In this document: positions 1 to 64,000 of the stretch, piece after piece
Layout of the letters: each line of letters begins with the position of its first letter
Position numbering within the stretch: position 1 is the stretch's first letter
NCBI GenBank assembly: GCA_965209055.1
Contig: OZ242374.1
Span: forward strand, 3,680,001-3,744,000
DNA from: Acidobacteriota bacterium
GTDB lineage: Bacteria > Acidobacteriota > UBA6911 > RPQK01 > JAJDTT01
Length of the DNA: 64,000 bases
Reading direction: 5' to 3'
Made by a program: the position numbers and the translations under genes
Notes under the pieces: model-generated
What the model was told of the DNA's origin: nothing
Seen by the model: only the letters and a program-made list of their open reading frames with translations
Database searches by the model: none

Positions 1-75
1 CGTATGCTCGTTCCCGTCCCGGTCCCGGCCGTGCTCCAGGACGTCGATCCGATGTTGCGGTTTCTGAGTGTGCAT
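1..75 (-). CDS. 5' end of a gene running off the window (MHTQKPQHRIDVLEHGRDRDGNEHT...), possibly chlorite dismutase/HemQ-like
   Basis: ATG at 75, open frame to the window edge; only 25 codons visible. Confidence 0.3.
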   Translation of the reverse strand, partial: MHTQKPQHRIDVLEHGRDRDGNEHT

Positions 76-135
76 GCGCGCCATTCTACTCGATCGGCGA
101 ATGCACACCGATCCCGAGTCCCGGAACGAAAGAGC

Positions 136-540
136 CTAGACTCCAAGTGTTGAGAGAAACCGGGGAGCGTTGACGATCTTGGTGCCGCGGTGTTCTCCGA
201 GGGGCAACAGATGCCGCCGGTCACCCGTTACGAGAAAATCGGCAGCGGATTCGACCGCGCACGCCAGGATCTGGTTGTCGGCTTCGTTATTCACGATTAC
301 GTTTGGCAACTGTCGGGGCTCAATGATGGTTGCCGAATCGCCTAACATTGCAATCGCGCGGTCCGAAACTGTCTCCTTCCAACCGAACTTCCGCACCAAT
401 ACTCCACGAACCTCATCCAAAATCAACGGGGAGAGGACCAATGCATACCGCCCTCGGCGGGCCAGATCGAGAACGAGACGCTCGTTTCCAGGAAAGTTCA
501 GGCCGGAGACAATGACGTTGGTGTCCAGAACGACCCTCAT
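136..540 (-). CDS. PIN-domain toxin (VapC-like, PIN_3 type)
   Basis: MRVVLDTNV N-terminus, DNQILACA, ADFLVTGD; overlaps the upstream RHH gene. Confidence 0.9.
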   Translation of the reverse strand: MRVVLDTNVIVSGLNFPGNERLVLDLARRGRYALVLSPLILDEVRGVLVRKFGWKETVSDRAIAMLGDSATIIEPRQLPNVIVNNEADNQILACAVESAADFLVTGDRRHLLPLGEHRGTKIVNAPRFLSTLGV

Positions 541-794
541 GAGCGAGAAGCGGCTGTCTCGGCCCGAAACTCCTCAACCAGGAGCCCCACATCCTCTGGA
601 CCGATGCCCTTCTCCCTCGTCCGCCGTTCACCATACTGGAGCAACTGCCTCCATTCGCACTCCTCGATGTACCGGAGCAGTGCCGTTCGCAGAAGTGCGC
701 TCCTGGTGCGGCCTTCCTGCTTCAAGATCTCGTCGACCCTGTCCGCCAACTCGGGCGGCAGCGAGAACGTAATGGTCCTGCTGGTTCTGGCCAT
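537..794 (-). CDS. CopG/ribbon-helix-helix antitoxin
   Basis: TITFSLPPELADRVD...RTRSALLRTAL RHH pattern; 4-nt overlap with the PIN gene. Confidence 0.85.
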   Translation of the reverse strand: MARTSRTITFSLPPELADRVDEILKQEGRTRSALLRTALLRYIEECEWRQLLQYGERRTREKGIGPEDVGLLVEEFRAETAASRS

Positions 795-876
795 ATTGCC
801 TCTAGCTGTGTGTTATCGAGTCTTACTCAAGTCTCCCATCCGACTTGGACGATTGTCAAAGTTCTCAGACTCCAGT

Positions 877-2166
877 CTACGCCATCGTCTCGTCCAACCT
901 CCGGGCCCGGTCGACCTGCGCAGGCCGAACCAGCGGGAGCAGGAGGATGGGTACGATGATCATCAGGCCCGAGACCAGGAACGAGTGCTCGTAGGAAAAG
1001 ACCTCGCGGACCGGTCCGGCCATCCAGTTCCCGATGACGTGACCCACGTTGGAGAGGGTCATGTAGGTGGTGAAGATGGTGGCTGCTGAACGGGTCCAGG
1101 TGATCCGCATGGAGAAAGAAAGGAAACTGACGCCGACCACCGCCCAAAGCGCCGGCGCTGCAATCAGGTAGAGGATCGTGAACCACGAGTCGGACCAGAG
1201 TCCGGGCAGGGCCCCGAAGAGCAAAGCCAGGAGGGCCGAGGCTCCCAAGCTGACACCCATGACGCGGCGGCGCCCGAAGCGGTCGGCCAGGAACCCGGCA
1301 CCGATGGCTCCCAGGAATTCGGGAACCACAGCGTAGGATGAGACCAGGGAGACATCCACGAAGCTCCATCCCAACTGTTGCGTGTAGAGGGCCTTGGAAA
1401 CGATCTCCGTCACGCCAAAGCCGATGGTCTTGACGAGTGCGAGGAGGGCGAAAACGTACATGGAGCTCAGGGCGAAGCCGTAACGCATGTCCCGAAGGAC
1501 CTCCATGGGACTGCGGACGCTGGGAGCCTTCACGTCTTCGGAAGCTTGGCCCCGGCTCCAGGGAAAGCGCTTCTCCCCCGACCTCTCCAGCAGCAGCAGG
1601 GGCAGCAGCATGATGACCACCATGAAGGCGAACTGCACCAGGACCGCAGCCGGGATCCCCCAGTGGCTCATCACCACGGCCATGAGACCGGCGCCGACCC
1701 CCTTGCCCACCAGCTTGGAACCCCACATCAAGCCGTTGACCTGCCCATATTCGTTCCGGGGCAGGATGTCCACTGCCAAGGCATCGGTGGCGACGTCCTG
1801 CAGCGAGGCGAAGCAGTTGTGTATGAAGAACATCCAACCCAGGAACTGAAGGTCGCCCTCCAGGTTGCCCATGAGGAGCAGCCCCAGCATGGTGACGCCC
1901 ATCATCAGTTCCGCACCGATGATCCAGGGGCGGCGCCGGCCCATGGAGCGGATGGTCACGGTGTCGATTAGCGGCGCCCAGACCAGCTTGAAGGTCCAGG
2001 GGACCAGGACGATGGCGGCCAGTTCACCGGCCCGAGCCTCGTTGACGCCTTGGGCGGTCAGGTACGAGATCAGGGCGATGGTCATGAACCCCCAGGGGAG
2101 CCCCTGGGCGGCATAGAGGCCGCATAAGGTTGCGATACGTTGCCAGCGGCTGTCGGCCATGGACAT
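877..2166 (-). CDS. MFS transporter, AmpG-like
   Basis: LYAAQGLPWG, PWTFKLVWAPLID, GRRRPWI, SLQDVATDALAVD motifs; start chosen at 2166 next to the upstream stop. Confidence 0.85.
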   Translation of the reverse strand: MSMADSRWQRIATLCGLYAAQGLPWGFMTIALISYLTAQGVNEARAGELAAIVLVPWTFKLVWAPLIDTVTIRSMGRRRPWIIGAELMMGVTMLGLLLMGNLEGDLQFLGWMFFIHNCFASLQDVATDALAVDILPRNEYGQVNGLMWGSKLVGKGVGAGLMAVVMSHWGIPAAVLVQFAFMVVIMLLPLLLLERSGEKRFPWSRGQASEDVKAPSVRSPMEVLRDMRYGFALSSMYVFALLALVKTIGFGVTEIVSKALYTQQLGWSFVDVSLVSSYAVVPEFLGAIGAGFLADRFGRRRVMGVSLGASALLALLFGALPGLWSDSWFTILYLIAAPALWAVVGVSFLSFSMRITWTRSAATIFTTYMTLSNVGHVIGNWMAGPVREVFSYEHSFLVSGLMIIVPILLLPLVRPAQVDRARRLDETMA

Positions 2167-3413
2167 CAGCGATGGTTCTCCTTCGGCTTCAGGATCGAAT
2201 AGTGAGCAATCAACAACAACACGGCGCCGGTCAGTCCGATGCACCCCCCCACGTAGAAGGGAAGGGACGAGGAAAAATCAGGACTGTCCGGCGACTGCAG
2301 GTTCCTCATCACCGTGGCGAACAGAGTGGAGGCGAGCCCGCTCAGAGTGGTGGAGAACCCGATGGCTGGGCCTCGCAACTCGATGGGCATGTGCTCGGTG
2401 ATGTAGCCGGTCTGAGACCAGCGCATGAGTTGCCTCAGGAACTCGAACAGTGCGGTAAACAACACCACTCCGTAGACGTTGGAGGACAGACCGATGCCCA
2501 GGCTACTGGCGGCATAGGCTCCCAGCACCGCCGCGGCCATGAGGGCGCCGGCCTTCTTCCCGGCGATGAGGATGATGAAAAGCCCGCCCAGGAACTGCAT
2601 GCCGTAGCCGGCGGTGAGGAGCGTGGACCAGCCCTGGTCCACGGCGCCCACCTTCAGCGCGATTTCCTCGGCTTCGGCCCGGTACGGCAGGTAGATGTTG
2701 ACGGTCTGGAATACGGGTCCGCCCATGAGGCTCAGGGGAATGACCATGGCCAGATACCGGGGCATGCGCAACAGGGAGAAATTGGTTTTCCAGTCTTCCT
2801 CCACGAGCTGGCGCCGAACCGGCCCCGCGTGTCTCGCCACGGTCCGGATCAGCAGCGCGCCTGCAACGCACAGGGCCGTGTGAAACCAGAGTGTGGGAAC
2901 GAAGTCTCCGGGAGATGGGTCCCCGTTGGACGTCCACGTCAGAATCGCCGCGCCCAAAGGGGCTCCCAGGAAGCTGCCTCCGCCGAGGGCAATCATCAGC
3001 AGGGCGTTCGCCCACCCCCGCTTGCCCGTAGCCGCGGTCTGGACGAAGGCCATGGCCCCGACCCATTGTGCGGCGGCCGTGATCCCGTACAGCAGTCCCG
3101 CAAAGGGGACCACCCAGTAGCCCGGAATGAAGATCAGCAGCAGACCCAGCCCGGCAAACCCGGCGACGCCGCTGGACCAGACGTCGCGCTCGTCGACTCG
3201 GGACGCCAGCAGACCGGAGAGGGTGGAGCCTGCGATGAAGGCGACCAGCCAATAGAAGCTGAAGGTTTCGTAGGCGTCCCTGGGATATTCGAGGGCGCTG
3301 AAATACAGCGGCGTGCTGTAGCGGATGAGCGCGTGGGACAGGTAGTTGGACAGCGCGATGCCGAACACCAGACCGAGTCGCGGAGTGCCTGCTCTGGCGT
3401 CGCCTGACTGCAT
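2166..3413 (-). CDS. MFS transporter
   Basis: 415 aa with about 12 hydrophobic segments; MFS-like loop ELRGPAIG. Confidence 0.75.
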   Translation of the reverse strand: MQSGDARAGTPRLGLVFGIALSNYLSHALIRYSTPLYFSALEYPRDAYETFSFYWLVAFIAGSTLSGLLASRVDERDVWSSGVAGFAGLGLLLIFIPGYWVVPFAGLLYGITAAAQWVGAMAFVQTAATGKRGWANALLMIALGGGSFLGAPLGAAILTWTSNGDPSPGDFVPTLWFHTALCVAGALLIRTVARHAGPVRRQLVEEDWKTNFSLLRMPRYLAMVIPLSLMGGPVFQTVNIYLPYRAEAEEIALKVGAVDQGWSTLLTAGYGMQFLGGLFIILIAGKKAGALMAAAVLGAYAASSLGIGLSSNVYGVVLFTALFEFLRQLMRWSQTGYITEHMPIELRGPAIGFSTTLSGLASTLFATVMRNLQSPDSPDFSSSLPFYVGGCIGLTGAVLLLIAHYSILKPKENHR

Positions 3414-3514
3414 CGCTCAGCTCACGACACCGAGTAGAAAGACAGGCCTCCCGGTACCGCCATCGGTGTGCCTGGCAACGCCGCGATTGTAGCCATGGAC
3501 GCCCATCGTACCCA

Positions 3515-5272
3515 TCAGATGCGTGCCTGGTAAGTGTAAAGCTGGAAATAACGGCCCTGCTGCCGGATCAACTCCTCGTGACCGCCCCGTTCCACGATCT
3601 CGCCCGCCTCCACCACCAGGATCTGGTGTGCTTGGCGAATGGTGCTGAGACGATGGGCGATGACGAAGGTGGTGCGTCCCCGCAACAGTCCGGCCAGGCT
3701 CTGTTGGATGTAGAGTTCGCTTTCGGTGTCCAGATTGGAGGTGGCTTCGTCCAGGATCAGAATCCTGGGATCGGCCAAGAGGGCCCGGGCGATGGAGACC
3801 CGCTGGCGCTGTCCTCCCGAGAGCTTCACGCCCCGCTCTCCGATGAGGGTCTCGAGTCCCTGGTCGAATTGGTCGGTGAACTCCTTGACATGGGAGGCCC
3901 GCACGGCTTCCAGCAGCTCCTCCTCGCTGGCCTGGGGCCGGCCGAAGAGGATGTTCTCGCGGATGGTTCCCTCGTACAGGAAGTCGTCCTGAAGCACGAC
4001 TCCCAGCCGGGACCGGTACGATTGCAGAGTCACCGTGGACAGGTCGCGGCCGTCAACCAGGACCCGGCCCTGGTCCGGCTTCAGGAAGGAGGCCGCCAGG
4101 CCTGCCAGCGTGGTCTTTCCCGAACCGGAGCTCCCCACCAACGCCGTCACGCTCCCCGCGGGAGCGTCGAAGCTCACTTTCTTCAATACCGGGTTCCCCG
4201 GCTCGTAGGAGAAGGTGACATCTTGGAAGACGACATGGCCTTCCACGTCGTCCAGGACCACAGTCCGGTCCGGGTCGTCGTCTTCCCGGGCTGTCGTCAG
4301 GATCTCTTCGCTGCGGTCGAGACCGGCGAAGGCCTCGGTGATCTGGCTGCCGATGTTGCCCATCTGGACGATGGGTGCGATGAGGAATCCCAGGAAGAGG
4401 GTGAAGGAGACGAAATCCCCCACCGTCATCTCGCCCTCCAGAATCATGGAACTCCCCAGGCCCATGATCCCCACGCTGGCCAGTCCCAGAAGCAGCGTCG
4501 ACGCGCTGGTGACCAGGCTGGTGGCGGTGAGGGACTTCCTGACGTTTTTGAAGATCCTCGCCACCCCTTTTTCGAAGACGCGGATCTCCTGGCGCTCGGC
4601 GCTGAACCCCTTGATGACCCGGATGCCGCCCAGGGATTCGGCGAGCCGGCCGGTGACGTCGGCGTTGATCTTGCCCCGCTCGCGGAAGATGGGCCGGATG
4701 TAACCGAAGGCCTTCAGCGAGATCAGTCCCAGGATGGTGAGGGGGACCAGGGTGTAAAGCGTCATCAGGACGCTGATCCTGAAGAGGAAGAAGAGGGAGC
4801 CGATGGCGGTCAGGACTCCGCCGAAGAGGTGGACGAGTCCCGTGCCGACCAGGTTCCGGACGCCCTCCACGTCGGTCATGATCCGGGAGACCAGTTCGCC
4901 CGACTTGGTGTTGTCGAAGAACCGGATGGGGAGAAAGATGATGTGGCGCTGGACCTGCGCCCGGAGCAGGGAAATCAGGTGCTGGGCCTCCACGCTCAGG
5001 AGCTTGGTGAGGAAGAAGGCGCTGAACGCCTGAACCGCGATGGCCACCGTCACGCCCGCCAGCAGCAGACGGAGCAACTCGACGTCCCCTTTGCCGATCA
5101 CGTCGTCGACGAGAAACTTGCTGGCGGCGGGCAGGGCGAGACCCGACATCCGGTTCAGCAGGATCAGGGCCAGACCCAGCAGGAGCAGCTTGCGGCGCGG
5201 CCAGATGATCTTCCGGAAGGCGTAGCGGACGGTGGCGAGAGAAGGCTTCTTCCTGCTCTTTCGCGATCGCAT
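3515..5272 (-). CDS. ABC exporter, fused permease/ATPase (MsbA/Sav1866-like)
   Basis: N-terminal TM domain; Walker A GSSGSGKT, LSGGQRQR, ILDEATS, IAHRLST. Confidence 0.95.
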   Translation of the reverse strand: MRSRKSRKKPSLATVRYAFRKIIWPRRKLLLLGLALILLNRMSGLALPAASKFLVDDVIGKGDVELLRLLLAGVTVAIAVQAFSAFFLTKLLSVEAQHLISLLRAQVQRHIIFLPIRFFDNTKSGELVSRIMTDVEGVRNLVGTGLVHLFGGVLTAIGSLFFLFRISVLMTLYTLVPLTILGLISLKAFGYIRPIFRERGKINADVTGRLAESLGGIRVIKGFSAERQEIRVFEKGVARIFKNVRKSLTATSLVTSASTLLLGLASVGIMGLGSSMILEGEMTVGDFVSFTLFLGFLIAPIVQMGNIGSQITEAFAGLDRSEEILTTAREDDDPDRTVVLDDVEGHVVFQDVTFSYEPGNPVLKKVSFDAPAGSVTALVGSSGSGKTTLAGLAASFLKPDQGRVLVDGRDLSTVTLQSYRSRLGVVLQDDFLYEGTIRENILFGRPQASEEELLEAVRASHVKEFTDQFDQGLETLIGERGVKLSGGQRQRVSIARALLADPRILILDEATSNLDTESELYIQQSLAGLLRGRTTFVIAHRLSTIRQAHQILVVEAGEIVERGGHEELIRQQGRYFQLYTYQARI

Positions 5273-5371
5273 AGAGAATCCGGCGGGAGAGACGGGGCAC
5301 ATCCCCGGGAAGCGGCCTCATTCTTACCGATTCGGGAAAGCTTTTCCAGGAGAGGGCTGGAGGGGAAGTTG

Positions 5372-6012
5372 CCCAACCGCCGAACTCCGAAATGACAATT
5401 TCCCACCCAGGAACGGGCGATTGGAAATCGCCCCTCCTATGGGGCGGCGGTTTCCCAACCGCCGGACTCCGGAGCGACAATTTCCCACCCAGGAACGGGC
5501 GATCGGAAATCTCCCCTCCTATGGGGCGGCGGTTTCCCAACCGCCGGACTCCGGAGCGACGATCCAGCACCCAGGAACGGGCGATTGGAAATTGTCCCTC
5601 CTATGGGGCGGCGGTTTCCCAACCGCCGGACTCCGGAGCGACGATCCAGCACCCAGGAACGGGCGATTGGAAATCGCCTCTCCTCTGGAGCGGCGGTTTC
5701 CCAACCGCCGGACTCCGGAGCGACGATCCAGCACCGAAGAACGGGCGATCGGAAATCTCCCCTCCTATGGGGCGGCGGTTTCCCAACCGCCGGACTCCGG
5801 AGCGACGATCCAGCACCGAAGAACGGGCGATCGGAAATCTCCCCTCCTATGGGGCGGCGGTTTCCCAACCGCCGGACTCCGGAGCGACGATCCAGCACCC
5901 AGGAACGGGCGATTGGAAATCTCCCCTCCTATGGGGCGGCGGTTTCCCAACCGCCGAACTCCGAAATGACAATTTTCCACCGAAGAACGGGCGATCGGAA
6001 ATCGCCTCTCCT
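5372..6012. repeat. Tandem array of about 7.8 x 82-bp units, each with two REP-like hairpins (BIME/REPIN-like)
   Basis: CCCAACCGCC recurs at 5372, 5454, 5536, 5618, 5700, 5782, 5864 and 5946; hairpins GGGCGATT-GGA-AATCGCCC and GGCGGTT-TCCC-AACCGCC. Confidence 0.95.
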
Positions 6013-6127
6013 GGCGCCACCACAGCCGCCTCCCACAGTGGTCATTGCTCGGCTTGCGCGGCTGAATTTCTCAGACTCTCAATGTTAGAATCAACTGGCT
6101 TATATCCTCACGTCCGGGGAGGACTCG

Positions 6128-9100
6128 ATGGAGTTGGGAAACTGGAAAATTCCGGCGCCGTGGCTGCTCGCGGTGCTCCTTTCCCAGCCTCTCCTCGCCG
6201 GTTCGGCGGACGACGGCGAGTATTTCGAAAAGAAGATCCGGCCGCTCCTGGCCGAACACTGCTACGCCTGTCACTCCAGCACCAGCCAGCCGGTCATGGG
6301 CGGGCTGATCCTGGACCAGGAAGAGGGCTTTCGCAAGGGTGGTAGCCGCGGGTCTCCCGTGGTCGCGGGCGATCCCGGGTCGAGCCTGCTGATTCGCGCC
6401 GTCACCCACCAGGATGACAAGCTGCGCATGCCCCTGGCGGGCCGGCTGGCGGATCGGGAGATCGCCCTGCTCACGGATTGGGTGCGGATGGGCGCCCCCT
6501 GGGGGATGACCGCCGACCCGGACCAGACAGCCTCCGGGACGGAAGGCTTCTGGGCCTTCGAGCCTCCGGTGGAACCCTCTCGGCCACAAGTCCGGCGAGT
6601 TGATTGGGTCCGTTCTCCCATCGACCGATTCATCCTGGCCCGGTTGGAAGCCGAAGGGCTGGAGCCGGCGCCGGCGGCGGATCGGCGGACCCTCATCCGG
6701 CGGGCCACCTTCGACCTGACCGGACTCCCCCCCACCATCGAGGAGATCCGGGATTTCCTCCAGGACCGCTCGCCGGGAGCCTACTCCCGGTTGATCGAAC
6801 GCCTCCTGTCCTCGCCCCGCTACGGAGAGCGTTGGGGCCGCCACTGGTTGGACGTGGCCCGCTACGCCGATTCCAACGGGCTGGACGAGAACATGGCGTA
6901 TACAACGGCCTTCCGCTACCGGGACTACGTGGTCCAGGCCCTCAACCGGGACAAGCCCTACGATCAGTTCGTGCGGGAGCAGTTGGCCGGAGATCTCCTG
7001 CCCGAAACGGGTGATCTGGAGACCACGCTGGAGCGCTGGACGGCCACCGGATTCCTCTCCCTGGGTCCCAAGATGCTGGCGGAAGACGACCCCGTGAAGA
7101 TGCGGATGGACATCATCGACGAGCAGCTCGACACCAGCTTTCGGGCGTTCCTGGGGCTGACGGTGGGCTGCGCCCGTTGCCACGACCACAAGTTCGATCC
7201 CGTCTCGATTCGGGACTACTACTCGCTGGCCGGAATCTTCAGAAGCTCCAAGACCATGGAGCACCACGACGTGGTGGCCGAGTGGCATGAGCATGTCCTG
7301 GCTCCGGCGCACGACCGCCACCAACTGCGGCAGCAGCGGGAGAAGATCGAGGCCAAGACCAAGGCCATCGAATCGGTGACCAAGCGGGAGAACAAGAAGC
7401 TGGTCCAGGAGGGCCGCACCCGGGTGGGCGCCTACCTGCTGGCCGCCCAGGAGTTGGCGGAGTACCGGAAGATCCGCCTCAAGAGCGTGTTCGAAGGACG
7501 GAATCCCGAAGGGGAACCCCTGGCCGTGCGGGAGGCGGGGAGCTGGGAGCGGGGAAACGTCGAGCGGGAGTTGAAGAAGGGAAAGACGAATATCCCCGAT
7601 GCCGAGGGTTCCGACGCGCCTCCCGATGCCTATTTCGCCGAGTACGACATCCGGACCCCCGCAGCCGGCCCCTACCAGTTGGAGTTTCTGGAAGCCGAGA
7701 CCGGCGCCGGCACTGCGGATATCCACATCAACGGCACCCTGGTCAAGCGGGGGATCGAGGCCATCGAGAACCGGACCGCCTCACCCGACTCGGGAGGGTG
7801 GATGGTGGCCGGAATCTTCGACCTCGAGGCCGGGCCCAACACGTTGCGCCTGGAGCACAAGACCCGCTTTCCCTATTTTGAGAAGCTGCTGTTGACCCCC
7901 AATCCCCTACCGGAAGGCGCCCCGATCCCCAGGACCCTGGTCCAGGTGGCCCATCGGGACGGCCTGAACCCCGTCTTTCTGTACCAGTGGATCGATCGCC
8001 TCCGCCGGAGCCGCGGTGCGCCCTATTCGGTGCTTTATGCCTGGCACGCCCGGGCCGACGGAATATCGCGGGAGGGGTGGCAGTCACCGGCGGCGAGGCT
8101 CTTCCAGGATTTTGAGGCGACCGGTCTGGCGGAGCTGGCCGCCCAGTATCAGAAGCAGTTCCGTCTGGCGGAGGAGGCCTGGCGGGCGCTGGTAAGGGAG
8201 CGGGAAGTCGTCACCAGGAAGTTCAGCACGGTCCGCGCCGACGACGAGATCGAAGAGACCAAGCTGGAGGATCCGGCCCTGGAGGCCATGAGAGCGATCC
8301 TCTACGAGAAATGGGGGCCCTTCCGGCCGCCCGAGAAGACCACCGAGTACTTTCCCGAGGCCGCTCTCCGGGAGCTGGACGCCCTGGAAGAGGAACGGAA
8401 GAAGCTGGAGGAAGGCAAACCCGATCTTCCCACGGCCATGGGAATCACCGAAGGCCAGCAGATCGACGACTTGGCCATCCATCTGCGCGGCAGCCATTGG
8501 GACCTGGGTGAGAAGGTGCCGCGAGGATTTCCGGGACTGGGCCGCAAGTCGCTGGAACAGCTTCGGGACCCGGCAAGCAGCGGACGGCTGGAACTGGCGA
8601 ATTGGATCACCCGCGACGACAATCCTTTGGCGGCTCGCGTCATGGTCAACCGGATCTGGCGCTGGCACATGGGACGGGGATTGGTGGCCTCCACCGACAA
8701 CTTTGGCCGGCTGGGCGACGCACCCACTCACCCCGATTTGCTCAACTGGCTGGCGATCCGATTCGTGGAAGGGAATTGGTCCCTGAAACGGATGCATCGT
8801 CTCATCATGCTTTCCGCCACCTATCGGATGAGCACCCGGTATTCCGCCGAAGGGTCGGAAAAGGATCCTGAGAATCGACTGCTTTGGCGGATGAACCGGC
8901 GCCAGTTGGAAGCCGAGGCGATTCGCGACTCCATCCTGGCCGTTTCCGCCTACCTGGACCTGAAGCCGGGAGGATCGTTGTTGGGCCAGAGCGGCCGGGA
9001 GTATATCCGGCCCGGAACCCGTTACGACTGGAATCGAAGGTCGATCTATCTTCCGGTGGTGCGCAGTTCCATGTACGATTTCCTGCGGGCCTTCGATTTC

Positions 9101-9445
9101 GCCGATCCGTCGGTGACGGACGGAGACCGCGGCGCCAGCGTGGTGGCGCCGCAGGCCTTGTTCCTGATGAACGATTCTCTGGTGCTGGAGAACTCGCGGC
9201 GGATGGCCACCGGACTCCTGGCCAGGGAAGACCTGGACGAGGCCGCACGGGTCCGCGTGGCCTACGAGCGCGCGTTGGGCCGTCTGCCCAACCAGGAGGA
9301 GTCGCGCCGCGCCCTGGAATTCGTGGCCCGCATGGATGCGGGCTGGCGAGACCGGGTCGAAGAGCCCGGCGAACGCCGCCTCCGGTCCTGGCAGGGATTC
9401 TGCCAGGCGCTGATGGCGTCGAGTGAATTCGCGTATCTGAATTAG
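6128..9445 (+). CDS. Planctomycete cytochrome c + DUF1549 (PSCyt2) + DUF1553 (PSD1) protein with an internal CBM-like insert
   Basis: Signal peptide; CYACH; YGERWGRHWLDVARYADS; CARCHDHKFDP; SGRLELANWI; ARVMVNRIW. Confidence 0.93.
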   Translation: MELGNWKIPAPWLLAVLLSQPLLAGSADDGEYFEKKIRPLLAEHCYACHSSTSQPVMGGLILDQEEGFRKGGSRGSPVVAGDPGSSLLIRAVTHQDDKLRMPLAGRLADREIALLTDWVRMGAPWGMTADPDQTASGTEGFWAFEPPVEPSRPQVRRVDWVRSPIDRFILARLEAEGLEPAPAADRRTLIRRATFDLTGLPPTIEEIRDFLQDRSPGAYSRLIERLLSSPRYGERWGRHWLDVARYADSNGLDENMAYTTAFRYRDYVVQALNRDKPYDQFVREQLAGDLLPETGDLETTLERWTATGFLSLGPKMLAEDDPVKMRMDIIDEQLDTSFRAFLGLTVGCARCHDHKFDPVSIRDYYSLAGIFRSSKTMEHHDVVAEWHEHVLAPAHDRHQLRQQREKIEAKTKAIESVTKRENKKLVQEGRTRVGAYLLAAQELAEYRKIRLKSVFEGRNPEGEPLAVREAGSWERGNVERELKKGKTNIPDAEGSDAPPDAYFAEYDIRTPAAGPYQLEFLEAETGAGTADIHINGTLVKRGIEAIENRTASPDSGGWMVAGIFDLEAGPNTLRLEHKTRFPYFEKLLLTPNPLPEGAPIPRTLVQVAHRDGLNPVFLYQWIDRLRRSRGAPYSVLYAWHARADGISREGWQSPAARLFQDFEATGLAELAAQYQKQFRLAEEAWRALVREREVVTRKFSTVRADDEIEETKLEDPALEAMRAILYEKWGPFRPPEKTTEYFPEAALRELDALEEERKKLEEGKPDLPTAMGITEGQQIDDLAIHLRGSHWDLGEKVPRGFPGLGRKSLEQLRDPASSGRLELANWITRDDNPLAARVMVNRIWRWHMGRGLVASTDNFGRLGDAPTHPDLLNWLAIRFVEGNWSLKRMHRLIMLSATYRMSTRYSAEGSEKDPENRLLWRMNRRQLEAEAIRDSILAVSAYLDLKPGGSLLGQSGREYIRPGTRYDWNRRSIYLPVVRSSMYDFLRAFDFADPSVTDGDRGASVVAPQALFLMNDSLVLENSRRMATGLLAREDLDEAARVRVAYERALGRLPNQEESRRALEFVARMDAGWRDRVEEPGERRLRSWQGFCQALMASSEFAYLN

Positions 9446-9456
9446 AGGTTCGTGCT

Positions 9457-10887
9457 ATGGACTCACATTGGAACAGTCTGTTGGGGAACCGGGTTTCGCG
9501 CCGGGAAATGCTACGGGCCAGCAGTTGCGGCTTCGGCTCCCTGGCCCTGGCGGGCCTCCTGGCCGAGGAGGGCGTGGCCGCGGTTGCTGGGGACTCCGCC
9601 AATCCGCTGTCCCAGAGGCCGCCCCATTTCACGCCCCGGGCCAAGCGGATCATCTTCCTCTTCATGCACGGCGGCCCCTCCCAGGTCGATACCTTCGACT
9701 ACAAACCCCTGCTCCAGCGGGACCACGGCAAGCCGTTCCCGTTCCAGCGTCCCCGGGTGGTCTCCAGCGAGACCTTCAACCTGCTCAAGTCCCCCTGGGC
9801 GTTCAAGCGGCATGGCGAGAGCGGCCAGTGGGTGAGCGAGCTCTTTCCCAACGTGGCCGAGTTCGTGGACGACCTCTGCTTCATCAAGTCCATGCACGCC
9901 TCCAACTCTCGACACGGGGCGGCCCTGCTGGAGTTGCACACCGGCAGCGACACCTTCGTCCGGCCCAGCATCGGTTCCTGGCTCACCTACGGCCTGGGAA
10001 GCGAGAACCAGGACATGCCGGGATTCATCACCATCTGCCCCACTCAAGGGCACGGAGGAGCCAACAACTACGGATCGGCCTTTCTGCCCGCTCCCTACGC
10101 CGGCACCGCCGTCGGCACCAGCCGAATCGAGGCCAAGAACGCCAAGATCCCGTTCATCACCAACGAAAAGGTGCCCCGGGACATCCAGCGCATGCACCTG
10201 GATTTCATCCGGGAGATGAATCAGCAACAGTTGGCCCAAACGGGTCCCGACCGGAATCTGGAAGGCCGGATCCAGGCCTTCGAATTGGCGTTCCGGATGC
10301 AGGCCCAGGCACCCGGGTTGCAGGATCTCTCACGGGAATCCGAGGCCACGCGGAAGCTTTACGGCCTGGACGACCGGATGACCGAGGATTTCGGCCGCCA
10401 GTGCCTGATGGCCCGCCGTCTGGCCGAGGCTGGCGTCCGCTTCGTCCAGGTGAGTCACAGCTACAAGTGGGATCAGCACCGGCGGCTGCGCCGCGACCAC
10501 ACCCAGAACGCCCGGGAAGTGGACAAGCCCATCGCCGGCCTGCTCCGGGACCTCAAGGGGAGGGGTTTGTTGCAGGACACGCTGGTCCTCTGGGGTGGCG
10601 AGTTCGGCCGCACCCCGGTGGCTCAGGGCTCCGACGGACGGGACCACAATCCCCAGGGGTTCACCATGTGGATGGCCGGCGGCGGCGTGAAGCCCGGCTT
10701 CTCCTACGGCGCCACCGACGACTACGGCTACTACTCGGTGGAAAACAAGGTGCACATCCACGACCTGCACGCCACGATCCTGCACCTCATGGGGCTGGAC
10801 CATACCCGGCTGACCTACCGCTACGCGGGAAGGGATTTCCGGCTCACCGACATCCACGGCAACGTGATTACGGACATCATGGCCTGA
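9457..10887 (+). CDS. DUF1501 protein (Tat-like signal)
   Basis: SRREML; AKRIIFLFMHGGPSQVDTFD; WGGEFGRTP; GRDH; usual partner of DUF1549/DUF1553 genes. Confidence 0.93.
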   Translation: MDSHWNSLLGNRVSRREMLRASSCGFGSLALAGLLAEEGVAAVAGDSANPLSQRPPHFTPRAKRIIFLFMHGGPSQVDTFDYKPLLQRDHGKPFPFQRPRVVSSETFNLLKSPWAFKRHGESGQWVSELFPNVAEFVDDLCFIKSMHASNSRHGAALLELHTGSDTFVRPSIGSWLTYGLGSENQDMPGFITICPTQGHGGANNYGSAFLPAPYAGTAVGTSRIEAKNAKIPFITNEKVPRDIQRMHLDFIREMNQQQLAQTGPDRNLEGRIQAFELAFRMQAQAPGLQDLSRESEATRKLYGLDDRMTEDFGRQCLMARRLAEAGVRFVQVSHSYKWDQHRRLRRDHTQNAREVDKPIAGLLRDLKGRGLLQDTLVLWGGEFGRTPVAQGSDGRDHNPQGFTMWMAGGGVKPGFSYGATDDYGYYSVENKVHIHDLHATILHLMGLDHTRLTYRYAGRDFRLTDIHGNVITDIMA

Positions 10888-10955
10888 GTCTCCGGCAGCT
10901 GCGGCATCCGCGCCGGTTCACCTCCCAGGATTCATCCAGCAACGAAAGGACCGAA

Positions 10956-11843
10956 ATGAGCAGTTTCAGAGGGCTCTATCCGGCCGTCATCACTCCCATG
11001 GACCGAGACGACCGGCTCAACGAAGAGGCTTTTCGGCAGGTCTTCGAATTCAACATCCGGGCCGGTGCCCACGGTTTCTGGGTGGCCGGCGGCAGCGGCG
11101 AGAGCGTGCTGCTCCAGCCGGACGAGAACCGGCGGGTCGCCGAGATCGCCGCGGACCAGTGCCGTGGCCGCGCAAGGACCATCATGCACGTGGGCGCGGC
11201 GACCACGTCGGCCGCCGCCGGCATGGCCGAACAGGCCGCCCGCGCCGGCGTCGACGCCGTCTGCGCCTTGCCCGGTTCCTTCTACGGAGCGGGTGCGGAC
11301 GAATCGATCGGCTACTACAAGGCCATCGGCGCGGCCGCCGACCTGCCCCTGTTCGTCTACAACCTGCCCGACGCCACCGGCCTGGAGTTCACGCCCGAAC
11401 TGATGAAGAGGCTCCAGGACGAGGTGCCTCAACTGGCCGGTCTCAAGCATTCGGCGGCCAATTTCAAGAACGTCTGGATCTTCGCCCGCATGGGCCTGGC
11501 CTGCTTCAAGGGTTTCAGCTGCCTGATGTTGCCGGCCCTGGTCGAGGGAGCCGTGGGGTGTGTGGACGGACCGCCCGGCGTGGCTCCCGAAGCCTTTCTC
11601 CAAGTCTGGGACGCGTATCAGGAAGGGGACTGGACGGGGGCCCGGAGGGCCCAGGACACGGCCACGGAGATCTTCGGCCTGTTCGACGGGGAGTACGGCC
11701 CCTACGTCGCCGTCCTCAAGGAGCTCATGGGAAGGCGTCTCGGAATCGACTGCGGAGTCCCGCGGCCTCCGGGAATGCCGTTGACTCGAGAGCAGGCGGA
11801 CCGTGTCTGGAACCGGTTCCGGGAGCTGATGCCTGAGGCCTGA
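10956..11843 (+). CDS. DHDPS/N-acetylneuraminate lyase family aldolase
   Basis: GLYPAVITP, GGSGES, YNLP, Schiff-base Lys in GLKHS; RBS GAAAGGA before ATG 10956. Confidence 0.9.
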   Translation: MSSFRGLYPAVITPMDRDDRLNEEAFRQVFEFNIRAGAHGFWVAGGSGESVLLQPDENRRVAEIAADQCRGRARTIMHVGAATTSAAAGMAEQAARAGVDAVCALPGSFYGAGADESIGYYKAIGAAADLPLFVYNLPDATGLEFTPELMKRLQDEVPQLAGLKHSAANFKNVWIFARMGLACFKGFSCLMLPALVEGAVGCVDGPPGVAPEAFLQVWDAYQEGDWTGARRAQDTATEIFGLFDGEYGPYVAVLKELMGRRLGIDCGVPRPPGMPLTREQADRVWNRFRELMPEA

Positions 11844-11851
11844 GCACCCAG

Positions 11852-11876
11852 GGAGGGGGGATTTTCAGTCCCCCTC
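11852..11876. repeat. GGAG-type REP-like hairpin or terminator
   Basis: GGAGGGGGGA-TTTTCAG-TCCCCCTC just after the lyase stop; resembles hairpins at 18738, 31190 and 33529. Confidence 0.6.
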
Positions 11877-11902
11877 TTCGATACCCCACTAACTGTTTGT
11901 GG

Positions 11903-12208
11903 CCTACGACAGAGGACCGTTGATATCCAAGACGACTCTGGCCAGCACGAATCTCCGGTTGTCCGAGTGTGGCGTCAGCCGCCCTTATTCGACGAGATAC
12001 TGGTCCGTTCAGCCTTGGCGTCTTTGGCCGCTTGAGTCACACATTTGAAATCCTCAGGCTGCCTGAGGGGCTTCACCGACCCGTAGGCCGACTCCAAGCT
12101 GAGGGTGCCTGCCGCCGAACGAACCTCAACGTCTGCCTCGGACCTCCGACTGTACCGGCCTTTGCGATTCAAAGTTTGATTGGGGCGTGAAATGCGCGTC
12201 TTCATCAA
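11903..12208 (-). pseudogene. Decayed toxin-antitoxin remnant: AbrB/VapB-like C-terminus plus PIN N-terminal fragment
   Basis: ORF 11975-12208 contains LESAYGSVKP...PEDF...AKDAKAERT; it is followed by a short RVVLDIN fragment ending in a stop. Confidence 0.4.
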
Positions 12209-12211
12209 CGT

Positions 12212-13780
12212 CTACTTGAATTGAAACGAGAACAGGCTCGCGTTCCGGATCCAGAAGCGGAGCTGGACGGGGCGGCCCTCCAGTGAACTCACGTCGCTGT
12301 TGCCCTGCCAACTGGCCTGGACGGCACCCCGGGCGGCCATGGGGTCCGACTCCTTCAACGAGAAGCCGGGCAGCGGCTGGGTCTGGTGATCCAGGATCTC
12401 CACCTTGATCTGGGGAATCCCGGCCCCATCGTTGTGCCGGGCGGCCTCCATGTTGACGTGCAGGCCCGAACCTTCGAAGCTGAAGGTCTGGGTGAGCAGA
12501 ATTCCGGGCTTGAGCTTTCCCGCGTCGATGGAGACGAATCCGTCCTCCGGCAGGGTCGCCAGGCCGGGCGCCCGCAGCGGCGCCTCACCCTCGGCCTCCT
12601 GCTTCAGATAGAGCTGTTCGGGCCCCCGCCAGTTGGCGCCCGTGTAGTAGATCCAGATCTTACCGCCTTGCATGATCGGCGCCTGGACGTAGACGCTGAC
12701 CGAATCGAAGCTCCCCTCGGGGCCGGGACGAACCAGGGGCTCGCGGAATTTCCGTTCGTAGTTCACGCCGTCGCGGCTGAAGGCCAGGGTGGGGTAGTGG
12801 AGGGTACGGGTAGTTCGAAAGATCCAGGGCAGGCCAATGTAGGTGCCCTCGTACGCCACCACCGGAAAGAGGTAGAACTCGGCATCCGGATAGTCGTCAT
12901 CATCCGGCAGCAGGATGTTCTGGGGGAGGCTCCAATTCGTGAAGTCGGGGCTTTCGGCCCGTCCCACTGTCCTGATGCCGGTGGGGCACCGGCGGTGCTG
13001 GCAATTCTCAATGTGGGCGGCGTAGACCTTCCGGATCGGGTCCCATCCCATGTAGTGGGTGGGGCCCCAGCGGCCCGGCTCCGGCGTCGTGTCCATCACC
13101 GGGTTGGTCGGCTCGGGAGTCCAGTTGAATCCGTCCGGGGAATAGTAGACGTGCAACTGCATGCCGGGCGGGTCCGTGGTGCGGGTCATTGCTATCGACT
13201 TGTACCGCTTGGCGGGATCGGTCCCGTTGGGGTCTTCGAAAGTCGGCGCCCGGCTGTCGGCCGGCAGCAGGTTGTTGTTGCGGCTGCCGTCGAACTCCAC
13301 CTTGCCCAGGTTCGGCTTCACCCAGTGGACTCCGTCCCTGGAGGTGGCGTAACAGAGCCTGTATTTGTAATTGTGGTAGATCCCCACGTAACGGTAGGGA
13401 GCTTCAACCCGCTCCCAGACGGCGCCGGTGTCGGTCCAGTGGTACTCGGAGAGCTGCCCGCCTGGTTCCGCACGCCATTCGCCGCTGGTGGAATACCACA
13501 TCTTGAAGAGCTTCTCCTCGGGGTCGTAAATGACCTTGCCCACGGGAGTGAGATGTCCCTCCCAGGGCTGGTCCGGACGGATGACCGGGTTGCTGGGCTC
13601 CTTGACCGCGGTGTTGAGGACTTGCTTGGCGTCGGTCAGGCTCTGGATCATGTAGTCGTCGATGAACAACTGCTTGCGATTGCCGATCTCCAACAGGCTC
13701 GGCACGTCGGAGGCGCCGTGGGCAGTGAAGGCGGACAGCATGAGAAGGCAGAGCATTCGCGTCCAAAGCTGGATTTTCAT
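12212..13780 (-). CDS. Secreted five-bladed beta-propeller protein (GH32/GH43-like)
   Basis: Signal peptide; QLFIDDY; NPVIRPDQPWE; YATSRDGVHWVKP; repeated SxDGxxW motifs. Confidence 0.75.
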   Translation of the reverse strand: MKIQLWTRMLCLLMLSAFTAHGASDVPSLLEIGNRKQLFIDDYMIQSLTDAKQVLNTAVKEPSNPVIRPDQPWEGHLTPVGKVIYDPEEKLFKMWYSTSGEWRAEPGGQLSEYHWTDTGAVWERVEAPYRYVGIYHNYKYRLCYATSRDGVHWVKPNLGKVEFDGSRNNNLLPADSRAPTFEDPNGTDPAKRYKSIAMTRTTDPPGMQLHVYYSPDGFNWTPEPTNPVMDTTPEPGRWGPTHYMGWDPIRKVYAAHIENCQHRRCPTGIRTVGRAESPDFTNWSLPQNILLPDDDDYPDAEFYLFPVVAYEGTYIGLPWIFRTTRTLHYPTLAFSRDGVNYERKFREPLVRPGPEGSFDSVSVYVQAPIMQGGKIWIYYTGANWRGPEQLYLKQEAEGEAPLRAPGLATLPEDGFVSIDAGKLKPGILLTQTFSFEGSGLHVNMEAARHNDGAGIPQIKVEILDHQTQPLPGFSLKESDPMAARGAVQASWQGNSDVSSLEGRPVQLRFWIRNASLFSFQFK

Positions 13781-13921
13781 GGGCTCCTCTCTGGTAGGGA
13801 TCGAAGGGGTGACATGATTGTCCGGGAACACCGAAAAGTACCACACAGGTGTTAGCTGATCACGTCCGAGACGGCCTTCGGGTTCTTCTCCGAGACTGCG
13901 GCATGCCCGAACTCCGCGAAT

Positions 13922-14185
13922 TCAACTCGACGACAGTGCCAACTTGGCGGCCACGTCGGGAGAAACGGCGATCAGTTCTTGTCCGGTTGCAGCAGTGCTC
14001 GGCATAGGAATTTCCCACCGCTCCTGAATGTATCCCGCCAAAGCTGTCGCGAGCGCGTCCTCGGCCATCGCCAACGCTTCAATTCTGTCTTCGCCGCCGG
14101 TCAGCGCTTCGGGAACGTCTGGAAACGTGACAGAGAATCCGCCTTCTGGTTCGGGGGTCAGGACACAGGGGTAAACGTATTGCAC
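13922..14185 (-). CDS. hicB: HicB-family antitoxin (short, no C-terminal HTH)
   Basis: YPCVLTPEPEGGFSVTFPDVPEALTGG...EALAMAEDAL; GTG start after AGGAGG. Confidence 0.8.
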   Translation of the reverse strand: MQYVYPCVLTPEPEGGFSVTFPDVPEALTGGEDRIEALAMAEDALATALAGYIQERWEIPMPSTAATGQELIAVSPDVAAKLALSSS

Positions 14186-14186
14186 T

Positions 14187-14400
14187 TTAGAAGTCCTCCT
14201 TGCCGATGTTCGAATTCTATAGCATCCCAGGATGGGTACCCGGCTGCGTTCACCCCGCTTCACTTCGGCGAAACGCCGGCCCATCCACAACTGCGGGTGA
14301 CTGCCCTTGCCATGGTTGAGGACAATAGCGGAACCTTGTGGTCAACACAGTTCCGCATCTGCCGGACCACCGCGTTCGCCAAAACCCACCCCGGCTTTTC
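14187..14400 (-). pseudogene. HicA toxin pseudogene
   Basis: HGKGSH motif then LWMGRRFAEVKRGE; frameshift and in-frame stop (GML*NSNIGKEDF*) just upstream of hicB; 5' limit approximate. Confidence 0.65.
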
Positions 14401-14471
14401 CCATCGGTTCCTACGGCGTAGAATTCCAGTTTCAATTGCGGGAGCGAAGAAAGCATGTCCGGGAGACAGCC

Positions 14472-15224
14472 GTGACTCGACTCGAGACTGAACTCCAGCG
14501 GCGAAGCCAGGCACAGCGGGCCGCCAACCGGAGCACCCGGGAGAACTGGCACTCCTTCACTCGGCACCGGAACCGGGTCATGGAGTTGTTGGGCGGCGAG
14601 AGCCGGCGTCAGGGCAAGGTCGCCATTCTGGGGGCAGGGAATTGCAATGACCTGGACCTGGTCCAGTTGGCGTCCGAGTGCGGCGAGGTCCATCTCTTCG
14701 ACCTGGACCGGGAGGCCATGGAGGGCGCGCTACTCCGCCAGGGAGTGCCGGAGCGGTCCAACATCCATCTTCGGGACGACCTGGATCTCTCCGGCCTCTC
14801 CGATTCGGAGCATGCCACGGGGCCGGATCCGGCGGCCGACTTCGACCTGGTGGTCTCCACCTGTGTCGTGAGCCAGCTCCTGGAGACGGTGAGCCGCGTC
14901 CTGCCACCCGGGCGCCACCGCGACCGGATCATGTTGCAGGTCCGGGACGCCCATGTTCGCCTGATGACCGGCCTGACGGCTCCCGGCGGGACCGGGATCG
15001 TGGTGACGGACATGGCCGAGGCCGATTCTGACCCCGATTCGCCCGCACCGCCGGAGACGGCACGAAAAGGCAGTCACTTTCTCGGTCTGGATCCGAAAGG
15101 GATTCGGCAAGCACTCGGGGCGGTTCGGAATCTGAAGCAGTCGGAGCCGTGGACCTGGCAGTTGGACCCGGTCCGGCGCTACCTGGTGCAGGCCGTCCGC
15201 TTCACCAAGTCCGCCGCCGGCTGA
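14472..15224 (+). CDS. Class I SAM-dependent methyltransferase-like protein
   Basis: VAILGAGNCNDLDL, VHLFDLD, FDLVVSTCV. Confidence 0.65.
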   Translation: MTRLETELQRRSQAQRAANRSTRENWHSFTRHRNRVMELLGGESRRQGKVAILGAGNCNDLDLVQLASECGEVHLFDLDREAMEGALLRQGVPERSNIHLRDDLDLSGLSDSEHATGPDPAADFDLVVSTCVVSQLLETVSRVLPPGRHRDRIMLQVRDAHVRLMTGLTAPGGTGIVVTDMAEADSDPDSPAPPETARKGSHFLGLDPKGIRQALGAVRNLKQSEPWTWQLDPVRRYLVQAVRFTKSAAG

Positions 15225-15244
15225 AGTTCCGTTGCCGCGGCTTC

Positions 15245-16297
15245 CTACCAGTCGACCCTGAGCCGGGTCCAGCGTACCCCGAACCGGCCCCCTTCCTGGG
15301 ACCAGTGAGTGGCCAGAAAGTCGCCGTCCTGGAGGCGGATAGCCGTGGGGAACCCGAACTGAAAGCCGCCGTACTCCTCGACACCGCGGCCGGTCGGCCC
15401 TTCCTGGCGGGTTCCCGGGTCGTACATCAGACCCTCGTAGTGAATCTCCCATCCTTCGTGAGAGAAGGTGACCAGGTTCATGACGATTCCCTGGTCCCCG
15501 TACCGCCGGTTGTAGAGGACCATGAGCCGGTCGCCGCCCAAGGGGATCGACGTCATGGTCTGGCCCCGGATCCCGGTGCTGCGGGGAGCGCTCCAGGTGA
15601 GGCCGTCGTCCCGCGAGAGCACATAGGAGTCCTCCTGGTCGACCACGTCCCCCAGGGTCACGGTCCAGCAGGTGGCGATCAACAGGCCGTCATCGGCTTG
15701 AGCCAGCTTCTGCTCCAGGTAACCCAGCTTCCCCTCCGGGTCTTCGAACACGACGGCGTGACGCGGCCACGTTTCTCCGCCGTCGTCGGAAACGGCCGCC
15801 AGGACCTGCTTGCCCAACGTGTCCGCCGAAACCAGGGTGGCGGCCGGCGCCAGCAGGCGCCCGGACCGCAGCGGGAGGATGCCGTGGGAGATCTCCAACT
15901 TCCTGTGCCCCTGCATGGGGATGGTGCGGCGAGCGGACCAGGTCCGTCCTCCGTCGGTGGAGCGGAGAAACACGGCCTCGTTTTCCGAATCGCCGAACAC
16001 CTTGGTGGCCCGGGCGTAGTGTCGGGATCCGTAGGCGTAGACGGTCCGGCCGTCCGAGGAAAGGCTCAGCTTGAGCGCGTTGGTGGAACCTCCGACCCGG
16101 GGAAGGAGCGTTCCTTCCACCTTCCAGGTTTCCCCTCCGTCTGTGGACCGGGCCCAATCCGAACCGCCGGTGACGTGAGCGCCGCCTCCCACGTTGAAGG
16201 AGCAGAGGATGTCTCCGCCGGGCAGTTGGACGGCCTGGGGAAACGCCGACTCACGCTCGTCGATCCGTCCCGTACCCAGAATCTCGATGGATGCCAT
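15245..16297 (-). CDS. Sialidase/BNR-repeat protein
   Basis: Asp-boxes STDGGETW, STDGGRTW, SDDGGETW, SRDDGLTW. Confidence 0.85.
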   Translation of the reverse strand: MASIEILGTGRIDERESAFPQAVQLPGGDILCSFNVGGGAHVTGGSDWARSTDGGETWKVEGTLLPRVGGSTNALKLSLSSDGRTVYAYGSRHYARATKVFGDSENEAVFLRSTDGGRTWSARRTIPMQGHRKLEISHGILPLRSGRLLAPAATLVSADTLGKQVLAAVSDDGGETWPRHAVVFEDPEGKLGYLEQKLAQADDGLLIATCWTVTLGDVVDQEDSYVLSRDDGLTWSAPRSTGIRGQTMTSIPLGGDRLMVLYNRRYGDQGIVMNLVTFSHEGWEIHYEGLMYDPGTRQEGPTGRGVEEYGGFQFGFPTAIRLQDGDFLATHWSQEGGRFGVRWTRLRVDW

Positions 16298-16313
16298 ATT
16301 GGACTCGTCGGCG

Positions 16314-17642
16314 TCAGCCGGCCTGAATCGTCCGCTTCACGGGATCGAAGGTCATGCGCCGGCCGCTCCAATAGGAATCGGTGGACATGATGCAGGCGAC
16401 GGAATGACCGTAACCGGCCTCCACCGGACAGTGCAGCCGCTTGCTGTCCCGGGCGCGAATGGCGTCCAGCCAGTTGGCGACGTGGCTCCTTTCGCCCGGC
16501 GCATCGGGAATGGGGACCTGGTCCTCGATCTTGCCGTCCGCCTCCACTCCCCGGCCCGAGAAGTGCCAGGGAACGTTGGGGTTGGCGCTGGGCTCGGCCC
16601 GGCCCTCGCTCCAGTCTTTCCTGTTGGTGGAGCCGCCGGCCTCGAAGCTGCCCAGTGTGCCGTGCACCTGCGTCGCCTTGCCGTATCCGTTGATCAGGTT
16701 GGTGGAGTAGACCATGAGGAATTTACGGCCGTCCTTTTCATACTCCAGCGAGACTTCGATGGTGTCGGCGTTCTCCCGCCAGTCCTTCCAGGCGTAGATG
16801 CCGCCGTGGGCCACGGCGTTCAGGGGGTAGGAAGTGCCGGTGAGCATGTGGGCCATGTCGATGCCGTGGGTCATCCACTGGTCGATGATGCCGCTGGAGA
16901 AGTCCTTCCAAAGGCGGAAGCAGCGGAACACCCTGGGATCGAAGGGGCGGTGCGGCTTGCCCATGAGCCAGGTGTTCCAGTCCACGTCGCTCTCCCTGAT
17001 CTTGGCCAATTGCTCGTCCGACTTGGCCCAGCGGTAGGCGCTGTACCAGCTCCAGTGGAGGTCGACCTTGACCACGTCACCGATGATCCCGTCGGCGATC
17101 ATCCTGGCCGCCTGCCGGTACTTGGGAGAACTCCGCCGCTGGGTGCCGATCTGAACGATGCTGCCCGATTCCTTCACCGCGTCCAGCGCCGCGTTGGTCT
17201 CCGACAGGACGTTGCCCATGGGCTTCTCGCAATAGGCGTCCTTACCCGCCTTGGCGGCCATTTCCAGGATCTGGGCGTGAGCGTGATCCGGAGTGGCGAT
17301 GATGAGAGCGTCGATTTCCGGGTCGTTCACGATCTGTTCGTGGTGCTTGTAGACCTTGGGGGACGACCCTTGCCTTTCCTCGGTCAGCGCCTTCGCTTGG
17401 TCCCGCGCGTCGTTCCAGACATCGCAAACCGCCGTGAGGCGGGCGTTGAAACGCTGGTTATGATCGAAAAACTCCCTCATGATGCCCCGGCCGCGGCCGC
17501 CGGGACCGGCGATGCCGACCCGGATCTGGCCGTTCACGTCACGGGACTTGGCGATAGCGGGAAACCCGGCCAGTGCGAGTCCGGCTCCGGCTCCGGCCGA
17601 ACGGGACAGGAAGGAACGCCTGTTGATGGAAGATTGACTCAT
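16314..17642 (-). CDS. Gfo/Idh/MocA oxidoreductase, Tat-exported
   Basis: NRRSFL; GPGGRG; ATPDHAH; YCEKP; QIGTQRRS. Confidence 0.92.
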   Translation of the reverse strand: MSQSSINRRSFLSRSAGAGAGLALAGFPAIAKSRDVNGQIRVGIAGPGGRGRGIMREFFDHNQRFNARLTAVCDVWNDARDQAKALTEERQGSSPKVYKHHEQIVNDPEIDALIIATPDHAHAQILEMAAKAGKDAYCEKPMGNVLSETNAALDAVKESGSIVQIGTQRRSSPKYRQAARMIADGIIGDVVKVDLHWSWYSAYRWAKSDEQLAKIRESDVDWNTWLMGKPHRPFDPRVFRCFRLWKDFSSGIIDQWMTHGIDMAHMLTGTSYPLNAVAHGGIYAWKDWRENADTIEVSLEYEKDGRKFLMVYSTNLINGYGKATQVHGTLGSFEAGGSTNRKDWSEGRAEPSANPNVPWHFSGRGVEADGKIEDQVPIPDAPGERSHVANWLDAIRARDSKRLHCPVEAGYGHSVACIMSTDSYWSGRRMTFDPVKRTIQAG

Positions 17643-17778
17643 GGCTCATACTCCGTCAGGTTTGATCGGCGGGTTCCGGTTGTCGGAACCGATTGGACAA
17701 TGGTAGCGAAGCGGTGGGACCGCGACAAGGCGGATACGGCCCCTAAACGTAAACACTGACTAAGGATAGGAACCCCCC

Positions 17779-18738
17779 ATGGCTCAGAAGAGATTCCTGA
17801 TTACAGCCCCGGTGGAAGAGATCGTGATCGAGTTGCTGGAGGCCCATGCGCCGACGGTGACGTCGCCCGCCACCGACCAGAAGACGTTGTCAGGCCTGCT
17901 CTCGGGATCGATCGGGATCGTCGCCCGGGGCGAGGCCCGGATCACCCCCGAGCTGGTGGAGGCCGCGCCCGATCTCCAAGTCGTGGGCAGGACCGGCGTC
18001 GGGTACGACAACGTGGACGTGCCGGCTCTGACCCGCCGGTCGATTCCCCTGATCATCGCCCCGGTGGGTGGGTTCTCCGTGGCCGAAGGGGCGCTGGGGA
18101 TGCTGCTCTGCCTGATCAAGAACATGCGCGCCATGGACTCGGCGGTCCGCGAAGGCAACTGGGACATCCGCTACGACGGCCTGGTCGGGGACGTGGCCGG
18201 CCATACGGTGGGCATCGCCGGGATGGGCCGGATCGGTTCCTACCTGGCCAGGCTGCTTCAGCCCTTCGAAGTGACGGTCCTGGGCTACGATCCTTACGTG
18301 GACGCCGGTCGAATGGCCGAGATCGGGGTCCGCAAGGTTGAGTTGAAGGAACTGCTGGCCCGGTCCGACTATGTCTCCTTTCACATGCTTCTGAATGACG
18401 AGACCCGGGGCATGATCGACCGGGACGCGGTCGCCGGCATGAAGCGGGGGGCGGTTCTGCTGAACCTGGCCCGCGGCGGAATCACCGACGGCCTCGATAC
18501 CCTGGCCGACGCCCTGGACGATGGGCAACTGAGCTACGTGGGACTGGACGTTTTTCCCACCGAACCTCCCGATGTCTCCCACCGGATCTTCAAACATCCC
18601 CGGTGCCTCTTCGCGCCCCACTCCCTGGGCATGAGCGAACTGGCCATGGACCGGGTCGGCCGTTCCATGGCCAACGACATGCTGGCCGTGTTGGAGGGGA
18701 ATCGACCCCAGCACTGCGTCAATCCTGAAGTCTTCTAG
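17779..18738 (+). CDS. D-isomer 2-hydroxyacid dehydrogenase (SerA-like)
   Basis: GVGYDNVD; GMGRIG; NLARGG; LDVFPTEP; PH. Confidence 0.9.
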   Translation: MAQKRFLITAPVEEIVIELLEAHAPTVTSPATDQKTLSGLLSGSIGIVARGEARITPELVEAAPDLQVVGRTGVGYDNVDVPALTRRSIPLIIAPVGGFSVAEGALGMLLCLIKNMRAMDSAVREGNWDIRYDGLVGDVAGHTVGIAGMGRIGSYLARLLQPFEVTVLGYDPYVDAGRMAEIGVRKVELKELLARSDYVSFHMLLNDETRGMIDRDAVAGMKRGAVLLNLARGGITDGLDTLADALDDGQLSYVGLDVFPTEPPDVSHRIFKHPRCLFAPHSLGMSELAMDRVGRSMANDMLAVLEGNRPQHCVNPEVF

Positions 18739-18796
18739 GAGTGGGGGTTTTCCTATCCCGATAGCCCCACAGTCAACAACTACCAAACATTAACGT

Positions 18797-18809
18797 TTTC
18801 AATGGATTA
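18797..18809 (+). promoter_or_regulatory. IHF-like site, left att arm
   Basis: TTTCAATGGATTA, one mismatch to WATCAANNNNTTR; about 42 bp inside the core. Confidence 0.55.
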
Positions 18810-18863
18810 CCGGGTTCTTCGCCGAATCGGTAGCGTGGTTGACTCCCTATGTTTGACATCCTG

Positions 18864-18882
18864 AACAGGCAACAAACAGGCA
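18864..18882 (+). repeat. Putative integrase arm-binding repeat (left)
   Basis: AACAGGCA-ACA-AACAGGCA, identical to 31052-31070. Confidence 0.75.
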
Positions 18883-18980
18883 GCAGTATTCGAGCCTGCG
18901 ATGCCGGTCTGGTACTATTTCCTCTGCGATATAGGCCCGCCGTCACCAGATCCGCTGTGACGAAGGTCGGGCAGTCGGAC

Positions 18981-20036
18981 TCAGTTTTTTGGCCCTTCCA
19001 CGTTCGTGCGATTCGCCGAGACGGCGCGTACGTACTCAAGCACTTCTGGTCGAATCTCGTCCCACTCTTCCAGGGTCTTGAAGGAGAGAGCATAGCCACC
19101 GTGTGTCCATTCTTCGAGATTGACGGAACCACTGAGCCTGGCAAATGCACCGTCACCGCCCCATGTAATCGCCTGCGGCAATACGCTGACGCTGCACACT
19201 TCCGTTCCCAGATATCCGGCTTGCACGCCAAAGTAGGTTCTCGTGACGTTGGAATCCCCAGGCTCGCTGAGCACAAATCCGACGCTCGTGCTCCCTACCT
19301 GCTCCCAAACGCCCTGCTCTGGCAGATGTCGGCGAAGGTCGGCATGGACTCGGTCAAAGAGTTCCTTGTATCCATTGTCAACCAGGTATTTTTCCAGAGC
19401 CCGACGCTTTTCGGCGGTGGTTGCGGAAGGACGCTTTCGGATGATTTCTGTTCGTCCTGACTCCACCTCCAGTTGTCGAGCTAGGAGTCGCTCCCCTTCA
19501 CGTTGAAACCCGTGGAATGTCACCACGGAAATATCCACTGGCCCAGCAGAAATGAATCGTGCCATCCGTTCGGCTACAGCGTCCACACCCAATCCGACGA
19601 GTACCATGCGGGGCGGCAGGAGGCGTGACAGGTCGTCCCCGCCGAAGTTGTCGGCGTACCATTGCTCGAAGTCATCGATCTGTTCGATACCGTCGTTCCC
19701 GCTACGTTCGGAAATGTGCTTCGCGAGGTCGCCGGTACTCATGGCGTCCAAGTCCGAAGCGTAGTCCAAGACTTGGGTCACAGCCTCGCGGGCAAGCATC
19801 CCTCGCTTCAACTCGTAGACGACCAGACGGCCGTCCGCGTCAACGGCGAGCAGATCCAGCCAACCGGTTTGGGTGGGCGTCTGTCGTCCCACGAGACGGA
19901 GGCCCGGTTCGAGCATTTCCGGGTTGCGAACCAAAAGCTCCTCCAAGCCCAACTCGGTTTGCATCTGCTTGAGCGGTGACAGGGGCGCCACCGTCCCCGA
20001 CCCGTCGACCGCCCAGATACACAGTTCCTCAGTCAT
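18981..20036 (-). CDS. NucS/DUF91-like PD-(D/E)XK endonuclease
   Basis: ELGLEELLVRNPEMLEPGLRLVGRQ; LDLLAVDADGRLVVYELKRG; QVLDYA. Confidence 0.8.
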   Translation of the reverse strand: MTEELCIWAVDGSGTVAPLSPLKQMQTELGLEELLVRNPEMLEPGLRLVGRQTPTQTGWLDLLAVDADGRLVVYELKRGMLAREAVTQVLDYASDLDAMSTGDLAKHISERSGNDGIEQIDDFEQWYADNFGGDDLSRLLPPRMVLVGLGVDAVAERMARFISAGPVDISVVTFHGFQREGERLLARQLEVESGRTEIIRKRPSATTAEKRRALEKYLVDNGYKELFDRVHADLRRHLPEQGVWEQVGSTSVGFVLSEPGDSNVTRTYFGVQAGYLGTEVCSVSVLPQAITWGGDGAFARLSGSVNLEEWTHGGYALSFKTLEEWDEIRPEVLEYVRAVSANRTNVEGPKN

Positions 20037-20324
20037 TTCTGCGTCCGATATCTCAATCGGCTCATCAAGCTACACGATTGTCGCCGTCCGATTCAAACGC
20101 GCCGTTCCAACGGGGGATACGGCCCTGCTCAACCCCTACGGAGGGGTGACGGCAGCACTGAAGCGGGCGGTCGAGTTGCAACCAGCGGCGGAAAGTCGCT
20201 CCTTCCAGGTCGTGATTGACGGTGAACGCACTCGGCAATCGCAAGGGCCTTTGGAGGCTCGTTTCGGCTGTGCCTCAAGGGGGTCTCGCGCCCGATCCGG
20301 GATGTGAATGGGACAAGGGGGGTG

Positions 20325-20541
20325 GATTCACAAAAAGCGGTCCCGGTGATTCACAAACGCGCTGTCCCCGATCTTTTTTCCTTTCAGTCAGTTACGGCCC
20401 CATTTCTGGCCACCGGGTGGCCGCACGGGGAAAATGGAGGTGGACGGGAGCGACCCCCCCTTTTTCCTGCCCGGTGCGGGCGCGGGGGTGTTGCGCAATT
20501 CACATTTGCGCAGCACCCCCTGGGGGGGTCGCTCCCGTCCA
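20325..20541. other. Structured non-coding region, candidate oriV/oriT remnant
   Basis: GATTCACAAA at 20325 and 20348; perfect 20-bp inverted repeat 20441-20460/20522-20541 enclosing an internal hairpin. Confidence 0.5.
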
Positions 20542-21145
20542 AATTATCCCTGGCGGGAAGGCAGTAAGATGATCCCATGAAGCCATGAAGTGGCGTTATG
20601 CAGGTATCATTCCGGCGGATTAGGCGGACATTGTCTGGCGAGCCGAATACGATCCCATATTCCGGCCTGGAGACCATCCGGTGCTGGACCTGATCGCCGT
20701 TCACGATCGTGCCGGGTATACGGTGACCCGGATTTGGCACTCTATGGCTCCCGATATCGCCGTCCTGCTCGGTGGGCAAAATTGCTTGTCCGTCTGACGC
20801 GTCTATGTCCAAATGAACCGCAGGTCGATAGATCGAAGGATCCTGCTTACGTGGCCGACCCGGTTCCGTTAGATCGTCGTCGGCGAAGCGCACCATCCGG
20901 CGAAGCCGTAGGAAGTCTCTCAACTCTCTTGGTTTTTCATTCCCGAGTGGTGCCTCTATACTGAATGCTGATCTTTCAGGACTGGGGGTTCTGGCAAGAC
21001 ATCGTGCATCGGAGTACGATCCGCTCGCATAGCCGGATGTGTTTGTCAAAAAGGAGTTGCAGACCAACCGAGGCAGCCTGCACACTTCTGCACCGCACTC
21101 CGCATCCCGGTCAGCGCCTCAGAAAACCATTGCCCGCATATCCAC

Positions 21146-23431
21146 ATGGCCATCACAGTCTTTAACGACAGCTCGTACAGCCTGTCTGCCTTGGTCGAGG
21201 CGATCGGTAGGGGCGAGATTGCTCTGCCCGACATCCAGCGACCCTTCCGCTGGAAGGCGACCAAGGTCCGAGACCTCTTCGACTCGATGTACCGTGGCTT
21301 CCCCGTTGGCCACCTGATCTTCTGGGCAACCGGTGCCGAGATGGGTGCCCGCCGAATCGGCACGCATGCCCACGAGGCCGCGCCGCGCCTCATGATCGTG
21401 GATGGCCAGCAGCGGCTCACCAGCCTCTACGCCGTGCTCACGGGGAGCGAAGTGCTCCGTGAGGATTACACTGCTTCGCGGATTCGTATCGCGTTTCGCC
21501 CCCGAGACGGCAGCTTCGAGGTAGCCGATGCCGCAGTGGTAAGGAACCCGGAGTTCATCGCCGACATCTCGATTCTATGGGCTGGCGGCAGTTTGCTAAA
21601 GAAGGTGCGGGAGTTCCTCATGCGCCTGGAAGAAAGCAAGGGTGATCTTGGCGAGGACCGGCGCGTCCGCATTGAATCGGCCATTGAAAGACTCTACAAC
21701 CTCCGAAACTATCCTTTTAAGGCCATGGAGGTGGCTTCAACGGCAGGTGAGGAACAGGTCGCGGACATCTTCGTGCGCATCAATAGCAAGGGGGATAGAC
21801 TCGGCCAAGCCGACTTCATTCTCACACTGATGTCCGTCTGGTGGGAGGAGGGCCGCAAGCAACTGGAGAAATTCGCCCGGAACGCTAGGCTCCGGCCTCC
21901 TGGGCCGTCTCCCGCAAATCCGTTCATCGACCCGTCCGCGGACCAGATGCTACGCGTGGTTTCGGGACTTGCCCTCCGGCGCGCCCGCCTTCGATACGTC
22001 TATCAGGTGCTTCGGGGCAAAGACCTTGAGACCGGCGAGATTTCGGCTCAGATCCGGGAGAAGCAGTTCGCCACATTGCGGGAGGCTCAGGCGGAGACCC
22101 TTTCGCTGACTAATTGGCACGAGTTTCTTAAGGCAGTCCGTCGGGCCGGCTACCGAAGCCGAGCCATGATCAGTTCGGAGAACAATCTGATGTTCTCCTA
22201 CCTGATGTACCTGATTGGCCATCGAGACTACCGGATCAACCGCAGGACCCTTCGCGAAGCCATCGCTCAATGGTTCTTCATGACCTCACTTACTGGCCGA
22301 TACACGGGCAACTTCGAGAGCCGAGTTGAGCAGGATCTCCGCCGTGTCGCCGAGGCGAGGTCCGGTGATGAGTTTGTGGCAATGCTGAACGGGATCATCG
22401 ACACGACGCTCACCATGGACTATTGGACGATCCAACTCCCCAGTTCGCTTGAGACTTCCTCAGCCTTCGGTCCGACGGTGTTCGGATACCACGCAAGCCT
22501 TGTTCTCCTCAATGCGCAGCCGCTGTTTTCCCCGCTGCAATTGAGTGAGCTTTTGGATCCATCGACGCACGCTCCTCGCTCGGCCGTCGAGCGTCACCAT
22601 CTTTTTCCCAAAGCGTACCTGACACGGATTGGCATCGATCGCACAGTACAGCGAAATCAGATCGCCAACTACGCCTTCGTCGAATGGCCCGACAACGCGG
22701 AGATCGGCGACTCACGGCCAAGTGAGTATTTCCCTCCCCTCTTCGCCAAGCTTACGGCGCGGCAGCGAGAACGAGCACGGTTCTGGCATGCGCTGCCGGA
22801 GGGTTGGGAACAGATGGATTATCGGGAGTTCCTTCAGCAACGGCGGGTGCTCATCGCTGATGTCGTGCGAGCGGCATTCAACAGGCTCCGGACCGGCGAG
22901 CCTCCCGAGGAGGAGGAACCGCTGCCGCTGCCGCCTGGTGGCCACGCATGGTCCATTGACGATCTCCTCGCCGAAATGGAAACCGAGCGGGTCGAGTTCA
23001 AGTCGTCTGCCTACTACAGCTACAAGCCGAACGTACCGGAGAGAGTAATCACGGAGTCCGTGCTCAAGACCATCGCGGGCTTCCTGAACGCCGGAGGTGG
23101 CATTCTCGCGGTCGGCATTGCGGATGACGGCGAGATCCTCGGCATCCAACCGGACCTGGACATGAAGAACATGGACGGGGACCGGTATGTGAACTCACTC
23201 ACAAACCTGATCGAGCGCTCGCTCGGACCACTTGCTTCCACGATGGCGAAGATTCAGTTGCAGGCTGTCGATGGCGTGCAAGTCGCCATGGTACACGTGA
23301 CCCCATCTCCTGAGCCGATCTATGCCAAGGTCTCCAAACGTGACCGGGCCTTCTTCGTTCGGGTGAACAACTCGACCCGGATCCTTGAAGGGGCCGATCT
23401 TGTCGGATATGTCAGACAACGCTGGGCCTAG
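21146..23431 (+). CDS. DUF262 (GmrS-like) + HNH-like + C-terminal AlbA_2/Schlafen domain fusion
   Basis: LPDIQRPFRW, DGQQRLT, FVRINSKG; ERHHLFPK...NQIAN; VEFKSS...KTIAGFLNAGGGILAVGIADDG...FFVR. Confidence 0.85.
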   Translation: MAITVFNDSSYSLSALVEAIGRGEIALPDIQRPFRWKATKVRDLFDSMYRGFPVGHLIFWATGAEMGARRIGTHAHEAAPRLMIVDGQQRLTSLYAVLTGSEVLREDYTASRIRIAFRPRDGSFEVADAAVVRNPEFIADISILWAGGSLLKKVREFLMRLEESKGDLGEDRRVRIESAIERLYNLRNYPFKAMEVASTAGEEQVADIFVRINSKGDRLGQADFILTLMSVWWEEGRKQLEKFARNARLRPPGPSPANPFIDPSADQMLRVVSGLALRRARLRYVYQVLRGKDLETGEISAQIREKQFATLREAQAETLSLTNWHEFLKAVRRAGYRSRAMISSENNLMFSYLMYLIGHRDYRINRRTLREAIAQWFFMTSLTGRYTGNFESRVEQDLRRVAEARSGDEFVAMLNGIIDTTLTMDYWTIQLPSSLETSSAFGPTVFGYHASLVLLNAQPLFSPLQLSELLDPSTHAPRSAVERHHLFPKAYLTRIGIDRTVQRNQIANYAFVEWPDNAEIGDSRPSEYFPPLFAKLTARQRERARFWHALPEGWEQMDYREFLQQRRVLIADVVRAAFNRLRTGEPPEEEEPLPLPPGGHAWSIDDLLAEMETERVEFKSSAYYSYKPNVPERVITESVLKTIAGFLNAGGGILAVGIADDGEILGIQPDLDMKNMDGDRYVNSLTNLIERSLGPLASTMAKIQLQAVDGVQVAMVHVTPSPEPIYAKVSKRDRAFFVRVNNSTRILEGADLVGYVRQRWA

Positions 23432-23439
23432 GCACTTAG

Positions 23440-24628
23440 GGAAGGTCTGAACAAGTCGATTCAAGGGACGTGAGAGCCGTTATTGTTTCGGCTTTGCGGT
23501 GTCCAAACCTTCATTATGAGGAGTACCACCCTGGCAAGGCTCTGGGTGCCCCCATTCTCAGACTGATTCCCCGAATCTCGACGCACCTCTCCCGCGCCCG
23601 GATCAGGCGTTCACGCCAGAGCGCTCGGCGATCATCAGATTGGCGAACCCCACCAGCAAATAGATCCGTTGGGTGTTTTTCGCCAGCCCCCGGTAGCGCA
23701 CCTTCGCGTAGCCGAAATGCCGTTTCAGGTACCCGAATACATGTTCTGCCTTGGCCCGAACCGACGCTTTGCGCCGCTCGGCCAACGCCGCCTCACTCTC
23801 CGGTGGCAGCCGCCAACGCTTCCCCGGCTTCATCATCACCTGCCAATCCACCGGCCGATCTCGATTCTCCGACCGCTTTCCCACTCCCTGGTATCCCGAA
23901 TCCCCCCAAACTTGAGACTCCGAGCCGTGCAGCAACTCACCGGCTCGCGTCACGTCATGCTCGTTAGCCGGCGCCGTCACCACCGTGTGCGCCACCCCCG
24001 TCTGGGCGTCCACCCCCAGGTGGGCCTTCATTCCGAAATACCACTGTTTTCCCTTCTTCGTCTGATGCATCTCCGGGTCCCGCGCCCCCTCCCTGTTCTT
24101 GGTCGAGGAAGGCGCCGCCAGGATACTCGCGTCCACGATCGTCCCCCGGCTCAGCCGCAGGCCTTGCCGCTGCAGGTGAGAACCGATCTCCTCGAACAGC
24201 GCCTCCCCCAGACCATGCTCCTCCAGCCGATGACGGAATTTCAGAATCGTCGTCTCGTCCGGCAGCGGCCCCGTGAGCTTCAGGCCCACGAACCGCCGCA
24301 CCGACTCCACCTCATAGAGCAGATCCTCCATCCCCGGATCGCTCAGGTTGTAAAACAGCTGCACGCAGTGGATCCGAAGCATCGTCGAGAGCGGGTAGGG
24401 ACGCCGTCCCCGTCCCGCTTTCGGGTAAACGGGCCGAATCCGGGCTTCCAACTGCTCCCATGGAATCAACCGGTCCATCCGGGCCAGAAATCTCTCCCGA
24501 CGGGTCACCCGCTTCTTGCCGTCGTATTCCAGATCTGCGAACGTTCGTTGCGACATCATCTATCCTCCATGCAGTGATGATGGAAGAATTATCGTGCAGA
24601 ACGCTGACTCGACTTAATCAGACCTTCC
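23440..24628 (-). mobile_element. IS5-family element (IS5 subgroup), copy 1
   Basis: TIRs GGAAGGTCTGAACAAGTCGA / GGAAGGTCTGATTAAGTCGA; TTAG duplication at 23436-39 and 24629-32. Confidence 0.95.
23603..24559 (-). CDS. IS5 DDE transposase
   Basis: GRRPYPL; PDETTILKFR; IVDAS; DPEMHQTKKG; WGDSGY; VRYRGLAKN. Confidence 0.95.
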   Translation of the reverse strand: MMSQRTFADLEYDGKKRVTRRERFLARMDRLIPWEQLEARIRPVYPKAGRGRRPYPLSTMLRIHCVQLFYNLSDPGMEDLLYEVESVRRFVGLKLTGPLPDETTILKFRHRLEEHGLGEALFEEIGSHLQRQGLRLSRGTIVDASILAAPSSTKNREGARDPEMHQTKKGKQWYFGMKAHLGVDAQTGVAHTVVTAPANEHDVTRAGELLHGSESQVWGDSGYQGVGKRSENRDRPVDWQVMMKPGKRWRLPPESEAALAERRKASVRAKAEHVFGYLKRHFGYAKVRYRGLAKNTQRIYLLVGFANLMIAERSGVNA

Positions 24629-24725
24629 TTAGTCCCATCGAGTGCCAGACCGTGCATGCCCTAGAACTCATGGATCGCGACGCTGCTTGGTCCGGCCGGG
24701 ATTTACTTTCTTGGTTGCCGAAGAC

Positions 24726-25121
24726 GCATGCCACAAGCAACAGGGGAAGATTTCCGTACGGGAAACGGTTGCCGCCACCCGCGATCACATAGTGCGTGAA
24801 TGGCCCATTGACCCGCTTGTACTCCTTCCGTCGGCGTGGGTTGGTGCGCGGTAGAGTAGACAGCGCCCGTAGCCGGGCCACCCAACCGAGGTCCAGTTCC
24901 GCCTTGCGGCCCGTGACCAAATGATCGATCTGGCGAGCGGAGGTCCAATGGCGGAAGGACTGCGGCGGTAGTAACTGCCAGGCGTTCCACCCGAACGCGG
25001 CCTTCATCTTCCCGTACTCGATCTTCTGCTTCTTGGAAGGGTTAATGTTGTCAGTTTCCCATGAGGGACTAGCACCCACAGCGGGGAGCGCTGAGCGCTT
25101 GGGAGTCCTCCCGTGGGACAA
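24726..25121 (-). pseudogene. Truncated plasmid replication initiator (RepA_C, IncW/pBBR1-like)
   Basis: GWVARL...LPRTNP...YKRVNGPF...AGGGNRFPYGNLPLLL; similarity stops abruptly. Confidence 0.6.
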
Positions 25122-25210
25122 CGGGACCGCAGCATGACGGGGACAAACATCTGGAGGCGTATACTTGCCTTCGCCTACGGGATTTCAGACGCTCTCAAGC
25201 AGCCTCTCTA

Positions 25211-26128
25211 CTAGTCTGAATGGTGCCCGCGCCAGACCAACTGCTTGTCGGTCGTCGCATCGATGCAATTTTTCAAACGTGGCGGCTTGTCTGGAGATGC
25301 AAACGCCCCATCAAGTTGCTTTTGGGTTAAGTTGGTCGCGGGAGGCCTACTACGGGGATCCGCTTCGTCGAGCTCGGCGAATCGGGTGCCAGACAGATTG
25401 GTCCCATCAAGATTGGCGTTCTCAAGGTTAGAGCCTGACAGGTCCGCGTCTACGAGAGACGCACCGGACAGGATCGCGTTAGATAGGTCGGTTTTCATGA
25501 GGAACGCCCCATCAAGGTTTATCTTTGCAAGAGATCCATAACGAAGGTGGACGCCGCGTAGGTCCAGTCTGAAATTGGCGTCCCGTTCAAGCTCGATACG
25601 TTTCTCTGAGCGTCTGCGGAGCAAGTCCATGACGGCCTGCACGTCTTCGCGCACCCATTGCCGATGATCATGTTCTTCCCCTCTTTCCGCAGCAATCTCT
25701 TTGGCAGCTTCCTCAGAGCCGCTAGCAAATTGAGCGTCATCCGTTAGGATGCCGCCGTTTGTCAGAGCAATGTTCTCAACGGATTTCCCGACCGGATGAC
25801 GAGCGAACGCGCAGAATAGGCGCATGACCTCGATGTGGTATTGCTCTGGGTGTTCCCCGGAGAGGCGTTCGAGAGCATACAAGCCGCCGAGCCGGACCGG
25901 GAGTTTCTCACTGCCCAGCATTTCCGAGCATTTCTGATAGCGCTCGTTCAAAAGCCCACGCTGCGCTGTTTCGGCTTGGCGTTCAGCTATCCTGCTGCGC
26001 CATATGGCAAGGGGCAGAGCAATTCCCGCTGCGATAACCAGACCCAAATTGCGGATGATCGTACTATAGGATTCCCAGTTACTCAGCGAATCCGTAAGCT
26101 CGTCGCACATGCTTCTTTCTGCCCCCAA
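25211..26128 (-). CDS. Membrane-anchored pentapeptide-repeat protein
   Basis: Single TM segment; ERYQK...VRLGGLYALERL; A(D/N)Lxx repeats. Confidence 0.85.
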   Translation of the reverse strand: MGAERSMCDELTDSLSNWESYSTIIRNLGLVIAAGIALPLAIWRSRIAERQAETAQRGLLNERYQKCSEMLGSEKLPVRLGGLYALERLSGEHPEQYHIEVMRLFCAFARHPVGKSVENIALTNGGILTDDAQFASGSEEAAKEIAAERGEEHDHRQWVREDVQAVMDLLRRRSEKRIELERDANFRLDLRGVHLRYGSLAKINLDGAFLMKTDLSNAILSGASLVDADLSGSNLENANLDGTNLSGTRFAELDEADPRSRPPATNLTQKQLDGAFASPDKPPRLKNCIDATTDKQLVWRGHHSD

Positions 26129-26148
26129 GCCAAGGATACAAAAGTGGC

Positions 26149-27777
26149 TCAGTCAGGCTTCATCGGCAGGTGATTCTGCTTCTTCGATGAAGTGGGTCTT
26201 ACTCGCTTTGCTCGCTTGAATGTCACGTCGGCGGCTTGGGGGTAATCCACGCTCATTCCGCCCAAGAGATCCTCAATCGTGAGTAGTTGAATGCGAGGGT
26301 GATTCCCCCATGGAGATTTGTAGAAACCTGCCGAGGCTGCTTCTCGACGCATCGGTGCGGTCGGAGGATTCAGGGACAGGAAGACTCCTATCTGGGCCTT
26401 CTCACGGTTCACAACACCCACGAGGTCACGGATCTGGGACACTGTGACGTGTCCGGCCTTCACCGAGAAGATGATCTGCTTCGTCTTCCCATTCCGGCCC
26501 TCGTCATGGAAATAGAGCCGACCATCAATACCCTGGTCGGCTCCTTTTTTCTGCTCAATGGGACGAGCACCGGCCAAGCCGAGAGCCCACCACTGAAACT
26601 GATAGGGGTCCTGCCCCGCTAGAGTGGCGGCATCTTGGAGACTGATCGGTTCACCGATGACGTCAAATCGACAGTTCTTGCCGAAGGAATCCTGGAGTCG
26701 ATGACGAATCAGAGAGATGGCTAGATGGGTGATGTCGATCCCGATCCAGCGTCTATCGAGTTTCTGAGCCGCCGCAATGGTCGTCCCGCAACCACAGAAG
26801 GGGTCGAGCACAATTTCGCCCTCGTCAGTACTCGAAAGAATAATTCGATCAAGCAACAATTGAGGCTTTTGCGTCGGGTAGCCCAGACGTTCGGCAGCGA
26901 GATTGTGCAATGGACGAATGTCCGTCCATACGTCTTGCAAGGGAACGCCTGGCGAGTCTTCCGGGTATTGCTTCAATCGAGGCATCCCGCCCTTCTTCTT
27001 TGGCCAGTGAACACGATCCTTTCGGTCAAGTTCATCTAGCGTAGACGGGGGTGATCTCCAATGCCGTCCCTTTGCCGTGACGTCAATCCCGCGCCATGGC
27101 AGACCTGTTTCGCCATATCGGATGCCTGCGCCGGTCATATCGGCCCGCTTCCACCGTCTGCCATCCGGGTCAGTCTGATCGAAGAATGTTTCTATGTAAT
27201 CAGTGTCGTATTCCTGAAAGACTCGATTCCACTTGTACTTGTTCGTTTTCCCATAGAATAAGATCACGTCATGCACAGGTCCGTATCGCTTCGCACTGCT
27301 GTGGGCGCTCGTGCGTTTCCACACAATTTCGCTCAAGAAACGTTCTGGTCCGAAGACGGCATCGAGCAAGAGTTTTAAAGAATGGCTCGCCGTTGGGTCG
27401 CAGTGCAGGTATAGACTCCCCGTCAGTTTCAGCACCCTTCGAAGTTCCAAGAGACGAGGTGCCATCATCGACAGGTAGGCCAACATGTCGTTGGTCCCCA
27501 TGAACTTCCTGAAGGCGATTAATGCCTCGGCTACTCTGCCGCCAGTTTCTACCGTCTCTTGATAGGCCCTGGCCGCAGTTTCGTCCCACTGCCACGTGTC
27601 CTCGAACGCCTTAATCTGGGAAGCCGACTGTGATCCGTCTTTCTCTTGAAACAGGACGTTGTAGGTCTGGTTGCTTTTGAAAGGAGGATCTAGGTAGACG
27701 AGGTCAACGCTTTTGTCCCGCAGGTAGCGCCGGAGAATATCCAAATTGTCGCCATAGTACAGAGTGTTGGATGCCAT
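26149..27777 (-). CDS. N6/N4 DNA methyltransferase with C-terminal Mrr-like nuclease domain
   Basis: YLDPPF; GYPTQKP; LDPFCGCGTT; C-terminal GADQGIDG...SVKAG. Confidence 0.9.
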   Translation of the reverse strand: MASNTLYYGDNLDILRRYLRDKSVDLVYLDPPFKSNQTYNVLFQEKDGSQSASQIKAFEDTWQWDETAARAYQETVETGGRVAEALIAFRKFMGTNDMLAYLSMMAPRLLELRRVLKLTGSLYLHCDPTASHSLKLLLDAVFGPERFLSEIVWKRTSAHSSAKRYGPVHDVILFYGKTNKYKWNRVFQEYDTDYIETFFDQTDPDGRRWKRADMTGAGIRYGETGLPWRGIDVTAKGRHWRSPPSTLDELDRKDRVHWPKKKGGMPRLKQYPEDSPGVPLQDVWTDIRPLHNLAAERLGYPTQKPQLLLDRIILSSTDEGEIVLDPFCGCGTTIAAAQKLDRRWIGIDITHLAISLIRHRLQDSFGKNCRFDVIGEPISLQDAATLAGQDPYQFQWWALGLAGARPIEQKKGADQGIDGRLYFHDEGRNGKTKQIIFSVKAGHVTVSQIRDLVGVVNREKAQIGVFLSLNPPTAPMRREAASAGFYKSPWGNHPRIQLLTIEDLLGGMSVDYPQAADVTFKRAKRVRPTSSKKQNHLPMKPD

Positions 27778-27850
27778 AGTTCACCAGTATCCCATGAGGG
27801 GCAGACACCCAGAGAAGGAGGGATGAGAGTTCCGCTGCCGACTGAAGCCT

Positions 27851-30023
27851 ATGAACCGGCACGCGCCGGACACGCGGGAATCGGAGAAATTTAGGGATGA
27901 TTTCCGCGATAAGGCCATCGGCACGATTCGCAAATACGCCGATCTGAACATCATCAAAGCAAGAGTTGTACTCGATACCACTGGACGCCGCCGCCGCGGC
28001 TTTGCCTTGGAGGATTTGAACACCTACTCCGTTTCTCTGGAGCCGTGGTACGATTCGCCCCACGGCGAAGAACCCGGATCCAGAAAGGAGGAGATGCATG
28101 GGCATCTGTGCGCCAGGCTAACTGGCACAAGACAAGCGGTGAAAGTCCGCTGAAACGAAGGACTAACCATCCACGTTTCTCCGCGAGCCGTGCGTTGGCA
28201 CCCGTGAGGGTGTCGGCGAAGCGTCGGCAGCGGCGCGTGTGGGCGGGGCTATTGAGCATCGAAACATGCAGGAACGGAAGTGCCGAGGCTGTGGATGCGG
28301 TCGAAGGCAACACCGGCTGGACCGGGAAGGTGAGGGACAGACGGACACCGCGGTGTCTAGGAACCCAAGCACGCACGTACGTCTTGTGTCGGGACCTGGG
28401 AGGGCTTCATTTCGCTCCGGTGGTCGAGCCAGGGCCGCATGAGAAAGGAGCAAACCGAACCTCATGATGGACGAAACGAAGCAGTCGGATTCATCCATAG
28501 TAGCGATGAAGCGGGCGAACAAAGAGGGGGAACCCTCGGCGGAGCCGGTGGAGCGAAGGGATGAAGCCAAGGGGAATTCGGTGTGCCAAAGCACGCGCCG
28601 GACGCAGAGTCGGGGGAGCGTGTCCCAAGCGGCGGACCGGATACGGCGAGCCATAGCGAGAAACCCCAAGGAGCGACTGACCGCGCTGTTGCACCATATC
28701 ACCGTGGAGGCCTTGCGCCGCGCCTACCTCGGACTGAGGAAGGATGCGGCCCCGGGAATCGACGGAGTGCGGTGGGAGGAGTACGGGGCGAAGCTGGAAG
28801 AGCGACTGCTGGACCTGCATCGCCGCGTGCACCGGGGCGCGTACCGGGCGCCTCCCGTCCGGCGGGTGAGAATCCCCAAGCCGGACGGACGGACACGACC
28901 GCTCGGGATCGCGGCACTGGAGGACAAGATCCTCCAGAAGGCCGTGGTGGACGAGCTCCTGACGCCGATCTATGAGGCGGAGTTTCTCGGGCTCAGCTAC
29001 GGGTTCCGGCCCGGACGGAAGGCGCATGACGCGCTGGATGCCCTGGCCTACGGGATCGAACGGCGGAAAGTCAATTGGATCGTGGACGCGGACATCCGAA
29101 CGTTTTTCGATGCGATCGACCGGGACTGGATGATCCGGTTCGTGGAACATCGGATCGGGGACCGGCGGGTGTTGCGGCTCCTGACCAAGTGGCTGAACGC
29201 GGGAGTGATGGAAGAAGGGACCCGGTCGGACACGGGGAAAGGGACGCCTCAGGGCTCCATCGTCTCCCCGGTGCTGGCAAATGTGTACCTGCACTACGTG
29301 CTGGACCAGTGGTTCCATCGGAAATGGCGTCCACGAGTCCCGAAAGGCGAGGCGATCCTGGTGCGGTATGCGGACGACTTCGTGGCCGGATTCGAGAAGC
29401 GGGCAGACGCGGAGCGGTTTCTCCGAGACCTGGGGGAACGGTGCGCCGAGTTCGGACTGGAACTGCACCCGGAAAAGACGCGACTGGTGGAGTTCGGGCG
29501 ATTTGCGGCAGCGGATCGGCGGCGACGCGGGGCGCGGAAACCGGAAACGTTCGATTTCCTGGGCTTCACGCACTACTGTGCGAAGACCCGGAAGGGGCGG
29601 TTCCGGCTGGGGCGGAAACCGAGTGCGAAGCGGATGCAACGAACCCTGAAACGGGTGGGGGAGAGGCTGCGAAGACGCCGGCACGACGACATCTGGGAGG
29701 TCGGGAAATGGTTGGGCCGCGTATTGAACGGCTGGCTCAACTACTTTGCGGTCCCCGGAAGTGGACGATGGCTGCAAGGCTTTCGATATCGGCTGCGAGA
29801 GCAGTGGATGCGGGTGTTGCGCCGCCGGTCGCAGCGAGCGCGCTTCACGTGGAGACGGCTCCGAAAGATGGCCAAGCTTCTCTGGCCGTCGGTGACGATT
29901 CGCCACCCGTGGCCGAGCGAACGGCTCACCGTAACGACCCAAGGCAGGAGCCGTGTGCCCTAACGGGCACGCACGGATCTGTGCGGGGGGCGGAGGGAAA
30001 CCGCCGTTCCTACCGCGACATAA
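27851..30023 (+). CDS. Putative excisionase (MerR-like winged HTH), intron-split: 27851-28107 joined to 30020-30023
   Basis: GTIRKYADLNIIKARV...GRRRRGFALEDL resembles Xis/HTH_17; overlaps the int start; splicing gives ...HGHL-TAA. Confidence 0.5.
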
Positions 30024-31095
30024 GGTGAAGGATCGCCGGGGGAGACGACGGTACGTCGTCAGCAAGTACTGGCCGAACGGATCCGGTCGGCTCCGAATGT
30101 ACGCCCCCAACTACCGGAGCGCGCAAGCGCTTCAAACACGAATCGAGTCCAGTATCCTGGACGGCACCTGGAAGCGGCTCAAGCAGGAACTCGCCGGTGG
30201 GAAACGCAAGATCTGGACGGTCCGGAGTTTCTACGAGCGTTTTTTCGAGGAGTATTGCAAACCTCGTCTACGCTGCTTGCGCCGCTACGCACTCTCGTTC
30301 AAGAGCCTCAACGCCATGCTGGGGAACATTCCCCTGAAGGAGTTCCAGCGCAAGGACCTCCACCGCTACGTCGCGAAACGGAAGGGACAGGTCCAGCCAG
30401 CCACGGTGAACCGAGACATTGCGGCCCTCAGCAAGCTGTTTTCCTACGCGCTGGAGTGCGGGGAAGTGGACACGCATCCGCTGGTTCGATTCCCCAAACT
30501 GAAGGAGCCCAAGAAGGTCTTCCGGCCTTTGACGGTCCAACAGTTCCGCGACCTGGTCGAGGCGGTGGACAACCCTTCCCTGCAAGCCATGATCGCAGTG
30601 ATCGGTGAAACGGGGATTCGCAAGGGAGAGGGATTGTCGCTCACATGGAGTCGGGTGGATTTGGGCCGCCGGATGTTGTGGGTGGAGTTCACCAAGGACG
30701 ACGAACCGAGAGAGATTCCGCTCTCGAAGTACGCCGCCCGATATCTGGCGGGGCTGGTTCGTTACCTGAACACACCGTATGTGTTCGTCAACAGCCGGAC
30801 CGGGACAAGATGGGTGAATCCAGACAAGTCTCTACGTCGCGCTGCCGAGCGGGTGGGGTTGAAGGTTGGGTTTCACGATCTGAGGCGATTCCGCTGTAGC
30901 CATTGGCTGATGCAGGGTGTGGACGTGAGAACGGTGCAGAAGCTGATGGGACACTCATCGATCAGCACGACGATGCGCTACGCGGGCTACGTCAGTTCGC
31001 ATGCGCTCCAGAGCATTCGAGAGGCACAGGCTAACGAAGACTCACAAACGCAACAGGCAACAAACAGGCAACGGGTCGGAATGAAGGGACAATGA
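28098..31095 (+). CDS. Tyrosine recombinase/integrase, intron-split: 28098-28107 joined to 30020-31095 (361 aa)
   Basis: AGGAGG RBS; spliced MGIYKVKDRRG...; catalytic R (TGIRKGE), HDLRR, GHS and TMRY are intact. Confidence 0.9.
28108..30019 (+). mobile_element. Group II intron (IIB-like, probably bacterial class E)
   Basis: 5' GTGCG; domain V GAGCCGTGTGCCC-TAAC-GGGCACGCACGG; 3' end ...CTACCGCGAC; EBS1 GGATGC (28293-98) and EBS2 CATGCA (28265-70) pair with the 5' exon. Confidence 0.93.
28464..29963 (+). CDS. ltrA: Group II intron reverse transcriptase/maturase (no endonuclease domain)
   Basis: RPLGI, GFRPG, GTPQGS, YADD, FDFLGF, maturase GWLNYF. Confidence 0.96.
   Translation: MMDETKQSDSSIVAMKRANKEGEPSAEPVERRDEAKGNSVCQSTRRTQSRGSVSQAADRIRRAIARNPKERLTALLHHITVEALRRAYLGLRKDAAPGIDGVRWEEYGAKLEERLLDLHRRVHRGAYRAPPVRRVRIPKPDGRTRPLGIAALEDKILQKAVVDELLTPIYEAEFLGLSYGFRPGRKAHDALDALAYGIERRKVNWIVDADIRTFFDAIDRDWMIRFVEHRIGDRRVLRLLTKWLNAGVMEEGTRSDTGKGTPQGSIVSPVLANVYLHYVLDQWFHRKWRPRVPKGEAILVRYADDFVAGFEKRADAERFLRDLGERCAEFGLELHPEKTRLVEFGRFAAADRRRRGARKPETFDFLGFTHYCAKTRKGRFRLGRKPSAKRMQRTLKRVGERLRRRRHDDIWEVGKWLGRVLNGWLNYFAVPGSGRWLQGFRYRLREQWMRVLRRRSQRARFTWRRLRKMAKLLWPSVTIRHPWPSERLTVTTQGRSRVP
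31052..31070 (+). repeat. Putative integrase arm-binding repeat (right)
   Basis: AACAGGCAACAAACAGGCA, within the int 3' end, identical to 18864-18882. Confidence 0.75.
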
Positions 31096-31114
31096 ATGGA
31101 GGGGATATTTGGGA

Positions 31115-31127
31115 TAACCGGTTGATA
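31115..31127 (-). promoter_or_regulatory. IHF site, right att arm
   Basis: Minus strand TATCAACCGGTTA matches WATCAANNNNTTR exactly; about 43 bp from the core. Confidence 0.7.
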
Positions 31128-31176
31128 ATTAAGGATCTAGATCGTAGATCATTTGGACCGAGCGACGGATTTCCTA

Positions 31177-31213
31177 CCCCCACTCCCCAGGGGATAGGAA
31201 AGTCCCCCCACTA
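31177..31213. repeat. Right half of the interrupted REP plus a second inverted REP
   Basis: CCCCCACTCC then GGGGATAGGAAAGTCCCCCCACTA (reverse complement TAGTGGGGGGACTTTCCTATCCCC). Confidence 0.75.
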
Positions 31214-31228
31214 ATGTCCCCTCCTACC

Positions 31229-32287
31229 CTATCCGTTCACCAGATTCACGAGCGGTTCCAAAGCGGGCATTCCGGAGGCGATCTCCTTTCGCTCAATCCG
31301 CTTCATGACTCGCCGAACCGCCTCGTTGACCGGCGTCGGGACCCCTTTCTTCCTTCCCTTTCGGACCACGAACCCGTTGAAGTGATCCACCTCCGTGATC
31401 CGCCCCTTCCAATGGTCCTGGAGCAGGGAAGTGGCGGCTGCGGGACTGATCCGTTCCGACATCCGGGCCAGCCGCCGGTCCATGGTCCCATCCCGGCCCC
31501 GGGCGGCGGCCAGAACCTGATCCGGCGTACATGGGCCCAGGACGCGATGAATCCCGTGTCCATGGGCACGTGCCACCAGGACCACCTCTTCCGCCAGCCG
31601 GATCATGATCTTCCGGACCTCCGGCTCACCCAGGAGTGGCGCCGACCGCAACCCGGTGATTCCCGACAGGGCGTTGACCATGGCGCTGGTGGCCAGCTTG
31701 GTCCAGCGCATGGCCAACAGGTCGCGGGTCGTCTTCGCCGGCCACACGGTATTCAGATAACCGGCCACTTCCCGGGCCTTGCGATCGGAGGACCCCGCGT
31801 ACTCGCCCACGTAGGCTCCCGGAGCATCCAGGTTGGAAGACCGGGAGACCGACTGGGTCGAGACCTGGATCCGGCCGGGAGCCTCCAGCACGGCGTTGAT
31901 CAGGATGACGACACCGAGAATCCGGCCGCCGTCGATTCGCTGCGCGATGATCTCTTCGTTGATGCCGTTCTGGGTGCTCACCACCCACGCCTGTGGTGAC
32001 AGGTACGGGAGCACCGTCTTCACGGCGGCGTCCGAATCGTAGGATTTCACCGCCAGGAAGAGGATATCGACCGGGCCGAGGCGGTCGAGCCAGTCCGGGC
32101 GAACGACCGGCGGACGATGGAGAACCGCCCCCTTCTCGTCTTCGATTCGAAGTCCCGAGTCCCGAATGGCCTGGAACTGCTCGGGCCACGGCTCGATCAG
32201 CGTAACGTCGTGTCCCGCGGCGAACATCCGGGCGCCGACCTGCCCCCCGATGGCGCCGGCGCCGAAGACCGCCAGACGTTTTCCCAT
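31229..32287 (-). CDS. Ketopantoate reductase family (PanE/ApbA)
   Basis: GAGAIG; LAVKSY; QNG; WTKL; TSLLQD...TEVDHFNG. Confidence 0.88.
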   Translation of the reverse strand: MGKRLAVFGAGAIGGQVGARMFAAGHDVTLIEPWPEQFQAIRDSGLRIEDEKGAVLHRPPVVRPDWLDRLGPVDILFLAVKSYDSDAAVKTVLPYLSPQAWVVSTQNGINEEIIAQRIDGGRILGVVILINAVLEAPGRIQVSTQSVSRSSNLDAPGAYVGEYAGSSDRKAREVAGYLNTVWPAKTTRDLLAMRWTKLATSAMVNALSGITGLRSAPLLGEPEVRKIMIRLAEEVVLVARAHGHGIHRVLGPCTPDQVLAAARGRDGTMDRRLARMSERISPAAATSLLQDHWKGRITEVDHFNGFVVRKGRKKGVPTPVNEAVRRVMKRIERKEIASGMPALEPLVNLVNG

Positions 32288-32291
32288 TCGG

Positions 32292-33452
32292 TCAGAGGCG
32301 GATCCGCCGCCGGATCTGCTGGTTGGCTTCCCAGTAGGTCTTCTTCAACCGGATCACATCGTCTTCGGGCGCCGGCTGGACCCGTCCACGGGCGTCGACG
32401 GCTCGGGAGACCAAGGAGTGCTCGCCCGGCGCGGGATCGTTCCAGACATACGTCCAGAAGGTCCAGCAGTGGGGATGGTCCTTCCCCTCGCCCAACTCGG
32501 TCTCCACCCAAGCGCCGTCGTCCAGCTTGAGCTCCACCGCCTTCAAGGGAGTCCCGTCGTTCCAGACCGCGCCCATGACCCGGACGGACCCGCCATCCAT
32601 GCGGGTCACCCGGGCCACGATGGACTTGAGATTCATGCGGCCCACCGAGGTTTCGCGCCAGATGGTTTCGCCGTCCCGCTCCTCACCGCGGATCGTGACG
32701 TAATCGCGCCCCATGAAGCGGCTCAGGAATTGGCGGTCATGGACCTCGACCCGCCAGAGCCACTTGACCCAGGCCACTCCATACCAACCGGGTACCACCA
32801 GCCGGAGCGGAGCGCCGTGGGTCTGACTCAGCGGTTTGCCGTTCATCTCGTAAGCCAGCAGGACCCGGTCCCGAAGCGCCTCCTTGACCGAAAGACTGCG
32901 ACCGAAATTCTGCTCGTACTCGTTGCCCCGGATCTCCTCCTTCCCGCGGTCCACTCCGAAGAAGACCACCTCGGTGGCCTCCGGGCTCAGACCGCATTCC
33001 TCAAGGACCGGACCCAACCGGGTCCCGCTCCAGCGGGCATTCCCGACGGCCCCCATGAATCGCTCCGAGGCGCCGTTTCCGGAGCACTCGAGGGTGGCGG
33101 TGTAGTGACTCTTGGGACGGGCCTTCAGGTCCTCCAGGGTCAACGAAAGGGGCTGGTTCACGAATCCGCCGATACTGAGCCTCCACTTCGCCATGTCCAC
33201 TTCGGGGATCCCGTAGTGCTTGACGCTGAAGAAGTCCGACTCGGGCGTGATCCAGGACTCGAGCTGTTCCCACTGGACCATGGGCCGGTCCGGATTCACC
33301 GGCTGGGGATCCAGGAAGGGCACCGCGGTTTCTCCCGCCTCCATGGGAGGCAGCACGAATCCGAGTACGGAAGGGTGAAGGAGGGAAGCGCCGGTCGCCG
33401 CCAAACCGCCGCGCAGCCACTCTCGTCGTGAAAGCGATCGTCTGTCTCTCAT
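32292..33452 (-). CDS. Sulfite oxidase-family molybdoenzyme, Tat signal
   Basis: SRREWL; LECSGN; HGAPLRLVVPGWYG; VKWL. Confidence 0.92.
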   Translation of the reverse strand: MRDRRSLSRREWLRGGLAATGASLLHPSVLGFVLPPMEAGETAVPFLDPQPVNPDRPMVQWEQLESWITPESDFFSVKHYGIPEVDMAKWRLSIGGFVNQPLSLTLEDLKARPKSHYTATLECSGNGASERFMGAVGNARWSGTRLGPVLEECGLSPEATEVVFFGVDRGKEEIRGNEYEQNFGRSLSVKEALRDRVLLAYEMNGKPLSQTHGAPLRLVVPGWYGVAWVKWLWRVEVHDRQFLSRFMGRDYVTIRGEERDGETIWRETSVGRMNLKSIVARVTRMDGGSVRVMGAVWNDGTPLKAVELKLDDGAWVETELGEGKDHPHCWTFWTYVWNDPAPGEHSLVSRAVDARGRVQPAPEDDVIRLKKTYWEANQQIRRRIRL

Positions 33453-33528
33453 GGCATATCTCCGTCAATTCCGAATCTTGGTGGGTTCGAACTCATGCTA
33501 GCAGCACCTCTCTCAACCCGCCACGCCA

Positions 33529-33581
33529 GGAGGGGGGACTGTTAGTCCCCCCGTGACGCGGGGGTTAACAACCCCCGCTCC
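33529..33581. repeat. Intact REP doublet (REPIN-like)
   Basis: GGAGGGGGGACT-GTT-AGTCCCCCC, spacer, GGGGGTT-AAC-AACCCCCGCTCC. Confidence 0.75.
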
Positions 33582-33587
33582 TAACTC

Positions 33588-34904
33588 TCATCTCCTCATC
33601 TTCCCAGCCAACTCCCGGGCCTTGGCGCCGTGGAAACGGGCTTTCTCGAAGGCTCCGCTGGACTGGTAGATCTGTTCCAGCAGTTGATGGTGATTGGGAT
33701 CCTGATCGTTCAGTTCCAGCGCCTTGCGGGCCATCGGTTCGGCCTCGTCCAGCCGTTGCCGGTAGAGGAATGAGAGCGCCTTGATGAAGGGGCCCGAAGG
33801 ATTCGTGGGATCGACCCGCATGATCCGGTCGGCCAGGGCGCCGGTCTGTTCCAGGTTTCCCCGTTCCATTTCCAGCCGGGCCGCCGTGGAGAGCAGACCC
33901 GTGTCCTGGGGACAGGCGTTCAGACCCCTTGCGGCGGCGTCCCAGGCCTCCCGGTGTCGCTGGGTCCGCCGTTCGACCAATACCATCAGGAGGAACGCCT
34001 CGCAGATCCGGCCGCCCCAGTCCAGATAACGGCGAAGGTGCGTGCCGGCATCCAAGAGATTCCCCCGCCTGAAGCTGAGCTTGCCCCGGCCGAAACCGGT
34101 CAGATGGGTGTTCGGCTGCAGTCTCTCCGCGCGGGCGTAGGCATCCAGAGCCGCCCGCTCATCGCCGATTTCCAGGTTCGCGTCGCCCAGGTCGGCGAAC
34201 ACCTCCGCGCTGGCCCGCGGCGAAGCGGACATCCAGCGAAGGGTCTTGAGGCGTCCGCGCAGATGGGCTCTCCGGCGGTGGTTCCTCAGCACCGCCTGCC
34301 CTTCCGCCTCCTTGCCCTGGCGCAGGAGGCTGGTCCCCAGATTGAAGAGGATGTTCTCGTGGCCCGGATTCAGCCGCAGGACCTTTCGGAAGTTCCGTTC
34401 CGCGGCGGGGTGCCGGCCCTCCTTCAGGTCCAGTTCCCCCAGGTGGAAGAGAGCCGTCGGCTCCTCGGGCCTCAGTTGAAGCACCAGTTCCAACTCCCGG
34501 CGGGCGTCCGGGTCACGGCCCATGCGGAGGTACGCGACCCCGAGACTCAGTCTCAGCTCCCAACTGTCGAGACCCTTGTCCAGAGCCTTCCGGAAATTCC
34601 CGACAGCTTCCGGGTAGTTGCGAAGGGAGGTCTGACAGATGCCGGCCAGATAGTGGATGACCGGCGACGGGTTGGGAGCCTTCAGCAGTTGCTCGAGGTC
34701 GGCCAGCGCCCCCAGGTAGTCCTGGTGCAGCTTCATCTTCTCCATGGCGCTGTCGGGCGACGGTCCCGGCTGGCTCCGGATTCCTCCCGCGAGGCAGAAG
34801 ACGACTGCCATACAAGGGAGGAGCCTGGAGATAGCGACAGGAGGAGATGCGATCACGTCTTGCGTCTCCGGTCCAAGGAGCACCGGCACGACGCAGGATA
34901 CCAT
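33588..34904 (-). CDS. Tetratricopeptide repeat protein
   Basis: Repeated LG...A...F.KAL...P pattern; start codon uncertain. Confidence 0.85.
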   Translation of the reverse strand: MVSCVVPVLLGPETQDVIASPPVAISRLLPCMAVVFCLAGGIRSQPGPSPDSAMEKMKLHQDYLGALADLEQLLKAPNPSPVIHYLAGICQTSLRNYPEAVGNFRKALDKGLDSWELRLSLGVAYLRMGRDPDARRELELVLQLRPEEPTALFHLGELDLKEGRHPAAERNFRKVLRLNPGHENILFNLGTSLLRQGKEAEGQAVLRNHRRRAHLRGRLKTLRWMSASPRASAEVFADLGDANLEIGDERAALDAYARAERLQPNTHLTGFGRGKLSFRRGNLLDAGTHLRRYLDWGGRICEAFLLMVLVERRTQRHREAWDAAARGLNACPQDTGLLSTAARLEMERGNLEQTGALADRIMRVDPTNPSGPFIKALSFLYRQRLDEAEPMARKALELNDQDPNHHQLLEQIYQSSGAFEKARFHGAKARELAGKMRR

Positions 34905-35010
34905 GACCGCGGGGTTCTTCCGTTTTTCTTGGGGTTCCGGATCCGGCCCCGGACGGGCGATTCTCCAGGTCTCGTAGTAGACTGACCGGGAATTACAGGA
35001 GGGAATTGAG

Positions 35011-36429
35011 ATGACATTGCAGTCTGCGACCGATCGTCGGCGGTTCTTTGCCCAGATGGGAGCCCTGTCGTTGCTCTCCCAGGGCCCCGGCGGGAGTACT
35101 CAGGCGAAGGCGGCGGCCAAGGAGTATGCCGATCTGGCCACGCGCAGATTCAGAAAACATATCGAAGGCGCCAGAAATGCCATTCTGGACGAGATCAAGC
35201 CGACCCCCGCCCAGTTGGAGCATGGCCTCGAACTCCACCGGGAATCCATCGTCTGCGATCTCTATGGAGGGTCCAATCCGGTTCATGTGACCGGGTTCTA
35301 CTCCGAGTCGATGAAGGCTTGGGCGCTCGGCGTCCTGGACCGGGAGCCGGACCCGGAGCGGAAACGGAAGCTGTTCATTTCCACCGTCCGGCCGCAGATT
35401 CAGAAATGGCGCGCGCTGGAGGTGGTTCACGATCCCGGTTTCCAGGCCAACCACCGGTTGGCGTGGGAGACTTCCCAAGTCGACCTGGGTCTCGCCGATG
35501 TGGCCTGGGCTCCCGAGGGTGAAGACGAGCGGTTCTCCCTGGAGTACCTGGCCAGCGAAGCCTACGCCTTCGACCATCTCGACTATATGGAGAAATTCCT
35601 TCGAGTCGAGGACCTGGAGGGATTCAAGAAGGAGGGAAAGCATGCCGTCATCTGGCACGTTGGCCGGCCCGACGCCTGTTTTGCCGGTCCTCACATCAAG
35701 GACCCCATCAAGAGTCTCGATTTCTACTACGCATTCGGCGTTCGGCACTGCCAGTTGACCAACAGCACCCGGAACCAGGTGGGAACCTCCCATTATCAGG
35801 AGGTGGACACGGGTCTCACCGAAATGGGGGAAGCCGTGATCCGGCGCATGAACGAGCTGGGCATGATGGTGGATCTCTCCCATTGCGGTACGCAGACGAC
35901 GTTGGACGCCATCCGCGCCTCGCAGGAGCCGGTGCTCATCAGCCACACGGCTTGCCGCGCGCTGTCCCGCGGCGGCAAGAGCCCGAACCGAAACGCCACC
36001 GACGAGGCGATTCGAAATACAGCCGGCAAAGGAGGCATGATCGGGATCATCACCGTGCCCAATCTGTTGGGCGGATTCGGGGCGGAGAGCGTCTATCGGC
36101 ACCTGGACCACGCCATCAAGCTGGTGGGGGTGGACCATGTCGGGCTGGCCTCGGATCAGGGTCCCATGGGCCGGGCCGTGCAGGCTCCGGAAATCGTCGA
36201 GATCCTGAAACCCCGAGAGTTTCTAGCCACCGGTTTCAAGGGCACGAAGACCTACTGGGAGTGGGAGACCGGGCCCCGTCCCCTGTCCTTGGTCAATGCT
36301 CCCTATCTGACTGTGGGGCTGGTGGTGCGAGGCTACTCGGACGACGATATTCGAAAGATCATAGGCGGCAATTTCCTCAGGGTGGCCGGGACCATCATGG
36401 ACAAGCAGCCCCGGGGACGATTGACCTGA
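35011..36429 (+). CDS. Membrane dipeptidase (M19) family, Tat signal
   Basis: DRRRFF; MNELGMMVDLSH; ISHT; GVDHVGLASD; IIGGNFLRV. Confidence 0.88.
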   Translation: MTLQSATDRRRFFAQMGALSLLSQGPGGSTQAKAAAKEYADLATRRFRKHIEGARNAILDEIKPTPAQLEHGLELHRESIVCDLYGGSNPVHVTGFYSESMKAWALGVLDREPDPERKRKLFISTVRPQIQKWRALEVVHDPGFQANHRLAWETSQVDLGLADVAWAPEGEDERFSLEYLASEAYAFDHLDYMEKFLRVEDLEGFKKEGKHAVIWHVGRPDACFAGPHIKDPIKSLDFYYAFGVRHCQLTNSTRNQVGTSHYQEVDTGLTEMGEAVIRRMNELGMMVDLSHCGTQTTLDAIRASQEPVLISHTACRALSRGGKSPNRNATDEAIRNTAGKGGMIGIITVPNLLGGFGAESVYRHLDHAIKLVGVDHVGLASDQGPMGRAVQAPEIVEILKPREFLATGFKGTKTYWEWETGPRPLSLVNAPYLTVGLVVRGYSDDDIRKIIGGNFLRVAGTIMDKQPRGRLT

Positions 36430-36479
36430 TTCGAAATTGAGCCGCGGCCGTCCGGACGGGCTCGGCGGCATTGGGAGAA

Positions 36480-39400
36480 ATGACGATGGAGTTGAATCTG
36501 TGTCTCCGAACGGCTGGACGTTTCGTGGCGGGAGCAATCCTCATCCCGCTCCTGGGATGCGGGGGTGAAGAGGATACGCGGGATCCGCTCCGGAAGATCC
36601 TGGACATCTCCCGTGACGAAGCGGCCCTGGCCGAGTATCTCCAGCCGATCCCGCCTAAGGAGCCGCAGGAAGCCCTGGAATCGTTCGAGGCCGTCGATGG
36701 ATTCCGCATGGAGATGGTGGCCCATGAGCCTCTCGTGAACGACCCGGTAGCGGCCGCATTCGACGAGAACGGCCGCCTCTACGTGGCCGAGATGCGGGAC
36801 TACCCGTACCAGCCGGGACCGGGCGAGAAGCCCATCGGAGTGGTCCGCCTGCTGGAGGACACCGACGGCGACGGCACGCTGGACCGGAGCCACATCTTTG
36901 CCGACGAGTTGTTGTGGCCCACCGGAGTGACGGTCTGGAACGGAGGGGTCTACGTCACCGCTCCTCCCGACATCTGGTACCTCAAGGACACCGACGGCGA
37001 CAACAAGGCCGACATCCGGAAGAAGGTCTACTCGGGCTTCGGACACCAGAACGAGCAGCAGATGATGAACAACATCATCATGGGAGTGGACCATTGGATC
37101 TATGGGATCGCCTCCGGAAACGCCGGCGAGATCCGGTCTCTGGAGAATCCGGACGCTCCTCCGGTCTCCCTGGGCGCCCGGGATTACCGTTTCGATCCCG
37201 TGAGCGGCCGGTTCGAGACCACCACCCAGACCTTCCAGTTCGGGCACGCCTTCGACGAATGGTTCAACCGCTTCGTCTGCAACCAGGGGATGCCGGGACG
37301 CCACGTGGTGTTGCCGGCCCGCTACCTGGAACGGAACCCCCACCTTTTCTACGATTTGCACCGGTGGCTGGGACCGGGCGCCAACCAGGTGAAGCCCCTG
37401 GTCCAGGGGCAGACCCGCCTCTACAAGATCAGCCCCGTGGAGCGCTGGCGCACCATTCGGCAGGCTCGGCGCATCTTCGCCGGGTCGTACTCCCGAAGCG
37501 CCGGCGTCGGCCACGACTACCTGACGGCCGGCTCGGGGGTGACCATGTACACGGGCCACGCCTACCCGGAGAAGTATCGCGGCAGCTACTTCATGGGCGC
37601 CAACACGGGCAACCTGATCCACCGCCGGGTTCTCATCGACGACGGAGTCAGCTTCCGCTCCGAGCGGGGGGAGGGGGAGAACTCGGAGTTCGTCCGTTCC
37701 ACCGACACCTGGTTCCGGCCGGTCAATGCGGTCAACGCGCCGGACGGAACCGTCTACTTTCTGGACATGTCCCGGGAGCTCATCGAGGCGACCCATGTCC
37801 CCGAACGCGTGATGAAGCACCTGGATTTCACCAGCGGAAGAGACCGGGGACGCATCTATCGCCTGGCGCCCCCGGGGTTCGTGTCGCCGCCTCCGCCCCG
37901 GTTGGGCGAGGCGACGATCGAGGAGTTGGTCTCCCATCTCGAGCACGACGGGGGCTGGTGGCGGGCGACGGCCCACCGGTTGATCCGCGAGCGGGAGGAC
38001 CGGTCGGCGGCGCCCCTCCTGCGGCGGCTTCTCAGAGAAAGTTCTCGTCCCCTGGCCCGGATGCATGCTCTCTGGTCCTTGCAGGGGCTCGGCTCACTCC
38101 GGGACCGGGATCTGCTGCGGGGTCTCGGGGATGCCGAAGCCGGGGTCCGGGTCCATGCCGTCCGACTGGCCGAATCCCGTTTGAATCGTTCCCGCGCCCT
38201 GTTCCGGAAGGTGTCGGATCTGGCCCAGGACCCAGAAATCCGGGTCCGGTTCCAGGTTGCCCTGAGTCTGGGCGAGGTGAGGGGGCAGCGGTCCCTTCCC
38301 GCACTGGTCCGGATCTCGCGGATGGATACCGGCGACTTCTGGGTCCGGAATGCCGTCCTGAGTTCCTGTGCCGATTTTCCCCACCAATTGTTCGCCCGGT
38401 TGGCGAACGAGGAAACGTTTCTCGCCCAACCCGAATCGGTCCAGTGGTTGTCCCGGCTCGCGCGGGCCGTGGGTGCCCGGAACCGCGCACGGGAGTTGAG
38501 GAGGGTCCTGGGCGCCTTGGCCGCCAATCCGGTGCTGGCCGCCAGACCGTCCGCACGGCAGGAGATCATCATCGGCATGGCCGAGGGACTGGCCCATTCA
38601 GGCGGCTCGCTTTTGGGTCTGCGAAGACTCCCCGCCTCTGCCCTTTCCATGATCACTGCCCACATGGAGCGCGCGGGCAAGATCGCCGCTGACGAGGCCG
38701 CTTCTTTGGAGGACCGGCTCCAATCCATCCGGCTGCTTCGCCATGATCGGCTGAATCGGGTGAAGCCCGCACTGGCCTCCCTGGTGGATCCCCTGCAGCC
38801 CCAGGATCTCCAAATCGCGGCGATCGACGCCTTGGCGGGCTTCGACAGCCCGGAAATACCCGGCATCCTCCTCAAGGACTGGATGACGCATTCTCCCCGA
38901 ACCCGGAGCAAGATCCTGGAGACCCTCTTCGCTCGACAGGAATGGACCGAGGGCCTGCTTCAGGCGGTCTCGGAGGAGTCGGTGGCAGCCAACCAGATCG
39001 ACGCCAAGCGCCGGGAGCTCCTCCTGAACCATGAAGACGAGTCCATCCGGGAGCAGGCGGTCCGGCTCCTGGGGTCCGAGCAACTGGAGTCTCGTCAGGA
39101 AGCGCTGGCCGATTTTCAGGCCAGCTTGTCCCTGACCGGCGACCACAAACGGGGCGAGGCCGTCTACCGGCGGGAATGCATCAAGTGCCACCGGCTCTCA
39201 TCCCGCGAACATCCCATCGGACCGAACCTGATCCGCGGCACGGAGAAGGACCCCGAGTCGCTCCTGGTGAACATCCTGGATCCCAACCGTTTCGTGGAGC
39301 CCCAATACCTGCAGTACGTGGCGACGGACCTGAAGGGCGGGCTCTACACCGGCCTGCTCCGGGATGAGACGGCGACGAGCGTGACGCTGGTGGAGGGGGA

Positions 39401-39653
39401 CGACCTGAGCAACACCCTGTTGCGGAAGAACATCAAGGAGATCCGGGCCACGACCAATTCCCTCATGCCCGAGGGTCTGGAAGAAAACATCAACCACCAG
39501 GAGATGGCCGACCTGATCACCTTCATCCTCAAGTATCAGTACGAGGTCGGCACGGAGAGCGCCGGCATCGGTTACGGGGAGGAGGTCTACGAGGAGATGA
39601 TGCTCCACCCGTCACTGAGGCCGGAGAATCAGGCTCAGCAGAAGGGGGATTAG
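36480..39653 (+). CDS. PVC-type heme-binding CxxCH protein (propeller + HEAT repeats + cytochrome c)
   Basis: LLEDTDGDG; WFRPV; RGRIYR; CIKCH; SLMPEGLE; lipoprotein-like LLGC. Confidence 0.9.
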   Translation: MTMELNLCLRTAGRFVAGAILIPLLGCGGEEDTRDPLRKILDISRDEAALAEYLQPIPPKEPQEALESFEAVDGFRMEMVAHEPLVNDPVAAAFDENGRLYVAEMRDYPYQPGPGEKPIGVVRLLEDTDGDGTLDRSHIFADELLWPTGVTVWNGGVYVTAPPDIWYLKDTDGDNKADIRKKVYSGFGHQNEQQMMNNIIMGVDHWIYGIASGNAGEIRSLENPDAPPVSLGARDYRFDPVSGRFETTTQTFQFGHAFDEWFNRFVCNQGMPGRHVVLPARYLERNPHLFYDLHRWLGPGANQVKPLVQGQTRLYKISPVERWRTIRQARRIFAGSYSRSAGVGHDYLTAGSGVTMYTGHAYPEKYRGSYFMGANTGNLIHRRVLIDDGVSFRSERGEGENSEFVRSTDTWFRPVNAVNAPDGTVYFLDMSRELIEATHVPERVMKHLDFTSGRDRGRIYRLAPPGFVSPPPPRLGEATIEELVSHLEHDGGWWRATAHRLIREREDRSAAPLLRRLLRESSRPLARMHALWSLQGLGSLRDRDLLRGLGDAEAGVRVHAVRLAESRLNRSRALFRKVSDLAQDPEIRVRFQVALSLGEVRGQRSLPALVRISRMDTGDFWVRNAVLSSCADFPHQLFARLANEETFLAQPESVQWLSRLARAVGARNRARELRRVLGALAANPVLAARPSARQEIIIGMAEGLAHSGGSLLGLRRLPASALSMITAHMERAGKIAADEAASLEDRLQSIRLLRHDRLNRVKPALASLVDPLQPQDLQIAAIDALAGFDSPEIPGILLKDWMTHSPRTRSKILETLFARQEWTEGLLQAVSEESVAANQIDAKRRELLLNHEDESIREQAVRLLGSEQLESRQEALADFQASLSLTGDHKRGEAVYRRECIKCHRLSSREHPIGPNLIRGTEKDPESLLVNILDPNRFVEPQYLQYVATDLKGGLYTGLLRDETATSVTLVEGDDLSNTLLRKNIKEIRATTNSLMPEGLEENINHQEMADLITFILKYQYEVGTESAGIGYGEEVYEEMMLHPSLRPENQAQQKGD

Positions 39654-39689
39654 CTGGTTTCAGTGTAGGTGTAGAAATGAATACGTGAG

Positions 39690-40259
39690 GTGAGCACGCT
39701 GTATCTTGATGGTATTCACAGCATCACAACTATCGTATTCATAGTCGATATTATCGCACTGTTTCTGCTGCTGGTCGGAATCGTCTGGTCTGTGGTTTGG
39801 CCCGACCGCCGGATCTGGCCTCCGCCGGGACGCTGGTCCTGGCAGTATGTCCTGACTTGGATCTGCTACTGCGCGGTCTCAGGGTGCAACTTGGCCCTGC
39901 TGCTTCTTGACTGGAATTCCTGGATCTTTGCGGGCGATCTCCGGTTCCTGGTCGGCATCCCTCTGGCTTTGCTGTTAGGACTGCTGGCGTTCTGGGGAGT
40001 CGTCACCATCGGCTGGAAGAACTCGTCGGGTGTGAGGCACGGCTTCATTTCCTTCGGACCCTACCGGTTTACCCGAAACCCGCAATACCTCGGCGACAAG
40101 GTGTTCTTCCAGCGCCTGAGCATCGTCGCCAACTCGGAACTTCTGTGGATCACTCATGCGCTGCTCGCCCTGGTGTTCATCATCGCGCCCCTGAGTGAGG
40201 AGGTGTGGCTGAAGGAGGAATACGAGCGGTATCGGCGAAACACGCCGCGATTCTTGTGA
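39690..40259 (+). CDS. PEMT/isoprenylcysteine carboxylmethyltransferase family membrane protein
   Basis: GPYRFTRNPQYLG; EE..L...Y..Y....PRF. Confidence 0.75.
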   Translation: MSTLYLDGIHSITTIVFIVDIIALFLLLVGIVWSVVWPDRRIWPPPGRWSWQYVLTWICYCAVSGCNLALLLLDWNSWIFAGDLRFLVGIPLALLLGLLAFWGVVTIGWKNSSGVRHGFISFGPYRFTRNPQYLGDKVFFQRLSIVANSELLWITHALLALVFIIAPLSEEVWLKEEYERYRRNTPRFL

Positions 40260-40350
40260 GCTCGGCTGCGTCCGGTTCTTTTGGGATGACCAGGTAGGCC
40301 CAGGTTAGCTGGCTAGAGGCCGCGCGAGGAGGCCGCGAGGAGGCCGCGGT

Positions 40351-40366
40351 AGGGGACAGTCACCTC
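40351..40366 (+). repeat. Dispersed motif AGGGGACAGTCACCTC, copy 1
   Basis: Recurs at 41175-41190, as reverse complement at 50781 and 50806, and as a variant at 42616. Confidence 0.7.
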
Positions 40367-40422
40367 TTCTCAGCACCTCCTCTCTCGCGCTTCTTGTTAT
40401 CATGATCTGATAACATCAGTCG

Positions 40423-40785
40423 ATGACGACGCCGGACCGAGACCCCGGACTGGACACGCTGCTCGACCTTCACGGCGAGACGCTGTTTGTGAACGACACG
40501 GGGCATTGGGTGAAGTTCGTTGTAATACGGACCGAAGTAACACCCGAACGACCACACGGCCTCCGCTACTCGTTAACGCTGCACGCGCCGGATGGCGCCA
40601 GATTGGTTGGATTCGACAATGCACATCCGGTTAGGGAGCGGCCAGGCCCGGGCAGGCGTCGACGGACAGAGCGCGACCATCGGCATCGGCTGCGGAAGAT
40701 CCGGTCCTATGCATACAGAGACGCGGCAACTCTCCTGGAGGATTTCTGGAAAGAAGTGGACCAAGTTCTTGGAGAAGGAGGCTAG
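40423..40785 (+). CDS. DUF6516/TumE-family toxin
   Basis: RPHGLRYSLTL...RLVGFDNAH...DHRH...LLEDFW. Confidence 0.8.
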   Translation: MTTPDRDPGLDTLLDLHGETLFVNDTGHWVKFVVIRTEVTPERPHGLRYSLTLHAPDGARLVGFDNAHPVRERPGPGRRRRTERDHRHRLRKIRSYAYRDAATLLEDFWKEVDQVLGEGG

Positions 40786-40790
40786 ATTCC

Positions 40791-41159
40791 ATGAAGACAC
40801 TGAAGATCGGGATCGCCGGCTACGACCAGATGAAGGCGCGCACCCTGGCGATTGCTCGCGGCGACCACACGCCCGCGAAGGGTGAGCCGAAGGTGTGGTT
40901 CACCTCGATCGAGAGCTTTGCGAAGTTGCTTTCCGAGCACAACCGGCATCTTCTGGAGTTGATTGCCCGTGAGAAACCGCGTTCGCTCACGGAACTCGCT
41001 GAGATAGCCGGGCGAAGCAAGTCGAACCTTTCTCGGACCCTGAAGATGATGTCTCAATACGGGCTCGTGGAATTGAGACACGGAGAACGTGGGAGGCTGG
41101 TACCTCGGGTGCCATACGACCACGTGAGGCTCGATGTCTCGTTGACTTCCACGCGGTGA
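40791..41159 (+). CDS. HTH antitoxin (HVO_A0114/TumA-like)
   Basis: WFTSIESFAKLLS; SLTELAEIAGRSKSNLSRTL; directly downstream of the toxin. Confidence 0.8.
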   Translation: MKTLKIGIAGYDQMKARTLAIARGDHTPAKGEPKVWFTSIESFAKLLSEHNRHLLELIAREKPRSLTELAEIAGRSKSNLSRTLKMMSQYGLVELRHGERGRLVPRVPYDHVRLDVSLTSTR

Positions 41160-41174
41160 AGCACGCGCGCGCGG

Positions 41175-41190
41175 AAGGGACAGTCACCTC
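41175..41190 (+). repeat. Dispersed motif AAGGGACAGTCACCTC, copy 2
   Basis: Direct repeat of 40351-40366, bracketing the TA pair. Confidence 0.7.
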
Positions 41191-41253
41191 CATCTAGTGT
41201 CACCTCCGTCTCGCCGCGCGAGTTCCCAAAGCTGCCGCGGCCACCGGTAACGG

Positions 41254-42483
41254 CTAGCTGATGGGTCCGAAATCGGGAACCTTCAGCCAGTCTCCACCCT
41301 TCAGAGCTGATTGGAAGCCGACGATTCCGGGCGCCGTATAGGCCAGGGCCTGATGGACATCGACCGACGGGGGGCGCTGCTCCAGACAGGCCGAGACGAA
41401 CTCATGAATGATGAAGGGATGGGAGCCTCCGTGCCCCTCAACGTTCCGCAGTGACGGCGGCAGCTCTGCCGAGTGGTCCGCCTGCAACAGTTCGGGTTCC
41501 GAATCGGGAAGGGTCACGTAAGCGGAGGGGCGCATGCCCTTCCACCTCTCGAACAACGACATTTCGGTCCCAAAATAGTCCGCTCCTTCACGGCCGGGAG
41601 CTGCACTCCACCAGTGGATGTTGATTCGGGAGGAGTTTCCACCCGAGGTTTTGAAGAAGAAGGTGGTGTTTATGAACGGGTTACCGTACCGGTTCTCCTT
41701 GTAGAACGGGTGGTCCAGCGGCGTTCCGACCGCCGCGACTTCAACCAGGCTCTCGCCGGTCACATAGATGACCGGACCGCTGGCGTGGGTGATATAGAGG
41801 CCTTGGGCGTTGCCATACCGCCAGGTCCGCCTGCCCTCGTGAAAGTACATCCGGTCCAGGTACTCCGGCATCTCCCCCTTCGCCAGGTAGGTGCCGTGGT
41901 CATGGATGTAATCTCCCTGGGTGAAGTAGATTCTCCCGAACTTGCCTTCCTGTCTCAGTCTGCGGGCCGTCATGGTAGCTGGATGAAAGCAACTGGTTTC
42001 GGCCATCATGTAGATCTGACCGGTTTTTTTGACGGCCTCCAGAAGCTGCTGGCACTGTTCCAGGCTGATGGCGGCCGGAACCGCACAGATGACATGCCGG
42101 CCGGACTCCATGACCTCCACGCAGTGGGGAACGTGACGGGGCGCCCCGGTGAAGATGGCAACGGCATCCACTGTGGGGTCCTTGAGCAGGGCGCGGAAGT
42201 CGGCATGGGCATTGGAGCACGCGAACCGCTCTTCCAGCCTTTTTCGGCGGTCCTCCCTGAGATCGGCGACCGCGGTCACCTTGCAGTTGGGATGCCGATG
42301 CCAGGGAAACGCGGCGCCGAATCCGCCGCCCACCACACCGATCCGCAACTGCTTGCCGGCATCGATCGGCCTGTATCGTTGTCCGAATAGCGAAGCCGTC
42401 AATGCAGTCGTACCGGCTGCCTTCGCACTTTGAAAAAACACTCGGCGGCTGATGGACGGGGATTCCGCCTCATATCTCACCAT
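41254..42483 (-). CDS. Gfo/Idh/MocA oxidoreductase
   Basis: SRRVFF Tat-like signal; IGVVGGGFG; CAVPAA; YMMAET; GHGGSH. Confidence 0.85.
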   Translation of the reverse strand: MVRYEAESPSISRRVFFQSAKAAGTTALTASLFGQRYRPIDAGKQLRIGVVGGGFGAAFPWHRHPNCKVTAVADLREDRRKRLEERFACSNAHADFRALLKDPTVDAVAIFTGAPRHVPHCVEVMESGRHVICAVPAAISLEQCQQLLEAVKKTGQIYMMAETSCFHPATMTARRLRQEGKFGRIYFTQGDYIHDHGTYLAKGEMPEYLDRMYFHEGRRTWRYGNAQGLYITHASGPVIYVTGESLVEVAAVGTPLDHPFYKENRYGNPFINTTFFFKTSGGNSSRINIHWWSAAPGREGADYFGTEMSLFERWKGMRPSAYVTLPDSEPELLQADHSAELPPSLRNVEGHGGSHPFIIHEFVSACLEQRPPSVDVHQALAYTAPGIVGFQSALKGGDWLKVPDFGPIS

Positions 42484-42661
42484 GATGGCCGTCCTTTCCG
42501 GGGGTTGGGTATCGGGTGGATCGTAGAGGACACTGAATCGGGCGGTCAAGGCGGGGTGAATCCGGTTTGAATGGGTTAAAGACACTTGGCGGTGTGGAGA
42601 TGGGGACAGGTGGAGAAGGGGACAGGCGCCTCCCCGGAGTCGGTTACCTCCCCGCCGGTGT

Positions 42662-43819
42662 CTAACCGCTCGCTACAGACTCCAGGAACTCCCGGGCGAT
42701 TTCCTCGTAACGGTGCGGGTCCATGTTCCAGGTCCTCCCGTGGGTGGCGCCGGGGACCTTCACGCACCGGACCAGATCCGGGCGGGACCGGGCGAGCAGT
42801 CGGCTGGTTCGGAGTGGAACGAGGGTGTCCGCGTCTCCATGGAAAACCAACGTGGGAGCATGCAGGTGTCCCGTGTCGCGGAGGTAGTTCAACTTCCTCC
42901 ACGGAATCCCGAAACGCGCTCGAGCCAGGGTCTTCGCCGGGTGGTAGAAGATTCCGGGATACCCTTGGTTGCGGGCGGCGAATTTCAAGGTGGCTTCCAG
43001 GTCCAGGACCGGCGAGTCCAGAATGACTCCACGGACGGATCGTGCCAAATCAGATTGCCGCAGGAAGCTCATGACCACGCACCCGCCCATGCTGTAACCG
43101 GCCAGGATTAGCTTTTCGGCCCCGGACTCCAAGGCATGGCGGGCGGCTCCTTCCAGATCCTCCCACTCCGTGAGTCCGTACCAGTGGAGACCGTCCGGGG
43201 CGGGCTCGGCCTCCGGATCGTTTCGATACGAGATGACCAGGCCGGGAAATCCCAGGTCCGCCGCCACCTTCAGCAGGGGGTAGGAACGGAGAGCGCCGCT
43301 GGGCGGCGCGGCCCGCTTTCCGTGGACGAAGATGACCCAGGTGGAGCGGGAACCGGGGACCAACCAGGCGGGGAATCGGCCGAGTGGAGAGTGGAATTGC
43401 AGCGGTTGGACCGGAAACCCGAACGCATCGCCCGGGTCGTCGGGAAAGGCGAAACCGGTGAGCCTCACGCGGGTGCCGGGCGCCAGATCTCCATGCAGAA
43501 GACGGAGGCGTCGAGTGACCTGCCGATTCCTCAGATTCAGGATCCTTCCGGCTTGGGCGTAACCTCCCGGCCAACGCAGACCCCAGAGGCCCTCCTGACG
43601 CCAGCGGCGGCTCCGGCCTGTCTCCGGCAGGACTCCCAAAGTCACGCGATCCGACTCGACCTCCAACACCTCGAGGGGGCGCGCGCCGCCCCGGGCCGCC
43701 GGCTCCAGGACCCGGCGGCGGATCCGGTTGGAAAGGTGCCATGCTCCGGCCAGCCAGACCGCGGCCAGGATGACTCCAATGACGGCCGGCCACGCCGCGT
43801 CGGTCAGTGGGGTGTCCAT
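42662..43819 (-). CDS. Alpha/beta hydrolase with N-terminal TM segment
   Basis: FVHG; GYSMGG; FHGDADTLVP; GATH. Confidence 0.85.
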   Translation of the reverse strand: MDTPLTDAAWPAVIGVILAAVWLAGAWHLSNRIRRRVLEPAARGGARPLEVLEVESDRVTLGVLPETGRSRRWRQEGLWGLRWPGGYAQAGRILNLRNRQVTRRLRLLHGDLAPGTRVRLTGFAFPDDPGDAFGFPVQPLQFHSPLGRFPAWLVPGSRSTWVIFVHGKRAAPPSGALRSYPLLKVAADLGFPGLVISYRNDPEAEPAPDGLHWYGLTEWEDLEGAARHALESGAEKLILAGYSMGGCVVMSFLRQSDLARSVRGVILDSPVLDLEATLKFAARNQGYPGIFYHPAKTLARARFGIPWRKLNYLRDTGHLHAPTLVFHGDADTLVPLRTSRLLARSRPDLVRCVKVPGATHGRTWNMDPHRYEEIAREFLESVASG

Positions 43820-43872
43820 CCGTTTCGATGGGTCGGAAGGGGGCCGGGAACTGCGTCCCGCGTCACCGGGCG

Positions 43873-44334
43873 TTACTCCGCCAGTTCCCGGTTCAGCATC
43901 TTGCGGTGTTTGGCGGACAGGGTTCGGCGCCGGCGGCGGTTCTTCGGCCCCGGATCGGGCTCTTTCCGGCTTTTGAGGAAGACGGCGACCAACACGCCTC
44001 CGCCGGTCAGGACGACGAAGGGGAGGACCCAGGCCACAAGGTTGAATCCTTCGGGCTTGGGAGCGCCATAGATTCTGGGACCGTATTCTTTTTCGTACTC
44101 GGCAAAGACCTGCGCCTCCGTCATCCCGTTGGCCAACAGTTGCAGGATGTGGGCTCTGATCTGTGGAGCGTGGCCGCATTCGTCTCCGCAATCCTGTACC
44201 AGCTTCGGGCATTCACAGAGGCACTTCATGTTCGCCTCGATCCGCTTCAGGGTTTCCTTGTCGGAGCCCAGCGTACCTGAGACGGAAAGGGCAAGGACGG
44301 CGGGGAAAAGGAACACGGCGAACATCGATATCAT
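43873..44334 (-). CDS. Cytochrome c biogenesis CcmH/NrfF-like protein
   Basis: CLCEC...C; YGPRIYGAP; NLVAWVLP plus TM segment. Confidence 0.75.
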   Translation of the reverse strand: MISMFAVFLFPAVLALSVSGTLGSDKETLKRIEANMKCLCECPKLVQDCGDECGHAPQIRAHILQLLANGMTEAQVFAEYEKEYGPRIYGAPKPEGFNLVAWVLPFVVLTGGGVLVAVFLKSRKEPDPGPKNRRRRRTLSAKHRKMLNRELAE

Positions 44335-44433
44335 TGTATACCACGGGTTCACGAACTGCTCTCCCACCTGTGTCCAACACCATCGCCGACTTGCGCCCGC
44401 CGGCCGGTTCCGCCATCTTGGCGGCTGACGACC

Positions 44434-45387
44434 ATGCCGCGAACCGTGACCGTTGCCGCTGCCCAGTCCGGACCCGTCTCCCGCTCCGAGAGCCGGAAAG
44501 ACGTCGTCGAACGGCTGCACTCTCAGATGCGGGAGGCCACCCGCCTCGGATGCGACGTGGTGGTCTTCACCGAGGTGGCCCTGACGGCATTCTTCCCCCA
44601 CTGGTACATGGAAGACCAGGACGAGATCGACGCCTGGTTCGAGCGGGAAATGCCGGGGCCGGAGACGCAAAAGCTGTTCGACGAGGCCGTCCGGCTCGGA
44701 ATCGGGTTCCACCTGGGCTACGCGGAGTTGACCCAGGAGGAAGGGCGAGACCGCCGCTACAACACCTCGATCCTGGTGGGCAAGGACGGCCGGATCATCG
44801 GCAAGTACCGGAAGATCCACCTGCCGGGAAACGCCGAATTCCAACCCGGGGACCGCTACCAGAACCTGGAGAAATACTACTTCGATCGGGGCAACCTGGG
44901 GTTTCGGACCTGGCGGGCCTTCGGCGGGGTGGTGGGCCTGTGCACCTGCTACGATCGCCGGTGGCCCGAGACCTACCGGGTGCTGGCGCTGCGTGGCGCC
45001 GAGCTGATTCTGTTGGGATACAACACCCCGGACTCCTGGCCCGACCGTCCCGGCAAGGCGCCGCTGGCCCGGTTCCACAACCTGCTCTGCATGCAGGCGG
45101 GCGCCTACCAGAACGGCGCCTGGGTGGTGGGAGTCGCCAAGGCCGGCGTCGAAGCGGGGGTGAGCCAGATCGGCCAGAGCTGCATCATCTCGCCTGAGGG
45201 GGAGATCGTGGCCATGGCCACCACCCAGAAGGACGAACTGGTGGTGGCCGAATGCGATCTGGACCAGACCGTGAGGTACCGAAAACACGCTCTCAACTTC
45301 GAGCAGAACCGGAGCATCCGGGACTATCGCCCCATCACCGAGAGAGCGGGAGCCGTATCTCCGGGTGACTCCCTCGACACGCCCTGA
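44434..45387 (+). CDS. N-carbamoyl-D-amino acid hydrolase (nitrilase family)
   Basis: FTEVALTAFFP; YRKIHLPG; CYDRRWPETYR; GYNTP; AGAYQN. Confidence 0.9.
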   Translation: MPRTVTVAAAQSGPVSRSESRKDVVERLHSQMREATRLGCDVVVFTEVALTAFFPHWYMEDQDEIDAWFEREMPGPETQKLFDEAVRLGIGFHLGYAELTQEEGRDRRYNTSILVGKDGRIIGKYRKIHLPGNAEFQPGDRYQNLEKYYFDRGNLGFRTWRAFGGVVGLCTCYDRRWPETYRVLALRGAELILLGYNTPDSWPDRPGKAPLARFHNLLCMQAGAYQNGAWVVGVAKAGVEAGVSQIGQSCIISPEGEIVAMATTQKDELVVAECDLDQTVRYRKHALNFEQNRSIRDYRPITERAGAVSPGDSLDTP

Positions 45388-45424
45388 TGCCGGATCTGTC
45401 CTTCCGCACTGCGGAGACGACACC

Positions 45425-46528
45425 ATGAGCCCAATCCTGTTCCTGTTCTGGGGACTCTTCCTGGTCCCGGCCGAACCCGCCGCCGCGGCAAGTTCCAAAC
45501 AGGTCCGCCTGGACCGAAACGAGCTGCTCCAATACCGGGACGCCCAGGGAGTCATTCGGACAGTCGAAACCCCGGAGGATTGGGAACTTCGGCGAGCCGA
45601 GATCGTGCGGGGGATGCAGGCGGTGATGGGAAAGATGCCCGGCGAGAGTCGGCGGGTCCCCCTGGAACCCCGGGTCGAGGAGGAGGTGGATCGCGGGACC
45701 TACGTCCGGCGGCTCATCACCTACCGGTCCGAACCGGAGTCGCGCACTCCGGCCTACCTCTGCATTCCCAAGGAGGTGCTGGCGGGAAAGGGGTGGGCTC
45801 CGGCGGTGCTCTGTCTGCACGGGACCAACATGGAAGTGGGACACAAGGTGGTCGTCGAACCGGGATCCCGGCGGGGACGCGCCTATGCCAGGGAACTGGC
45901 CGAGCGGGGCTACGTCACCCTTTCGCCCGCCTATCCTCATATGGCCAACTACTGGCCGAATCTGGGAGCCCTCGGTTACGTGAGCGGCACCATGAAGGCG
46001 ATCTGGGACAATTCCCGCGGCCTGGACCTGCTGGCCTCCTTGCCCTATGTGGACTCCTCCCGGGGCTTCGCCGCCATCGGACAGTCGTTGGGAGGGCACA
46101 ACGCCATCTATACGGCGGTGTTCGACAAGCGCATCCAGGCCGTGGTCAGCAGTTGCGGGTTCGACTCCTACCTGGACTATTACGGCGGGGACCCGGCACG
46201 CTGGTACTTCGGGAAGGGCTGGTGCCAGATCCGGTACATGCCCGGGCTGTCCAACTACCGGGGACGCCTGGAGGAGATCCCCTTCGACTTCCACGAGTTG
46301 CTGGGCGCCCTGGCTCCCCGTCCCATCTTCGTCAATGCCCCGCTTGGAGACGGCAATTTCCAATGGCGAAGCGTCGACCGTTGCGTCGCCGCGGCGAAGC
46401 CGGTCTACCGCCTCCTGGGCGATGAGAAGAACCTCATCGTCCGGCATCCCGACACCGGACACGAATTCCCGGACCAGGTCCGGCACGAAGCCTTCCGGTT
46501 TATCGATTCGGTGTTGAAGGGCAAATAG
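45425..46528 (+). CDS. Secreted alpha/beta hydrolase (dienelactone hydrolase-like)
   Basis: Signal peptide; AVLCLHG; GQSLGG; ALAPRP; GHEFP. Confidence 0.85.
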   Translation: MSPILFLFWGLFLVPAEPAAAASSKQVRLDRNELLQYRDAQGVIRTVETPEDWELRRAEIVRGMQAVMGKMPGESRRVPLEPRVEEEVDRGTYVRRLITYRSEPESRTPAYLCIPKEVLAGKGWAPAVLCLHGTNMEVGHKVVVEPGSRRGRAYARELAERGYVTLSPAYPHMANYWPNLGALGYVSGTMKAIWDNSRGLDLLASLPYVDSSRGFAAIGQSLGGHNAIYTAVFDKRIQAVVSSCGFDSYLDYYGGDPARWYFGKGWCQIRYMPGLSNYRGRLEEIPFDFHELLGALAPRPIFVNAPLGDGNFQWRSVDRCVAAAKPVYRLLGDEKNLIVRHPDTGHEFPDQVRHEAFRFIDSVLKGK

Positions 46529-46610
46529 ACGAGGTTGCCGCCACCGCTGGCCGGCGGTCTCCACATCATCCCGGTGTCCACGAGGAATGTGGGCAGGGAC
46601 CGGCCCACCC

Positions 46611-49382
46611 TCAATCCAGCGAGATCGCGACCCTCTTGAGGACCGGGTAGCGGTCTCCGTTGTCGGAACGAAGGGTCACCCGATACTGGAGACGGCGATC
46701 GTTTTCCGCTACTGACACCGTCCCCCCGAAGGGTCTCCAGGCGCTCCCCTGCAATGCTTCCAGTGTGGCCGCGCTCCGCACCTCAAAGTTCAGACTGGTC
46801 CCTTCCGGGGAATCGGCCTGGTACTCGAGAGTCGCATCGCCGGCGGTTCCGTTCCAAATGAACACAGACGACTCGTACGTCTGCTCCCAGCGGCGATGGG
46901 CGATGTGGCCCATGTCCTGGTCGCTCATCCAGTGGGGGCCAATGGTGGGCAGGAGCTGGACCCGGGGATCGGCGAAGCGGTTGCCGTCGTTGTAATAGAC
47001 CCGGGAATGGGCGTGGTGGTTGCCGTCCTTGGTATGGCACGACACAGCCACGTCCAGGCGTCCGTCCCGGTCGAAATCACCCGCCAGGGCGTCGTGTGCC
47101 GAATCACAGATGAGGATGGTCCGGTTCCGGGTTTCCAGACCATCGGGTCCTCCCCAGTAGAGGTAACAGGGAAGGGACTCGCGGGTGAGCTCGGCGTGGT
47201 AGTGGGGAGAGAAGACGTCCAGGTACCCGTCGCCGTCCCAGTCGGCAACGGCCAGGCCGATGGGGGTGAACCCGGGAAGCCACTGGCTGTTCCAGAATTG
47301 GAAGCCCGCTTGCGAGCCCCAGAAGATGAGGCTCCCCGTGTCGTGGTGCCCGGCCGGCTTGTCATAGTAGCTTCCCACCAGCAGGTCCAGGAAGCCGTCC
47401 TGGTTGAGGTCCGCCGTTTCCAGGCTGATGGGCATGGGGGAATCCAGGCCTCCCTGCCGTTTCACGTCGAACCCTCCGGGACCGCCCCAGAAGACCCTGA
47501 CCCGGTCCGCGAGACTGGAGTGGACGGTGACGTCGAGCCACCCGTCCCGGTTGAAATCGGCCACCAGGCATCCGGTGGACCGTCCCGGCGAGGGGATGGC
47601 GGTTCTGCGGCTGCCGTCGAACCCCCGTTTTGTCCCGTAGTGGATGACCAGTTCTTCGGAGGTCTCCGGGTCCCGGTCCTCGAAGGCGCCCAGCACCAGG
47701 TCGAGGTAGCCGTCCCGGTCCAGATCGGCGACGTTGCTGGACCCGAGGTCAATTTCCCGCAGCGTCGTCCGGCGTTCCAAGTCGAAGCCCTCGGCGCTTC
47801 CCCACAGAATGTTGGCTCCCAGAATGGGTGAGGCCAGCGCCGCCGCGCCGCCATGGCCCGAGTTCAGGACCACCAGGTCGGCGTAACCGTCGGCATTCAG
47901 GTCGGCGCCGCTGGACTCGTATCCGCTCTGAAACGGGATTTCCCAGATCGACTCGGCGTCGAAACCCTCGGGACCGCCCCAATAGACCTGAAGCGGCACC
48001 ATCTCGTCCACCGTCCCCATGCGGCTGTTGGCGAAAGCGGCATGGGCCGGGACCAAATCGTGGGCGGGGATGACGACAACGTCAGTTGCCCCCACCGTCT
48101 CGGCGCCCTGGCCGGATTTCTCCAGGGTTCGCCCCCCGTTTCCCCAATAGATCCAGGAATCGGTGGTGAAGCTCTCGTCGCCCTGGTAGCGCGCCAGCGC
48201 CAGGTCGGCGTGGCCGTCGGCGTTCAAGTCGCCGATGGCGGAAGCCGACGCGTACGGAGCCTGCAAATCCAGGCGGTCCTCCCTGGAAAAGCCGGACGGC
48301 CCGCCCCACAGCACCCGGACCAGGTTCATGTCGCGGCCGGCGCCGGCGATTTCACCACCGCCGGCCCGGGAGAGGGCCAGGTCCACCAACACCAGGTCGG
48401 GCCAATCGTCACCGTCCAGCCGTCCCGAGGCCACGTGCGTCGCGGGAAACGCCGGGATGGAGACGGCCGTCTGAAACCGGCGGCCCTGACCCGCTACCGC
48501 CAGGTAGAGCTCGTCTCTGCCCGTGCCCACCAGGAGGTCGGCGAGCGTGTCCCCGTTCACGTCGTCCGCCGCCAGGGAGATTCCTGCGGTTCCCGGAAGG
48601 GCGATCCGGGTCGATTCGGGCGCCTCCGTCCTTCCACCGGCTGCCGACCAGAACAGTTGGACGCTTCCCTTGGCCAGGACCGCCACGTCCCGGCCTCCGT
48701 CCCCGTCCAGGTCCTCGGCGACCAGGTCGATGCCGCCGGCGACCCCCAGGTCCAGCCGCCGCGCCAGCAGGTAGCCCCGATCGCTGCCCCAGAAGATGCG
48801 GACGATGTTGCCGTCCGGTTGTCCCGGAAGCCACGCCTCCCGGTTCAGGGTCACGATCTCGGGCCAGTCGTCCCGGTTCAGGTCGGCGACGGCCACGGCC
48901 TGCGCCCCGTACACCGGAAGGACGCCGTTGCTCCTGGAGGCCGGCCAGCCGTCTTCGCCTCCCCAGATGATGGTCAGCAGCCTCCGCGGATTCTGAATTC
49001 CGCCGTGGTTGGGACAGAAGACCAGGTCGGTGTGGCCGTCCCGGTTCAGATCGGCCGCGGCGATTCCCGTGCTCCCCTCCACCGCCAGCGGGGACTCGCG
49101 GAGGCTCCCGTCCGAATTCACCGAGACCAGGGTTCCCGGCAGGAATCCGGCGGTGTCGTGGGTGCTGTTGAAGACCAGGTCCAGGAACCCGTCCTGGTTC
49201 AGGTCGAAGCGGTGGATGGTGCGGATGGAGCCGTCCCGGCTCACCCACAGGTTCTGGCCGGAAGCGTCGAGCCGTCCGTCGGCGAAGTCCTCGAACGAGT
49301 CTTCGACCCAGACGGTCTTGGTCTCCGCATGCAACGGGGAGAGTGCAAGAACCAGGGGGAGGAGGAATCGGAGTGATCTCAT
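46611..49382 (-). CDS. Secreted FG-GAP/VCBS repeat protein
   Basis: Signal peptide; many DLNxDGxxDL repeats with xWG motifs. Confidence 0.9.
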   Translation of the reverse strand: MRSLRFLLPLVLALSPLHAETKTVWVEDSFEDFADGRLDASGQNLWVSRDGSIRTIHRFDLNQDGFLDLVFNSTHDTAGFLPGTLVSVNSDGSLRESPLAVEGSTGIAAADLNRDGHTDLVFCPNHGGIQNPRRLLTIIWGGEDGWPASRSNGVLPVYGAQAVAVADLNRDDWPEIVTLNREAWLPGQPDGNIVRIFWGSDRGYLLARRLDLGVAGGIDLVAEDLDGDGGRDVAVLAKGSVQLFWSAAGGRTEAPESTRIALPGTAGISLAADDVNGDTLADLLVGTGRDELYLAVAGQGRRFQTAVSIPAFPATHVASGRLDGDDWPDLVLVDLALSRAGGGEIAGAGRDMNLVRVLWGGPSGFSREDRLDLQAPYASASAIGDLNADGHADLALARYQGDESFTTDSWIYWGNGGRTLEKSGQGAETVGATDVVVIPAHDLVPAHAAFANSRMGTVDEMVPLQVYWGGPEGFDAESIWEIPFQSGYESSGADLNADGYADLVVLNSGHGGAAALASPILGANILWGSAEGFDLERRTTLREIDLGSSNVADLDRDGYLDLVLGAFEDRDPETSEELVIHYGTKRGFDGSRRTAIPSPGRSTGCLVADFNRDGWLDVTVHSSLADRVRVFWGGPGGFDVKRQGGLDSPMPISLETADLNQDGFLDLLVGSYYDKPAGHHDTGSLIFWGSQAGFQFWNSQWLPGFTPIGLAVADWDGDGYLDVFSPHYHAELTRESLPCYLYWGGPDGLETRNRTILICDSAHDALAGDFDRDGRLDVAVSCHTKDGNHHAHSRVYYNDGNRFADPRVQLLPTIGPHWMSDQDMGHIAHRRWEQTYESSVFIWNGTAGDATLEYQADSPEGTSLNFEVRSAATLEALQGSAWRPFGGTVSVAENDRRLQYRVTLRSDNGDRYPVLKRVAISLD

Positions 49383-49440
49383 CGCGCGAGTATAGCAACT
49401 GCGGCGGCGATCGCAGATTCGGACGCTTGGTTGATTCGCG

Positions 49441-50448
49441 TCACTTCCGTCGGTCCAGCCAAGCGCGCAGGCGCGCGGCTTCTTCGATCGCGGACGGGTC
49501 GAGTTGGGCTTGGTGGAGCCGGGAGCGAACGACGAAATGGTCCATGTCGTCCGGCGGCGTGTCCCGTTCAATGATTTCCTGTACCTTGCTTGCGAAGAAA
49601 CGGCTCCAGTCGGGCCTCCGCCCGTCGAGGTCGGTGAAGCCGTACTCCCGTGCCAGTCCCCAGCTTGAGAAGAGCCCGCCGCTCTTCTGCCCGACATGGG
49701 GGTCGGCGGCCAGAGCCGCCACCGCCCGGCCGACGAAGCACGGCGTCTCGGACTCGGCGAAGTAGGGATCTTCCTCGATTCCGTCCCGCCAGTTCGCCTC
49801 GGTGACGCCCAAGGCTTCCAGCACCGCCTCGGAACGGAGAAAGCCCGGCGTGATTGCCAGAGCAGTCACGTTATGGGCGTGCAGGTCGGCGGCCATGGCG
49901 TACGCGAGCCGGATGACGGCGTTCTTGGCCAGGTCGTAGAAGAGGTTTCCCCGGTAGCCATGCGTATCGCCGTCGGTCACCTCGACGATGAGCCCGGCAT
50001 TGCGCTCGACCATCAGCGGCGTACCGTGCCGGCTCGTGATGATGTGACTGAGGACGGCGCGCTCGAGCAACTCCACGCCCCGGGCCGTGGAGAGGGTCCA
50101 GAACGGCGATCCCCACTCCGTCAGCGCATCGCCGCCCCAGATGTCGTTGACCAGGATGTCGAGCCGGTCCTGTTCGCCGCGGATGCGGGTGAAGAGTCGC
50201 TGGACCTCGGACTCAACGGTGTGGTCGGTGCGGACGGCGATGCCCCGGCCACCCTCCGCGGTGACCATCTCCGCCGTCTCCTCGATGGTCTCGGGCCGCC
50301 CCGGGGTGGCGGGCCGGCCCCGAACGCTGCGGCCGGTGCAGTACACGGTGGCCCCCGCCGCCCCCAGCATGCGGGCGATGCCCCGGCCGGCGCCGCGCGT
50401 CGCGCCGGCGACGACTGCCACCCGGTCGAGCAGCGGCTGGTTCGGCAT
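49441..50448 (-). CDS. SDR oxidoreductase (DHRS1-like)
   Basis: AGATRGAGRGIA; LVNDIWGG; YDLAK. Confidence 0.9.
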   Translation of the reverse strand: MPNQPLLDRVAVVAGATRGAGRGIARMLGAAGATVYCTGRSVRGRPATPGRPETIEETAEMVTAEGGRGIAVRTDHTVESEVQRLFTRIRGEQDRLDILVNDIWGGDALTEWGSPFWTLSTARGVELLERAVLSHIITSRHGTPLMVERNAGLIVEVTDGDTHGYRGNLFYDLAKNAVIRLAYAMAADLHAHNVTALAITPGFLRSEAVLEALGVTEANWRDGIEEDPYFAESETPCFVGRAVAALAADPHVGQKSGGLFSSWGLAREYGFTDLDGRRPDWSRFFASKVQEIIERDTPPDDMDHFVVRSRLHQAQLDPSAIEEAARLRAWLDRRK

Positions 50449-50462
50449 GGTCAAATTCTCGA

Positions 50463-50750
50463 TCAACCCCCGGCCATGTTGCCGACGACCATGAACGCCT
50501 CACGGACCGTCGCCACTTCTTCCGGCAACAGTGCGTCCGGCGGCTCGTGCGACCGATCCTGTCCGCAGGCAAAGAACCGGAGATAGGCCCGGCGGCGTCG
50601 CGTCGCGTGGTCCCGGATCGTGCCGCGCAGGACGGGGTAGTCTGCCTCCAGCGCGACGAGCACGGCGCGTTGAGTCGCATGCACCTCGAGATCGACCTCC
50701 ATCCAGTTCGTCGGTCAGTCTACGACACTGCCGAAAAGTCGGACAATCAT
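50463..50750 (-). pseudogene. MoaD/ThiS-family protein with frameshifted 5' end
   Basis: [14 protein letters not shown]...RFFAC...MAGG C-terminus; the ATG at 50750 runs into TGA after 11 codons, so the N-terminus is disrupted. Confidence 0.6.
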
Positions 50751-50776
50751 GGCGTGAAGCCCGCACGAGAGGAGGG

Positions 50777-50826
50777 AGAGGAGGTGACTGTCCCCTTTTC
50801 CAGAGGAGGTGACTGTCCCCTTTTCC
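50777..50826 (-). repeat. 2 x 25-bp tandem containing the GGGGACAGTCACCTC motif on the minus strand
   Basis: AGAGGAGGTGACTGTCCCCTTTTCC x2, followed by partial CCCCTTTTCCCA copies. Confidence 0.85.
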
Positions 50827-50957
50827 CAGTCCCCTTTTCCCAATCCCCTTTTCCCAATCGGTCCCCTACAATGAAAGGCAAATTGGGAGGGGCACGATGG
50901 GTTGTCCTGACTTCATTGAATCGGCTGATCGGGTGAGTGGTTCCGGGAGGAAGAATT

Positions 50958-51077
50958 ATGGGCGTACTCTCAGTTGTCGGAATAGCAGTGGTGTGTTTCC
51001 TGCTTTACAAGATTAATGAAAGTCTGGAGAGGCTGGACGGGCGGGTGTCGAGAATTGAGGAACACCTTGTTGATTAG
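50958..51077 (+). CDS. Small 39-aa TM + coiled-coil protein
   Basis: GGGAGG RBS; MGVLSVVGIAVVCFLLYKINESLERLDGRVSRIEEHLVD. Confidence 0.5.
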   Translation: MGVLSVVGIAVVCFLLYKINESLERLDGRVSRIEEHLVD

Positions 51078-51137
51078 GAAGGCCGAGCTGCGAACGTCCG
51101 ATCGCCGATGTGCATTATGGGCGGCCAGGAGGGAAGC

Positions 51138-51938
51138 ATGAGACTCAAGGACAAGGTGGCGCTGGTGACGGGGTCTTCCGGGGGACTGGGCACGGGCATC
51201 TGCCGGGCCTTCGCCGCGGAGGGCGCCGACTGCGTCGTGAACTATCACAGCGATCGGGCGGGGGGGCAGGAGACGGCCGACCTGGTGGAGAGCCTCGGCC
51301 GGAAGAGCCTGCTGGTCCAGGCCGACATCTCCCGGGAGGACCAGGTGCAGGACATGGTGGACGCGGCGCTGGAGCGCTTCGGCCGCCTGGATATCGTGGT
51401 AGCCAATGCCGGCTATGGCTTGGCCAAGCCGCTGCTGGAAACCCGGGTGGAGGAGTTCGAGAAGCTGGTGCGGACCAACCTCATCGGGACCTACCTGACC
51501 GTCCGCATCGGCGCGCAGGCCATGAAGTCGCAGGGAGGCGGCAAGATCATCACCATGTCGTCCATCCACGGACTGGGCGGGACCCACTACTGTTCCCTTT
51601 ACGAAGCCACCAAGGCGGGCATCCTCAACTTCACGCGCGGCGCCGCCTTCGATCTGGGTGACTTCGGCATCCAGATCAACTGCATCGCCCCGGGGGCCGT
51701 TCCCGTGCCCAAAGACCCGCCTCCGGACAAGGACGGTCCGCTGTATGCCGCCTGGATGCAGTACACGCCCCTCTCCCGTTTCGGAACGCCGGCGGACGTT
51801 GCGGCCGCGGCGGTCTTTCTGGCCTCGAGTGACAGCGACTGGATCACAGGGCAGGTGATCCAGGTGGACGGCGGCATTTCAGCCGGACACCTCATCCCCT
51901 CCTTCAAGTATTACGGCGCCAAGCCTCGCATGGACTGA
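51138..51938 (+). CDS. SDR oxidoreductase (FabG/GlcDH-like)
   Basis: TGSSGGLG; NAG; YEATK; ITGQVIQVDGG. Confidence 0.92.
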   Translation: MRLKDKVALVTGSSGGLGTGICRAFAAEGADCVVNYHSDRAGGQETADLVESLGRKSLLVQADISREDQVQDMVDAALERFGRLDIVVANAGYGLAKPLLETRVEEFEKLVRTNLIGTYLTVRIGAQAMKSQGGGKIITMSSIHGLGGTHYCSLYEATKAGILNFTRGAAFDLGDFGIQINCIAPGAVPVPKDPPPDKDGPLYAAWMQYTPLSRFGTPADVAAAAVFLASSDSDWITGQVIQVDGGISAGHLIPSFKYYGAKPRMD

Positions 51939-51940
51939 CC

Positions 51941-52100
51941 CGTTACGACTGGCGGCGCGCCGTGACGTTGCGGAGCGCGGTCGGCGCCTGAAAGACGCCG
52001 CTCCAATCGGCGGCAGGGATGCCGCCGCCCCTGCAGCGCGTAAAACACGGCGATCCAATCGGCGGCAGGGATGCCGCCGCTCCGCGTTACGACTGGCGGC
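51941..52100. repeat. REP cluster flanked by a 16-bp direct repeat
   Basis: TCCAATCGGCGGCAGGGATGCCGCCGC at 52002 and 52054; CGTTACGACTGGCGGC at 51941 and 52085. Confidence 0.8.
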
Positions 52101-53223
52101 TTGCCACTACCTTGCGGACCAGCTCATCTCCCGCCACGCCGGCCAGGATGACCCCCCCGATGATGGCGAACTCCAGTTGAGTGGGAATGCCCAGGAGGTT
52201 GATGGCGTTGTAGAGGACCCGCATGACCGCGGCCCCCAGCACCACGCCCAGGATCGAACCCTCGCCTCCCCGGAGGCTGCATCCCCCCAGGACCGCCGCC
52301 GCGATGGCGTAGAGCTCGTAGAAGTTGCCGTGCCCCGACGGCTGAATGGAGTTGATGTCCAGGGCGAAGAGAATGCCTCCGATTCCCGCCATGAGGGAGC
52401 AGATCACATAGGCCAGGATCACCATGCGGTCGGTGTCGATCCCGCTGTAGCGGGCGGCCTCCCGGTTCCGGCCCAGGGCCAGGAGATAGCGGCCGTAGAT
52501 GGTGTGATTCAGGAAGAGTCCAGCCAGCAACGCCAGCGCGATCATGATCAGGAAGGGAGCCGGGATCAGGATCCGGGAGAGGGGTTGGATGTCTCCGAAC
52601 CGGACCGCGGCGCCGGCCAGAACCAGCAGGGCGCCCGCCGCCGGACCCAGCCAGAGTGACTTCGCCGCCGGGGGATCGCCCTCGGTGCGCTTCCGGATTC
52701 TTCGCACCAGGGTCCAGATCAGAACGGCCGCTCCCGCCGCGGCGGCCAGAACCGCCAGCGTGACGGGTTTGCCGGTGGCCAACAGCTTGAGTTCCTGGAA
52801 TCCGGTCCCGAATCCCTGAGTCTGGTCCGCCGTCAGGTAGCGCGCGTATCCGCGGTACAGAAGCAGGCCGCAGAGGGTGACCACGAAGGGTTGGAGCCGC
52901 AGCCGGGTGACCAGGAGTCCGTGAGCCAGGCCGACCAGAAGGCTGACGGCGAGAACCGCCCCCAGGGCCCCGGCGGCTCCCAAGCCGTGGTTGACGAGAA
53001 GCATTGGGAGCAGGCACCCCACCAGCCCCACCAGGGAGCCGATGGACAGGTCGATTCCGCCCGTGATGATGACGAAGGCCACGCCGATGCTCAGGATCCC
53101 GAACAGCGAGGTCCAACGGATGATGTTCTGCAGGTTGTAAGGCGTCAGGAAGTCGGGGTTCATCAGTGCGCTGAAGGTGCACACCGCCAGCAACAGAAGC
53201 AGGATGCCCCGCGATTTGTTCAT
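52087..53223 (-). CDS. Sugar ABC transporter permease (RbsC-like)
   Basis: GGIDLSIG; YELYAIAAAVLGG. Confidence 0.93.
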   Translation of the reverse strand: MNKSRGILLLLLAVCTFSALMNPDFLTPYNLQNIIRWTSLFGILSIGVAFVIITGGIDLSIGSLVGLVGCLLPMLLVNHGLGAAGALGAVLAVSLLVGLAHGLLVTRLRLQPFVVTLCGLLLYRGYARYLTADQTQGFGTGFQELKLLATGKPVTLAVLAAAAGAAVLIWTLVRRIRKRTEGDPPAAKSLWLGPAAGALLVLAGAAVRFGDIQPLSRILIPAPFLIMIALALLAGLFLNHTIYGRYLLALGRNREAARYSGIDTDRMVILAYVICSLMAGIGGILFALDINSIQPSGHGNFYELYAIAAAVLGGCSLRGGEGSILGVVLGAAVMRVLYNAINLLGIPTQLEFAIIGGVILAGVAGDELVRKVVASRQS

Positions 53224-54722
53224 GCCGCTTCCTCCGCGGAGGTGGCCAGGCGGGCAACCGCTTCTTCCGTGAGCTCTTCCCGAGACAGCTCTCCGCTGAT
53301 CCGCCCTTCATGCATCACCAGGACCCGCCGCGAGAGTCTCAGGATCTCTTCCATCTCGCTGCTGGCGAAAAGGATGGCGGTCCCTTCCTCGGAGAGCGCT
53401 TCGAGCAGGTGATAGATCTCCTGCTTGGAGCCGACGTCGATCCCGCGGGTGGGCTCGTCCAGAAGCAGCACCTTCGGTTTCAGTGAGAGCCACTTGGCCA
53501 GGACCACCTTCTGCTGGTTTCCGCCCGAGAGGTGCTCGGTGGCGGCTTCGGCGCCGGGCGTGCGGATGCCGAGCCTGGCGATCATCGCGGCCGTCTGGCG
53601 CCTGTGAAGACGCCGGTTGATGAAGCCGCCCCGGAGCCGATGGTATCTCAGGGAGGCCAGCGAGACGTTCTCCTCCACACCCATTCGCAGGATCAGGCCT
53701 TGTTGCTTCCGGTCCTCGGGGACCAGGGCGATGCCGTTTTTGATCCCCTCGATGGGGTTGGAGATCCGGGCAGCGGCCCCGTCGATCCGAACGCTGCCGC
53801 CCAATGCCGGCTCGGTACCGAAGAGGGCGCCCAGCAGCGCGCTGCGGCCCGATCCCAATAGTCCGGCCAAGCCGACGATCTCCCCGGCTCCCACCTCCAG
53901 GTCGAGACGGTGCCCGGGATAGTCCCTGGTCCGCAGGTCCCGAACCTCCATGCGGACCGGCCCCTGCCGGCCGGGGATCCGCCCATAGAAGCTGGAGATG
54001 TCCCGGCCGACCATGAGCCGCACCATGCGGTCGTGATCGATCTCGTCTCTGGCCAGCTCGCCGGCGTTGGCGCCGTCGCGCAGCACCAGAACCCGGTCGG
54101 CCAGCTCCTTTACCTCGCCCAGCCGGTGAGAGATGTAGATCACCGCCACCCCTTCGGCACGAAGCTCCCGAACGGTTCGGAACAGGTTCCGGGTCTCGCC
54201 CTGGGAGAGGCTCGACGTCGGTTCGTCCATGATGAGGACCCGGGAGCGCGCCGCCAGCGCCCGGGCGATCTCCACCAGTTGGCGCTGGCCCATGGAGAGC
54301 CGCGCGACCTTGGTGGACGGTGAGCAGTCGAGCCCGATCCGTTCCAGAATCGGTCTCGCCGCCCGCGCCAGCCGGCGATGGTTGAGGATCCCGAAGCGAT
54401 GGGGTTCGCGGCCCAGGAAGATGTTGGCCGTCACGTCCAGATTGTCCGAGAGGTTCAGTTCCTGGTGGATAAGGATCACGCCCAGGCCGGTGGCGGTCTG
54501 GACCGACTCCATCCGGACGGAAGATTCATCCATGAAGATCCGTCCCGAGTCCGGGGATTCCTCGCCCGCCAGGATCTTGACCAGCGTGCTCTTGCCGGCT
54601 CCGTTCTCGCCCACCAGGGCCAGGATCTCTCCGGCGTGGACCTGGAGGTCCGCACGGTCCAGGGCCAGTGCGCCCGGAAATCGTTTGCTGATCTTCCGGG
54701 CTTCGAGGACCGGTGCCGCCAT
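53220..54722 (-). CDS. Sugar ABC transporter ATPase (RbsA-like)
   Basis: GENGAGKST; DEPT; LSGGNQQK. Confidence 0.95.
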   Translation of the reverse strand: MAAPVLEARKISKRFPGALALDRADLQVHAGEILALVGENGAGKSTLVKILAGEESPDSGRIFMDESSVRMESVQTATGLGVILIHQELNLSDNLDVTANIFLGREPHRFGILNHRRLARAARPILERIGLDCSPSTKVARLSMGQRQLVEIARALAARSRVLIMDEPTSSLSQGETRNLFRTVRELRAEGVAVIYISHRLGEVKELADRVLVLRDGANAGELARDEIDHDRMVRLMVGRDISSFYGRIPGRQGPVRMEVRDLRTRDYPGHRLDLEVGAGEIVGLAGLLGSGRSALLGALFGTEPALGGSVRIDGAAARISNPIEGIKNGIALVPEDRKQQGLILRMGVEENVSLASLRYHRLRGGFINRRLHRRQTAAMIARLGIRTPGAEAATEHLSGGNQQKVVLAKWLSLKPKVLLLDEPTRGIDVGSKQEIYHLLEALSEEGTAILFASSEMEEILRLSRRVLVMHEGRISGELSREELTEEAVARLATSAEEAA

Positions 54723-54760
54723 GGAATTGTTTCGCCGCGGGGCGGGGAATTGTGCCGGAA

Positions 54761-55777
54761 TCAGGGCGTAGCGCCCTTTGCCTCCGCCATCTTGCGGTTC
54801 AGATCGTCCCAGAACTCCCGGACGTTGTCCGCACGGATTGTCTGGGCCGGGATATCCAGAAACCCATTCTCGGGAAGGACGCTGCGGTCTCCCCGGGCCA
54901 GGCCCGCCAGGATCCGCACCGATTCGTAGCCGTACTGGTACGGCTGCTGGACCACGGTGCCGTAGACCCGGCCGTCCAGGATGCCCTGCAAGGTGGCGTC
55001 GGCCTCGTCGAAGCCCACCAGGTGGATTCCGTCCACCCCGGCCTGCTGCAGAGCCACCAGGCAGGCGGGCGGGTTGTAGGCGAAGAGTCCCACCATGCAG
55101 CCCAGATCGGGATAGCGGGCGATGGCGTCCTCGCAGTTGGCCTTGGCCTTGGCCTGGTCGAACTGGTCGGTACGGGTGTCCAAAATGGTGTAGCGCTCCC
55201 CTTTCAGAAGCTCATTCGGGGGATCGACGGCGCCCATGGTCTCTCCCGGACGGTCCAGCAACTCGTCGATGACCCCCTGCCTTCTCTGGGAGGCGTTGAG
55301 CTGTTCCAACCGGCCGACGAAAAGCATCACCGAGCCTCCCTCGGGCATGGCTTCCTTGACCAGCTTCCCCACTAGGCGGCCCGCCCGGTAGTTGTCCATC
55401 CCCACGTAGCAGAGCCGCCGGGTTCGCGGCGCGTCCGAGTCGTGGGTGATGACGGTGGTGTGGTCGCACGCTTCGTTGACCAGGTCCTCCTGGTTGTCCG
55501 GATCGATGGGGCTGATGGCCATGCCGTCGATGCCCCGGGCCAGCAGGTCCTCCACGATCCGTTTCTGGTCCAGAACCCCTTCCACCGGCATCCGCACGTC
55601 CACATCCACGTCCAGGTCCCGGCCCGCCTTGAGCGCGCCGGCTTCGGCGATGGTCCAGAAGGAGGCGACCCCGTTGGTCACGTAAGCGAGTCTGGGCTTC
55701 TGAGAGCCCGGCTCCGAGCCACTGCAACCGGCCGCCGGGAGGAGGCAGAGTATGGCGAGCAGTATCTGGTGGCGCAT
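54761..55777 (-). CDS. Sugar ABC substrate-binding lipoprotein
   Basis: Lipobox AAGC; ITHDSDAP; YVGMDNY; VVQQPYQYG. Confidence 0.9.
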   Translation of the reverse strand: MRHQILLAILCLLPAAGCSGSEPGSQKPRLAYVTNGVASFWTIAEAGALKAGRDLDVDVDVRMPVEGVLDQKRIVEDLLARGIDGMAISPIDPDNQEDLVNEACDHTTVITHDSDAPRTRRLCYVGMDNYRAGRLVGKLVKEAMPEGGSVMLFVGRLEQLNASQRRQGVIDELLDRPGETMGAVDPPNELLKGERYTILDTRTDQFDQAKAKANCEDAIARYPDLGCMVGLFAYNPPACLVALQQAGVDGIHLVGFDEADATLQGILDGRVYGTVVQQPYQYGYESVRILAGLARGDRSVLPENGFLDIPAQTIRADNVREFWDDLNRKMAEAKGATP

Positions 55778-55812
55778 CGGCGATTTCCCCGTTCGGGTGC
55801 GTGCCGGGCACT

Positions 55813-56988
55813 CTACTTGGAGTCGCCGGTCGAGGTCAATTGCGGCTCGACCCACGTGCCTCCGTTCCGTGCGGACCGGGCGGCGGCGTGGACGACGGCC
55901 AACGTCCGGAGCCCCTCCTCCCCGGCCGGATACCAGGTTGCGGCCGGGTGCGGGGCCCGTCCTTCGTCCCGGGCGCGAATCGTCTCTGCAAGATTCGAGT
56001 AGATGTTGGCGATGGCTCCTGGGAATCCCTCGGCGTGGCCGACGGTGATGCGCGACGCCAGCCGGGCCTCTCCGCTGAGCCGGACATCCCCTCGTTCCCG
56101 CGTCCGGGTCGGCTTCCCCAAGGGGGGCCAGTAGAGCTGGTTCGGATGCTCCTGGACCCAATGCAGCCCGCCAAGCTCCCCGAAGACACGGAGGTTCAGG
56201 CCGTGCTGCTGCCCGACCGCCACGGCACTCGTCCAGAGGCGGCCAGTGGCGCCGCCTGCGAATCGCAGCGCCAACAGGGCATCGTCCTCAAGCTCCCGGC
56301 TCTCGAAAACGGAGACGAAATCCGCGGAGACGCGAGTCACCTGTTGTCCGATGACGAAGCACGCCATGTGGAGCGCGTGCAGTCCGGCGTCGGCGAGCAC
56401 CGAACTCACGCCGGTCTGCTCCGGATCGTAGCGCCAGCGGACCCCGGGGTTGTCCGCGTCTGCGGCATCCGCATGCGACCCGTGGGAGAACTCCGCCACC
56501 ACGATCCGGATCCTTCCCAGCTTGCCGTCGCGAACCATGGACCGCGCCTGGCGTACCATGGGGTAGCCGCTGTAGCCGTAGTTCACTGCCAGGATCCGGT
56601 CGGCGTCGCGGGCGGTCCGGACTAGGTTCTCGCCCTCCGCCAGAGTCACGGTCAGCGGCTTTTCGCAGAGGACGTGGAAACCCGCCTCCAGAAACGCCTT
56701 GGAGATCTCATGGTGAGTGGAGTTCGGCGTGGCGACCGTCACCAAGTCGAGCCTGCCGTAGGTCGGGAGCCTCTTCTCCCGCCCAAGCATCTCGCGCCAG
56801 TCGCCGTAGGCGCGGTCCTCGGGGACCCCCAATCGGACCGCGAATTCACGGGCCCGGACGGGGTTGATGTCCAGAGCGCCAGCGACCAGTTCGAAGTGCC
56901 CGTCGAGCCTCGCGCCGATACGGTGGGCGCTCCCGATCTGGCGGGTCTCACCACCTCCCACCAGTCCCCAGTTGAGCTGGAGCGGCAT
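55813..56988 (-). CDS. Gfo/Idh/MocA oxidoreductase
   Basis: GLVGGG...IG.AH; ATPNSTH; CEKP; YSGYPMVRQA. Confidence 0.92.
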   Translation of the reverse strand: MPLQLNWGLVGGGETRQIGSAHRIGARLDGHFELVAGALDINPVRAREFAVRLGVPEDRAYGDWREMLGREKRLPTYGRLDLVTVATPNSTHHEISKAFLEAGFHVLCEKPLTVTLAEGENLVRTARDADRILAVNYGYSGYPMVRQARSMVRDGKLGRIRIVVAEFSHGSHADAADADNPGVRWRYDPEQTGVSSVLADAGLHALHMACFVIGQQVTRVSADFVSVFESRELEDDALLALRFAGGATGRLWTSAVAVGQQHGLNLRVFGELGGLHWVQEHPNQLYWPPLGKPTRTRERGDVRLSGEARLASRITVGHAEGFPGAIANIYSNLAETIRARDEGRAPHPAATWYPAGEEGLRTLAVVHAAARSARNGGTWVEPQLTSTGDSK

Positions 56989-57097
56989 CGCCGCGATCCT
57001 CCATTTTCGACACCCGGACCCGAGAACTGCCAGCGGATACCAAGCAGGTCTCCAGTTGGAAAACGATCATCACCGCGCCCAGCCGGACTGTCAATTT
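56852..57097. repeat. 246-bp imperfect direct repeat, copy 1 (5' end and upstream region of the oxidoreductase)
   Basis: Ungapped match to 59620-59865 at offset 2768. Confidence 0.9.
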
Positions 57098-57923
57098 TCT
57101 CTTCCGAGCGCAACATCGGTGCACCCTGGGAGGGGGACGTTCTTGGCCCTCTCTTCAACACCGATCTGTCCCCTCTTCAAAACGCCATGCATGGAGAACT
57201 TCGGATCGAAAAAAGCTGCACGTGTATCGTATAGGAAATGAGATCCGGATCGACTCGAACCAATGTCCCGTACATTTGGCCCCGTACATTACGTACAGGG
57301 CAGGTGGCCGGTAAGTTGGTGTACTTGGATCTCAACCAATGGATTGAACTAGCCAAAGCCCACTCTGGCCATCCAGACGGTAAAAAGAACACGGAGGTTC
57401 TCGATGCTTGCACCAGAGCGGTGGCAACTGGGGAAGCAATCTGTCCACTATCGTTCACGACCTTTCTGGAAATTTCCAAGATCCGATCTTACCGGCAGCG
57501 CCGAAGTCTAGGTCAAGTCATTGAAGCAATCTCACGCTATTTCGTAGTGACATCACTAAATGTGATTTGGACCCATGAAGTGGAAGCGGCACTTGATTCA
57601 ATCGTCGGTCCCAATCCTACGCCTATCCCATGGAATGATTATCTCGATTGGGGAATTTTTCGGGCAATGGGGATCAATGGTTCCGTGAGAATTTTGACGA
57701 AGGATAACAAAGATGTTACTTCTCAGTTTCGTCGATCCTATCCTGAAGGTACGGAAGCCTTTGATGAATACGTTGCTAAAGCACTCCTTAAGCTGAACAG
57801 GGAAATCATTGAGGGACCGGCGCCAAGTAAGAGAAATGAATTTCGCAAGCTTGGGTGGGACCCACACCGGACGTTCAAGGCCGTTGAACAGGCTGCGTTA
57901 GAGGAAGCTGCACAGGTTGCTAG

Positions 57924-59114
57924 GGAAGGTCTGAATAAGTCCTCATACGGGGCGAAACAGACCTTGTATCTCTGCCTTTTTCGGATCCAGGCGTTGTAAC
58001 GTGGGATTTGCAACCCTGAATTGGTCTTGACCAAGCGATTGCGAGACGGTTTCCCCAGCCTCAAACACAGCCGTGCCGCATTCCGATCAGGCGGTCACAC
58101 CGGAGCGCTCGGCGATCATCAGATTGGCGAATCCCACCAGCAGATAGATCCGTTGGGTGTTTTTCGCCAGCCCGCGGTAGCGCACCTTGGCGTAGCCGAA
58201 ATGCCGTTTCAGGTACCCGAACACATGTTCGGCCTTCGCCCGAACCGATGCCTTGCGCCGCTCGGCCAACGCCGCCTCACTCTCCGGCGACAGCTGCCAA
58301 CGCTTCCCGGGCTTCATCATCACCTGCCAATCCATCGGCCGATCTCGATTCTCCGACCGCTTCTGCACTCCCTGGTATCCGGAATCCCCCCAAACTTGCG
58401 ACTCCGAGCCGTGCAGCAATTCGGAGGCCCGCGTCACGTCATGCTCGTTGGCCGGAGCCGTCACCACCGTGTGCGCCACCCCCGTCTGGGCGTCCACCCC
58501 CAAGTGGGCCTTCATTCCGAAATACCACTGTTTTCCCTTTTTCGTCTGGTGCATCTCCGGATCCCGCGCCCGATCCTTGTTTTTCGTCGAGGAAGGCGCC
58601 GCCAGGATACTCGCGTCCACGATCGTCCCACGGCTCAGCCGCAGGCCTTGCCGCTGCAGGTGAGAACCGATCTCCTCGAACAGCGCCTCCCCCAGACCAT
58701 GCTCCTCCAGCCGATGACGGAACTTCAGAATCGTCGTCTCGTCCGGCAGCGGCCCCGTGAGCTTCAGGCCCACGAACCGCCGCACCGATTCCACCTCATA
58801 GAGCAGATCTTCCATCCCCGGATCGCTCAGGTTGTAAAACAGCTGCACGCAGTGAACCCGCAGCATCGTCGAGAGCGGGTAGGGACGCCGGCCCCGTCCC
58901 GCTTTCGGGTAAAACGGCTCAATCCGGGCTTCCAAATGCTCCCACGGAATCAACCCGTCCATGCGGGCCAGAAACTTCTCTCGACGGGTCACCCGCTTCT
59001 TGGTGTCGTATTCCAGATCTGCGAACGTCCGTTGCGACATCGTCTTTCCCCCCAACGCAGTGATGATGAAAGAATTATCGTGCAGAACGCTGACTCGACT
59101 TAATCAGACCTTCC
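57924..59114 (-). mobile_element. IS5-family element, copy 2
   Basis: GGAAGGTCTGA TIRs; CTAG duplication at 57920-23 and 59115-18. Confidence 0.95.
58087..59055 (-). CDS. IS5 DDE transposase
   Basis: Near-identical protein to 23603-24559. Confidence 0.95.
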   Translation of the reverse strand: MGGKTMSQRTFADLEYDTKKRVTRREKFLARMDGLIPWEHLEARIEPFYPKAGRGRRPYPLSTMLRVHCVQLFYNLSDPGMEDLLYEVESVRRFVGLKLTGPLPDETTILKFRHRLEEHGLGEALFEEIGSHLQRQGLRLSRGTIVDASILAAPSSTKNKDRARDPEMHQTKKGKQWYFGMKAHLGVDAQTGVAHTVVTAPANEHDVTRASELLHGSESQVWGDSGYQGVQKRSENRDRPMDWQVMMKPGKRWQLSPESEAALAERRKASVRAKAEHVFGYLKRHFGYAKVRYRGLAKNTQRIYLLVGFANLMIAERSGVTA

Positions 59115-59619
59115 CTAGATTCAACCAATATCCAAGATGGCGACGTGGAAGAATCCGTGACGTGATTGCTGCCCGGGAGATAGCACACGAGATCAACGTT
59201 ATCCTTGCAAAGGCATTACACGATCGTGGCATGTCCTTGAAGGATTTGGCGCCCGATATTGAGGGTCACCGCGAGATGTTCGACGCGATGCCAAGCTTCG
59301 ATGTCTGGGTGACAATGAAAGCAGAATATCACCGTGATCCGAGTCACCAGTGGACGCGCAATGATATATGCGACATTCAGGCGATGGCGGCGACAGTGCC
59401 TTACTGTGACGTAGTTGTAACTGATAAGGAGATCGCATCGCACGCGACTCGATCTGGACTGGACCACCGATTGAATACGGTTGTGTTGAGCAATCTGGCA
59501 GACTTGCTTGAGCATTTGTGATGGTACGGGTTTCCTCAAGGCGTCAATGCATTCATCCGTCTGCGTTTCCACCATATTAAGTGCGACCCGAAAGGAGACT
59601 CGTGGCGCCCACTGACAAA

Positions 59620-59865
59620 GCCCGGCTCAGGTCGATGTTCAGAGCGCCGGCGACAAATTGGACGTGTCCGTCGAGCCTCGCGCCGATGCGGTGGGCGCTC
59701 CCGATCTGGCTCGTCTCGCCACCTCCCACCAGTCCCCAGTTGAGCTTGAGCGGCATCGCCGCGATCCTCCATTTTCGACACCTGGACCCGCAAACTGCCA
59801 GCGGGTACGAAGCAGGTCTCCAGTTGGAAATCGATCATCACCGCGCCCGGCCGGACTGTCAATTT
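59620..59865 (-). pseudogene. 246-bp repeat copy 2: orphan 5' fragment of the Gfo/Idh/MocA gene
   Basis: Encodes MPLKLNWGLVGGGETSQIGSAHRIGARLDG..., then similarity stops. Confidence 0.8.
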
Positions 59866-59965
59866 CCCCTCGTCCTCTCTTCTCTATTTCCTGTTTTTCT
59901 CTTTTCTCTTTTCCTTCCGCTGTGCTGTACTGACCCACAAGCAAGACGGAAGAGGAGGTTTTGCC

Positions 59966-62767
59966 ATGAGAAGACCTTTGGGATTCCTGCTTCTGGTTGC
60001 GGTCGTGGCGGCTGCACCGGCTGCGGCGGGACCGGGAGATGCGTGGGTAACCCACACGACGTTCAAGGATTTCTCGGCGGGCCGTCTGGGCAACAGCGGG
60101 GTCAACCTCTACGCGACCCGCTCCGGGACGCTCGAGATGATCCACCGTTGGGACCTGAACAACGACGGCTACCTGGACATCCTGCTGGGGCAGGACCACG
60201 ACGTTCTGGAAAACGCCGACATACTGGTTTATTGGGGCCGAACCGGGGGGCCCGAATCCATCCTTCCGGATCTGCCGGACCACCAGCCGTTGGCCCGCCT
60301 GATGCGTCAGATCCGGCTCCGGGAAAAGGGGGTGACGCGGTTGCCCAGTCCGGGCGGCGGCCGTTCCATCGTGGTGGACCTGAATCAGGACCTCTATCCC
60401 GAACTCGTCTTCTGCAACTTCATCCACAACTACTCGGAGGACATGGCGGCCCTCATCTACTGGGGCGGACCCAACGGCTACCAGCCGGAGCACCGGACCG
60501 AACTGCCCACGATTCTGGCCGCAGGTGTGGCGGCCGGGGACTTCAACGGCGACGGATTCGTTGACCTGGCCTTCTCAAATCGGGGCATCGAAGCGGGGGA
60601 GCGTTTCGGGTTCGACCGGCATCTGGAGTCGTACGTCTACTGGAACGGTCCCCGGGGGTTCGATACGTCGCGGCGCAGCGTCGTGGCGACGGTCAGCGCC
60701 GCCGACTGCGCGGCGGGAGACCTGGACGGGGACGGTTACGCGGACCTGGTCTTCGTCAACAACAATTCCCGTCACAAGAGTGTCTACCTCTACCGTGGAA
60801 CGCCGCAGGGCATCAGTGCCGAACGTGACGAGTGGATGGGGGGCGACCCCGTCGGAGCGCACTTGGCGGACCTGGACCAGGATGGCCACCTGGATCTGGC
60901 TCTGAACCACAAGGATGATCGGGTCGTTCTTCACCGGGGGAGCAAACGGGGACCGGCCCGGGAGCCGTGGATCGAACTGCCTTCCCACGGAGCCAGGCAG
61001 ACCCGGACAGGCGACCTGAACCGGGACGAACTTCCCGAGCTGGTGTTGCCCAACGGTGGAGGCGCTTCTTCCTACGTCTACTGGAACGGCCGCCAGGGGT
61101 TCTCGGCCGAGAAGCGGAGCGAGTTGCCGACGCTGGCGGCGACGGATGCGGTGTTGGCCGACTACGACCGGGACGGGTGGGTCGACCTGGTGTTCTCCAA
61201 TGAATACGGTCACGGCACCTACGATGTGAACTCCTACGTCTATTGGAACGGTCCCGACGGATTTGACGCGGCGCACCGGAAAGAACTCCAGGGATTCGGT
61301 CCCGTGAGCGCCAGTGGCGGTGACCTGAACCGGGACGGACACATGGACCTGGTGCTCATCAACCGCTCCAGCGGCACCCACGGCCCCATCGACTCCCTCA
61401 TCTACTGGGGCAACCCCAGACACCACTACTCAATCGCCTCCGTGACCGCGATCCAGGGGACGGGAGGGCTCATGGCCAAGGCCGACCTGAATCAGGACGG
61501 CTGGGTGGACCTGGTTTTTCCCAAGGGCTGGATCTACTGGGGAGGTCCCGGCGGCTACCGCACGGATCGGAGGGCGGAACTCGAGACGGGAGGCTATTCC
61601 GTCGTCACGGCGGACCTGAATCGGGACGGTCACCTGGATCTGGTGGTGGGCGTCGGATCGGCGGACGCCCACACGCCCGATTCCACTGGGCTCATTCGGT
61701 GGGGCGGGGAAGGAGGTTTCCACCCGGACCGCAGCACCCGGTTGCCGCTTCGGGTCCGGCGTCCCATGGTGAGCTCGCTGGCCGATTTCAACCGCGACGG
61801 CTTCCTGGATCTGGTCTTCACCGACGTGGACGCCCCCAACACGGAGATCTTCTGGGGCGATGAATCGGGGAACTACGACGTGGAGCGCCGCCAGCATCTG
61901 AAGGTCCACTCGGCGTCCACCGCCGAGATTGCGGATCTCAATGCCGATGGCTGGCTGGACCTGATCCTGGGAGCGGTCTACGACCCGGAGCGGTTCGGCC
62001 GGCCCATGCGCAAGACCACGCTGCTCTGGGGAGGTTCCGACGGATTCTCGAACCGGAAGTCTCTGGTGCTGGAAGCGTTCGAATCGGAAGAGCAGGCCGT
62101 GGCGGACCTGAACCGGGACGGGTATCTGGACATCGTGATTACCAACTACCACGGGTACACGACGCGCTCGCTTCCGGTCCTCATCTACTGGGGAGGTCCG
62201 GACGGAAGCTACAGCGAGTCGCGGCGGGCCACGCTTCCCGGCGAATCCACCCTGGCGCTCTCCGTGGCCGATCTGAATCGGGACGGTTGGATGGAGCTGA
62301 TCGTGGTCAACCACGTGGAGCGGGGCGATCACGCCGTGGGCACCAACATCTTCTGGGGGGGAGAGGAGGGGTATTCCTATTCCCGCCGCGACTGGATCCA
62401 GAGTTTCGGCCCCCACTTCAGCACCAGCCACGACGTGGGCAACATCTATCACCGGCGCCTGGAGGAGGAGTACTTCTCCGCGCCGCTGGAGATCCGGGAA
62501 GGAATGCGTCCCGGGCGGCTCGAGTGGACAGCCCGGACGCCGCACGGTACCGCGGTCCGCTTTCAGATCCGGAGCGCGGTTTCGGCTGAAGCCCTGGAGC
62601 AGGCGGACTGGAAGGGGACTGGCGGGCCCGAATCCTATTTCGACAAGCCGGGTTCGGAGATCGGGGTCGGAGAAGGGGACCGGTGGCTCCAGTACCGGGT
62701 GCTGTTCACCACGCCGGACGGAGGCAGCACGCCCGTTCTGGAGGAGGTTCGCCTGCTGGCGGATTAG
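59966..62767 (+). CDS. Secreted FG-GAP/VCBS repeat protein
   Basis: Signal peptide; many DLNRDGxxDL repeats; paralog of 46611-49382. Confidence 0.9.
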   Translation: MRRPLGFLLLVAVVAAAPAAAGPGDAWVTHTTFKDFSAGRLGNSGVNLYATRSGTLEMIHRWDLNNDGYLDILLGQDHDVLENADILVYWGRTGGPESILPDLPDHQPLARLMRQIRLREKGVTRLPSPGGGRSIVVDLNQDLYPELVFCNFIHNYSEDMAALIYWGGPNGYQPEHRTELPTILAAGVAAGDFNGDGFVDLAFSNRGIEAGERFGFDRHLESYVYWNGPRGFDTSRRSVVATVSAADCAAGDLDGDGYADLVFVNNNSRHKSVYLYRGTPQGISAERDEWMGGDPVGAHLADLDQDGHLDLALNHKDDRVVLHRGSKRGPAREPWIELPSHGARQTRTGDLNRDELPELVLPNGGGASSYVYWNGRQGFSAEKRSELPTLAATDAVLADYDRDGWVDLVFSNEYGHGTYDVNSYVYWNGPDGFDAAHRKELQGFGPVSASGGDLNRDGHMDLVLINRSSGTHGPIDSLIYWGNPRHHYSIASVTAIQGTGGLMAKADLNQDGWVDLVFPKGWIYWGGPGGYRTDRRAELETGGYSVVTADLNRDGHLDLVVGVGSADAHTPDSTGLIRWGGEGGFHPDRSTRLPLRVRRPMVSSLADFNRDGFLDLVFTDVDAPNTEIFWGDESGNYDVERRQHLKVHSASTAEIADLNADGWLDLILGAVYDPERFGRPMRKTTLLWGGSDGFSNRKSLVLEAFESEEQAVADLNRDGYLDIVITNYHGYTTRSLPVLIYWGGPDGSYSESRRATLPGESTLALSVADLNRDGWMELIVVNHVERGDHAVGTNIFWGGEEGYSYSRRDWIQSFGPHFSTSHDVGNIYHRRLEEEYFSAPLEIREGMRPGRLEWTARTPHGTAVRFQIRSAVSAEALEQADWKGTGGPESYFDKPGSEIGVGEGDRWLQYRVLFTTPDGGSTPVLEEVRLLAD

Positions 62768-62821
62768 CGGACTGATGGGAAGACGCGATCCGGCGGCCTC
62801 GCCTCGTGTTTGGAGGCTCGC

Positions 62822-63202
62822 CTATTTGGCGCCCGACCCCTCCCGCTTGGCCGGCTTCATCGCGGACACTTTGATGTCGTCCTCGGAGAACTCCCCCGTC
62901 ACCTCGGCCCGGAAGTTCTCCCTGACCTTGGCGGCTTCCAGCAGTTTCAGGGCCTGCTCGTCTCCCGCCGGGTCGAACTTGAGGAACCGCCCTTCCAGGA
63001 TCAGGCCGAAGCCGCTGGCCTTGCAACTCTCCATCAAGGCGCAGGCCACCGTGTGTTTGGCTGTCTTCTCGGCGTTGGCCGCAACCCGGGCGCCGCAGGC
63101 CGCGTCCATGACCACTCCGGTCTTGGTCTCCGGACCGGCGAGGACCAGCATCGAGCCGGCCGCGATGAGGCAGGAAAAACGGATCAGGTGCGCTCGCTTC
63201 AT
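62822..63202 (-). CDS. Small secreted hypothetical protein
   Basis: Signal peptide; GVVMDAAC...HTVACALMESCKASGFG. Confidence 0.7.
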   Translation of the reverse strand: MKRAHLIRFSCLIAAGSMLVLAGPETKTGVVMDAACGARVAANAEKTAKHTVACALMESCKASGFGLILEGRFLKFDPAGDEQALKLLEAAKVRENFRAEVTGEFSEDDIKVSAMKPAKREGSGAK

Positions 63203-63346
63203 ATTGGATCCCTCATGACATCGTTGGGTGTTGCTGCCTGTCCGGATATTGAAACATAGCCGCCACGGCTCTGCACGATGGTTGCCCGCCCGGGCCCGTC
63301 GCTTCATGATAGGGGCCGATTTCGGGGATGAGCCAATGAGGAAACC

Positions 63347-64000
63347 ATGTTGAGAATGCGAATTCACACTATCTTGATCGGGGGATGGATCGTTCTTTCC
63401 TTGTTCTCAGGGAACGGAGCCGCCCAGAGTCCGGGAAGCCTGGTGCTCACACCGGGAGTCCGCCACCTCTTCCTGGACGACTACCTCCTGGGGAATCTCT
63501 ACCGGGTTCGGCGCGTCATTCACCAGCCGTACCGGTACGAGGGAAGTCCCGTGGTCCGGGCGGACCAGCCCTGGGAGATCCGGCCGGGCCGATACGCCGC
63601 TCCCGGGACGACTCCGGTGGAGAGCCGGGCAATCCAGGTCACCAGCGTCCCGTCCTGGGACCCTGGCGAGAAGGTCTGGAAAATGTGGTACCACGGAGGT
63701 CCGGGAAAAACCGCGTTCGCACGCTCTCGGGAGGGCATCGTCTGGGAAAAGCCGGCGTTGGGTGTTAAGGAGTTCCGGGGCTCCCGGGAGAACAATCTGG
63801 TGGCGGTTCGGGGAGAGCCGGACGCCCTCGTCCAGCATGTCATCCTGGATCCGCAAGGGACCGGCGATCGCAGATACAAGGGGCTGCTGGGACCGAGGGA
63901 CCGCCGGCCCGTCGTCTCCGCCGACGGCTACGTGTTCACCAAGCTGGACGTGCCTCCCATTCCGAGCCAGGACACGTCCCAACTGACCTACGACGAACTG
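63347..64000 (+). CDS. Secreted beta-propeller (GH32-like) protein, partial; paralog of 12212-13780
   Basis: MLRMRIH...HLFLDDY...PVVRADQPWE...WKMWY...SREGIVWEKP; open to the window end. Confidence 0.75.
   Translation, partial: MLRMRIHTILIGGWIVLSLFSGNGAAQSPGSLVLTPGVRHLFLDDYLLGNLYRVRRVIHQPYRYEGSPVVRADQPWEIRPGRYAAPGTTPVESRAIQVTSVPSWDPGEKVWKMWYHGGPGKTAFARSREGIVWEKPALGVKEFRGSRENNLVAVRGEPDALVQHVILDPQGTGDRRYKGLLGPRDRRPVVSADGYVFTKLDVPPIPSQDTSQLTYDEL

Follow-up and report, generated by a model that had tools for sequence, protein, structure and literature searches.

The window analysed here (the whole stretch of 64,000 nucleotides) contains an island of 12.4 kb (18756-31176), lodged between the two halves of a hairpin with a 10-bp stem. 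On its left lies a gene for a D-isomer 2-hydroxyacid dehydrogenase (17779..18738, + strand; Pfam 2-Hacid_dh_C, 3.8e-50), with an ortholog in 8/8 other genomes of the genus and a stop codon that overlaps the start of the hairpin; on its right is a gene for the ketopantoate reductase PanE/ApbA (31229..32287, - strand; Pfam ApbA, 1.3e-31). The two flanking genes converge, as an earlier note on this DNA had described, and the G+C content is 0.52-0.61 within the island vs. 0.64-0.68 outside it. The left junction reads GGAGTGGGGG (18738-18747), T (18748) and TTTCCTA (18749-18755), followed by the first bases of the island, TCCCGATAG; the right junction reads GACGGA (31164-31169), TTTCCTA (31170-31176) and CCCCCACTCC (31177-31186), the last being the exact reverse complement of the left 10-mer. 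Both junctions agree with those given in the earlier note, and so does its reconstruction of the empty site: removal of 18756-31176 leaves a 10-bp-stem hairpin with TTTCCTA in its loop, the arms being exact reverse complements. Of the target hairpin, GGAGTGGGGG and the following T (18738..18748) form the left half and 31177..31186 the right half; both halves are chromosomal DNA and would represent the B and B' half-sites, and the TTTCCTA copies at 18749..18755 and 31170..31176 are the cores of attL and attR, respectively. TTTCCTA is the sole block common to both att sites of this island, and we infer that it is the 7-bp overlap. In the window, the exact 10-mer GGAGTGGGGG occurs at these two junctions only. 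As in a site-specific integrative element, the core is identical at both junctions and the integrase gene (int) lies 81 nt from the right end.

The hairpin belongs to a doublet, its second, inverted member being unoccupied (31190..31209, - strand; genome position 3711195) and carrying a TTTCCTA-type loop (TAGGAAA, in the inverted repeat I16 at 31190-31208), in line with the second inverted REP reported previously. An intact doublet had also been noted near 33529, between convergent genes. The doublet exists (33528..33581), but the genes on either side of it (32292-33452 and 33588-34904) both lie on the - strand. With CTGTTAG as its core (33539-33545; genome position 3713539), the first hairpin of this doublet is an empty site of the kind that 15 sister elements occupy.

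The cargo of the island begins with a NucS-like nuclease domain protein of the candidate defence family PDC-S11 (18981..20036, - strand; Pfam NucS_C 1.6e-09; PADLOC PDC-S11 3.6e-33), followed by a structured non-coding module of ~430 nt (20137..20586, + strand) that no element of the family lacks and that occurs on its own elsewhere as well. This module gave 66 BLAST hits, 33 of them inside elements; its consensus fold (-72.8) contains some compensatory pairs, and no Rfam match was obtained at E up to 0.01. Further on, a GmrSD-type (DUF262) N-terminal domain is fused to a Schlafen/AlbA_2 domain (21146..23431, + strand; Pfam GmrSD_N 1.4e-27, SLFN_AlbA_2 1.9e-15; PADLOC HEC-05 9.7e-34). An insertion sequence with 27-nt inverted ends (inverted repeat I1; 23437..24631, - strand) carries a DDE transposase ORF (23603-24559; Pfam DDE_Tnp_1 1.7e-28, DUF772) and is found in the twin island described below as well. 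Next to it are encoded a pentapeptide-repeat protein (25211..26128, - strand; Pfam Pentapeptide 1.3e-13) without a PADLOC match, and an N6/N4 DNA methyltransferase fused to a Mrr-like nuclease domain (26149..27777, - strand; Pfam N6_N4_Mtase 1.1e-43, Mrr_cat 2.2e-06; PADLOC MTase_II 1.6e-73). Defence models were matched by 3/7 ORFs tested in this island (PDC-S11, HEC-05, MTase_II). Among the sister elements (61 long ORFs in 24 elements), the matches include Type I R-M subunits, mad2, mad5 and ResIII, together with Cas1, AbiTii, NotI, Type ISP and MmeI. Defence cargo, proposed for this single island, is therefore a predicted trait of the whole family, in which model matches point mostly to restriction-modification and other defence genes.

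The integrase gene is split. A first exon of ten nucleotides (ATG GGC ATC T; 28098..28107, + strand), delimited by comparison with an intron-less twin, is followed by a group II intron of 1912 nt (28108..30019, + strand; Rfam group-II-D1D4-6 160.7 bits, Intron_gpII 41 bits), which interrupts codon 4 and contains a reverse transcriptase/maturase ORF (28464-29963, + strand; NCBIfam group_II_RT_mat, 8.9e-109). The second exon (30020..31095, + strand) encodes the core-binding and catalytic domains of a tyrosine recombinase (Pfam Phage_integrase; PF00589, 93.1 bits vs. a cut-off of 27.1, E = 2.2e-26). The wording "spliced Int" of the earlier note was well chosen, and expression of int from this copy must, to judge from the gene structure, be preceded by splicing of the predicted group II intron. 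The closest solved structure is 5c6k_A (1.1e-16), with which the integrase aligns at TGIRKGE/TGARWGE, HDLRR/HALRH and GHSSISTTMRYA/GHTRIEQTMVYA. We take these aligned motifs to be the catalytic set (Arg of box I, H-x-x-R of box II and the C-terminal His...Tyr), by which the protein is a bona fide tyrosine recombinase. It scored below the cut-offs of the Xer family models (XerA 104.2 vs. 220, XerC 97.7 vs. 335, XerD 87.9 vs. 330) and of the integron integrase model (61.4 bits vs. 265).

Both ends of the island carry repeats of the arm type. The conserved left end, or P' arm (18756..18890, + strand), gave 30 BLAST hits in the genome and contains two tandem repeats (18864-18882, + strand; the 19-nt direct repeat D11), which recur in the P arm within the 3' end of int (31052..31070, + strand; direct repeat D11). 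The motif is found at +110 and +121 from the left end in 24/25 elements and at about -112 from the right end in 25/25, against a background frequency of 0.23 per kb. Directly upstream of int, a small conserved ORF (27851..28107, + strand) is kept in relatives inserted in tRNA genes too. It had no Pfam match, and its AlphaFold2 model (mean pLDDT 76) had no fold match in the PDB (best E-value 0.38). Since this ORF has decayed in many copies, some elements may be immobile or rely on others.

The island is one member of a large family. A tBLASTN search with the intron-extended ORF 29953-31095 (380 residues) as query found 26 full-length integrase copies in this one sponge-associated bacterial genome, covering at least 354/380 residues at 86-100% identity. 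Both ends could be paired for 25 elements of 2.7-25 kb, the 26th being cut by a contig end, and the family amounts to roughly 259 kb, or ~4% of the genome. The same 7-nt core stands at both junctions in 25/25 paired elements, flanked by a perfect stem of at least 5 bp in 22/25 and of at least 4 bp in 24/25 (three of the 25 sites thus having a stem shorter than 5 bp), while 643 of 100,000 random positions (0.64%) have a perfect stem of at least 5 bp. All 25 empty sites restored in silico fold as hairpins (absolute folding energies of -8.0 to -36.5 kcal/mol). At least five core variants occur in the genome (TTTCCTA, TTTCCAA, TTTCTAA, CTGTTAG and CTAACAG), each being the loop of its own host hairpin, and further variants are present in the sister genomes G004 and G007. 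In G004, a second genome of the genus with 14 Int matches, new cores appear and 22/25 attL-type junctions adjoin a left end starting with TCC. The same junction anatomy is found in the independent assemblies G004, G005, G007 and G008, all of the genomes involved being metagenome-assembled. The concern of the earlier note that a single insertion might be an off-target event is removed by the shared junctions of the 25/25 sister elements and of G004. Its proposal that a REP loop serves as attB for this integrase is likewise favoured by the 25/25 paired elements that lie in hairpin loops with the core at both junctions.

The repeats used as targets were surveyed by an unbiased census of the whole genome for hairpins with a perfect 6-bp stem and a 7-nt loop. 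It returned 3069 hairpins vs. about 1484 expected. TTTCCAA is the commonest 7-nt loop of the genome (124 copies), followed by TTTCTAA (20) and CTGTTAG/CTAACAG (7). Pairs of hairpins in opposite orientation form 80-nt tandem arrays and, as in REP/BIME repeats, copies are many and alternate in orientation; intergenic doublets are present at the locus in 9/9 genomes of the genus. Two weak matches to the Y1 transposase family (RAYT-type; PF01797, 30.8 and 23.6 bits vs. a cut-off of 23) were found, one of them a few hundred bases from the hairpins at genome positions 1143684-1143730. The earlier description of the target as a multicopy REP holds for a hairpin family with variable stems and loops, but not for the 10-mer stem itself, which is present without mismatch 8 times on one strand and 12 times on the other in the 6.08 Mb genome, and with one mismatch 12 times in the window (13.75 expected). 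Similarly, the claim of many landing sites applies to the TTTCCAA subfamily, but not to the G-run stem with a TTTCCTA loop used by this island, with four occupied and only two empty sites. Of the hairpins with a TTTCCTA loop, 141, mostly with other stems, are unoccupied; the stem sequence therefore matters, and "any REP" would be too broad a definition of the target.

At the orthologous locus, the island is absent between the same two genes in 8/8 other genomes of the genus, which have hairpin doublets there. In the second-closest genome (flank identity 93%), the same stem (GAGTGGGGG/CCCCCACTC) encloses the loop in its reverse-complement form; the closest one (95%) has a different hairpin type. 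In public sponge metagenomes, one contig (run X4, record 24) contains the two flanks at a distance of 165 nt (about 132 nt expected); neither the exact empty site nor an excised circle of this island was seen among the assembled contigs, nor was the 18755-to-31177 joint among the 15 of 44 joints listed. Contigs of runs X15 and X2 cover the attL junction, X15 being possibly the source sample of the window.

Relatives of the element point to tRNA genes as the older habitat. Those with 71-85% identical integrases lie in the anticodon loop of tRNA-Arg: in G003, which belongs to the same genus and has an Int of 85% identity, a complete tRNA-Arg(TCT) stands at attR, and at attL the displaced tRNA 5' half, with CTTCTAA as its last bases, adjoins a homologous left end; the islands of G010 and G035 (Int 71%) use tRNA-Arg(TCG) or tRNA-Arg(TCT). 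Beside the core at the right end of our island, in the P half-site, 31138..31169 (+ strand) aligns colinearly with the tRNA-Arg 5' halves of these islands (78% mean column identity) and is a vestige of such a half, comprising the D-arm and the 5' anticodon stem; a remnant of this kind persists in the REP-type elements generally. ARAGORN predicted no tRNA in the window between 17000 and 34000, nor in three other REP-type loci (L002-L004), and the tRNA-Arg(tct) of the genome itself (307704-307778) is intact, with the nearest listed integrase hit about 40 kb away. The attB is thus no tRNA gene, but a tDNA fragment and a 7-nt overlap between dyad arms are both present. In a tree rooted at the midpoint only and including a most distant row with a very long branch, the tRNA-type integrases fall outside a monophyletic REP-type clade that comprises 34 rows (support 95/88). 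Homologous elements sitting mainly in tRNA or other non-REP sites had been named in advance as evidence against REP targeting; this was found in part, as the more distant, 52-85% identical homologues occupy tRNA-Arg. Because these homologues branch outside the REP-type clade, we read them as the origin of the habit and not as its refutation, and REP-hairpin targeting seems to have evolved from insertion into tRNA genes.

Taken together, the island is very probably a site-specific integrative element that encodes the tyrosine integrase responsible for its mobility and has a REP-like hairpin stem-loop as attB. The G/C-rich arms of the hairpin would act as duplex DNA, being the inverted core-type binding sites B and B', and the 7-nt loop would be the overlap, across which strands are exchanged with the identical core of attP. 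The latter would consist of the right end (...GACGGA), TTTCCTA and the left end (TCCCGATAG...), while the A(A/C)A(G/C)GCA repeats, located ~110 bp inwards of either end, are probably bound by the N-terminal part of the integrase as arm-type sites. The lineage would descend from islands in the 7-nt anticodon loop of tRNA-Arg carrying a tRNA 5' half, whose vestige still stands beside the core; its elements would now act like insertion sequences laden with cargo, mostly restriction-modification and other defence genes. The sequences themselves show the anatomy of the junctions and its recurrence, targets that are repeats, identical elements at separate sites, relatives in tRNA genes and the families to which the cargo belongs. 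Recombination between double strands with cuts where the loop begins and ends, the function of the arm repeats and how new cores come about are what we infer. It is conceivable, although we lean slightly against it, that the dyad arms are read loosely and the 7-nt overlap, as the main determinant of the target, changes each time that a rare integration with a mismatch becomes fixed, so that the lineage is re-programmable. Rewriting of this kind could lead from the tRNA-Arg loop CTTCTAA to the REP loops TTTCTAA and TTTCCAA, and then to any host hairpin loop. CTGTTAG and CTAACAG both occur with sister integrases, and a flip between the two orientations of one hairpin could follow.

The arms could also be the terminal inverted repeats of the element itself, solitary hairpins being footprints or miniature derivatives. 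The CTGTTAG/CTAACAG type, with more occupied sites (15) than empty hairpins (7-9), would suit this, as would the likeness of the four half-sites (GGGA or CGGA on one side, TCCC on the other). Against it, a 100% identical twin of this island, differing only by the lack of the group II intron, sits in another hairpin of the same type with other arm bases and flanks (CCCCCACTCC here vs. CCCCCACTTC there, just outside the core). Three such pairs of 99.96-100% identical elements occupy different hairpins with unrelated 1-kb flanks, identity ending 17-20 nt before and 8-12 nt after the element; as the stem differs between the sites of 100% identical twins, it belongs to the target. Moreover, one TTTCCAA-core element sits in a GGAGTGGGGG-type stem, typical of TTTCCTA sites; 124-151 TTTCCAA hairpins compare with five occupied ones, in arrays unconnected with elements; G001 and G003, with 0 or 1 integrase match, keep hairpins at the orthologous locus; and the "arms" of the tRNA-type relatives are plainly a tRNA gene. 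This reading is largely refuted, and we consider it very improbable. Less credible still, to the point of being nearly negligible, is that the copies stem from segmental duplication, homologous recombination or assembly error, and that insertion between genes brought them to hairpins by chance. The genome was assembled from a metagenome and scores 7.4% "contamination", a contig ends inside one element and there are orphan ends; however, the boundaries are base-exact at 25/25 sites with unrelated flanks, the four independent assemblies repeat the anatomy, and the attL junction recurs in the contigs of X15 (the possible source sample) and X2.

Improbable, though somewhat less so than the two foregoing explanations, is recombination of a folded single-stranded or cruciform hairpin instead of a duplex, in the manner of integron integrases with attC. 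The targets are strong hairpins, as their folding energies indicate, and the integrase has weak, sub-threshold matches to integron-integrase models. Yet the dyad around the core of attP (CGGA ... TCCCG) is short, imperfect and unlike a folded site, the loop of a folded hairpin would be unable to pair with attP, and the tRNA-type relatives use ordinary tRNA genes. A 7-nt identity block between inverted arms is, besides, the classical duplex layout, as in the anticodon-loop integrases described in PMC8371274.

Tyrosine integrases are commonly seen as enzymes with one or few sites per genome, and for this reason their islands stay single-copy and tied to tRNA genes. The present lineage would have left its tRNA site for repeats that mimic an anticodon stem-loop and then multiplied to about 26 copies, which would make it a natural worked example of a change of attB by an integrase. 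Its intermediates can still be seen: a relative from the same genus that occupies a tRNA gene, the remnant of the tRNA half within attP, and loops that differ from the anticodon loop at one or two positions. The case also suggests a new role for REP elements as distributed docking sites for defence cargo, and bears on the abundance of restriction-modification systems in uncultivated sponge-associated bacteria. If it is true that the 7-nt overlap sets the target, this would be a natural multi-site integrase, programmable through its overlap and spreading defence cassettes as insertion sequences spread, and enzymes of this kind would offer an easy basis for integration tools that are multi-site or can be retargeted.

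No description of a tyrosine integrase with REP attB sites was found in the literature searched. The earlier note names IS1397 and ISPpu10 among the insertion sequences that target REP elements. Copies of ISPpu9 are inserted in REP sequences, as stated in two sources (PMC8450116; bioRxiv 10.1101/2025.01.17.633520), and IS110 elements use a guide (bridge) RNA, according to a third (PMC11208160). REP-targeting insertion sequences (ISPpu9 and IS621, both of the IS110 family, as well as IS1397 and ISPpu10) share with our elements the multicopy REP landing sites and the several copies per genome; however, they are cargo-free and rely on DEDD or DDE transposases, in contrast to the tyrosine integrase, arm-type sites and cargo of up to about 20 kb found here. 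Integrons (IntI/attC) likewise combine a tyrosine recombinase, imperfect palindromic sites and modular cargo. Their attC is a cassette-borne site that recombines in folded, single-stranded form at a single platform, whereas here there is one integrase per element and the palindrome comes from a host repeat family. IMEX elements and the pdif modules of Acinetobacter plasmids use dif-like sites and the XerC/XerD recombinases of the host; in them, too, mobile modules are flanked by short palindromic core sites that have a 6-8 bp spacer, the pdif sites being multicopy, but the element described here encodes its own integrase, with scores below the cut-offs of the Xer models. A close parallel in site anatomy is offered by the tRNA islands inserted in the anticodon loop (attP class "A" of Islander, the 5' tDNA minority), which likewise depend on a tyrosine recombinase. 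One report (PMC8371274) describes their 7-nt loop as the overlap and the palindromic stem as the core sites, and another (PMC4383910) gives 159 of 3919 islands with a 5' fragment. Our element shares the loop overlap and the stem core sites with them, and keeps a vestigial 5' half; it differs in that its attB is a multicopy extragenic hairpin with no gene to restore, in its about 26 copies per genome, and in an overlap that varies among sister elements.

The island, a tyrosine-integrase element at 18756-31176, lies inside the loop of a hairpin. Its left junction reads GGAGTGGGGG (18738-18747), T, TTTCCTA (18749-18755) and then TCCCGATAG; its right junction reads GACGGA, TTTCCTA (31170-31176) and CCCCCACTCC (31177-31186), the last 10-mer being the exact reverse complement of the left one. 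A second, inverted hairpin with loop TAGGAAA (31190-31209) stands next to the right junction, and the flanking genes, a 2-hydroxyacid dehydrogenase (+) and a PanE/ApbA reductase (-), are convergent. The earlier description of both 10-bp arms, the repeated TTTCCTA, the inverted second hairpin and the convergent flanks is thus borne out. The exact 10-mer GGAGTGGGGG occurs in the window at the two junctions only, and G+C content is 0.52-0.61 over the island interval versus 0.64-0.68 in its surroundings. The site had also been likened to a REP doublet nearby, which holds for the convergent flanks of the island but not for the doublet itself (33528-33581), placed between two same-strand genes. An unoccupied hairpin with core CTGTTAG, the type used by 15 sister elements, is found at 33528-33552, 2.3 kb right of the island.

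This element belongs to a large family within its genome, whose sequence is a single contig of 6,077,182 bp. A tBLASTN search with the 380-residue intron-extended ORF at 29953-31095 as query returned, apart from fragments, 26 matches that cover 354 or more of the 380 residues (86-100% identity); the first 250 nt of the island are found at 30 genome places, and the last 250 nt at 28. Left and right ends were paired into 25 elements of 2,684-25,066 bp, which sum to ~259 kb by our own addition of lengths, and the contig end truncates a 26th. The smallest ones (2.7 kb) hold ends, a 430-nt module and the integrase gene (int) only. All 25 paired elements carry an identical 7-nt block, or core, at both junctions (TTTCCTA in 4, TTTCCAA in 5, TTTCTAA in 1, CTGTTAG in 8 and CTAACAG in 7), and a perfect complementary stem just outside the cores measures at least 5 bp in 22 and at least 4 bp in 24 of them, in a test that 643 of 100,000 random positions pass. 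Joined in silico, the empty sites fold as hairpins in 25 of 25 cases, at -8.0 to -36.5 kcal/mol, energies calculated without a shuffled control. Besides the pairs, two facing left ends lie ~10 kb apart at genome positions 474732(+) and 484589(-), while isolated ends, left or right, and an integrase with a frameshift are found among genome positions 416690, 4708655, 2499704, 4556468 and the contig end (6077182), where the contig stops 24 nt before the right end of an element. Such orphan ends point to rearrangement among copies, or to breaks in the assembly where copies lie.

The targets are a genuine repeat family. In a genome census of perfect 6-bp stems with a 7-nt loop, all loops counted, TTTCCAA is the commonest loop (124 copies), TTTCTAA the second (20), and CTGTTAG/CTAACAG reaches 7. 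The hairpins form 80-nt tandem arrays with two opposite-orientation hairpins per unit, and each of the nine genomes of the genus has intergenic hairpin doublets. The proposal of a multicopy REP target therefore stands for the hairpin family, with its 124 TTTCCAA copies, but not for the 10-mer GGAGTGGGGG, which is not itself repeated; as a repeat unit this 10-mer was discarded (12 one-mismatch matches in the window against 13.75 expected, with 8 and 12 exact copies in the genome). The hairpins are not used indiscriminately: 141 of the 378 TTTCCTA words belong to hairpins, whose stems are mostly CGGCGG/ACCGCCG or GGGCGA/ATCGCCC and none of which is occupied, and sites with a G-run stem, the type of the island, are occupied in four cases and empty in two, one of the latter being the adjoining hairpin at 31190-31209. 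Tandem arrays of 80-82-nt units, with one or two target-family hairpins each, were observed at genome 3248854-3249404, 3021969-3022131 and 5836716-5837781, the last with at least 14 units. Two weak matches to Y1 transposase (PF01797) are found at genome 1142970-1143203 (30.8 bits), with hairpin repeats and the right end of the 1143775 element some hundreds of bases away, and at 3750831-3751106 (23.6 bits), ~6.8 kb past the window end; they are possible candidates for the RAYT genes of the hairpin family.

Evidence of recent movement comes from near-identical copies. The twin of the island (genome 2810310-2820818) matches it at 100% identity across 9372 + 1165 nt and differs only in being without the intron, and two more pairs share 100% (2796 nt) and 99.96% (2707 nt) identity. 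When two pairs were aligned with their 1-kb flanks, identity began 17-20 nt before the left end and ended 8-12 nt past the right end; since it stops within 20 nt of the elements, nothing beyond the hairpin arms is shared, and the 1-kb flanks have no relation to one another. For the third pair, in which the contig end truncates the second copy, the comparison left out the flanks. Even the arms differ between twins (CCCCCACTCC at the island, CCCCCACTTC at the twin), so that they belong to the targets. The identical copies are transpositions and not segmental duplications.

Between the orthologous flanking genes, the island is absent from the eight other genomes of the genus (8/8), which have hairpin doublets of varying type there. 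One of them (G004), with a flank 93% identical, has a hairpin of the same stem, GAGTGGGGG / CCCCCACTC, with the reverse-complement loop, and the genome with the closest flank (G001, 95%) has a different hairpin type. In a public sponge metagenome, a contig of run X4 (record 24, 11,677 nt) covers 18300-18735 and 31289-31600 with 165 nt between them, and the left junction (attL) is covered by contigs of runs X15 and X2. Neither the direct 18755-to-31177 joint nor the circular junction is among the joints listed for the contigs of four runs, whose uncovered parts are not evidence. A pattern search for attP-like junctions, as in tandem elements, gave none in the source genome, its sole match being the attL of a relative in a tRNA gene (G003). 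By eye, we spotted in G004 a left end (410818) preceded by a right-end remnant instead of a hairpin half, with D-arm-like sequence, ACGGA and core TTTCCAG; such an attP-like arrangement is what tandem elements, or decayed ones, would be expected to give.

Integrase matches at E up to 1e-30 are present in 23 of 41 related genomes, with 28 in the source genome, 14 in G004 and 0-3 in the other genomes of the genus; in a phylum sample of 401 genomes, matches at E up to 1e-100 occur in 8 genomes (3 of 227 genera). Close homologues (88-94%; G004, G005, G007 and G008) adjoin hairpin halves downstream of int, with CTTTCCT, CTTCCAG, TTTCTAG, CTTTTAG and TTCTTAG as further cores. The single element of G003 (same genus, integrase 85% identical) has a complete tRNA-Arg(TCT) as its right junction (attR), and its attL, ~47 kb away, consists of this tRNA's displaced 5' half up to the anticodon loop CTTCTAA, followed directly by a homologous left end. 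Two more distant relatives (G010 and G035; 71%) occupy tRNA-Arg(TCG) or tRNA-Arg(TCT) sites, and another (G012; 52%) adjoins tRNA-Arg(TCT). Right ends of elements in hairpin loops (REP-type) are colinear with these tRNA-Arg 5' halves over 75 nt, where column identity averages 78%. ARAGORN called no tRNA at 17000-34000 of the window; tRNA-Arg(tct) of the genome itself is intact, and no integrase match comes closer to it than ~40 kb. In a maximum-likelihood tree of 39 integrases, rooted at the midpoint only and with its most distant row on a long branch, the REP-type rows, 34 in all, form one clade (support 95/88) that excludes the tRNA-type rows; CTGTTAG and CTAACAG rows are interspersed in it, and one sister pair (support 100/95) even unites the two. 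The REP-type elements seem to originate from a tRNA-Arg island, the evolutionary path from the tRNA site still being visible. A search for related loci in genome contigs gave 19 loci, all metagenome-assembled and most labelled Acidobacteriota, with no new target types.

The integrase itself is an ordinary member of the tyrosine recombinases: it scores 93.1 bits in Pfam, its best solved relative is 5c6k_A, and the motifs of box I, box II and the Tyr align. It falls outside both the Xer and the integron models. Since attL and attR of this element have exactly 7 nt (TTTCCTA) in common, strand exchange is placed within the loop or at its borders. The mechanism is probably ordinary duplex recombination, and new cores may originate from the fixation of rare integrations into loops that do not match. 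Near the ends lie A(A/C)A(G/C)GCA repeats, which 24 of 25 elements have at +110 and +121 (left end) and all 25 at about -112 (right end), in one orientation throughout and against a background of 0.23 per kb; from their position and conservation, these A(A/C)A(G/C)GCA / AACAGGCA repeats are putative arm-type sites. Pfam gave no arm-binding domain in the N-terminal 80 residues of the integrase.

From left to right, the island comprises a conserved left end (135 nt), a NucS-like protein (PADLOC PDC-S11), a conserved non-coding module (~430 nt, 20137-20586), a GmrSD-N/Schlafen fusion (PADLOC HEC-05), an insertion sequence with a DDE transposase (23437-24631), a pentapeptide-repeat protein, a DNA methyltransferase fused to an Mrr-like domain, a small conserved ORF (27851-28105) directly upstream of int and, last, int, split by a group II intron. 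The DDE transposase starts MMSQRTFADLEY, and 318-aa ORFs with the identical first 40 residues lie inside two other family elements (L067 1353-2306 and L072 2960-3913). The intron (1912 nt, 28108-30019) interrupts int after its tenth base, with bounds set by comparison with the intron-less twin and in agreement with Rfam and NCBIfam matches. Its three genome copies (28108-30019 in the window; genome 784166-786077 and 5306071-5307982) are 100% identical and occupy the same position in three int genes; it is a mobile intron homing into the beginning of the integrase gene of a mobile element. Contig joints from 28107 to 30020 stem from intron-less sister copies in DNA, and are thus uninformative on splicing. 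The small ORF is kept even in tRNA-type relatives (51-79% identity) and is decayed in many sister copies. The idea of an excisionase-like helix-turn-helix protein found no support in Pfam (none even at E up to 1), PADLOC (none) or fold comparison, in which the AlphaFold2 model (pLDDT 76; confident part helix, beta-hairpin, helix) had no PDB match better than E = 0.38.

The non-coding module contains a perfect 20-nt inverted repeat (20441-20460 and 20522-20541) and has 66 BLAST matches in the genome, 33 inside elements and ~33 at other places. Each of the 26 elements has one copy in its own orientation, a few extra internal copies being inverted. The consensus fold of 45 distinct copies is a long branched hairpin (-72.8) with a few compensatory pairs (e.g., UA 27 / GC 11); the module has no match in Rfam, and metagenome contig depth over it is ~20 times that of adjoining DNA.

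Defence models matched 3 of the 7 ORFs tested in this island. From 158 ORFs of 24 sister elements, 61 long ones (at least 250 aa) were scanned, family integrases, transposases and obvious antisense ORFs having been dropped by eye. PADLOC matches include Type I methyltransferases (5), Type I specificity subunits (5), mad2 (4) and mad5 (4), and Pfam matches include ResIII (4), HSDR_N (4), Methylase_S (4), N6_Mtase (3) and SWI2_SNF2 (3), with single cases of Cas1, Cas_GSU0053, AbiTii, NotI, Type_ISP_C and MmeI_Mtase. A 21-kb element contains an ORF run resembling a CRISPR-Cas operon (L075, genome 3904165-3915000), with the Cas1 and Cas_GSU0053 of the Pfam tally, a 943-aa helicase-like ORF and a Cas4-like ORF, families assigned by eye only.

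Regarding known systems, the hairpin arrays resemble BIME arrays in arrangement. REP-targeting has been described for insertion sequences with other enzymes, ISPpu9 (PMC8450116) and IS110-family elements among them, and full-text searches of a largely open-access literature listed no tyrosine integrase with REP attB sites. Islander lists 2083 attP sites centred on the anticodon, and the islands that carry a 5' fragment number 159 (PMC4383910). Anticodon-loop integrases, as outlined in sections of PMC8371274, share their layout with this element, the 7-bp loop being the overlap and the stem the core sites. Apparently new here is an integrative element, driven by a tyrosine integrase, that combines an attB of a new class with an insertion-sequence-like copy number and a visible path from a tRNA site.

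Follow-up and report, generated by a model that had tools for sequence, protein, structure and literature searches.

A group II intron at the start codon of a tyrosine-recombinase integrase gene in a multi-copy integrative element of an Acidobacteriota genome

Group II introns that home into multi-copy mobile DNA are already known from other bacteria, and the case described here follows that pattern. The introns with which it can be compared fall into different classes: RmInt1 is a class D intron; Ll.LtrB is a IIA intron whose protein, LtrA, has an En domain; and class C (IIC) introns, which have no EBS2, are inserted just after a terminator-like stem-loop, with IIC-attC introns sitting in integron attC stem-loops. 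Classes C, D, E, F and some CL are described as En-less (PMC4424553). Among known cases, RmInt1 in ISRm2011-2 comes closest. In the account given for S. meliloti 1021, 13 RmInt1 homing sites lie in IS elements and 3 of these are invaded, all on the lagging-strand template; the RmInt1 intron-encoded protein (IEP) is described there as having no En, and the empty ISRm2011-2 sites as having the full target (PMC1802570).

The window, by which the whole 64,000-nucleotide stretch of DNA analysed here is meant, contains a group II intron in the integrase gene of an integrative element. It resembles RmInt1, as described, in its En-less IEP, in a site located in a multi-copy mobile element with partial occupancy (3 of 26 copies versus 3 of 13), in occupied sites that map to the lagging-strand template, although for the window intron this bias is not significant, and in empty sites that have the full target. 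It differs from RmInt1 in its host, which is a tyrosine-recombinase integrative element with cargo and not an IS, in a site at codon 4 that overlaps the start codon, and in a longer IEP (499 aa, with an N-terminal extension). The likeness to Ll.LtrB, which is located in the ltrB relaxase gene of Lactococcus lactis pRS01 and thus also in a mobile element's mobility gene, would extend to the need for splicing in the element's transfer function and to EBS-IBS pairing that can act on spliced mRNA, as reported for that intron (PMC6003770). In contrast, LtrA is longer (599 aa) and the Ll.LtrB target is single-copy and mid-gene, whereas the window intron has 26 targets at the translation start. A looser likeness is to IIC-attC introns, as relatives of the window intron in congeners occur in the type of hairpin found at the ends of the integrase-bearing elements; unlike IIC introns, the window intron has a clear EBS2, the ribozyme part in its lineage is about 640 nt, and its relatives lie inside the loop and not after the stem. 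Because the occupancy pattern mirrors that of RmInt1 in ISRm2011-2, it is probable that an active, En-less group II intron retrohomed into the integrase start of a multi-copy element as a selfish element and not as a control device.

The host integrative element (18736..31184, plus strand) comprises 12,449 bp with the intron and 10,537 bp without it, with limits placed where identity with an intron-less twin ends. This twin, at C1:2810302-2820838 of the genome, which was searched as a single contig of 6,077,182 bp, matches 18736-28107 and 30020-31184 of the window contiguously and, the intron excepted, is 100% identical over 10,537 bp with 0 mismatches and 0 gaps. The integrase is at the right end of the element, and the cargo identified with Pfam includes a NucS-like nuclease, GmrSD, an IS5-type IS, a pentapeptide protein and an N6/N4 methylase-Mrr fusion, of which the nuclease, GmrSD and methylase-Mrr give it a defence-like character. 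The IS5-type IS (23437-24631) encodes a 318 aa protein with DDE_Tnp_1 and DUF772 on the minus strand, has 27-nt terminal inverted repeats and is present in about 24 genome copies.

The left, attL-like end of the element, TAGGAGTGGGGGTTTTCCTATCCC (18736..18759, plus strand), is the 5' half of a REP-like hairpin located at the twin identity boundary, and the right, attR-like end, ...GGATTTCCTACCCCCACT (31165..31184, plus strand), is the 3' half of such a hairpin. The left-end architecture recurs at 30 left blocks of about 120 nt, 26 of them with an integrase, and each integrase is preceded at 1.5-24 kb by one such block of the same orientation. The tyrosine-recombinase integrative elements so delimited are a family whose cargo varies. 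Left ends have a G-rich arm followed by a loop and a short return arm, and right ends close with the matching loop and a C-rich arm. The loop core is common to both ends of an element and differs between subfamilies (ACTGTTAGT, its complement ACTAACAGT, ATTTCCAAT and TTTTCCTA); the elements look as if they had been inserted into the loops of REP-like hairpins. An example of the minimal form, of about 2.8 kb, is found at C1:3004476-3007200. Directly outside the right end of the window element, 31185-31210 (GGGATAGGAAAGTCCCCCCACT) is an inverted near-copy of a left-end hairpin half and may be a remnant of another element's end. A separate module at 20121-20563 (core 20400-20570) occurs in 24 long copies, most of which lie some 400 nt in from the left end of an element, and its last ~150 nt recur in about 40 shorter copies. 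The fold of its core is a long nested hairpin (-111.7 kcal/mol, z = -8.3; none of 200 shuffles did as well), and the module has no match in Rfam or Pfam.

The interrupted gene belongs to the tyrosine recombinase/phage integrase family, as PF00589 is matched with 93.3 bits against a cut-off of 27.1 (E = 1.9e-26), while the Pfam families Int_N and SAM_1 score slightly under their cut-offs. Assignment as a XerC/D equivalog was rejected, with all Xer-type NCBIfam models far under their cut-offs. The coding part of exon 1, ATG GGC ATC T (28098..28107, plus strand), is delimited by the sequence itself and by the intron-less paralogs described below, and the intron interrupts codon 4, ten bases into the gene. 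Exon 2 (30020..31095, plus strand), which holds the rest of the gene including its stop codon, opens AT AAG GTG at 30020, and the joined exons encode MGIYKVKD in the frame of the integrase ORF. The predicted spliced integrase has 361 aa and is 100% identical to the product of the twin's uninterrupted gene.

The intron itself (GTGCG...CGCGAC, 28108..30019, plus strand) is 1,912 nt long. Its extent is directly supported by Rfam, by its precise absence from the twin and, independently, by the same exact length in three copies that are 100% identical, and the window reads ...AAAGGAGGAGATGCATGGGCATCT|GTGCGCC...CCTACCGCGAC|ATAAGGTGAAGG... across the two junctions. GTGCG at 28108 and ...GAC ending at 30019 fit the 5' GUGYG and 3' AY that are the conserved ends of bacterial group II introns. 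Domains D1-D4 are matched by RF02005 at 28142-28365 over model positions 1-225 of 225 (160.7 bits, gathering score 49), and domains V and VI (29946..30019, plus strand) by RF00029 (41.0 bits, gathering score 40) with a match that ends exactly at 30019. A Moco-riboswitch match at 29898-30049 was rejected, as its score of 23.9 is under the gathering score of 36 and it lies across domains V/VI.

The ORF within the intron (28464..29963, plus strand) encodes an RT/maturase of 499 aa, with RVT_1 at 125.6 bits (E = 2.8e-36), a YADD motif in the translation and a score of 363.8 bits against the cut-off of 300 for the NCBIfam group II RT/maturase equivalog TIGR04416; the maturase family GIIM is weak (19.7 bits, under its cut-off of 23). 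Its best relatives of solved structure are group II RTs, among them the GsI-IIC RT (1.1e-44), and no HNH endonuclease domain was matched in Pfam, which returned RVT_1 and GIIM only. Ends, ribozyme domains, IEP and EBS-IBS pairing together identify a bacterial ORF-containing group II intron. The first-pass annotation had placed such an intron, with an intact RT/maturase, in the integrase; the Rfam matches, the RT and the exon joint bear this out, and its end coordinate, 30023, falls within exon 2 by 4 nt, the intron proper being 28108-30019. The best plasmid homologs are 55-59% identical, with the class not given in their records. Class C is excluded because EBS2 is present and covaries; 19 of 22 relatives, moreover, lie inside hairpin loops, although a 6-bp hairpin precedes the window site, which is one trait of that class.

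Recognition of the exons involves two guides located in domain I, both on unpaired, variable positions of the Rfam consensus. EBS1, GGATGC (28293..28298, plus strand), in a terminal loop, pairs with IBS1, GCATCT (28102..28107, plus strand), with one G-U, and EBS2, CATGCA (28265..28270, plus strand), in an internal loop, pairs with IBS2, TGCATG (28095..28100, plus strand), which includes the ATG at 28098-28100. A 6-mer match by itself would be at chance level, with about 0.5 expected per strand in 1.9 kb, and it is covariation that establishes the pairings. In an alignment of 23 rows (22 distinct), drawn from five congeners and including a 203-nt intron fragment from the same genome, 89.0% of EBS-IBS cells are paired, against 32-52% when the partner is slid by 1-3 columns; 9 of the 12 pairs have compensatory changes on both sides, and none of 500 shuffles gave as high a covariation score. 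Pairing across the relatives amounts to 97.7% for the EBS1 helix and to 80.3% for the EBS2 helix, whose two outer pairs are often unpaired in relatives. Six EBS1 types and three EBS2 types underlie this signal: EBS1 loops of relatives read AGTCGC, AGTCCC, AACCCC, GGGTGC or GGTCGC, with 5' exon ends GCGACT/GCGGCT, GGGACT, GGGGTT, GCACCC/GTGCCC or GCGACC, respectively, and their EBS2 reads GCTCC or CCTAC, facing exon GGAG(C) or GTAGG. Both pairings, as originally proposed from the window, are thus in the expected loops, covary in 22 related copies and are correct well beyond chance. For the first base of exon 2, inspection of the alignment by eye found no consistently covarying column as EBS3/delta partner.

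A tblastn search of the genome with the spliced protein recovered 26 full-length integrase paralogs with 88-100% amino acid identity, of which 3 are occupied by the intron and 23 are intron-less; the 22 intron-less copies besides the twin have 88-95% identity. In the DNA of each of the 23, ATGGGCATCT leads into AYAAGGTR or, in one copy, into AAAGTG. The search for intron-less alleles that the first-pass annotation had called for therefore yields 23 paralogs with the exact ligated-exon junction, and every one of them begins MGIYK, the N-terminus it had predicted and had made its refuting test. The true integrase start, where the 23 copies begin ATGGGCATCTAY, is missed in the ORF list, as had also been pointed out, the listed ORF starting at a GTG within the intron; unless the intron is removed, the integrase start will be mis-called in annotation. 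The exact 13-mer TGCATGGGCATCT is present in 22 of the 26 copies, the other four having a 1-2 nt insertion before the ATG, and the intron occupies both exon-2 variants, AT.. and AC... Nineteen empty sites have the perfect 13-mer, 11 of them in the favoured orientation, and the observations offer no explanation for why these 19 have stayed unoccupied.

Upstream of the start codon, a Shine-Dalgarno-like AAAGGAGG (28084..28091, plus strand), with a GGAGG core at 28087-28091 located 6 nt before the ATG, is kept in all 23 intron-less copies. The start codon lies within the tetraloop of a 6-bp hairpin, AGATGC-ATGG-GCATCT (28092..28107, plus strand; -6.4 kcal/mol), which belongs to the MFE structure of the intron-less context (65 nt), and the intron follows directly after its 3' arm. 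The intron EBS1 is similar to the 5' arm of this hairpin (AGAUGC-AUGG-GCAUCU). The promoter scan of 27700-28500 found 0 sigma-70-like sites. A +2-frame ORF at 27851-28153 enters the intron and, if spliced, would stop at the junction TAA (CT|A TAA), which is missing in the 19 AC-type copies, where it reads TAC; this ORF has no Pfam family, only its last ~110 nt are repeated among the copies, and it is probably a 5' leader and not a gene.

Beyond the source genome, the empty-site pattern with at most 1 mismatch is found in 8 of 9 genomes of the genus, with 20 sites in the source genome and 22 in the others. The occupied junction is found 3 times within the genus, in the source genome only, and none of the 22 sites in eight congeners is occupied. 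Elsewhere, the exact occupied junction has 0 matches in the genome collection and 0 in the metagenome collection. A looser 20-mer of the junction matched two unrelated MAGs, which is attributable to chance: one shares just 23 bases of exon-intron junction with the window and the other shares nothing. In a search of sequencing runs, 9 RNA runs contained no more than 6-10% of the words, and 4 runs of unrecorded kind contained 87-92%. Of these 13 listed runs, four (X1, X5, X8 and X10) were examined, all as contigs. The three RNA runs among the four hold relatives about 90% alike, and the joint 28107|30020 occurs on two contigs of X10 and one of X1 (depth 4.5), which is uninformative on splicing because the same joint is present as DNA in the intron-less paralogs.

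The unspliced message read from the same ATG encodes MGICAPG*, and full-length Int from the occupied copy should for that reason need splicing, as the first-pass annotation had suggested. Such a need could make the intron a control device, in which splicing gates Int and excision and thereby stabilises the island or couples its mobility to splicing conditions; exon 1 contributes only the start codon and three codons, IBS2 covers the AUG, and Ll.LtrB is reported to lower relaxase expression and conjugation (PMC6003770). This is nevertheless improbable, as Int could come in trans from the identical intron-less element and from 22 intron-less paralogs of the same cell, which would leave a splicing gate on island mobility with little effect. 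It also agrees poorly with occupancy of only 3 of 26 copies and of 0 of 22 sites in eight congeners, and with the presence of related introns in non-coding hairpins, which indicates a lineage not specialised for integrase regulation. Under the preferred reading of selfish retrohoming, the splicing need of the occupied copy would be a by-product of the intron's location and not a demonstrated control device.

The three intron copies in the genome are 100% identical over 1,912 nt and occupy the same integrase position, while the three occupied genes are only 87.4-90.1% identical to each other over exon 2. The nearest relative of each occupied copy is an empty copy (100, 96.8 and 93.0%), and the occupied copies fall into three separate clades of the 26-sequence tree. 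Since identical introns are located in diverged integrase genes of separate clades, the three insertions are independent and point to three recent homing events, and duplication of an intron-bearing segment would not fit this pattern. Mapping of the intron's other insertion sites, also called for earlier, thus gives three copies at one integrase position, and together with the EBS-IBS covariation this upholds the proposed cognate homing site and suggests retromobility to cognate sites.

Gene conversion between integrase copies could also spread the intron without reverse transcription, and the exons right around the site, nearly identical in all copies, would permit the homologous recombination that this or DNA duplication of the intron-bearing segment would involve. 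That the three copies arose in this way, or that the intron is a dead relic, is nonetheless highly improbable: in each of the three copies the identity breaks off precisely at the two ends of the intron, the flanks begin to differ some 45-80 nt upstream, and exon 2 differs by 10-13%. The occupied copy at C1:5.306 Mb has private bases at about 45-60 nt upstream of the junction, while the window copy is indistinguishable from its twin. The RT ORF, YADD motif, domain V and EBS are intact and identical in the three copies. A true relic of an earlier invasion is available for contrast in the decayed 203-nt 5' fragment of a related intron at G000 C1:5641015-5641217 (minus strand, locus L004), which has 84% identity, different EBS1/EBS2 and the site GTAGG-G-GCACCC.

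Homing into these genes could be related to the direction of replication. The origin was placed near 1.45 Mb (GC-skew minimum at 1.44 Mb, dnaA at 1,451,343) and the terminus near 4.2 Mb (GC-skew maximum), and on this map the sense strand is on the lagging-strand template in 16 of 26 copies, among which are the three that are occupied. The arrangement agrees with the bias that would be expected but falls short of significance (hypergeometric P = 0.215 for 3/3 occupied given 16/26 favourable). The intron-less twin is in the opposite orientation and is empty.

Related introns were sought in 61 genomes, eight congeners among them, and 21 of the 61 (a tally that includes the unpublished G016, from which no result given here derives) gave any match. 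Five congeners (G002 and G004-G007) have related introns with 80-91% identity, some of them full length and some ORF-less (about 640 nt). Flanks were taken for 22 congener copies, with truncated pieces and 64-80% matches left out, and 19 of these 22 lie within REP-like hairpin loops; one G004 intron is located in GGAGTGGGGGTT|TTCCTACCCCCACTCC, which is the hairpin rebuilt from the two ends of the window element. Compared with the commonest relative, the window intron differs at 3 of 6 EBS1 and 3 of 6 EBS2 bases. The presence of relatives in hairpin loops and the changed EBS bases indicate that this intron lineage is normally located in REP-like hairpins and was retargeted to the integrase start in the source genome. 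The ORF-less mini-introns, of 640-645 nt, have positions 1-541 joined to 1822-1912 and occur in several copies per genome (loci L032-L039, L009, L010 and L040 in G004, G005 and G006), with EBS loops that match their own flanks; L040 has an insert of about 110 nt in domain I.

The location of the guides over the start codon could also allow the intron to act in trans, its RNP pairing with the start of intron-less integrase mRNAs and reopening them, reverse-splicing into them or occluding the AUG, with lower output of the 26-copy family as a result. The exact 13-nt target in 22 of 26 copies, with IBS2-IBS1 over the start codon, would provide for this, and Ll.LtrB acting in trans is described as retargeting intron-less mRNA through EBS-IBS pairing and as causing spliced-exon reopening (PMC6003770). 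A few intron RNPs might then restrain, throughout the genome, an integrative element that is proliferating, as an RNA-guided brake. The lineage came to this target through changes in 6 of 12 EBS bases, and its relatives target the type of hairpin found at the ends of these elements. Such a brake is unlikely, as the family has grown to 26 copies with 100% identical twins and is not visibly restrained, and the intron looks like a recent arrival.

Selfish retrohoming, the preferred explanation, would proceed as follows. The intron would find its site by pairing of EBS1 (GGAUGC) with the last six exon bases and of EBS2 (CAUGCA) with six exon bases that include the start codon. The genome offers 26 nearly identical target copies, and three of these have been entered so far, independently and recently. 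Insertion may involve reverse splicing into the lagging-strand template at the replication fork, with the three copies in the expected orientation; the mechanistic analogy to RmInt1 draws on the missing En domain only. The intron would then be a selfish element exploiting a repeated and dispensable target.

With occupied and empty sites in one genome, this locus provides a natural example of intron homing caught in progress. The isogenic intron-less 10.5-kb twin and the congener introns with other guides make it a ready study system, suited to the study of target change by a group II intron, of replication orientation in invasion, and of whether an intron at the start codon dampens a mobile-element family.
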